Position numbers and translations under genes: made by a program
The notes under the pieces: model-generated
Databases searched by the model: none
The model's input: the letters and a program-made list of their open reading frames with translations, nothing else
Told to the model about the DNA's origin: nothing
Source of the DNA: Spirogloea muscicola
Taxonomy: Eukaryota
Direction: 5' to 3'
Assembly (NCBI GenBank): GCA_009602725.1
Contig: WELB01000003.1
Span: forward strand, 1,496,262-1,530,622
Length of the DNA stretch: 34,361 bases
Shown: one piece after another, positions 1-34,361 of the stretch
Layout: every line of letters starts with the position of its first letter
Numbering within the stretch: position 1 is the stretch's first letter

Positions 1-267
1 GGCGGGGCAGCGGGGTGGCCGCTGGACGCGCTCGGCGCGGCGAGGCGGCGCAGCCGCCGCGACCGGCGCGAGAGGGTGGCGAAGCCAGGAGGCCGGAGGA
101 GGAGGAGGAGAGGGAGGGGGGAGGGGTAATCTCGAGGGGAGGAGGAGGAGGAGGAGAGGAGGAGGGTGGAGTGGGAGGACTGCGGCTGCTGATGTTAGAA
201 GAGCCGCTGTGATAGCCAGCCAGGTGCATCCAGAGGGTGTCCATAGCTGTAGTTGCGGAACTACAGC
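1..267 (-). repeat. Dispersed-repeat segment homologous to 23202-23262, with an open frame (MDTLWMHLAG...) running off the window edge
   Basis: 182-244 (gcggctgctgatgttagaagagccgctgtgatagccagccaggtgcatccagagggtgtccat) aligns by eye with 23202-23262 (gcggctgctgatatgacagaatcggctgtgaaatgccagccagatgcatacagatgttcat). A perfect 9-bp hairpin lies at 246-267. Confidence 0.5.
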
Positions 268-734
268 CTAGGCAAAGGAGGGCCGCGCTGGGTAGGAGCG
301 CCGCGGCGACGAGACGAGCGGCGGCGACGGCGGAGGGAGCGGCGGCGGCTCAGGCGGCGGGGCTGCGCCTCCGTTTCCCACCGCCGCAGGGGCAGGGAGG
401 CCGCCATGGCGGCTGGGGAGGTGAGGCTCTGCCGAACCTCCGAGCGGCCTCGTCGATGCCTCCAGCATTCCTCCCTCCTCCCCATCCTGGCCTCTCCTCC
501 CTCTCTCCTCCATCTCCTCTCTCTTCTTGACAGCCAAAGTCCAGGAGTGACTTCCCTGAGCTGGTCCAGTTGGCTCTGGCGCCAAAGGCACCGGCTGGGA
601 GGCCCACCAGCTCGCTACGGCAGCTCGCCAGCCCAGCTCCTCTGGGCTGCCTCGGCGCTGAAATTGGTGGCAGCGAGTGCCGGTTCTGCAGCCTTATGGC
701 CGGCTGCCCCAGCTGCATGCAGGCGCCAGGGCCA

Positions 735-3121
735 ATGGCGAGCCCCGTCACGGAGCAGCCCAATGCCCCGCAGCTCGTGAGCGAGCTGAGCAACGGGTCC
801 GACAACGAGGACTTCCGTGCAGAGCTCACCTGCATCGAGTACTTGCGAGCACGGTGGGAGCTCGCGCTTCCCCCGTGTCTCTCGCTCCTTCCGCGTGCCC
901 ATCTCACATCGCCTCCCTGCTTCCTGCCTCTCTGTCTCCTCTCTCTCTCTCCCTCTCCCTCAGCCTTTCTCTCCCCCTCCTCCTGAAGAAGGTGTCTCAC
1001 GCTCTGCCTTTCTATTCTGTCTCTCTTCTTCTGGCTCTTGCTTCAGCTGGGGTCCTTCTTACTCCACTGCCTCTCACCTGCTCTCAGCCCTTTCCTCCAT
1101 CCTCCTTCTTTGCCGCCCCCCCCCCCTCCCCTTCCTTCCCCTGCCTCCCTCCTCCGCCTGACTGTCCCCCCAACTCCACACTCCTCTTTTTCCTGTGCAA
1201 TCCTCACTTGCCTCTGAAAGTCAAATTTCTCGCTGATCTGTCGCGGTGCTCGCTCACCCAGACGGGGGCCAGGGGGGCGGCGCCTGCGCCTGTTGGTCGT
1301 GGCGAGCGGTGGCGACGGCGTTTTGTCACTCTGCTGCCTGCCGGGCACGCCCATATCCCGACTCGCCGCAGTGGACGTGAATGCGGCACAAACGCACCTG
1401 CTTCACCTCAAGCGCGCCGCAGCAACGGAGGCACCACTTGGTGGGGCTGCCGCTTTCCTTGGCCTCGACGGCGACCATGGGACGGCAGCCGGCGTTGCTC
1501 GACGTGCCGCGTATGCCGCTGCCGTCCGCTTGGCGCTGCCCATCAACGAACAGGTGGGTGCCACAGTATAGTCCTTAGACCCCTCAACAATAACCGTGAC
1601 TTAATTTTGACATTATGATGCCTTTGAGTTGGAGTGGCTTGACTCCCATCTTAACTTTGACTGCGACAGCAACTGAAATTTCAGCTTGCTAGTTGGTCAG
1701 AGACTGAGCGCCGGCACCACAGAAGCGTGAGCGCAGGCATATTGGGATGCGCGGCTTGCCGGAGAGGTGTCACACGGCGCAGCAGCGAGTGGCGCATTGG
1801 AGCGCCTCAGCGCTGGTGTGCGGCGCCGTTTGGCGGTGCGTGGAGTCGACATCGGCGCACTGCTGCGCCTGGAGCGCGATGATGCCGTGCTGCCTGGCGC
1901 CACGGGCGCGTCCAATGAGATCCTGCGCGCTGTACTTGGCGGCTGCCTTTCCCAGGCCGCCATTGCGGATGCCTTCCAGGTCCGCAGTTAACTGCAGCCC
2001 AAGTTACTTCTGTGCTGTCGCCACCGCACGGCGTGCTGACGTGCCTGCAGTGGCTCTCAAGCCGTTGCCTGCAGATGGAGAGCCATGGTGCATGGGGAGT
2101 GCTGAGTGGCCATCTCCCGGCATTTCGAGCAGCCTGGATTGGTGACAGCCAATTTCCACACTCCACCCCCTCCTCCCACCACCACAAGATGCTTCAAGCT
2201 AAGTCACGTACTGCAATCACATGGATTGAAGATGAACATGGACATGGATGAACATTCTATGGTCAAGTTCTTCCAAGCTCTTCAACTTGCGCGTGCACTG
2301 CAAACTGCATGGCTTTGATGCTGACAAATGTCGGCAGCGCTGCGTGTGCAGAGGGCCTGATGGCACAGCTGGCTAGCAGGCTGGCCGGAGGTGCCAATGC
2401 CGCGATGCACCGCTTCTTCGCAGGCCGCCTGCCTGAGGGTGGAGCCTGTGGAGGTTTCCCACTATACCTCACCAACGAGGGCGCCGCAGCTCTACGCGCC
2501 ACGGCAGTGACAGAGGAGCCCAGCAGCGGCGCCGACTGCGTGCACCTGACTGTCCACGTTGGCGATGCCGTCGCTGTGGCGCAGTGCCTGTGCCGCGAGG
2601 TGCAAGCACATGCCAACAGCGATGCGGCAGTCACAGCTTGATGGCGCTTGTGAACGCCATCAGTGCCCTCCCTCTTCCTTTGCTTCCACCCTCTCATCCT
2701 ACAAGTGCGGGGGTCGCAGGAGGGCGCCCCCTTTGACCTCATCACACTGTCCAACATTGGCGATTGGATGAGCGATGACAAGTTCTGCACCTTCGTCAAG
2801 GCCACAGCCAGCTGCCTCGCCGATGAAGGTACGTGCTGTGCGGCACTCGCCGGCGCATGCCCGCTGTGCACTCTGCCTGAGTGCCGGCCTCGTGATGCCA
2901 CGGCACCGATGACTAATCTTTTGCACCTCCCTCCTCCATCTCTCTATCTTCCAGGCATTCTCCTGCAACGCCGCATGGTTGGTCGGCAGCGTGCAGCATT
3001 TGAGGGGTCTCTCCACGTCGATGAGGCGCTGCTTGCCGCCGTTGCCGAGGCGGAGCGCACATGCGTGTACTGGCGCCGTACCGATGCTGTCATGGTCGGA
3101 GTCAAGCGGCGCTTGGCATGA
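735..3121 (+). CDS. DUF3419 / BtaA-like (SAM:diacylglycerol 3-amino-3-carboxypropyl transferase-like) protein, 7 exons
   Basis: GT-AG exons at 735-853, 1262-1553, 1737-1979, 2075-2141, 2352-2599, 2720-2828 and 2955-3121 join in phase. Motifs NEDFRAEL, LLVVASGGDGVLSL, LAAVDVNAAQTHLLHLKRAA, AYWDARL, FPLYL and FDLITLSNIGDWMS match my recollection of DUF3419 proteins. Confidence 0.75.
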
Positions 3122-3480
3122 GCCATCCTAACCCGGCGGTCATCCATAAATCTATTGTTGTTCCTTTGCTTGGAGGTTATGCGCCGATTCTGGCCTCAGC
3201 GGTGTGAATCATCTCCATGAATATCAGGAACCAGCTCTGTAGGGTCATAGAGCTCCACCTTGCAAAATTGGCCGCCACCTCTGCCACCACTACCAACATC
3301 GGCTGGCTGCTGGCGGCTGCTCATTGCACCTGCTTAGACCACAATTAGCTGCCGCATTTGTACGGCAAAATCGGCAATCTTTAGCTTAGCACATTCTTTG
3401 CGGGACTGATTATCGTCTCCAACTTGCAGTCCACATGACAAGCCATCTCCTGCTTCCTGTGATAGCCCGCTTGCTTAGTA

Positions 3481-3948
3481 CAGTCATACCTTGTTATAGG
3501 CACGTCGGCCGGTTTGGCGAAAATATGTGACTATATCGAGGGTGTGCTTGTTCGTTGTAGAGGCACTATTGCCCCCAAATGTGCTTCTACCGTGACAATC
3601 AGCAACATATCAAATTATATTGAAAGATGGCTTTTTGGGTTCAGGTTTAGGGTTAGGGTTTAAAAACTAGACCCTAACCCTAGACCTAAACCCTAAACCC
3701 CACACCCTAAACCCTAAACCTCAGCCCTAATCCCTGTAGAGAATATGAGAGATATGTTGATTTGTTTTCATATTGGCACTTCTAGTGGGGGAATCTGCCC
3801 CGTAAAACTGTGCCTGTACATAACGGCACGTTCCCTTATCGAGTCACATTTGCCTGGGGGAAAAAGTGCTTCCCGCAAAATGGTGCCACTATCGAGGATT
3901 TAGGGAAATGTGCCCTTATCTTGGGGTGCCTATAACGAGGTTTGACTG
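3481..3948. mobile_element. 468-bp MITE, pogo/Tc1-mariner type
   Basis: 23-bp terminal inverted repeats: CAGTCATACCTTGTTATAGGCAC (3481-3503) versus the reverse complement of 3926-3948, CAGTCAAACCTCGTTATAGGCAC (21/23 match). TA flanks both ends (3479-3480, 3949-3950). Weaker sub-terminal inverted similarity is present and no ORF is evident. Confidence 0.85.
3633..3735. repeat. Degenerate interstitial telomeric repeats, inverted (TTTAGGG-like then CCCTAAA-like)
   Basis: G-rich units at 3633-3661 (tttagggttagggttt) face C-rich units at 3671-3735 (ccctaaaccc...ccctaaaccctaaacc). Confidence 0.85.
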
Positions 3949-4512
3949 TAGCAAGCAATGGTGGGTGGTGCAGCCTGCCCGCGCCTCAAGTCCAGCCGTT
4001 GAACATGCGTAGATTTCAACGGCTGTGTGGTGCAAGACTCTGGTACTTCATTGATGTGTCTTGCGCTATCCATAAAAATAGTGTAGCATGCGTCAATGAT
4101 TGCGGTACACTCCATTTACCACCTCGTCATTCCACTAACATACTCAGAAAATACGATGACGAGCAGAGCTGTCGAGCCCAAAGGAGCGACATATACTAGG
4201 AGGCGTGGCTGAGCAAACAAGGGCAAGTCGCTGCTAAGGATGGGAAATTCAGACATCTTGCGCCCATAAGTGCCATCCTCAAAGCAAGGAAATTTTACAC
4301 GGTGGTGAGCTAAGCAGCGAGCAGCTGAAAGGGCGTCACTTGCGCCTCAGGTCTACATTCTGTACTTGCAGGTTTACTTCTCAAGCCCAATGGAAGTAGA
4401 CCCCAGATCTAAGCTTCACTCAGGAGTAAAGCAACCATGTATGCCTTTGTTGCAGCTTGGGCTTGCGCATGCCCTCAAGGTCGTAACATGTGCAGTGAAT
4501 GAGCGCATGGTC

Positions 4513-7500
4513 TCATACAATCTGACCCACATTGCGCATGAGCATGACGCGGGTCTCCGTCATGTCCTCCATGGCGTACCGCAGGCCCTCGCGGCCCAGC
4601 CCCGAGTCTTTCACGCCGCCGTATGGCTGCCATCGAGAGCAACACAAGGGGCATCAAGCTCTGCAGACATGTGGGGCCCTATACGTGTTTGCAGCTTTGG
4701 CAGGATGCACACACTGTAGCACAAACACTCGAGTCATCAACGCTCACTTGCGAGTCAATGCGCATGCTTGGCACATCGTTGATGCACACGCCGCCAACAT
4801 CAAGGTGCTCAAATGCATAGAAGGTCTTGTTCAGGTCCCTGGTGAACACTCCAGCCTGCAGTGCTCACCGGAGCTTGGCTGTTAACAGAACATAGTGACT
4901 TGGAGGTCGCTGCCACAGGGCCTCGACTTTGGTTGGTTCACTTAAAGAATACACTGATAATATTCACACATCCTTAAAGCGACCTTCAGCGTGGCCACAA
5001 GGATGAGGAGACCGTAAACAGGACTGGCCTTTTTACGACACCCAAGACAGCGCATCGATTACCTGGAGCCCAAACTTTGAGGCATTAACATCGTTGATTG
5101 TAGTTACGAAGTCGTCGTAAGGAATGAGCACCACCACGGGCCCAAAGACCTCCTCGCAGTGGACCTGCGCAAATACGATGCAAGACAATTGTCTACATCA
5201 GCTCCTTGAGCTGGCCAGCGAGCTAGGAACAGTCATTCGTGGAAGTTCAGTGCACTCTCTAGTCCAATCAGGGTTGTGGAGTGTACTAAGGCACGGCTGC
5301 ATGCTGGTCAGGTAGAGTCTGTGCACATCATTTGAAGCACTACCTTCACAGACAGACGAGTGCTCACCTCCATGTCAGGCCTCACATTCTCCATGACGGT
5401 TGCCTTGTAGAAGACGCCGTCGCGTTTGCCACCTATCAGGACTCTGTTGTGGGGAAACGGTGGCAAACCACATGAGCTACAGATGTGTTGTCAGCAGAGA
5501 CGGCACAATGCATGAGCCGTAGAAAGGAGAGGTAAGGCCTCCTTGTTTTGGCAAGAGTTGCTAGGGTGTAGTGGTTACCGCGCCCCATTCTCAACTGCGT
5601 GGTCCACCCACTGCTCGATACGCTTGGCCTCTGACTCGGCAATTATTGGGCCTATAAATGTCTCCTCCTCTAGTGGGTCCCCCTGAGACAAGTGCTCAGC
5701 AGTCTCAGAAGGGCCTCGTGGCAATGTACTTTTTGAGTGAGAAATATCATAAGAGTGATGTGTTTACACCATCGTGTTACACGACATTTGGCTCGCATCC
5801 ACTTTCAGCAAGTGAGACAGCACTTGCTGACTTCATCATACCTCTTTGAGCTGCGAGACTGCCTCAGTCAGCGCCCCTTTCACCGTCTCATAAAGGTTCT
5901 GCATAGGCAGAGCAATGAGGAGGATCTCAGTGGCACGGATATGGATTCCTTTTCGTTCCTGAGTGGGTGTCCTCTATCACACAAAGTGACGCCCTATTGC
6001 CTCATTGCCTGATGCATCTCTAGTTTCTGCTTTCCGCTGGTACCATTGCAAGCTCGTGAGATGGACAAGGCAAACTGCACGATTTACAGTCAAATTAGTG
6101 ATAGTTGAAAGTCTGTCATGCCTTCTTGATGTATATCCGCTGCACGCTGATGCACGACTGCCCACTCTGGTAGAAACCACCGTGCACAATGCGTGCAATT
6201 ACACCGCCAAGGTCAGGCACTAGCTCCTGTCACACCAGCAGAACAATGCATAAGCAGGTTAATCAAATGACAGCAGAAAGCAAGACTAATTACCTGCTGA
6301 AATGGAAGCAGGGTGGGTCTGAGCCCTTGTAAGTAGTCATCTCTGCTATTGATGTTGCTTGGGTAGCAAAACAGTGCTGAGGATGGCTGAGCCTTTAGCA
6401 AAGTGGGAAGCATACGTCAACAATGCAGGCAGCATTGCCGCCCAGCTCTAGCACCACTTTTTTCTTTCCAGCTCGAGCCTTCATAGCCCACCCAACCTGT
6501 TGCGGACAAGCCATATCAATATGTTAGGTGAAACCACGTCAGGTAGGTATCAGCATAGAATTGGGCACTGAGTCTCTCCAGGGGGCATTGCAAAACCTGG
6601 CAGCAACACAGCACGGCGATGCAATTGCAGAGAGAGAGAAGAGCAGCTAATGAGAGACGGAACACACAGATGGGGACCCCGTGAAGGAGAGGAGCTTGAA
6701 TCTATCGTCCGTTGTGAAGAGATCAGCTCCATCTCTAGCGCATGGGAGGATGGAAAATGCTCCTTCCGGCAGGTTCGCACGCGACAGGATCTCTCCGAGA
6801 AGAAGTGCCCCGATGGGCGTACGGCTGCAAGCCAGCGGCAAAGCGGCAAAGCGGCAACAAGGATAAGGAATCATCTCACGGAAGTTGGCGTTCAGCTGAT
6901 GCTCATGAAACCAGGTCAATGTGGTTAAGCCCCAAGCCTGCATGAAGGTGGCAGTCCGCACCTAGCAGGCTTCATCACGAACGGGCAGCCGACAGCAAGC
7001 GCCGGGGCAATTTTGTGAGCAGCCTGAAAAGCAGATGATCAGCAGTCAGAGCATTGCAGCTGCGTGTGACAATCTCACAATGTAGCACATTGATTGCCTG
7101 CAATCAACTCAATGCCACATGAGACAGGAGGATCCTTGCGGCTCGCTTAGCGACGGGCCCAAGGGCTTACCAGATTGAGGGGGAAGTTGAACGGGCTGAC
7201 CATGCTGATGGGGCCTATCGGGAACCTCCGCACCTGTCAGCAAAATGTGCAGGGCTCCACCCAATCACGCCACCAGCAATCAGGATGCAATTCATGGCAC
7301 AATTACCAGGTCTGACAGCATCGCACCATGTCTTCAGTCACACAACTTGGAAACCGTGGGCTGTTCCTGCATACTGTAAGGCATGCACCAAAGATAGCAG
7401 CTTACCAAGGACTGGTAACCCTTTGCTCTTTCTGAAATGTCTATGGGGGCATACTCGCCATACCTTCACCTCAGCACAAGCAGGAGTAGTGTCAGACCCA

Positions 7501-8477
7501 TATGTCATTTCTCCGGGATGCAGCGAGAAGGTCAGCATGTCCCAGAAGTATTTCTATTTGCTGGCGGTGAGGAGACAGCTTGCATGCACAACTATTGCCT
7601 TGGGCCTTGATTGGACACAACTTGGACTGGGCACGGCTAATCCACAGTATAAAGCTAGGATAGCTGGACTGCGTCAATGGCCATGGGCAACAAGGACTGG
7701 TGCTTGCTTACATACGGACGCTCTCCTCTGCAGCAATCTGGAAGGTGTCAATGAGCCTCTGCACCTCTCCTCTTGAGTCCCTATTGATCATGAACGAAGT
7801 GCACAATTAGTAGCCAATTAAATTATCACTTGGTGAATTTGTTATGCCCAATCTGATGGTCCACTCTTTCTGGGAAGGCTTTATGCAATCTTCAGAGAAT
7901 GAGCACCAAGTACCTCGAAGCGTCAACCCAACAGGACCTGCTGAGAGCAGGGCCGGTAAGGGCAGCGGGCTACCTGATGGGCTTTCCAGCCTCCATGCAG
8001 AGGGCCTTGGCAAACTCCTCCGACCTCGCCTTCACCTCCCTCACAACCATCTCACAGACCGCCTTGCGCTCGTAGCTGGCCATGGCTGCCATTGCAGGCG
8101 CAGCCCGCTCTGCCGCTGCAATGGCCTCCTCAATGTCCGCTGCATGCGCCAGGGCGCACCTCGCGCCCACCTTGCCTGTTCCAATGGATATGGATGCTCA
8201 TGGGTGTGGCTACATGAAGCAGAAAAGCTTGACAACAATCTCACCTCTAGTAGCAAAGATAACACACAGAGGAAGTGAAGCTGTGAACGTATGTAAGAAG
8301 ACCGAGAGCACATGTGACACACTTCAGCCAGCTTGTGTTGAGCCTGAGTGTGACAAAGTAGGCAGTTCTGGAGCATAACAAAGAGGAAAGACATAGCACT
8401 AACTCACCCGTGTACTTGTTAGTGACCTCCAGGTCTGTGTTGGGCTGCTTGGCGACGTTAGCGATGTAGAACGGGTA
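4513..8477 (-). other. ALDH21: C-terminal domain of the fusion: ALDH21-type aldehyde dehydrogenase
   Basis: YPFYIAN...[52 protein letters not shown] (catalytic Glu), [13 protein letters not shown] (catalytic Cys), [34 protein letters not shown] is certain; the family-21 call rests on recalled sequence similarity. Confidence 0.85.
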
Positions 8478-11400
8478 TGTGGTGACCTCCGACTCTGAGG
8501 TGCTCGCTTCTGCCCTTGGCGGAGCTGCACTCTGGTGCTCAGAGGCCCCTTCCTTGCTCGCAGATTGCAGCATGCCGAACTCCGCCGAGGACACCTTGAC
8601 TGGCGCTTCAGCCTTCGCGGGGCCAGTGTTGTCTGTCAACAAAGGGGCCCCACCAGGGTGCGGGACGTCCGCAGACTTCTCGCCCGTGTTGATGTCCGCC
8701 TCGTCGTCCTTGCGCGCCGGGACGGAGGTGAGCGTCGAGCCGCAGATGGCTGGGACAGCTGCCACCTCCTTGAGCTTACCGTTGAGGACCTGCACATGAT
8801 ACCGCCGGTCGGCAGCCATGATAAGACATGCTGTGAAGGTCTCACAGATCAAGTAAGTGATATCGACCACAAGTATGATCACGGTCATTCTTCATATGGG
8901 GTTTTGGCAATGGCAGCCAGATTGATGACTAGATCTCACGTTAGCCTGCACGTGGTCCTTGCGGACGAGCCCAGGCAGCTCCTTGTCAAGCACCTCATTG
9001 TCCTCAGTGTAGTCAACCGGGACCTGCTTGCAGCAGCTCAGCGCTGAGCTTAAGCACACAATTGTATGCAGGCAGGCACAGTACACAGCAAGAGCAGAAC
9101 ATGACATAATAGACGGCAATAGACGAGCCAAGTCCGAGACCGACCTCAATGAGCTTGACGCCAGGTAAGACGTCAAGGCACTGGTGCAGGATCTCGAGGA
9201 ACTCGTCCGCCTTGGTCACACGGAAGCCCTTGGCTCCGTAGCTGGTGGCTCACAGTGCCCTCGCCATAGTCAAACACCGAAAACAGCCGGCCAGCAGGAC
9301 ATATTCCGAGGTCATGTAGATCAATCATGTCAACCGCTATTCCTGGGTGAGGTGTGGAGACAGGGGCCCACCTGTTGGCATATGCGACAAAGTCGGGGTT
9401 GTCCAGTTCCAAACCGAATCTACCAATCACCATTTCCACCAATGCAAGGAAAGGGGCAGTCAGCTCACAAAGTTCAGTGGCAGGCTAAGTAGGGAGACTA
9501 TTAGAGTGGTTGAGGACGCAATGTTGAAATATTCAAGTATGGCCCCAAAAGAAGGACATGCCAATCTTCACATGGACCCCGCTTAGCCTGCCCGCGCCGC
9601 GACCCACAAGGGCACAATTCTATCCAAGTTTGAAGGGCTCCGCACTTGTTGAACCCCGCCGCATGCTGCTTCCACTTGATCATGCCGTAGCCATTGTCGT
9701 TGATGACAATTACAGTCATGTTGAGCTTGATTCTGACCGCAGTCTCCAGCTCCTGTTAACCAGGGGTAATTGTCAGAATTCACAAATGAGGTGACATAAG
9801 CTAATTTTGGACAAGATATCTGTGACCACGTGAATTGGAATCATGACTACTCGAAGAACAGTAGTTAAGTAGAATGGTCATATAGTTATTCCACTGTGAC
9901 TGTCCCTGGCTCCACCATCCTTCCACATTCTGAAGCTTGAGGAAGCTTACGAGGCCCTTCGAAGAAGCTTACACGGCTTCGGCCTCGTACAATGCATGCG
10001 CACCTGCGAATTCATCATGAAACCTCCGTCGCCGCATACAGCCACCACCTTTTTCTCTGGGTAGAGCAGCGAGACAGCCATTGCCGAGGGCAGACCGGCG
10101 CCCATTGTGGCGAGTGCGTTGTCAAGCAAAAGAGTGTTTGGTTGATAGGCCTGTCAAGCACCTCCTTGCTTCCTCAGTACGGTGAATGATTCTTGAAGCC
10201 CATTGGATATAGTGACTGGCAGAATAACTATAGAAGGCATTGCAGGACTTGAGACATCCTAAAGTCAAAGCCTGTCTCGTCTTCGTCAAGCTCTTCTGTA
10301 GGTACCATGTGGAGCGAGCAGCACTGATCCAGAAGCCTTGTGGTTCACACTGCACCAACCTTGTAGCAGCGTGCAAAGTAGATCTTGTACATGCCTGCAT
10401 TAGAGAGAGCAAGATGATGCAAAGGGTGATCAAACGCAGACCAGCCTGCTGCCTGCTCCAGTAACAAGGATCTCTAGCATCTCCAGATGGGGACATCATA
10501 CCACGAAGCAGTGCTCAAATGGCGAACCCACTGGTCTAGAATAAGCCAGCAAGCCATGTCTGCACTTAGTGTCACAATGGACAGAAGGAGATGTGAAACC
10601 CGCTTACCGTTGTCCAGACAGGCGACACCATCATCTGGGAGTGCTCTCCTGCGCAGGTTGATGTGGAAAAACTTAGCGCACGCATGTTGTCTTGAGGACC
10701 AACGTGAACTTGGACTCGCAGGAGGACCAGGAAATACACTGGTGAGTCCAAAGCTAGGTAAGTCGAGATAAAATGCTGTGAAGATAAGCACCTCACGTCG
10801 GCCACAACACGCTGTGGGGAGAGGGGAAAGGCCGGGTTGTCAACATTTTTGCGCAGCGAGTCCTCAAAGTCCTTCTTCACCTGCGCGTTGGTCCCAGAAA
10901 AGGTAACCTTCAGAGGTCAAGCTTAAAAGCTAAGCTTGCAGCTGCATATGGAGTCTAAGCTTGAACCTTATAACCTGCACCCGTGATACTTAGAATCATA
11001 ACACTGCAAGGCTGTGCTGGGTAAAGGGGGAGGCAGGCAGCAGCTTGACAACAGTCTCGGAACTCTATTGGCTGGCACAGGATGTCCAGGTCCACTCACG
11101 CCCATCATGAAGGAATGGTCCCAGTGGCTCTGGGGCTCCAGGCGATTTGTGAGCTGCCAGACGGCGTTGGCGATGTCGCCAACAACCTCCAGCTGCGGGA
11201 AGTAGACGTTGTCTACCTTGGCGCTGTAGAAGTTCACGTGTATCACCATTGGCGGCTCGTTGTGCCTGAAGCTCCCATCAAGTCACAATGGTGGCCGTCA
11301 CAATATGAATTGGAAGACAATACAACTTCTTCCCAATATATCTCAGGCAGTTAGCTCCTGCTGGATGGACCTCTCTGGATCCAAGAGGGAGGTGTGCTGG

Positions 11401-13232
11401 CTTAAGAGGGTGGCCATTGCCTCATAATGAAGGGCGGCTTCTCGACGACGTCATGGCCAATGTTGATGATGAGATCCGCAGTCTCGCAGCACAGATGCGG
11501 GAAGTCGTTGGCGGACAGCGCGCAGCAGCCAAGGCACAGCGGGTGCGAATCTGCGCACGCTCAGTCAGTGCCGCCCACCAGGATCCTTCAGCTCACATGG
11601 CTAAGTAAACTGGTCTTCATGCACGCTGCAGGATCGCAGGCTTTCTTGATGCGTGAGTTAGCCGTGGCAGAGTCCCTGTGCCAGCTTATGTGGAAAGGAA
11701 AGTGGTCAGCGAGGCATCACCTGGGACGACGCCCTTGCCCATCTGCGTTGTGACAAAGGGAACGCCGAGCTTGTCGACGAACTGCCTCAGCCTGCCGCCA
11801 TCAGCACTCACCGCAGCAAAAGTGAGCGCCCTCTTCGTGACAGCCTTAAGGCCAAGGGCGCGTCCCACTCAGGCATTGCTTAGTATCCAGCTTGAAGCAG
11901 CAAGAAGCTTAATATCACTGCAGACTGGATATACCATACCCCATGAGAAAGACTCGACGGTGAGCTACTACTTGGTAGCAGTTCCACTGTGAGCTTATCA
12001 CCTCGTAACCTGCTTTGACAATGACCTTTCTTCAATGCAGACATGCATTGAAAGCTTGAGCTTGGTTGAGGAGCCGACCGGACGCCTTAGAGCTTAGCTG
12101 CAGTATGGCTGCAGCAACATACATCTTTTGGGTGAGTTTGCGGTTGGCGCCGGCGCCAATGAGGAGCAGCGGGCGCTGGGCGGCCTCGATCATCGCGACA
12201 GCCTTAGCAATGGCCTTCTCCTCGGCGACGGGCCGCCGAACCTGGTGCACCGGAAAGAGCTCGGCGTTGGTGAGCGTGCTTGCAATGTCCTCTGGGAGCT
12301 CTAGGTGCACCGCCCCGGGCCGCTCCTCCATGGACAGCCGCGCCGCCTCTCGTACGAGCGACGGCACCAGGTCGCCGTCGGCAATCTGCCGCGTATACTG
12401 CAGCAGGAGAAGCAGGCCGGCCGACGGCTTCAATTCAGGCCCACAGTCACCCGAGCCACTGATGCAAGTTCTCTGAGGTGCACAAGTGGGAAGTGCAAGC
12501 AGTTTGCTTATCAAGTCAATGTACATTTAACACTAGTTGAGCGTCAGACGTAAATTGGTGGAATTCGAGGGTGGTAGCACCTCGCACCTTGGTGATGGGT
12601 CGCAGATTCTCAACAATGTCTACGATCTGAAATGAGCCCTGCTTGCTCTTCCGTATTGGCTTCTGACCCGTAATCATCATCTGCGCTCGTCTCACCAGCC
12701 AAAGTATGTTAGGGGTGTCAGGGCGACGAGGAGAGCCGTCGCCGCACTGATGCAATGTGGCCGTCTCAGCTTGGCGCGGCAGCCAGCAAGGTGCTCGAGT
12801 TGAGGTGGGGGGCCGACCATGGGGAAGCCGGCAAGCTGAGCATAAGCAGCGGCGGTTGTGAAATTGGTCGCGCCGGGACCGAGCGTGGAGAGGCAGACGC
12901 CGCACTGGCCTGTCAGGCGGCCAACGGTGGCGGCCATGAAGCCCGCCGCCTGCTCGTGCCGCGTCACAATCAGCTTGATGGTCGAGGTCTGCAGCGAGTC
13001 CAGAAGGTCCATGTTCTCCTCGCCGGGGATGCCAAAAATGTACCTGCACCATTGCTTTCACGCGGCATGGAGCAGCTCAGCATGCCGCCTGCAGAACTTT
13101 GGGCAGCAGGCATTCGTGGGCAACGAGAGCGGCGAGCAGGAGCAGTGTGAGCGCGCTCCCGACTCACTCGATGCGCTCGTTCTCCAGGGCCTTGACGAAC
13201 ACGTCCGACGTCTTGCGCTTATCGCCACCCAT
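4513..13232 (-). CDS. Fusion protein: ThDP-dependent acetolactate-synthase-like (2-oxoacid decarboxylase) enzyme + linker + ALDH21-family aldehyde dehydrogenase; 30 exons, 1137 aa
   Basis: Exons: 13232-13168, 13043-12818, 12680-12588, 12397-12123, 11791-11721, 11550-11421, 11265-11100, 10880-10792, 10648-10608, 10394-10360, 10150-10004, 9752-9646, 9419-9372, 9241-9145, 9023-8940, 8789-8408, 8175-7974, 7780-7712, 7463-7406, 7233-7171, 7023-6962, 6824-6668, 6496-6416, 6226-6122, 5898-5842, 5682-5579, 5443-5368, 5164-5063, 4855-4748, 4626-4513. They sum to 3414 nt, every phase is compatible and there is no internal stop. Confidence 0.85.
8940..13232 (-). other. N-terminal domain of the fusion: bacterial-type acetolactate synthase large-subunit-like ThDP enzyme
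   Basis: [42 protein letters not shown] (catalytic Glu), [32 protein letters not shown], ThDP motif [15 protein letters not shown]...[11 protein letters not shown], and IEVPVDY. Confidence 0.92.
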
Positions 13233-13706
13233 GGCTGCGCGCTGCCCACAGCTAGAAGTGGTGGGCAACGAAGTGTTTCCGGCAGGTCGGAGTGCGAGCC
13301 GGGGCCTTGTTGCCTGAAAGCTGCGGAGCTTTATGCAGGAGCAGAGGTGAGGAAGAGGTAGGAGACGAAGACTGGTGCGGGCAGCTGCACAAGGAACTCG
13401 TCCACTGTAAGTGATGGAGAAAGCAATGCTGGTTCTGGAGAGGGGCTGGGAAACAGACGAGGGCGAGCGGAGTCTACGGAAGCAAGACCTGCCTGCTCAG
13501 CCAGCATAGGCAATCGGAAAAGATCGTGTATTAGAAAGAAATGTAGGCCAAATGGCCAGGTACAAAGGCAAGCACACAGCATAGGCAATCAGGATTCCGG
13601 CGAGCTGCTGACGGTATTACTTTACCAAGTGCAACCCATGTAATATGAAGGAATATGTGATAAGAGAGGCATACTGTTACCTCGAGCGGCTTCAGACGGG
13701 GGTCGT

Positions 13707-14170
13707 AGAAGGTGCTCGCCCATTGAGAAGAGGGGCTGGCAAAGCCAACCCAAAAAGAATGGACAATGTTCAAAGCCAAAGAAAGAGGTGCTGAAAAAGG
13801 ACTTCACTACAAAGTGCAAGATGGTGCAGAGGGAGATGCAGATGGCTGCTCAGTATCCACGTGTGAGCAACAGCAGATCAGAGTCGTAGGACTGGTTGCT
13901 AAGGCCGTGATCAACTTTCCCGGCCCTCATTACCGGCCCCTCTTCTCAATGGGCGAGCACCTTCTTCATTACCACCCCTGTCCTTCTTTCTTTCTTTCTT
14001 TCTTTCTCCTGTCATCCCTTCTGCCACTGCTGCTGCCCCACTCACCCCGCAGCTCCAGCAGTGGTCGTTTGATGGGTCAACAAGGCCCCCTTATCTTTGC
14101 GCTAGTTTTTGTCTGAACAATGTATTGGCTTGAATTGGCCTCGCTTATATTTCATGCGCGCCTTCTCTCC
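13707..14170. repeat. Cluster of dispersed-repeat fragments matching the 3' regions of the elements at 22575-24000
   Basis: 13731-13783 matches 23315-23367 (ggggctggcaaagcca[a/g]cccaaaaagaatggacaatgt[t/c]caaagcc). 14096-14170 matches the reverse complement of about 22722-22800 (tttgcgctag...ctgaacaatgtatt[g/a]gcttg[a/c]attggcctc). A 30-bp perfect inverted repeat lies at 13707-13736 / 13936-13965. Confidence 0.8.
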
Positions 14171-14639
14171 TGCCAGAGGCGGATGGTGGGGCAGGAAGCT
14201 CGGAAGGAAGCCGGCGGGTTGCTGGCTGGCGGCGACCGGGGTGATGGGGCACGAGGCGAGGGGCTGGACAGGGCTTTGAGCGTGTGGCGGGGAGGGCAGC
14301 GGGCGGGGGCGCAGCGGAATAGGGGAAGTCGGGGTCGGGGGGCGCGGCGAAGAAGGAGCGGGGTGTTTTTTTNGGGTTGGGGAGCCCGGGGGGGGGGGGA
14401 GGGCGCTGACGTCAAGGCCGACGCCCCCGCCGACGAGGACGTGACCCGGCGGCGGCTTTCGATGACACGTTTGGGGCCGTCGACTGCCTCCTACGATATC
14501 CTTGCCCAGATGTAATCAGGTTGGACGCTAACAACAACACCAGAAGTGTATTTAAATTTTCAACCTGATCCGACTTGTCACGTCTGCGTCCGCTGCCGTG
14601 ACAATGCTCACGTCCGCGTTCGCGTCGAGCACGCGTCAC

Positions 14640-14701
14640 CACGTGGCAGTGTCGCCACGTGGCGCGGCCTCCTTGCCACTTGGACTCGTTTTAGGGTTAG
14701 G
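14640..14701. promoter_or_regulatory. Two G-box/ABRE motifs and a telo-box-like element in the divergent intergenic region
   Basis: CACGTGGC at 14640-14647 and 14656-14663; TTTTAGGGTTAGG at 14689-14701, about 230 bp upstream of the TAF1C-like ATG. Confidence 0.45.
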
Positions 14702-14929
14702 TTGCTGTGCTCTCAAATTGCCGCCTCCGCCGCCTCCACTACCGCCGCTCTCGCCGGCGCCTTTTCCGCCGCCGTCGCCGCTACTGCTGCTCTCACCGCC
14801 GCCAATTCCGCCGCCCCCGCCGCCGCCTCTTCCGCGGCCTCTTCAGGCCCATCGCCGCCGGCCCGTTGCCGACGTGGGAGCGAGGCTGCCGAGAGCCGCG
14901 ACTTCAGCCCCGCTGCGCCCGCAGATGGC

Positions 14930-17900
14930 ATGGCGGCCACGCCGGTGCCGAGCCTGGCGCCGGCCGCGCCCCCCGTGCAGCTGCTCGTCACCGGCGCGGA
15001 CCTGCGCCCGCCAAGCGCCGGGCCCTCGCAGGGCGGCGACCCGCGCCTGGTGAGCCCCTGCCGGACCTCCCGCCCCAGACGTCACGGCCTCCGCGTCGCC
15101 CTGCCCGTCGTCTCCGTTACGTCGGGAAACGCCTCGAAGCCGTGGATCCCGACCAAGTCTCGAACCCTCAACCTCAAGAATGAAGCTCTTATCCCCATCT
15201 GTGCGAAACCGTGTACGTAAGCCCAAGCCCTGCTTCGCCTGCTGCGTGCGCAGGTTGCCGAGAGCGTGCTGGCGAGCCTCCCGGGGGTGAACGTCCCGCT
15301 GCACCTCCTGCAGGGCCTGGTGGCGGAGGACGCGGCGCTGCGCAGCCGCGCCGCGCTGGACGGCAACCCCCTGGCCGGCTGCTGCCTGCAGTCCATCCAG
15401 GTGCTCCTCTTCACCGCAGCAGCATCATGGCGGTGCTCGATCTTCGGCCTGTCGTGTCTGCCGCTCGGTGTAGCATTTGAGGAGCACATTCACTGAGGAG
15501 CATATCAATTGGAGCATGAGGCTAGATTATACATCCAAGTCAAGGTCGGGTCATAGGAACTGTCAGGTACGGTCATGCAGGTGTCAGAGTCACCTTTTTG
15601 TGAAGCTAACTCTGGTGTAGCACAGCTTAATGTGAGCTGTATGTATGCCGTTATCGCAACGCCTGAGTTTGGTAGCACTAAAGCTTGAAGCCCCTGAAGC
15701 CCCTGAAGCCCGTGAAGCGCCTGAGTCCCCATTTCCTCTAGCCTTTATGGTGATAGCCGCTGAGAAGTCTGAGCAGAATAGGGACCTGCAGGCCCACATT
15801 ATCAGTGAGCCCTTGCACATGGGGCCATACTCAGGCGGCGGCTGAACTGGCGTGTCAAGTCACCTCTCTGCAGGCGCCCAGCGGGGACCTCCACGTGTAC
15901 TTTCCCACGGGGCGCAACGGCGCGCAGCTCGGGGGGGCCCGCTGCTGGAGGGACGCTTGCGGGAACTGGCGTGCGGCGCAGAATGAGAATGCCAATGTGG
16001 ACACAGAGTTGGTGGAGGTGGCGGCAGTGGCGATGAAGGAGGGGCGGAGCAGCAGGGAGTTCAATGGAGGAGATGGTGACAGTGACGAGGGCGGAGAGGA
16101 GGAGGTGGAGGAGAGTGGCGAGGGAAGCAGTGGCAGCGATGACAATGGCAGTGAGGGCAGGAAGGGGTCGGCGGTGCATCAAGGAGGGGTGGCGCAGTCC
16201 AGCGGCGACTCTGCTGGAGAGGCAGCAGGAACGCCTGTTCCAATGACGCCACCGATATGGCGGGCGAAAGCTGCGAGCGGCAGCCAGCGCGTGGTGCATC
16301 CGCTTCGCACGTCGCCGCCTGGGCACTACGTGCTCACGGGGCCGCTGGACCAGCCAATCAAGCAGGTAGATATGCACTGAACCCTTGCACTGCTCTTGCA
16401 GCCCAGCAGCCCGTGACCAATGACAGTGACGACTACTACCTAAGTTACATCTATAACAAGTCCACTAGCATTGACCACATTTGCTGCTTAGTCAATAGAA
16501 CGCTGTTGGATACGTTGTCAAAGTGCGTCCAGCCATGGCACGCCCTTCACCAGGACCATCAGGATGCCGTTGGGCCCCAAGTGTTGCAGATGCTTCAAAG
16601 TTTCTCTCGCTTGCCTTGAGATAGTTGCTGCGAGATGACAGCACCTCTGACTGTACTTTGCGGGTGCATTGCTTGGTCGAGAAGCTCGCCGCTGTAGCAG
16701 GTGATGGCATGTCAGCGGGCCTTGCGACGACTCTCATTGCTGCCCGGACATTGTCAACCATTAAGGTCTTTCGGTTGTCACCAAAGGTGAGCAGAGTAGA
16801 CTCTCTGCATCCTGCATATAGAATGCATACTCCTAGCATCTGTCAGCCGTCAGTGCCTTTGATAGCTCCGCATAAGGGCCACTCGCAAGGCTCTTGAGCT
16901 TCTCTGGTCCATCAGCCTGCTCATTTCATTGAGAGCACTAGAGCACCATTCTGCACCTTGGTCAGCAGAGTTGCTGGACCAGTTCACCTCTCTAGTCTCT
17001 CTTCTCTTCCCATGCCTCTCCACCTCCATTAGCTAGTGTTTGCCGAAGTTGCTTCTCATCTGGGCTCTTGCGAATGTTTGCGACCTCCAACAGGAAGCTG
17101 GCAGCGCGATTGAGCTGATCGTGGATGCGAGATTTTCGAGGTGCCCATGCCATGTAAGCTTCCCAACCATGAAGTTCTCCGTTAGGCTCAGAAAAATTGG
17201 CTCAAGCATCATGCTTCTACATGTATTTGGCAACAGGGTCAGCGTCTGTGTTCTCGGCCTGGACCTACGTGGTGATACCTCTTGATCAGCGTCAACTGCT
17301 TATGCACTGTCTGGATATAGTCATCTGGAGTGTGCTCTCTGTGCTGTACCAACCAGATATCTGGTTGGTTGCATAAGGTCTAGGATCACAATGGAGGACG
17401 TGCTTACATATGTCATTGTTCTTGGCAACTCCCGCACAACAAAGTGAGAGCACCCCTCAGTTGAGATTGCCAATCAAAAGGGACTGTCCTGCAGACTCTG
17501 TTGACGCTGATCTGGAGGTGCTACCGCTAAGTTCTTGTATAAGGATGAAGGCTTAAGTTGATACATATGTAGAAGATGGAAGAGCACCTGTATTTGACAT
17601 GGTCCTTTGTGCGTAGTAGAGGGTATCCGGCAAGCTATAACTTGTCAACTGCATAGCTGGCTTACATGTCCTGTTTGTCAAAGTGCAGCATGGAATCTAC
17701 TTCATACAGTTGTGCTCGTCTTGCAATGTGAGCACGTATATCTATGTGTTTTTCAAGTACAGCCAATTACTCAACCCATCTTTGACCACAAGATAGTGTG
17801 CTCCCAACACATGCATGCAGGTGGCGTGGAATCCGTACTTCCCGGGCACAGAGGCGGCTATTGTGCTTGATGATGGCTCATTGCACCTCCTAAGATTTCG

Positions 17901-20900
17901 TCGGGGAACGAGCACCGGCCTGCTTGAGGCTGCACACGTCCCCGTGGCTTCGACGGAGGACATGTGCACTGGCAGCCAGGTGGGTGTGGCTGCAGCGGCA
18001 GAGAACGCATCAGGGCTCTTGCCTGCAGCACAAGGCTGGTGGCGCTGCGAGTACGGCGGGCACCCCAAGACGCTGCTCGTGGCGTCACAGCGCCACGTGT
18101 ACCTGGTCAACGTGAAGGACGGCCTTGGAGGTACACACAGAGTTCACGGCTTGCAGCTTTTCAGCTGCTTGTACTTGAAGCCCCAGCTTGTCATCATCAC
18201 AGCTGTGCTAAGTAGCATACTTGCTGTCCAGGAGTCTGCTCCACAGTGTCTTGACAAGATGGCATCTGCACCTTCAGCTCGCTGATGCTTGACCAGCAAT
18301 GTCAACTACCCTGCCTCATGTTGACAAGCAGGCTCGTCAATCCGGTGCCTCGTGGATGCCGCCGGGCTCCATGCTTTCAGCCTGTTGCGGTCGCCGCGAG
18401 AAAGATTCTGGTCCCTGGCGACGTCCAGTCCCGTCGTCGGCGGCAATGGCTTCCACTTTGCTGTAGCTGACGCCTCGCACGTGATGCTCTTTGACGTGCG
18501 GCAGCCCCAAGCAGCAATGCTCCAGGTCTTCCAAAACTCCTGATCCTCACCAATCTCCTTACCTTATCAGGTTCTGCACGTTCTTGTAGTCAAAGGCTTA
18601 TGAATTTGGCAGTAGCAATTTGACAGCGGTATGCTCAAATGCAGAAGCTGATTGGGACGCTTTCTATGAACGTCATTGCTTTCCTTGATCTGAGGATTGA
18701 GTCTGTGGCATGGTACCCAGTGGGAGCACTTCATGGACGAGCCGCCCCAACTGCTTTTCATCCTCCGTCATGCGGATGGTACACAAAGATGCTCACTGCT
18801 AGCAAGACGAATTTGTGGCGGCGGGCTGCTGCCATGGCTGCCATAGTAATGCCCTGCTTTTGAATTCCACTAACAAGAGTGCGATCCCACTCTGAAGCCT
18901 CTTAGAGACACACGTAGTCCATGAGCCTAGACAATTATCTGACATCTGCTCATCGCAAGAAGAATTTAATATTACGTCAAAGCCAAAGCTGCACCAGGTG
19001 TCTTCTAAAGACGGCTAATTTGTGAAAGCCGGCTGCATGGCTTAGCCACTTGTGGACGCCATGTGCATGAGACTCAGCTTTGCATCTGCAAGTGCTGGTG
19101 CTTAGTAGACCTTAATGAGCACTTGACCAAGCAATAACCTTTCTGGTGGAGGTGAAGGCATAAGTCACAACTCCTTCTTTCGCTTATGCTATCATCGTTT
19201 TTGCTTGCACAGGTCATATGATTGTAGCAGCTTCGCTTGTCTCCGGAAGAGTCAGCTGCTTCCCGTACACCTCAAGCAGGCCAGAAGGTGCTGTGGACGT
19301 ATTGTCCAAACATTTACAGAAGGGACCTGCCGTCCTGATCGTGAGCCCTACTTCCACGGTGGAGAGATTTTTGGAGACTCCTGGCAACCGAGTCCTGGAG
19401 GGGCCGGACTCCATGGCAAAGCAGCGACTGGCTGGAGTTGCGCTTGCGCCCAGTGCCAGCAATGTTGCCATCTTGAGGCTTTCATCCACTCGTGGCCGAC
19501 TGGTGATCCAGGATTTTGTTGCATACCTGGAGGGCCATGGACTTCGGCGCAGTCACAGCAAGCAGACTGACTACAGTAATCCTTGTGCGAACTTGAAGAT
19601 GGACAAAGTGACAGAAGCTTTGCAAGGTATGCGCCCACAAATAGCAGCGCAGCCATTTGAGCTCTTTGAGAAGCTGGCATCCTTTCAACATTTGGTGCAT
19701 GCTTGATGCAGCTCACTGGCTCGAGGTCAATTGGGCATTATACTTAGGATGCGCGGCTCCTGTGGCTTTTGATCCTCAGATCGTGCACGTGCGTCATCAT
19801 TTCCAACAAGGGCACAGCAGGAGCTTCCAAGTGTGGTGGATTGTATCAGTTGAAAGATCCAGTTTACTTGCACCATTTGTACTGCCTGCATTAGACACTT
19901 CCATAGCTGTCACGTGCTGTACGTAATTGGAATGTGACCTTGACCTTGATATAGACATGAAGACAGGTCATGCATTGACCACCACTCGTCCACCAAGCGC
20001 ACTTGCGAGGAAACGGAAGGCAGGCAACCTTGACCATACCACAGGAGGGTTGACGCAGCCTCAGCTTGAGGCTAGATTTCAGCAAGTCCTTGAGGATACA
20101 AAAGAGCCCGTGACACTGTGAGCTGCCTGTTGCAGTGGCATATACTGCTAATTTACCAAATTCGCTGTTGCACTTTCCATTCACTGACAGTGACAGATGA
20201 GGTATAGGACAGGCATACAGTGTGATGTGGATACAGGTCTTCTCGGTCAGATTCAAGTATGGGACTCTGGGGGTCCGCATCAGGTGATGATGACTGCTTT
20301 GCTGCAACAGGCGGGAGCTTGTCGTCCAGCTGCATCTGGAGCAGCTGCCGCCGTCGCTTCGCAGCTGCACAGTGGCGCTTCCGACAGACTACAGCAACTT
20401 TGTGCAGCACTGGCACCGGCTTGGGTATTCGCCAGCAAACATAGAGGCCGAGCTGCAGAGGCTGAATGGAGTTGTCCCAGAGCCAAGGGATGCGACGATG
20501 GGGAATCCCCAAGCCAAGGCGGACCTCCAGCGGCGCGTCCACCGCAGCTTCCAGTCAATCACAAGGGAAACGAGAACTGCTGACGGCACCAATGACCAGT
20601 CGCGTGCCAGTCATGGGTCTCATGTGCCGCAGGGTATACCACTGGCCGTGATGTTGGAGTTGGCGGAGATATTGCGTGATCTGAGGGCTGCAGCCGCCAG
20701 CAGCCCATGCTTTGAAGACATCCTGCAGAGAGAGGCAGAGCTTGCCAACGCACTTCGGCTGTGCCTGAAGGAGCTGCCCTCTGAGGCAGGGAGACTGTCA
20801 AAACGGCAGCAGCTATCTGATGGCGCTAGTAACCGCCACCTGGTGTCAGCAGCTGCGAGTCGGCTGCTCCTCAATCAGCTAGTTATTGCTTGTTCGCCCG

Positions 20901-21397
20901 GGCCCGCCTGGGGGAGCTTTGCTAGCAGTCAGCGGTGCTGGACGCCAATGTCAGAGACAGAGGAGCGGCTGCTGTGGCCGCACGCCACCATAGTCCTGCC
21001 CCATGGTATCGAGCTCTGGCGCCGGGTGGCGGCCTCAGCGCTACCAAATGAGGAGCCCAGTGGTGATGGCAATGTTGTGCCGCTTGAAGGTGGGTGCCCA
21101 TGTAAGGCTCCCCCTGTGAATAGGCCCACAACCATGACTACTACATCCTTCAGCTTAAGACCTCAATTCAGAAGCAGTAACTCAGGGCTGTAATGATTGC
21201 AACTTGCCATCACATTATCTAGTTTGCCATCTCAGCTTACAGCTGCGTCACTCTTTCTTTTGAGATGATGACAACAAGAGAAATGATTGTCTGCAGAAGA
21301 TTGTGTGGATGAGGAGGTTGCTCTTGCCGAGCTCCAAAATGCATGGCTCGCTTGGCAGGCCCTTCCAGCCCCCACGCAGCTCGAGCCGCAACTCTAG
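14930..21397 (+). CDS. Multi-exon TAF1C-like protein (RNA polymerase I initiation factor subunit C, beta-propeller); ends tentative
   Basis: Exonic peptides LHVYFPTGRNGAQLG, VAWNPYFPGTEAAIVLDDGSLHLL, WWRCEYGGHPKTLLVA and HFAVADASHVMLFDVRQPQAAMLQ resemble recalled plant TAF1C blocks (FFPTG, WSPH, W.GCEF.WHP, DVRKP..P.LQW). Candidate last exon ends at TAG 21395-21397. Not all exons were resolved. Confidence 0.6.
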
Positions 21398-22574
21398 AGT
21401 TAAGAGCCTGGAGGTTTACATCCTTGGACGAGTCTAAGAGGCAGTTTGGAGCATTCTCTTCTTTCAATTAAAGAAGTCCTCATCAATCTATGTCACGATG
21501 GAATATCAATGCTTTTGCGCTTGAAGATGGGGCTTGAATTGGAAAGCCACCTCCTAATTTGGGCTTGCGAGGTAAGAAGCGGGACATAGGCCACCTATGG
21601 GCTTCCTTGACGATTGGCCAAAGCCTGCCCGCTTGAGGTCTTGGAGTTATCTGTTTGTTGTAGGTGCATGAGGCCTTCTTACTTAGTGACTGTTACTACC
21701 AGTAATGTCACCCAACAGGGAGAATAACTCACGGAGCTAATAGCCTTTGTGTTTGCTGTATTCAAAGCCTTACAAAGCAATTCATTGTACCCTCGCAATA
21801 TATGCAGGCTCGTTTGGACTGAGCAATCATTAGCAAGGGAAGCACAGAACAACCTGGGAGTTAGTGTCTACGCGGCAGGTTGGCAAGTAGTCTATCTGCC
21901 AGCCTTGCATGCTGCTATCAATGGGCTTGGTTTCTCTCGATTGGTATATTCTTGATTGATCTGTCTGATACTATGCAAGAAGATAGAGAAGCTCTTCCGA
22001 TGACTGCAAAAGGGACTGAAAAGCCCGAAAGGATGTTGACTGGTATGACACTAAGAAAACTCACAACGCGGGCTGGGCAAATGTCTGTATCAGTTCAGTG
22101 GGCTGTAGGAGCACTCTCAGAGGGGTGTCCCAGCACGTAGGGCTCAATTCTGAACCTGAGGGGACGTTGCTCTTTTATGCCGGTGCAGCTACTGCTGCCA
22201 CTCATTCTGGATGCGGTTGGAGCCTGTGCTAGACTGATCTGTATTCGCCTCCATGAGCGGATCGGAGTCTGTGCCGCTGGACTAGGGGCGGTTTGCTGCT
22301 TTCATGGAGAGGGGCAGACGCCCAGCTAAGGACACAGCGGAGAAAGTAGTGGCTGTTGAGAACCATTGGTTGGTGCGATGTTGAGAGTTGTCAGCTCTGA
22401 CAAATTCAAGAAGCGAAGAAGCTCTTTGCAAGGGGGCGGTGGTTGTGAGGCCTGCCTAATGGTTGGACATGGTCCGAAGGGGCTGGAGAGCGCATACTTC
22501 GAAGCTACAGTGAGCGACTACTAATGGGAGCTCAAAGGAGAAGAAGCAACTCTTCAAAGTGGGCCAGAGCTGTG

Positions 22575-24000
22575 AGCGCTAGCCCATAGAAAGAAAAGTA
22601 AGAAATAGAAAGAAAAAGAGAAAACTGACTAGGTCTTGCAGAGATGGACGATGGCACGCAGGGAACAAAGCGAACTCGAAGGATGGCAGCTACGGCAGCC
22701 TGAAAAGCATTGCCCTGCCGAGAGAGGGCGCACGGGGCGCATGAAATGAAAGGGAGGCCAATGCAAGCTAATACATTGTTCAGGCAGAGTCTAGCGCAAA
22801 CTACACAAGGCTACATAACGGAGACCTAAACTAAGGTGCCCAAGGTGACATTAATACCCACGGGTGAGCACAAACAAATCTGACAAGCTGACTTGGGGAG
22901 CTGGAGCGCCACCACGAAAGCCGGAGGTTTGACTTAGAGCGCGCCCTGCACGTTGATGAAGAGCCAATGCTTGCGAGCGCTGCAAAGTAAGCGAGAGCCG
23001 CATTCTATAGTATGCAACTAAGGCCTGCGGAATGCTGGAGTGGCCCAAGCTGCCCCCCCGACTTCGACGCCGCACAGAGGCAGCAGCCAAGGTGCGGCCT
23101 GCCTTGCAAGTGCACGGCGAACGCCTTCGGTTTTGACGGCATTGCTTGCAACGAAGCAAGGACAGCGCAGGCTTGGGGGAGAGCCTCGTCCCTTAGAGAA
23201 AGCGGCTGCTGATATGACAGAATCGGCTGTGAAATGCCAGCCAGATGCATACAGATGTTCATGACGGAGCCAAAGGCTAGGCAGACAAAGAAGAAGGCTC
23301 GCCCATAAAGAAAGAGGGGCTGGCAAAGCCAGCCCAAAAAGAATGGACAATGTCCAAAGCCGAAGAATGAGAAGCCGAGGAAGGACTCCTCTACTCTACC
23401 AATCACAGGGCGCCCTCAATACCCCCGTGTCAGCAGTAGGAAGTCAGATGAGCTGAGGGGAGGAAGAGCAACCCCGCTGCGCAAGCCAGAGGCTGCTGCA
23501 AGGGCGCGACCAGCGCGGCGGTGCAAAGCAAGCGCTTGGGAGCGCTGCAGGGACATAGACAATCGCATACGGTAGCAGGACACAAGACCCAAAGGCACCG
23601 AGCCACCGGGAAGGGCAGCACCCTATTCTTCCCTTCTTCTTCTGTTCCCGGCGCCGCTGGTCAGCTTGAGAGGCCAGCAGCGAGCGTAACGAGGACCACC
23701 GACTCCAGTAACACCCATGGATGTCCATGACCAGGAAGAAGAAGTGGCACTCCCAATGGGGGCAAGGGCTGCGAAAAGCCAGCCCAAAAAGAATTCACAA
23801 AGGTTCAGAGGGGCCTAAGAGCGGTGAGCAGCTACAAAGGGGCCTGAGGATGCAATGGTAAAACAGGGGGAGGATGGATCACTCAATAAGTACGAGTGAG
23901 GAGCCTCAGATCCGACAGACTAGCTGCCGGGAAGCTATCACCCTGACGAAAGCCAGAGCCCGCAGCGAGAGCACGGCCAGCTCGCAGATGCAGAGCGTGG
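22575..24000 (-). mobile_element. Three head-to-tail degenerate 3' fragments of a putative non-LTR retrotransposon
   Basis: Three related C-termini: ...ALHLRAGRALAAGSGFR...LSDLRLLTRTY* (stop 23883), YRMRLSMSLQRSQALALHRRAGRAL...LLTRGY* (stop 23416) and YRMRLSLTLQRSQALALHQRAGRAL...VLTRGY* (stop 22851). Each is followed by sequence repeated elsewhere in the window. RLSxxLQR resembles the end of restriction-like-endonuclease non-LTR ORFs (inference). Confidence 0.65.
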
Positions 24001-24083
24001 GGGGTAAAAGGTATCACCCGCCGGGTGGTCCTTGTACTTGTGAGCCTCGTCCCTTGGTGCTCCCTCCCCAGCGCACTCCGAAG

Positions 24084-24119
24084 TTTTGGCGGGAGTAGGG
24101 GAAGGACGTTGGCGCCAAA
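24084..24119. promoter_or_regulatory. Two E2F-type sites upstream of RPA2
   Basis: TTTTGGCGGG at 24084-24093 and TTGGCGCCAAA at 24109-24119 (TTTGGCGC on the minus strand) fit TTTSSCGS and lie 165-200 bp upstream of a DNA-replication gene. Confidence 0.6.
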
Positions 24120-24283
24120 TTCGGACCTCCCCCCACACTGCCTCCTCACCTCACCTCCGCCTCCCCCACCTGCCGCGCCTCAGCAGCCGCACCCTTCTCC
24201 CGCGAGACCAGCGAGCGCCGCGGCGGCGGCGGCGGCGGCGGAGGAGGAGGAGGAGGAGCGCGGCGCGGCGCCGAGCGGCCGCC

Positions 24284-24353
24284 ATGTACGGCGGCGTGGA
24301 GGCGTACGGCCATGGCGGCGAGCCGGGCGCCAGCCAGTTCGCCTCGGCGGTTT

Positions 24354-24395
<42 letters not shown>

Positions 24396-26224
24396 GTTCT
24401 CGAGCCAGAGCACAGGCCTGCTGCCGCTGACGGTCAAGCGCATGGCCACGGCGGCGCCCAAGGGCGCGGCCGACGAGTCCTTCTCCATCGACGGCCAGGA
24501 CATCAACGCCGTGAGCCCGCCGACGCCGCCGACGCCGCCGCCGCCGCCACCGCCGCCGCCGCCGCTTACCTCTGGCAGTCTGCCGCGTCTGCTGGCATGC
24601 CCACGTTGCCGCTGCTGCACAGCATGGAGCTGGGCTACAGCAGCTGCGGCGTGTATGGCAGGTCACGGTGGTGGGGCGCGTGCTGTCTCGCGAGGACAAG
24701 GCCACAGACACCACCTTCCTGCTCAACGACGGCACTGGCCAGATCGAGGTCAAGCGCTGGTACTGCCGCCACCGCCGCCGCCGCCGCCGCTGCGCCGCCG
24801 CCGCTGAGCAGCGCATGGTGGCTTGGTGCTCAACTCGCACCTCAGGGCTGTTTTGACGCGAAACACTGAGGGTCGCGGCTAATGGTGCTGCCAGGAACAA
24901 TGGTGAGGACATCGGCGAGGGCCAGGACCTGGCTGCCATCCAGTAAGCGAGACTGAGGCACGGCACCGAGCGCGCGCGGCGCCCACCGCTGCCGCGGCCA
25001 CTGCCGCCGTCCCCTGCCACTGCTTGTCCGCTTGGCTAGTGGCGGTGGCCCCCCTTCTCTGACTTCACCAGCATGGCCGCCGTCGACTGTCGGTTGCAGG
25101 ATTGGGGCCTACGTCCGTGTGCACGGCCACTTGCGTGTCTTCCAGGGCCGCAAGTACCTCGTTGCTTTCTGCGTCAGGTCCAGGCACCTTTCCCGCCAAT
25201 CCTTGAGAGTATCAGAACATCTTATGTCAATGATCACTTGACTCTGATAAAACTGGTCAATCTCAACAACTACTGATAGTCCTTCTCCTTCACGAGGAAT
25301 TCTTGTTTGTAGTGTCCGTCTCGGCGGCACTTGACGGTACCGTGCTTGGTCATGCAGGTCCGTTACGGACTTCAACGAGGTCACGTTTCACAATCTCGAG
25401 TGCATATTTGTGCACCTTGCCGCTTCGGCGCCGGCTGCACAGGTGAATATTGGCCTGTCACGCTACTGAAGCTGCTGCTGCACCAGCCTCTGCAGGAAGC
25501 CTGAGCTGCCGCCCTTTGCTGCCGCTGCCACTTGTGACTGTCTTGCAGCCCTCTGCCGCTGTTGGTGCGTCCGACGGACCTTACGCGAGGCCGCCACCGT
25601 ATGCTGCCACGCCGGTCAACCCTGTCAGCGGCGCCGGCGCCGGCATGGGCGATGGGCAGGGCATGGATGACGTCCAGAAGGTCGTCCTTGGTTTCTACGA
25701 GAACCCCAAGAACGCGTGAGTGGTTGCCACCTTTCCGCCACCATCGAGTCTGTCCTTCATGGCCACCATCAGTAAAGCCAACCCCATGGTAAAGGTGTCG
25801 TTGCCGCGGGCTTTGGCACGGATGACTTGAGTAAGCTCTGCAAGAGATTGTTAAGAAGCAGCGAGGGGTGACGGCGCGTCAAGTCTGCCGTGGCTCATAC
25901 AGGGAGAAGGAGCAGGGCATCTCGTGGATGGAAGTGGCGGGCTCGATCCCAGGTTACAGCAGGGCGCAGATCAAGTACAGTCCCCTCGCGCTCTCCTTGC
26001 CACCATCTGCAGCAGCAGGAGGCTGACTAGCCCTCTCCGCATGCCACCTCCTGCGTGACAAGCGATGGACAACCCTCTGAGGCACTGGGCAGGGCCTGTT
26101 TCCGATCACCCGGCATTGGCCCCTGCGCTTGCGCGTATGCAGAGCTGCGGTCGACTTCCTGGTCAACGAGGGCCAGCTGTACTCCACGATCGACGACAAC
26201 CACTTCAAGTGGACCGGCGCCTGA
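24284..26224 (+). CDS. RPA2: Replication protein A 32-kDa subunit, 8 exons; apparent frameshift in exon 1
   Basis: Exons 24284-24510, 24662-24759, 24895-24942, 25100-25177, 25358-25442, 25549-25715, 25903-25974, 26143-26224. Motifs GLLPLTVK, FLLNDGTGQIEVKRW, YVRVHGHLR, VTDFNEVTFHNLECIFVHL and the winged-helix end AVDFLVNEGQLYSTIDDNHFK. Confidence 0.93.
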
Positions 26225-27133
26225 GCCGCTGCTCCCAGCTGCTCTGCTCCAGCCTCGTCGTGCTCCCAAGTGGCCACAGCTATGGAGCACCTACAGGAGC
26301 TGAGATGTCAAGGTTGAGGTGATCAACCACGGTCGGCCGCCTGCATGCGCAAGTGGTAGTTGGGGAGCACCTCGATGGTGCTCTCCAACCTGCAGAGCAC
26401 CCACGGTGCTACATGCGCCGCACCTTCGGATGAGCTCGTATTCTGGCCTCCGAGAGCAATGGCGGGGAGCTTGTTGCATTGCCAGCTTCCAAGCCTTGGC
26501 AATAGCAAGGCATGGAAGCCATTCATGCCTCTCTATGCCGGCATAATCTTACAACCGAGCACCAACTCTGGGGCCAGCACGAGTCCCACAAGGTCTTGGG
26601 CCAGTGTCAGTGGATCTCAAGCTGGTTAGACAGCGTCGCAGTGGCGGCCACAGAAGGGCCGGCCCACTGAGGAGACCAGGAGTTGGGCTGCAGAGGAGCA
26701 GTCGACGCAGGTTCGCGAGCTGCAGGAGGTCCAGCAGGCTCAGCCCGCCAGGGCGAACAAGCGATTGTGTGAGAGAGGCCCATTATCGAGCAAGAATTAC
26801 GATACATGACTACGAGATTAGTCAAAAGCTAGCCGGTTCAGACGAATAGATCACGAATTTGATTCGCGGCGGAGGGCGAGCAGCTGCTGCTGGGCCGGGC
26901 GGGGCCACGGGGGGGTCCCACGTGGGAGGGAGGCTGGCGGATTTGGGGGGCGGCGGGCGAGGCGCCGGTAATGCGTACGAGCGGAGGGCGGGGAGGGGGG
27001 GCGGCGCCGCCCTGCGGCAGGCATTCCGTCAATCAAGGCCCCTGCCCCCTGGCCCGCCCCGGCGTCCCCCGCTCTCCGCGCCGGCTTCCGCGGCGGCTCT
27101 CGCGGCGGCATTCGCCGCGGCGGCGGCGGCGGC

Positions 27134-27400
27134 NNNNNNNNNNNNNNNNNNNNNNNNNNNNNNNNNNNNNNNNNNNNNNNNNNNNNNNNNNNNNNNNNNN
27201 NNNNNNNNNNNNNNNNNNNNNNNNNNNNNNNNNNNNNNNNNNNNNNNNNNNNNNNNNNNNNNNNNNNNNNNNNNNNNNNNNNNNNNNNNNNNNNNNNNNN
27301 NNNNNNNNNNNNNNNNNNNNNNNNNNNNNNNNNNNNNNNNNNNNNNNNNNNNNNNNNNNNNNNNNNNNNNNNNNNNNNNNNNNNNNNNNNNNNNNNNNNN
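27134..27400. other. Assembly gap (267 N)
   Basis: Run of N following a (GCG)n tract. Confidence 1.
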
Positions 27401-27433
27401 TTTGTTGGCCAATGTCGGCATGCGCGGGTGCAG

Positions 27434-30400
27434 ATGGGGGCCTGCGCATCGAGGACGGCACGCCGCACCGGCCCTCCGCCGCGGCGGCCCGCGAGCAGGT
27501 GCGCCCAATCTGCAGCAGGCCCTAGCGACGGCTGCGGCGGCGGCGGCGGCCTTAGCGGGCCGCCAAGAGCCTGTTGGTAGCAGTCGTGAAGCGGACGATC
27601 GAATCTGCTCGCCGGCCAAATGGCGGGGCCCTTCTGCTTACTTAGTCATGAGCACCCTCTGTGTGCACCTGGTAGAGCATTCCTTTGGTAAGGGAAGGTC
27701 TCGGGTTCAAGTCTGGTCGTAGGCTGGCCTTGACAGCCGCTCTGTGGACATCGGCAGCCGCATTCCTTCCTCTGCTGATGCCGCGGCTCTCGTCCTGAGC
27801 GCGCGGCAGAGCAGCCTCGGGGCGCGCAGCGGCCGGCGGCGGCCCGGGAGGCGGACGACCTGCGGCGGCGCAGCGGCCACGGCGACATCGCGTGGGATGA
27901 CGAGGACCGGATGAGCTCCGTGCCGCTGCTCACGCAGGCCGACAGCGAGGACTCGCCGGAGCTCCGCGCCATCCTCAACCGCTCCGCGACCGTGCGCGAG
28001 GGCCGCGACCCGCCGCCGCCGCCGCCGCCAGAGGAGGAGGGCGGCGGCGCCGGCGCCAGCATCCATGACCACTTCCTCAGCCAGGTTCGGAGCCCCACGC
28101 TGGGACTTACAACAAAGGCGCCGGGGCCGACAGTAGACGTTGCCGTGCTGACGGCAATGGCTGACCCTGTCATTGACTGCCAGCTCGAGGACGCTGGCGA
28201 TGGTGATGGCGAGAGCGGCAACGGGAAGGCAGCAGCGGCAATGGAGGAGGAACGGCGACATAGCAAGGCAGAAAGCGCGAGCGCGGGTGCGGCTGCCATG
28301 AGCCTGCCGCCTGGCGTGCTCGACCCAGAGGGCCCCGCCTATCTGCGCTTCTACTACCTCACCATCATTCTCGCCATCAAGGTTTCCACAGCAGCGTGTG
28401 TCACAAGTGCGCCCATGATGTGGCGCTGCTGAGCGTTTTACTTGTGCATATAGACCCATAAATTGACTGTTAGGAAGCACTCATTGTGAGATAGAGCGGA
28501 CCATAGGAAGGGTTTCATAATTATCGTACCGAAGTACGGTAAACATAAAGGAGATTGAATAATTGTACTTTAACTGATGCCTGGAGTATGATAATTTAGT
28601 CTCTGTGTTGCACAATGGAGGGCTCCTGGCTTAGACAGGACTGCAAGCCCGGCTGCGTCGGCAGCTGAGCGCCCTTGTCCACTTGCACTGCGGCAGGTGG
28701 CCATTGTGGAGCCCTTCAACGTCGCCTTCCTCAATGCACACAACATCATCACCGTCACCAACGCACTCATCTACGTCACTGACGTGGTGAGAGCAGAGCG
28801 CCTGCCTCAGACACGCATGACAGAGAACGATCGCAAGCCGACTACTGTTCAGGCTGGTCTTTCAAACGGCCTCGCGTGTGGTGGCGGCGGTGGCACAGGT
28901 CTTCCTTGCGGACGTGGCTGTGAAGTTCCGCCTGGCGGTCTTCGCAGACGGCCAGTGGAAGGTCTCCCGCCGGCAGATTGCAGAGAAGTGAGCAATCTGC
29001 CGCAGCCTTTGGCAGTAGCTGTTTTGCCATCTCAGTGTGTCTCCTTGACGGGCATCTGGAGCGCATCTGGAGCACGTGCGGCTCCTGAGCACAGTGTGCC
29101 CGTTGGCAGGTACTTGCGAGGCTCGTTTGCATTCGACCTCCTTGCAGCACTGCCCTGGGACTTGGCCCTCAAGCTCGCGCTCGCTGGCACCGAGCTCGCC
29201 GCAGATGTCAGCCTTGTTGGGCTCACGCGCCTTCTTCGCCTAAAGCGCCTGTATACCAGCTACCACCGACCCTTCAATGAGATAATTCTTGGGATTTGCA
29301 CGCGCTTGCCCCGAGCTTGTGCGCATCCGTCATATTCCTGAGACTCGGGGAGGCGATGGTCGTGGCAGCTCCCTCTCATCTGACTTACTGGCCTCCATGG
29401 CGACCTGGCCGCCCAGCTGGCAATTCTTCTGGCAGGTCGGCGTGGACATGCGGTTCAGCTACTTTGGAACGAGCGTCGTGAAATTCAGCGCGCTCATCTT
29501 CTTTGCCGCGCACTGGGCGGCATGCGGCTTCTACCTGCTGGCGCGCCTCCACGACTTTGACTCCACTACTGTGAGCACTCCACTTGGCACGCACCTCACA
29601 CATGTAATGCACGAGAGAGAGTATGACGTGTCAGAGTCCTGTCCTGGTACAATGTACATACACCTCAGAAATGCCGGGTGCAGTGCTCAGTCATATAACC
29701 TGCGCAAGAAGCGCTGGCACCCAATGTCGTGCAGTATAATAAGAACCAGTAAACGACGGCTCTATACCACAAAGCGGCGCTCCTCATGACTTTCCACTTA
29801 CCGGCACTCTGTATGCCAGTGGGTGGCCCATGACGAGCCGGGCCTCCAGTTCACAGGACCCTTCACGGCCTACGTCACGTCCATCTACTGGTTGGTAGTC
29901 TGAACGATTTCATCACTTTGTATGCGGAACCGATACAATTGCCTAGCTGGCAATATACATACATATTGCCACTGAGGTACATTTCATACCTTGTTTGACT
30001 AGCAATTCCCACCGTTGCAGCTGATTGCAGCTTCCTCCTATTGGTGGCTCATTGCAGGGCGATGACGACCTTGTCAACCACAGGTATGTGCATTCCTGAA
30101 ATCTGGCCAGATGTCACGATGTCTACAAGGGGACATCCAGAAGTGGTTAAGCGAAAATTGCATGATTTGACTACCTAAGCACCATTGGCGTACCTATTCA
30201 GGCCAGGTCAAATTTATTAGCGAGTTCTTAGTGTCCATCTCATACGAGCTGAGATGAGAGAGTTTGCAACCACTTGAGCAGGTTATGGCGACTTCGCGGC
30301 TTTCACAAACTCGGAGCGGCTGTGGACGGCCGGTTTCATGGCCATCAACCTTGGCCTCACGGCTTACGTGCTCGGTAACATGACCGTGCTCCTCACCAAG

Positions 30401-33309
30401 GCTGATGCACAGACCGCCCAGTACCGCGACAAGCTCGCGACCATTAACAGGTGATACTTGGAGATATCCAGCCGTGCAAATTCTGCCTCCTGTTTATGAT
30501 GCTTGATGTCAATTCCACCTATTTACTGTCATTCTCAGAGAATAAATGAATGATTATATAATGGTTGTAGCAGACACCTGCCAGACTGCAGCCGCTGAGT
30601 GAAACAGCACTTCCGTGCAAGTGTGCAGGTACATGAAGGCCCACAACGTGCCATTGGTGCTCCAGCAGGAGATGCGGGCACACCTGCGCCTGCACTTTGA
30701 GACCTCCGAGCTCCGCGATGACATCCTGCGACAGTGCCCCGTCACGATTCGCGGCCGCATTGTACGCCAGGTCTATGCCAAGCACATTGCCCGGCCGTAT
30801 TTATTCAAGGGCACGTCTGACTTATTTAAGGTATGTGCTCAGTCTCATCCTCAGCACGTCAGTGAGCAGCAAGAGCTTTAGGTACACGTACTATGAGCTG
30901 TATCATGCCGTTACTGACAAGGTTGCCAGTACGAGTGTTTGTAGCTCACAGCAGATTTTACGGGCACGCTTGCAGGACCAGCTCGTGACACACATGCGCG
31001 TGGACTTCTTTCTCCCCAATACAAACGTGGTGACTGTCAACGACAGCACGTCCGAGCTCTTCATCATCGCCTCTGGACAAGCAGAGGTGGGCATTGCCAA
31101 CACTGGTGCCGTCCACTGACTGAGGATTACCGTCAATGCCAGAAGAATGAAGTCTTATGTGGCATTGTTTGCGCATGAGAGTACCAGGATCTTGCTACCA
31201 AGTAGGCTTCATGTTTCGAGTCTGCTCCGCAGGCCGTCTACTCCAAGGGGGACCGGCACGCGTGGTTCGAGTATGGAGAGGGCGACCCTTTTGGAGGTAC
31301 AAGCAATGCAAAAAGTAGCCAGAAGTGGGGATTGCTTACTGCTAAACTTGTGGACTTTTGGGGCCAAGATGGTTTGTCCTTGTTGCAGCATTAGCAATGG
31401 CTTTGTACTCTGTTCCTGGTAATGTGTCGGTTCAGCCAGGTGATTGCGGCTCTTACTTGAGCCCTCCTCGCCGCCAGAATTTGCATTTATCTGCGGGAGC
31501 ACGCAGAGCTGGACAGTGCGGACACGCACAGTGTGCCGTGTACTTGTTCTAGAGCGAGACGGATATGAGACGCTGTGCAAGAACCACCCGCAGGATAACC
31601 GCCAGGTGGTCGTCAACCTCCTCGATCGGTACGCTCGTCGCTGACTCTGAAGGAACCCCCACAAAACAATCTGCTTAGGAGAGCCTTTTATCTCCATGCT
31701 TGCATGGAGATACTAAAAATCGGAAAAGATGTCTTAGATATGGTCAGCTTCATGGTATGCAAGAAACGAGATGACGTGCACTATCATAGGCAGTGAGGGG
31801 TACAAGGAAAGTGCGTGGAGAGGTTGGGATGACAGAACCCTTGCGTGTTCGCTCCTCTGGCCTTCGGATGCTGCTGGCTTGCTCAGAATAAGGGCGATCG
31901 CAGACGCTGCCGCCCAGAGGAACCTGCGTCGGTCGCTGGTCGACCTCACCCTCCTCATCCGTCAGGACGTGGAGGTGGGGACGGCCGTGCCACACCTTAT
32001 ATACGGCATTGTCGTATGAGAAGCATCTCGCATTAGAGACTTTGTGCCTTTAATGCTTTACATGACTGCTGGCGTTGGCTGCCCACCAACCAACTAATTG
32101 GAGCTGCGGTAGGCATGCAGGCCTACATTGGCAGATTGGAGCAGGAGACGGTCGCCAGCCTGTGCTACGCTGCAAAGCGTGGCGACATGCTGGAGCTCTA
32201 CCGGCTCCTCTCCAGCGGATTTGACATCAACATGGCCGACTATGATGGCCGCACACCGCTGGTGAATCTTTGTCCCGTGCTCACTCATCGAGGAGCACGC
32301 AAGGGTGCAGAGCTACTGGTCGAGAATTCAGTTGCACGAGCCCAACACAGTATAGTGACCTCAAGGCTTGACAGAAGAAGAGTCATAGAGTCATCCCTCA
32401 CCTACTGCACTTGTTCTGCTGAGAGGGCCCTGCAGCACTTGGCGGCGGCGTATGGACAAGGGAAGGCCGTCGAGTACCTGCTGAACAGCGGCGCCACAGC
32501 CAACGTGCAAGGTGCTTGCCTCCATGCGGAGCTGAGGGAAGTGCGAGGAAGATCTGCATGCCCTAGGCACACACATGGTGAGGTGCAGGCCTTGCATCGC
32601 CGAGCAGTTCCGCTGCCTGGCTCACTCGTAGCAGCTCCGCCTCGCTGTCGCAGATGCGTTCTACAGGACACCGCTGCGGGAGGCCGTGTCGGCGGGCCAC
32701 GTGGCAACCGCCACGATATTATACGGGTGAGCGCTGCCTGGCCTGAGCACACCCCAAGACGCGGGTGTCCCTTGAGCTCTTGACTTGTGCGGCGGTCCTC
32801 GACTCTAAGCTTGCAATGGTGGTGGGGGCTGCGGCAAGGCAGGCGGGGCGGGCAGCTGCAGCTCTCCAACGAAGGCACACACCTGTGCCGGCTGGCGTTC
32901 CGCGGTGACGTGGGCGAGCTGCGCCGGCTGCTGGAGTTTGGAGTTAACCCCGACTCCTGTGACTATGACTGCCGCGCGCCCATGCACATCGCCGCTGCCG
33001 AGGGCCAGCTCGGCATCGTGAAGGTAAGCATCACCCCATGAGCACGTGCAGCTGGGCGGCCGAGCGCGATCATGTCGCTCTGCAACCTGACTTCTGGAGT
33101 GCATGCAACGCTCTTACACGTCGTTGAGCGTACAGATTCTACTAGGCGAGGGCAAGGCGAACGTGAACGCGCTAGACAGATGGCACCAGACGCCACTGGA
33201 CGAGGCACGACGGTGTGGCAACCGTGACATGGAGGAGCACCTTGCAAGGCGCGGTGGCCAACCTGGCAGCAGCTTGCGGCAGCAAGAGGGCTCTGCCGCT
33301 GGCAGCTGA
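27434..33309 (+). CDS. Plant Shaker-type (AKT/KAT-like) K+ channel with cNMP-binding domain and ankyrin repeats; 5' end uncertain (first clear ATG 27911, may begin in or before the gap)
   Basis: S3 FAFDLLAALPW; S4 LTRLLRLKRL; S5 FFAAHWAACGFYLLA; pore YVTSIYWAMTTLSTTGYGDF (26-nt microexon 30058-30083); S6 AINLGLTAYVLGNMT; CNBD FFLPNTNVV...ELFIIASG...QSWTVRT; ankyrins DYDGRTPLHLAA, DYDCRAPMHIAA, DRWHQTPLDEA; stop at 33307-33309. Confidence 0.92.
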
Positions 33310-33846
33310 GCACTGCTACCACCTGCTGCTACTTATTGCCCTCAGCGCCAATACTGCACTGTTGTCAAAACAATGCTCAGGCTACACGTAGACCTGGATT
33401 GAGTCTAAGCATCATGATCATGAGCAAGCAGAGGCTGCGGGAGATAGCTGTGCAGGCCATCACGGGCGCAGCGGGCGAGGCCAAGCAAGCCCCACCATAC
33501 CATGGGCTCGGCAGACGGTACCTGTGCTACATGCTCTCCAGTGGAGCCTTAGGCTTGCCGCAACATTAAAGCATGGACGCAGTTTTGGCTGTGGACGCTA
33601 CAATGGCGGCTGTAGCAATGCCTAGAAGAGTCGCTATCCAAATTCCTCATGGCCGTCGCAACGAAGAGGGGTGGGCCGAGCGGTGTGCACCAGTTGGCCA
33701 GCGCCTCTTCCTTTCCAGCGACTGAGTGCTCTTGGCCTGACTACAATAATGTCAATGTACAACAAGCAGGCGAGAGGTGTGGCCGGCTATGGTGCAAGCG
33801 GAGGCAACCAATCTGGACAACATGGTCTGCCAGTACGTCGGCTCGC

Positions 33847-34361
33847 CTAGGCCATCGTCCCGCCCTTCTTCTTGGTCCGCTGCGCCGCCTCGGCGCCGTT
33901 GGCGGGCACGCCTGCCTTGTCCTTGCTTTTCTTGGGCTTGTCCTTCTTCCCCGCTTGCGCGACCACTGGCACGGCCTGGAGGACAGGCGGCTTGGGGGTC
34001 TCCTCGTCGTCCTCGTCATCATCGTCATCCTCCTCGTCCTCGACCTCGCCACCCTCCTTGCCTCCGCCGTCGTCGTCGTCGTCATCATCATCATCATCGT
34101 CGTCGTCATCGTCGTCGTCATCATCATCGTCATCCTCACCCACAGCAGAAGACGGGACAGCCGGCGCCCCCACAGCCGGCACGGCAGCATCGTCGTCATC
34201 CTCATCATCGTCGTCCTCCTCGTCATCGTCGTCATCCTCGTCGTCGTCCTCGTCGTCGTCATCCTCCTCGACGGCAGGCCCCGACGGAGCGGGCGCTGCC
34301 ACCAGGGCCGCCGGCATCGGCACCAGGGCGGCCGCGGCGCCCAGCCCGCGGGCGGCAGCCA
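33847..34361 (-). CDS. 3' end of a gene encoding very long Asp/Glu tracts and a Lys-rich tail; starts outside the window
   Basis: Open frame with poly-D/E runs in mixed GAC/GAT/GAG codons, ending KKDKPKKSKDK...RTKKKGGTMA* at 33847. Confidence 0.65.
   Translation of the reverse strand, partial: AAARGLGAAAALVPMPAALVAAPAPSGPAVEEDDDDEDDDEDDDDDEEDDDDEDDDDAAVPAVGAPAVPSSAVGEDDDDDDDDDDDDDDDDDDDDDDGGGKEGGEVEDEEDDDDDEDDEETPKPPVLQAVPVVAQAGKKDKPKKSKDKAGVPANGAEAAQRTKKKGGTMA

Follow-up and report, generated by a model that had tools for sequence, protein, structure and literature searches.

A spliced Spirogloea muscicola gene joins a ThDP enzyme to ALDH21 and is predicted to carry 2-oxoglutarate to succinate on one polypeptide

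Does Spirogloea muscicola encode a bacterial-type ThDP enzyme and an ALDH21 as a single polypeptide, and if so, what would such a protein do? We analyzed a window (the whole stretch of DNA studied, 34,361 nt) from assembly GCA_009602725.1, contig WELB01000003.1, forward strand 1,496,262-1,530,622. All positions are window coordinates and the gene lies on the minus strand. An earlier note on this DNA had described 30 exons joining in frame to 1137 aa; when the exons (read 13232..4513) were joined by coordinates, the CDS of 3414 nt gave 1137 aa plus TGA with zero internal stops, just as described. Elsewhere in the window, 15 ORF fragments scanned with Pfam yielded a single match, a sub-threshold OB-fold. 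The gene-level features are as follows.

4513..13232, minus strand: whole gene, 30 exons, ThDP enzyme + linker + ALDH21, 1137 aa (exon joining, public model, RNA joints)
11266..11420, minus strand: GC-AG intron 6 (exon joining; public model P0001 has the same exons)
8790..8939, minus strand: junction intron 15, 150 nt, phase 0, GT-AG (exon joining, X5 RNA joint)
5899..6121, minus strand: GC-AG intron 24, absent from the public gene model (X5 joint 5898/6122, ends CT..GC)

The 29 introns (121-331 nt) comprise 27 GT-AG and 2 GC-AG introns. The gene matches the public Spirogloea muscicola model P0001 (1129 aa) and is identical to it except for 8 residues missing there; since GC-AG intron 24 is spliced in X5, a sequencing run inferred to be RNA from its spliced contigs, the 1137-aa product is favored over that of P0001. 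The junction intron directly precedes exon 16, of 382 nt, and exon joining reproduces the phase-0 boundary (8939-8790, AAC/GTGAGA...GTGCAG/GTC) that had been read from the letters. By a leave-one-out splice-site score, the acceptor of this intron comes 3rd and the donor 17th among the 29. It contains an in-frame TGA at 8894-8892, removed by splicing; read-through gives an in-frame stop in 26/29 introns of the gene, so this TGA is ordinary, and together with the X5 splice joint this rules it out as a genuine stop.

The earlier note had proposed cDNA across 8940/8789 as a check, and had held that absence of this splice, with transcripts ending after the TGA, would speak against a fusion. The RNA-derived contigs of X5 splice exactly there, and the outcome favors the fusion: the joint omits exactly 150 nt (CT..AC, cut +2 = 8789/8940) with 44 letters on its shorter side, its depth of 109.2 is the sum of two 147-nt allelic contigs, and overlapping contigs span exon 11 to exon 17. 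X5 cover is 0 in bin 8824-8900 of the junction intron, with no contig or loose end there, in data kept as contigs, which lose rare isoforms. In X5, splicing is seen for intron 24 and for introns 11-16, except 12/13, which appear as joints 9419/9646 and 9241/9372. The DNA runs X1 and X2 also contain a form skipping 8846-8906, TGA included. It is thus confirmed that the ThDP enzyme and ALDH21 are encoded by one spliced transcript. X5 contig depth is 44-49 over ThDP exons and 74-80 over ALDH exons; contig depth cannot rank the parts of a gene, allelic contigs also split it, and no conclusion is drawn from these values.

Single residues and the GDG motif of the ThDP half are given with their counterparts in the cyanobacterial 2-oxoglutarate decarboxylase MaKGD.

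8940..13232, minus strand: exons 1-15, ThDP enzyme, aa 1-558 (TPP_enzyme_N/M/C; NF006187/PRK08322)
12953..12955, minus strand: Glu52, ThDP-activating glutamate (= MaKGD Glu50)
10384..10386, minus strand: Lys389 (= MaKGD Lys386, docked 2-oxoglutarate contact)
10025..10033, minus strand: GDG motif, aa 437-439, Mg-diphosphate binding (= MaKGD 434-436)
9669..9671, minus strand: Lys474 (= MaKGD Lys471, docked salt bridge to 2-oxoglutarate)

This half scores 834.6 bits (cut-off 509) on NF006187, an HMM family that includes cyanobacterial 2-oxoglutarate decarboxylase (OgdA/KGD), and fails the AlsS models NF006378 (439 < 510) and TIGR02418 (396 < 551) as well as the biosynthetic AHAS model TIGR00118 (341 < 538). 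The NCBIfam name of NF006187 is 'acetolactate synthase large subunit', a label that also covers cyanobacterial KGD-type proteins. Because the plasmid search contained no cyanobacterial homologue among the 60 of 164 records listed, KGD stand-ins were taken from a motif scan (at least 120 stretches), in which K386 is present by construction. The stand-in L124 (882 bits on NF006187) agrees with MaKGD at 17/17 numbered residues without any offset and shares 39% identity with the ThDP half; in the tree the ThDP half and the KGD-type proteins form separate clades, each 100/100.

The ThDP catalytic motifs are present (E52, GDG 437-439, N464 and D465), and 12/17 numbered MaKGD residues are kept. Among the six MaKGD residues tested by mutation, where E50A is inactive (PMC10418658), E50, D435, D462, M410 and Y465 are identical here and L467 is M. 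The docked 2-oxoglutarate contacts (V382, A408, L467, Q254, K386, K471) are kept at 3/6 positions, both lysines among them, with V382->N, L467->M and Q254->S; further changed columns are A384->M, H385->Y and H112->F. The lysines, whose substrate contact role in MaKGD (K386/K471) comes from docking alone, are nearly invariant across three row sets: K389 in 31/31, 42/42 and 80/80 rows, and K474 in 31/31, 42/42 and 79/80. Both also occur in 36/54 wider family representatives, so they mark the family and not the substrate. The ThDP branch has near-invariant lysines K110 and K281 where KGD has His and Tyr, and column 474 is Lys here and Gln in the AlsS-type structure 9ZGL. The ThDP core begins after about 7 aa (3-17 in most fused orthologues checked, 47 in P0014), and judged by this length the fused protein is without a plastid transit peptide. 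We consider the ThDP half to be, with good probability, a 2-oxoglutarate decarboxylase.

Residues of the ALDH half were mapped to PpALDH21 by pairwise alignment to 5MZ5; moss ALDH21 is in no tree, and was absent among the 120 stand-alone matches listed (7999 best candidates scored).

4513..8483, minus strand: ALDH21 domain, aa 661-1137, end of exon 16 to exon 30
7756..7758, minus strand: Arg761 (= PpALDH21 Arg121, SSA carboxylate binding; alignment to 5MZ5, offset 18)
6152..6172, minus strand: Tyr935 (= PpALDH21 Tyr296) to catalytic Cys941 (alignment to 5MZ5)
4760..4762, minus strand: Arg1096 (= PpALDH21 Arg457; alignment to 5MZ5)

Physcomitrium patens ALDH21 (PDB 5MZ5/5MZ8/5N5S) and Syntrichia ScALDH21 are the best match in sequence and structure. 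The top PDB entry is 5MZ5 (630 bits, phmmer) and other named ALDH families reach 276 bits or less (plant ALDH5 SSADH 8OF1, 247); PpALDH21 is also Foldseek rank 1, with 57% identity on the model. GAPN/ALDH11, the UniRef label on several fused orthologues, was rejected, as GAPN chains reach 203-220 bits and NF040869 gives 284 < 780. The catalytic residues are present (E906, C941, E1035), so that both sets of catalytic motifs are intact, as had been read from the letters. The eukaryote-clade rows keep R761 in 34/34, R1096 in 34/34 and Y935 in 32/34, and C941, E906 and R867 in 34/34; R867 corresponds to PpALDH21 Arg228, which we take to bind the NADP 2'-phosphate. The moss enzyme, a cytosolic NADP-SSADH, binds the carboxylate of SSA through Arg121, Arg457 and Tyr296 (bioRxiv 10.64898/2026.01.13.699213). 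This homology makes it very probable that the ALDH half is an NADP-SSADH resembling moss ALDH21.

8484..8789, minus strand: linker, aa 559-660, 5' part of exon 16; short helix, then disordered A/S/E/P-rich stretch

The linker composition (A17 S12 E10 P9) is as previously noted; its length is 102 aa (~104 in the earlier note). Mean column conservation across fused orthologues is 0.70 for ThDP, 0.19 for linker and 0.73 for ALDH; the inter-domain segment varies from 55 to 132 aa, and the first linker helix is conserved in streptophytes. An AlphaFold model (pLDDT 75, pTM 0.53, 30 sequences) has two folds whose relative orientation is not fixed, several poor active-site loops and a linker predicted to be disordered (pLDDT <50 at 570-658). 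Relatives of both halves are tetramers.

A domain-architecture search had been suggested, and 34 of the 120 matches listed show the same ThDP+ALDH21 fusion, 27 of them full-length in both halves. The carriers among these matches are zygnematophytes, liverworts, ferns, chlorophytes, a red alga and Hondaea; a eukaryote source name stands on 17/34, and the names of the fused Psilotum, Pteridium and Rhodosorus entries mark them as transcript ORFs. RNA joint, family matches and fused orthologues together support the proposal of a bacterial-type ThDP enzyme and ALDH21 in a single polypeptide. A search of representatives gave two fused clusters, P0028 and P0035. A further 43/120 matches listed are a separate bacterial fusion of the ThDP enzyme to a different ALDH (Ca. 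Obscuribacter in 2 clusters looked up), which, at ~34% identity, nonetheless retains both Arg residues and the Tyr in 42/42 rows. The entry P0025 groups with Hondaea (100/100), and its header taxid points to a fungus, so it is assigned to no organism here.

In bacteria the two enzymes are often neighbors: at the 80 best bacterial loci, a same-strand ALDH lies directly downstream in 59 (40 ALDH21-like, 19 other), is absent in 15, and the flank is too short in 6. An NADP-glutamate dehydrogenase lies within 4 kb in 4/80 loci from unrelated taxa (binomial p 5e-5 to 9e-3 under assumed backgrounds of 0.25-1%, uncorrected, with the family chosen afterwards), and an FMN glutamate-synthase-like gene within 4 kb in 4 further loci. 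One homologue, from Pseudomonas putida S12, lies within an aromatic (mhp) gene cluster.

Taken together, the fused protein would likely be a cytosolic bifunctional 2-oxoglutarate decarboxylase/NADP-SSADH, the location following from the missing N-terminal extension. The ThDP half would decarboxylate 2-oxoglutarate to succinic semialdehyde (SSA), which the ALDH21 half would oxidize to succinate with NADP+. The long, variable, disordered linker may tether the active sites so that reactive SSA is used close to its site of formation, which does not imply a rigid tunnel. The net reaction would be 2-oxoglutarate + NADP+ + H2O -> succinate + CO2 + NADPH, without CoA, lipoate or GABA. The same architecture and chemistry could instead act on another anionic 2-oxo acid (e.g. 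2-oxoadipate, 4-hydroxy-2-oxoglutarate or oxaloacetate) to give glutarate, malate or malonate. We consider this unlikely, if deserving of attention: the docked substrate contacts diverge from those of MaKGD at half the positions, K110 and K281 replace the KGD His and Tyr, and some bacterial members lie in other gene contexts, but the fused ALDH keeps the SSA-binding triad, is ~60% identical to a characterized SSADH, and glutamate dehydrogenase and glutamate-synthase-like neighbors recur.

It is improbable that the fused transcript exists but the working proteins are mostly separate, whether through an alternative 3' end within intron 15, translation from an internal start or cleavage of the linker, so that ALDH21 would serve the GABA shunt, as it does in moss, and the ThDP enzyme would act by itself. 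The moss proteins are separate, ALDH-only P0356 and ThDP-only P0078 exist and the linker is disordered; however, X5 has neither contig nor loose end in intron 15, the form skipping 8846-8906 in X1 and X2 also removes the TGA, and the fused frame is maintained from red algae to ferns. Least probable, to a degree that leaves it little room, is a ThDP half acting as a carboligase (acetolactate synthase or acyloin-forming) with the ALDH fused for detoxification or by chance. The NCBIfam name agrees with it, the closest solved ThDP folds by Foldseek are AlsS, and PDB 13BB is labeled acetolactate synthase. Against this, cyanobacterial KGD-type proteins carry the same label, the AlsS and AHAS cut-offs are not reached, column 474 has Lys and not the AlsS Gln, a plastid transit peptide is absent, and two separate fusions with 59/80 ALDH gene pairs suggest that the ThDP enzyme makes an aldehyde. 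Compared with AlsS (Bacillus 4RJJ, Klebsiella 1OZF) and plant AHAS, the half has the same three-domain ThDP fold (TM to target ~0.89, 31% identity) but falls below the family cut-offs, has different active-site columns, has no transit peptide and is ALDH-fused.

The predicted bifunctional 2-oxoglutarate decarboxylase/SSADH has its nearest functional counterpart in the cyanobacterial bypass, where OgdA/KGD and SsaD take 2-oxoglutarate via SSA to succinate (Synechococcus PCC 7002 A2770/A2771, Synechocystis Sll1981, Microcystis MAE_06010), as described in PMC5160925 and PMC10418658. The two systems share the NF006187 family, a semialdehyde dehydrogenase as partner and, by prediction, the reaction, whereas cyanobacteria use two genes and here there is one eukaryotic polypeptide. 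Characterized KGD members share 77-98% mutual identity (Table S1, PMC10418658); the ThDP half, at 39%, is a sister branch that the tree does not place in the cyanobacterial lineage. The partner differs as well, being ALDH21 in place of SsaD/GabD: SsaD-like neighbors of KGD-type loci are ~30% identical and the Arg121 equivalent is missing in most rows. The 2-oxoglutarate decarboxylase of Euglena gracilis is mitochondrial, of OGDH-E1 type and unrelated to the NF006187 family. With SSADH it is a eukaryotic precedent for the bypass (cited in PMC10418658), as separate enzymes there and a single polypeptide here. Moss ALDH21 is described as a stand-alone GABA-shunt enzyme of 483-497 aa, as the earlier note also has it, while here a 660-aa N-terminal ThDP enzyme + linker is added to a domain that keeps the moss catalytic Cys/Glu and substrate-binding residues.

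Eukaryote-clade ThDP domains form one clade (100/99), with moss stand-alone ThDP proteins nested inside the streptophyte group (100/100) and the Sphagnum stand-alone proteins retaining the first linker helix. The ALDH trees did not recover the eukaryote-clade rows as a single clade, though the AU test did not reject one (p=0.24). The likely ancestor of the gene is a pair of bacterial genes, ThDP->ALDH21, and not cyanobacterial ogdA/ssaD. Fusion of this pair probably arose once; the fusion is probably the older state, with mosses later splitting it and their stand-alone ALDH21 derived by that secondary split. Among the public models, P0356 (420 aa) is a Spirogloea copy with the ALDH alone, and P0078 a paralogue from Calypogeia with the ThDP enzyme alone.

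The 2-oxoglutarate-to-succinate shortcut has so far been described from separate genes in cyanobacteria. Literature listings showed no paper on a ThDP+ALDH21 fusion, though Kopecna et al. 2017 (Plant J 92:229) could mention one. On balance we lean toward a wider reading, in which an unrecognized 2-oxoglutarate -> succinate + NADPH shunt, cytosolic, independent of CoA and contained in one polypeptide, is present in many eukaryotes other than seed plants (zygnematophytes, liverworts, ferns, chlorophytes, a red alga, labyrinthulids) and has a bacterial origin outside the cyanobacteria. ALDH21 would ancestrally be the second half of this shunt and not a GABA-shunt enzyme; the moss ALDH21 studied so far would have arisen by fission, its partner being the moss 'acetolactate synthase-like' gene; and the same step would have been fused independently in a second lineage, among bacteria. 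ALDH21 is described as a cytosolic GABA-shunt SSADH, while GABA transaminase is placed as forming SSA in mitochondria (bioRxiv 10.64898/2026.01.13.699213); a fused decarboxylase would supply cytosolic SSA directly. If true, algae, liverworts and ferns would have a citric-acid-cycle bypass and NADPH source that is missing in angiosperms, which are without ALDH21 (PMC13387889 section 2.1). ALDH21 would gain a candidate partner gene in Physcomitrium, whose stand-alone ThDP gene is XP_024366339 and for which aldh21 knockouts exist, and the reading bears on crop work using the ALDH21 half expressed by itself. It would also give a likely function to a large bacterial branch labeled 'acetolactate synthase'. 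The ESM Atlas matched the bacterial fusion cluster only (0.98), auto-named 'benzoylformate decarboxylase', a name not used as substrate evidence.

The fusion of a ThDP enzyme with ALDH21 at 4513..13232 is real, expressed and conserved. Joined by their coordinates on the minus strand, from 13232 to 4513, the 30 exons encode 1137 amino acids and a stop, reproducing the in-frame joining claimed in an earlier note. The introns, of 121-331 nt each, comprise 27 of GT-AG and 2 of GC-AG type. Nine of the 11 exon fragments scanned matched a domain model, TPP_enzyme_N/M/C 5' of the junction and Aldedh 3' of it; the two without a match were the linker exon and the final exon of the ThDP part. The splice sites of the junction intron (8790-8939) are ordinary, and so is its in-frame TGA: 26 of the 29 introns of the gene contain an in-frame stop. 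In DNA runs X1 and X2 this intron also occurs in a form that skips the 61 nt at 8846-8906, in-frame TGA included, which we read as another allele or gene copy.

Five runs cover the stretch, four presumed to be DNA and one (X5) presumed to be RNA. The contigs of X5 cover the exons and skip the introns at their exact ends. The earlier note had proposed RNA reads across the junction as a check, and X5 splices 8940 to 8789 exactly, skipping 150 nt with 44 letters on the short side in two allelic contigs; the middle of the intron has zero X5 cover. Overlapping X5 contigs link exon 11 through exon 17. X5 also confirms splicing at GC-AG intron 24, which the public 1129-aa model of the gene (P0001) misses. 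Since the transcript evidence is a single run stored as contigs, which rare short isoforms could escape, such isoforms may also be made.

Used as sole query, the linker exon matched a single protein, P0001, by its source name a Spirogloea muscicola (Zygnematophyceae) model. A search with P0001 passed 256 of 7994 candidates, of which 120 were listed. In 34 of these 120 the ThDP domain is fused, as in Spirogloea, to an ALDH that shares 50% identity or more with the Spirogloea ALDH half; in another 43 of the 120 the ThDP domain is joined to an ALDH about 34% identical to that half.

Named carriers of the ThDP + ALDH21 fusion
Zygnematophytes: Spirogloea; the JGI 'Mesen1' model, which we take to be Mesotaenium
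Psilotum, Pteridium, Ceratopteris, Adiantum (partial)
Two Riccia, Calypogeia
Bryopsis, Ostreobium, Coccomyxa, Elliptochloris
Rhodosorus; Hondaea

The remaining 17 of the 34 fall among these carriers wherever a tree included them. The ThDP half stands alone in Physcomitrium and Sphagnum, and Spirogloea has two further copies, one a fused model and one an ALDH-only model.

The best solved relative of the ALDH half is moss ALDH21, described in the covered part of a preprint (bioRxiv 10.64898/2026.01.13.699213) as a cytosolic NADP-dependent succinic semialdehyde (SSA) dehydrogenase that binds the SSA carboxylate through Arg121, Arg457 and Tyr296. These correspond to R761, R1096 and Y935 (constant offset of 18 via PDB 5MZ5), residues that almost every eukaryote-clade row retains; the Arg, Arg and Tyr are kept in 38/38, 37/38 and 36/38 of the bacterial ALDH21-like neighbours.

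The ThDP half scores above the cut-off of NF006187 and below those of the AlsS and AHAS models. According to the covered parts of the sources, the characterised NF006187 members are cyanobacterial 2-oxoglutarate decarboxylases (KGDs), the Microcystis enzyme MaKGD being 2-oxoglutarate-specific among six oxo acids tested (PMC10418658), and ogdA-ssaD is an operon (PMC5160925). As KGD stand-in we used L124, a 550-aa metagenome protein with 17/17 numbered MaKGD residues at zero offset. The related locus L119 groups with cyanobacterial proteins, one of which bears the name 2-oxoglutarate decarboxylase; of all models, the gene beside it fits NADP-SSADH best (651 bits, below the 730 cut-off). The Spirogloea domain keeps 12 of the 17 residues, including Lys389 and Lys474 (MaKGD Lys386 and Lys471), both docked contacts of 2-oxoglutarate, but is only 39% identical to L124 and differs at three docked contacts; it therefore stands outside the KGD clade, though it most likely works like a KGD. 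The lysine pair is common family-wide (36/54 wider representatives). The closest solved ThDP relative, PDB 13BB (498 bits), is labelled acetolactate synthase; it shares the branch-type motif but carries Met at the Lys389 position.

In the proposed mechanism the ThDP half would decarboxylate 2-oxoglutarate to free SSA, which ALDH21, tethered to it, would then oxidise to succinate with NADP+. A cytosolic location is suggested because there is no N-terminal extension and moss ALDH21 is cytosolic. Proximity fits better than a tunnel, since the linker is predicted to be disordered and varies among orthologues. In moss, knocking out aldh21 roughly doubles GABA and glutamate and lowers succinate by 20% (bioRxiv 10.64898/2026.01.13.699213), changes that would be compatible with either SSA source. 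Cyanobacteria already provide examples of this type of bypass, and proteins with the fused architecture are present in public sets under automatically assigned names. The earlier note knew of no characterised fusion, and our literature search likewise found no paper on one. The words 'fusion', 'fused', 'thiamine' and 'acetolactate' are absent from the main text of the same preprint, and the fusion is not mentioned in the covered parts of a recent survey of where ALDH21 occurs (PMC13387889, including section 2.1) or of a review (PMC7823795).

Bacterial neighbourhoods were examined in the 80 best of at least 599 genome stretches. In 59 of the 80 the next gene downstream, on the same strand, encodes an ALDH, which gives the same order as in the fusion. 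Against the 2-oxoglutarate/ALDH reading, 15 of the 80 have no ALDH, and a homologue on a Pseudomonas putida S12 plasmid (L205:5995-7638) lies within an mhp-type aromatic catabolism cluster without ALDH, where a changed substrate is possible. Glutamate dehydrogenase is found near the ThDP gene in 4 of the 80 loci, from unrelated taxa, and one Rhizobium homologue has dctA two genes away. A glutamate-synthase-like gene, which could supply 2-oxoglutarate from glutamate, is found nearby in 4 loci and a Leisingera plasmid, again from unrelated taxa.

FMN-binding glutamate-synthase-like genes by the ThDP gene
L003:2376-3974
L039:660-2291
L069:2281-3909
L033:7566-9068
L207:4416-5924

The ThDP tree (57 rows, LG+G4, bacteria subsampled) recovers the 31 eukaryote-clade rows as a single clade (100/99), set among those of bacteria and separate from the KGD-type outgroup, and the moss stand-alone proteins nest within the streptophyte group. 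The first linker helix is retained in Sphagnum and in one Calypogeia paralogue. In the ALDH trees, which have a long-branch root, bacterial ALDH21-like proteins fall among eukaryote-clade rows; a single eukaryote ALDH clade is not rejected (AU test p=0.24). A single fusion followed by splits would be the simplest reading. The Physcomitrium stand-alone ThDP protein (P0071, XP_024366339) diverges to a Cys/His-rich tail near the junction-donor position, as if reading into the old intron.

A second, bacterial fusion (P0033-P0076, e.g. P0046 and P0055) joins the same ThDP branch to a different, distant ALDH that keeps the Arg/Arg/Tyr triad, each residue in 42/42 rows (of 43, one partial row being left out). 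We read it as independent of the ThDP + ALDH21 fusion; the 2 clusters looked up are Ca. Obscuribacter. Further fusions of this branch among the 120 listed matches (P0086, P0089, P0095, P0099) include 2-hydroxyacid dehydrogenase domains, a glutaredoxin/GST-like N-terminus, HSP20 and a 1066-aa form.

High-copy repeats, with very high depth in the DNA runs, flank the gene on both sides (13409-14160 and 3500-3900). Upstream, 36-nt inverted arms (13707-13742 / 13930-13965, 94% complementary) are possibly a small transposon. A fragment at 24515-24853 on the plus strand, with a Gly-rich start and then a weak OB-fold match (22 bits, below cut-off), presumably resembles RPA32.

Follow-up and report, generated by a model that had tools for sequence, protein, structure and literature searches.

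A probable fused route from 2-oxoglutarate to succinate: a ThDP enzyme joined to ALDH21 in Spirogloea muscicola and other eukaryotes

The shortcut from 2-oxoglutarate to succinate has so far been described mainly from cyanobacteria, where the ogdA-ssaD operon pairs a decarboxylase, OgdA or KGD, with a succinic semialdehyde (SSA) dehydrogenase, SsaD (Synechococcus PCC 7002 A2770/A2771, Synechocystis Sll1981, Microcystis MAE_06010). The route is also known from Euglena and mycobacteria, where an unrelated enzyme carries it out. In lower plants, ALDH21 has been described as a GABA-shunt enzyme of the cytosol; it is drought-induced in mosses and protective if expressed in tobacco and cotton. Its substrate is made by GABA transaminase in mitochondria.

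Spirogloea muscicola is a green alga closely related to land plants. Within a 34,361-nucleotide window of its contig WELB01000003.1 (the whole stretch of DNA analyzed here), one gene joins a ThDP-dependent enzyme to an ALDH21 domain (Table 1). Splicing yields a single frame with zero internal stops. The 29 introns are 121–331 nt long, 27 of them GT-AG and two GC-AG, and the gene has a GC3 of 0.74 against an intron GC of 0.51. Transcript evidence came from contigs of run X1, putative RNA from one study that may include sister copies; here, 28 distinct spliced joints account for 29 of 29 introns, with introns 9 and 10 covered by one joint whose 32 intervening letters match exon 10. With joints at every intron, including the domain-joining one, the coordinates and the fusion put forward in the original prediction stand, and the fusion of the two domains in one gene is real. 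The public model of the locus (P0001) overlooks the GC donor at 6122 and so lacks 8 residues following the catalytic Cys; it is otherwise identical.

Table 1. Positions of the fusion gene and its parts within the window.
Feature	Position	Strand	Basis or remark
Gene, PRK08322-family ThDP enzyme + ALDH21 fusion	4513..13232	minus	30 exons, 1137 aa; ATG at 13232, stop ends at 4513
Exons 1-6	13232-13168, 13043-12818, 12680-12588, 12397-12123, 11791-11721, 11550-11421	minus	
Exons 7-12	11265-11100, 10880-10792, 10648-10608, 10394-10360, 10150-10004, 9752-9646	minus	
Exons 13-18	9419-9372, 9241-9145, 9023-8940, 8789-8408, 8175-7974, 7780-7712	minus	
Exons 19-24	7463-7406, 7233-7171, 7023-6962, 6824-6668, 6496-6416, 6226-6122	minus	
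Exons 25-30	5898-5842, 5682-5579, 5443-5368, 5164-5063, 4855-4748, 4626-4513	minus	
Intron 6, GC-AG	11266..11420	minus	X1 joint fits by length (155), cut ambiguous
Intron 15, 150 nt, GT-AG, phase 0, decarboxylase exons to linker/ALDH exon	8790..8939	minus	X1 joint
Intron 24, GC-AG	5899..6121	minus	donor at 6122 backed by X1 contigs
ThDP-dependent domain, aa 8-547, exons 1-15, NCBIfam PRK08322	8973..13211	minus	profile match
ThDP-domain residues E52, K389, D438, K474	12955, 10386, 10030, 9671	minus	residue map to Microcystis KGD
Linker, disordered, unconserved, aa about 572-659, inside exon 16	8489..8750	minus	predicted structure, alignment
ALDH21 domain, aa 663-1137	4516..8477	minus	alignment to moss ALDH21
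ALDH21-domain residues R761 (=PpR121), R867 (=PpR228), Y935 (=PpY296), R1096 (=PpR457)	7758, 6736, 6172, 4762	minus	
ALDH21-domain catalytic residues E906 (Glu), C941 (Cys)	6448, 6154	minus	

Judging from sequence, we consider it probable that the product is one tethered enzyme, predicted to be cytosolic, that converts 2-oxoglutarate to SSA and SSA to succinate with the yield of NADPH. The PRK08322-family half would decarboxylate 2-oxoglutarate to SSA, and the ALDH21 half would oxidize SSA to succinate with NADP+. A flexible linker would tether the halves, with the possible benefit that the reactive aldehyde stays near its sink, and both halves may assemble as tetramers, as their homologues suggest.

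The C-terminal half has as its top PDB match, both by sequence and by fold, the moss ALDH21 structure 5MZ5 (E 4.6e-188), an NADP+-dependent SSA dehydrogenase that binds the SSA carboxylate through R121, R457, and Y296. These three residues are kept in 99, 98, and 97 of 99 ALDH21-like domains, respectively. Moss R228 is said to take part in NADP+ binding. The original prediction singled out four Arg/Tyr motifs as possible substrate and NADP contacts, and in the alignment they map to moss R121, Y296, R457, and R228 at a constant offset of +18. Together with the sequence and fold matches, this bears out the ALDH21 identity of the C-terminal half. By analogy with the moss enzyme, its substrate is likely SSA and its preferred cofactor NADP+. 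The domain is 59% identical to moss ALDH21 and 56–57% identical to bacterial homologues, or 61–64% in another comparison, and moss ALDH21 is thus only marginally closer to it, or no closer, than the bacterial proteins.

The N-terminal half passes the NCBIfam PRK08322 model (NF006187) at 834.6 bits against a curated cut-off of 509. It fails the AlsS models PRK08617 (438.8 bits, cut-off 510) and TIGR02418 (395.6, cut-off 551) as well as the AHAS model TIGR00118 (340.5, cut-off 538). PRK08322 is also passed by 6/6 tested proteins whose motif type is that of cyanobacterial KGD. Comparison with Microcystis KGD used the residues given in its paper and the accompanying model file; a cyanobacterial OgdA sequence was sought, and the 60 plasmid records listed out of 317 contained none. 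The ThDP catalytic residues are kept (KGD E50, M410, D435, D462, and Y465 are E52, M413, D438, D465, and Y468 here), as are the contacts to docked 2-oxoglutarate (K386, A408, and K471 are K389, A411, and K474), and KGD Y531 corresponds to Y535. Those contacts were derived by docking into a predicted structure, and neither K386 nor K471 is among the mutants described in the accessible part of the paper. Five pocket positions differ (V382>N385, A384>M387, H385>Y388, Q254>S256, and L467>M470), and the motif type is D-N-G-M-Y-K versus D-V-G-A-H-K in Microcystis KGD; the N-domain would therefore represent a branch separate from the assayed enzyme. We looked for an assayed member of this D-N-G-x-Y-K branch and found none.

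K389 and K474 each occur in 318/327 aligned domains; one or both are missing only from nine distant paralogs and one frameshift-like protein. All eight AlsS-like representatives lack both lysines and form their own tree branch (support 100). Because the pair is common in the wider family (49/97 representatives), it is no proof of 2-oxoglutarate use. The nearest solved relative by sequence is PDB 13BB, titled ‘acetolactate synthase’ (E 6e-148), and by fold the Foldseek library gives catabolic ALS as the nearest solved structures, at 31% identity. The proposed kinship with OgdA therefore holds in part: by cut-offs and tree the N-domain belongs to the PRK08322 family and not with AlsS or AHAS, but its motif type is not the cyanobacterial one. 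Its family, the two substrate lysines, and its partners make it a likely 2-oxoglutarate decarboxylase.

These partners are apparent in bacteria. An ALDH gene lies downstream on the same strand at 67/80 decarboxylase loci, a sample skewed toward Burkholderiaceae (30 loci), and 56 of these 67 ALDHs are ALDH21-like; the 13 loci with no ALDH in the flank include three whose flanks are incomplete. The partners fall into three ALDH subfamilies, nearly all with the carboxylate pocket. Three of nine scanned partners best match the NADP SSADH model PRK09406 (578–622 bits, below the cut-off of 730), an echo of the ogdA-ssaD operon. The third subfamily is ~33% identical, with the R/Y/R pocket kept in 74/78 rows below 50% identity, and is fused to the ThDP domain in 41 full-length bacterial proteins; these bacterial fusions arose separately from the eukaryotic one. 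A search for a conserved third gene in the bacterial loci found none, their neighbors being family-specific. At one locus (L007), a glutamate-synthase-domain gene sits directly upstream.

Among eukaryotes, the same fusion was found in Zygnematophyceae, ferns, liverworts, chlorophytes, a red alga, and a thraustochytrid, while mosses carry the two halves as separate proteins. All 27 aligned eukaryote-type fusions, several of them from transcript assemblies, retain 11 key residues bar one Y-to-H change. The fusion is widespread in eukaryotes and most likely originated in a non-cyanobacterial bacterial two-gene unit, neither of which formed part of the original prediction. Among the papers searched, no description of a eukaryotic ThDP-ALDH21 fusion was found, and the accessible part of a 2025 ALDH review contains no ThDP-ALDH fusion and uses ‘acetolactate’ 0 times.

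The linker has a pLDDT below 50 in the predicted structure and varies from 44 to 122 aa, with 6–9% identity among aligned fusions. Because it is predicted to be disordered and is unconserved and variable in length, the model makes it a tether and not a channel; of the idea that the aldehyde is handed between tethered active sites, the tethering survives and the direct passage does not. Only seven residues precede the conserved domain (0–18 in 11 streptophyte-type fusions), which leaves no transit peptide, as had been proposed, and from this missing extension the protein is predicted to be cytosolic. An upstream exon encoding a transit peptide was considered and rejected: the loose contig ends at 13262/13265 look by eye like adjacent window sequence, a diverged 5′ UTR.

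The same two steps could act on another dicarboxylic 2-oxoacid (for example 2-oxoadipate, by way of glutarate semialdehyde, to glutarate), or specificity for dicarboxylates could be broad. In favor of this, the pocket departs from that of the assayed KGD at five positions, the R/Y/R pocket demands just an aldehyde with a distal carboxylate, and the specificity tests on KGD covered monocarboxylic oxoacids only. We nevertheless regard this as unlikely, since the sole assayed ALDH21 is an SSA dehydrogenase, the N-domain branch also pairs with GabD1-type SSADHs, and the flanking genes are lineage-specific with no catabolic cluster, the glutamate-synthase-domain gene being upstream at a single locus.

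Quite unlikely, in our judgment, is a carboligase, either an acetolactate synthase or a 2-oxoglutarate/glyoxylate ligase, with the ALDH21 half serving independently in the GABA shunt. The database label ‘acetolactate synthase’, the catabolic ALS folds, and the separate moss halves speak for it, and GABA and Glu build up in moss aldh21 knockouts, so that a GABA-derived substrate also fits. However, the N-domain misses the cut-offs for AlsS and AHAS and falls outside the AlsS-like branch, and the fact that it is repeatedly paired, and at least twice separately fused, with carboxylate-pocket ALDHs implies that its product is an aldehyde. Plant AHAS is plastidial, whereas the fusion has no transit peptide. 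Finally, a merger of two adjacent genes by gene prediction is highly improbable: retention of intron 15 would stop the frame at about 8892, no X1 contig spans the whole gene, and for a sister copy that shares the label prefix a 420-aa ALDH-only model (P0293) exists, yet an X1 spliced joint crosses intron 15 (44 letters on its shorter side) and the same fusion recurs in the 27 eukaryote-type proteins.

In a FastTree phylogeny, the D-N-G branch (35 rows, support 98) nests among D-V-G-x-x-K proteins, and by its motif type OgdA may be placed relative to this branch. The trees suggest that eukaryotes acquired the enzyme once, at an early stage, from a bacterium outside the cyanobacteria. A single donor lineage was considered and not upheld, given that root support is weak (72) and that bacteria fall inside the eukaryotes in an ALDH tree with its root set on distant outgroups. 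The N-domain tree also suggests that the separate moss halves arose by later splitting.

Returning to the reading as a fused 2-oxoglutarate-to-succinate enzyme, we lean slightly toward a broader account. A GABA-independent, bacterial-type TCA bypass from 2-oxoglutarate, yielding succinate and NADPH, would have passed a single time from a non-cyanobacterial bacterium into eukaryotes, been fused into one cytosolic enzyme, and gone unrecognized to this day in green and red algae, thraustochytrids, liverworts, and ferns. Its back half would be ‘ALDH21’, which became separate in mosses and, together with its partner, disappeared from flowering plants; an unannotated moss ‘ALS-like’ protein would be the missing source of cytosolic SSA. 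If so, a fused decarboxylase supplies the ALDH21 substrate in place, rather than mitochondrial GABA transaminase; algae, liverworts, and ferns gain a way to turn 2-oxoglutarate into succinate in the cytosol with a yield of NADPH; and a large bacterial family mislabeled acetolactate synthase needs re-annotation. Marchantia, Ceratopteris, and Physcomitrium are genetically tractable hosts for this question.

Compared with known systems, the ThDP half resembles OgdA/KGD in its acetolactate synthase label, its NCBIfam family (by motif-type proxies), its catalytic residues and both substrate lysines, and its genetic tie to a predicted NADP SSA dehydrogenase. Unlike OgdA/SsaD, the eukaryotic enzyme is one polypeptide, its partner is ALDH21 and not of the GabD/SsaD type, and its N-half, with five pocket changes, nests among non-cyanobacterial bacteria. 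It shares key residues and the lack of a targeting peptide with Physcomitrium patens ALDH21 (PDB 5MZ5/5MZ8/5N5S), but the moss protein stands alone and is read as a GABA-shunt enzyme, whereas the fusion carries its own likely aldehyde source. The three-domain ThDP fold is common to AlsS/BudB and AHAS (TM 0.90 to 4RJJ by target length); in contrast to these, the N-half falls below their cut-offs and is without a transit peptide, and it has both of the lysines absent from the separate AlsS-like branch. Like PutA, PaaZ, AdhE, and ALDH1L, the protein fuses a putative aldehyde-producing domain to its own ALDH; PaaZ channels its intermediate, whereas the linker here is long, disordered, and unconserved.

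The window is eukaryotic DNA rich in introns. Reading its minus strand in three frames, with splice sites set by coordinate, yielded a gene whose introns span 121–331 nt, 27 being GT-AG and two GC-AG (exon 15 donor at 8940). Spliced contigs from sequencing run X1, a single study that we presume to be RNA, contain 28 distinct joints that together cover 29 of 29 introns, and no X1 contig spans the whole gene. The open frame and the joint across intron 15 bear out the original prediction of a single fused gene. Differences in some X1 contigs suggest sister copies. The public model P0001 (SM000003S11205), whose prefix we take to denote Spirogloea muscicola (Zygnematophyceae), is identical to ours minus 8 residues, because the GC donor is not modelled there. 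A second, near-identical ALDH half with the same label prefix (P0293; 98% over 384 columns, modelled at 420 aa) is probably a sister copy whose gene model is incomplete.

Features identified in the window, with the evidence for each
Feature	Position	Strand	Basis or description
Fusion gene	13232 (ATG) to 4513 (end of stop)	minus	30 exons, one 1137-aa frame
Intron 15 of fusion gene	8790–8939	minus	links the two domains; spliced joint in X1 contigs
DUF3419-matching gene with introns	~260–3120	+	domain match
Large multi-exon gene	~14500–21200	+	
OB-fold gene	~24200–26300	+	weak Pfam OB match
Ankyrin-containing gene	~27780–33570	+	ankyrin matches
Degenerate plant-type telomere-like repeats	3633–3735		7-bp unit, ~10 copies, inverted arrangement, interstitial, downstream of fusion gene
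Dispersed repeat pairs	13707–13810/23292–23394; 14096–14162/22734–22800		85% identical; one direct, one inverted

Among the neighboring genes, the OB-fold gene resembles the replication protein A 32-kDa subunit, and the ankyrin-containing gene a Shaker/AKT-type potassium channel. Three open frames tested from the large multi-exon gene gave no Pfam match. Both repeat pairs are possibly relics of a single mobile element.

Sequence searches (120 of 5691 and 120 of 144 matches listed) placed the same fusion, among the matches listed, in a protein labelled Mesen1, which we assume to be Mesotaenium, and in Ceratopteris, Riccia (two), Calypogeia, Bryopsis, Ostreobium, Coccomyxa (two), Elliptochloris, Rhodosorus and Hondaea. 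Adiantum and Marchantia yielded incomplete models of it, and several fusion proteins in the lists had no name. The ThDP half (N-domain) stands alone in Physcomitrium and Sphagnum and ALDH21-like proteins do so in Klebsormidium and Rhodelphis, while the named matches listed included no flowering plants. The Klebsormidium nitens protein (P0563, GAQ88729.1) carries a Ser/Arg-rich extension of ~90 aa resembling an organelle transit peptide. Across 50 aligned fusions, 11 key residues are conserved in all 27 of eukaryote type, one Y-to-H excepted, and the linkers of these 27 (44–122 aa) share 6–9% identity, in contrast to 64–77% in the domains. AlphaFold predicts that both domains fold well and that the linker between them (572–657) is disordered. 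The fusion is real and conserved.

The N-domain, predicted to be an enzyme of the type of the cyanobacterial 2-oxoglutarate decarboxylase (OgdA or KGD), reaches 834.6 bits with the PRK08322 model, where the cut-off is 509, and falls under the AlsS and AHAS model cut-offs in the profile scan. Compared with the assayed Microcystis KGD, as described in the accessible text and supplement of PMC10418658, it conserves E50, K386, A408, M410, D435, D462, Y465, K471 and Y531, whereas Q254, V382, A384, H385 and L467 become S256, N385, M387, Y388 and M470. K389 occurs in 318 of 327 close relatives aligned, as does K474. Both lysines are present in 49 of 97 full-length representatives of the wider family, drawn from the best 150, and neither in any of eight AlsS-like representatives. 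In a FastTree phylogeny (102 rows, 6 aberrant rows excluded), the D-N-G branch to which the N-domain belongs sits inside D-V-G-x-x-K proteins and AlsS-like rows form a separate branch; the PRK08322 cut-off is passed by six of six D-V-G-type proteins tested and failed by the AlsS control. Because of these scores, residues and placement, we assign the N-domain, on sequence grounds, to a branch within the OgdA-containing family; for this branch, the literature searched showed no assayed member. The likeness to KGD extends to family, catalytic residues and lysines K389 and K474, but not to five pocket positions.

By both sequence and fold, the best solved relative of the C-domain is moss ALDH21. 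The predicted Arg/Tyr contacts do align, moss R121, R457, Y296 and R228 corresponding to R761, R1096, Y935 and R867, with E906 and C941 as the catalytic residues. R228 reportedly takes part in NADP+ binding. The C-domain resembles bacterial ALDH21-like proteins roughly as closely as it does moss ALDH21. In the moss enzyme, R121, R457 and Y296 bind the succinic semialdehyde (SSA) carboxylate, according to the available part of bioRxiv 10.64898/2026.01.13.699213, and PMC7823795 describes a cytosolic, tetrameric NADP+ SSA dehydrogenase.

An ALDH lies downstream of the decarboxylase, on the same strand and in fusion order, at 67 of 80 bacterial loci (30 from Burkholderiaceae); 56 are ALDH21-like and 11 of other types. 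The NADP SSA dehydrogenase model PRK09406 is the best match for three of nine partners scanned, with scores under its cut-off. A third partner subfamily (~33% identity) retains the R/Y/R carboxylate pocket in 74 of 78 rows below 50% identity; 41 full-length bacterial proteins carry it as a fusion with the decarboxylase, those named being from Obscuribacter and Melainabacteria. These fusions are separate from the eukaryotic ones in both domain trees, and therefore at least two fusion events occurred. In these bacterial fusions (P0143–P0184), the decarboxylase is of the same branch and the ALDH keeps R/Y/R but has Asn where moss ALDH21 has R228, a hint of another cofactor preference. The remaining neighbors of the bacterial pair differ by lineage; at one locus, a glutamate-synthase-domain (PF01645) gene lies directly upstream (L007:2455–3945). 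In a near-outgroup tree of 54 selected rows, with a root support of 72, the 24 eukaryote-type N-domains group together (SH-aLRT 99) within non-cyanobacterial bacteria, and the moss stand-alone N-domains nest among otherwise fused members of the streptophyte branch (100).

We propose that the N-domain would decarboxylate 2-oxoglutarate to CO2 and SSA with ThDP and Mg2+, and that the tethered ALDH21 would oxidise SSA to succinate with NADP+. We favor this reaction because the family, the substrate-contacting lysines and the partner ALDHs, drawn from three subfamilies, converge; two of the three subfamilies include assayed SSA dehydrogenases. The main rival is a longer dicarboxylic 2-oxoacid as N-domain substrate. 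A role as acetolactate synthase (ALS) is unlikely; als mutations in Marchantia are lethal unless supplements are given (bioRxiv 10.1101/2022.08.31.505973, in part), although the compartments differ. In moss aldh21 knockouts, GABA and Glu doubled and succinate was ~20% lower (bioRxiv 10.64898/2026.01.13.699213, as far as available), which would fit either SSA source.

The fusion is apparently undescribed so far: the searched literature, thin in subscription journals, contained no description of it and no paper joining 'ALDH21' with 'acetolactate', a word also absent from the passages covered of a 2025 ALDH review (PMC12041015). The plastid 'OGDC' proposed for land plants and annotated as ALS, as outlined in the accessible part of PMC4224347, is a distinct claim. 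The cyanobacterial ogdA-ssaD operon likewise pairs a decarboxylase with an SSA dehydrogenase (PMC5160925, in the text available). The proposed pathway is known, and what is apparently new is its fused eukaryotic form.
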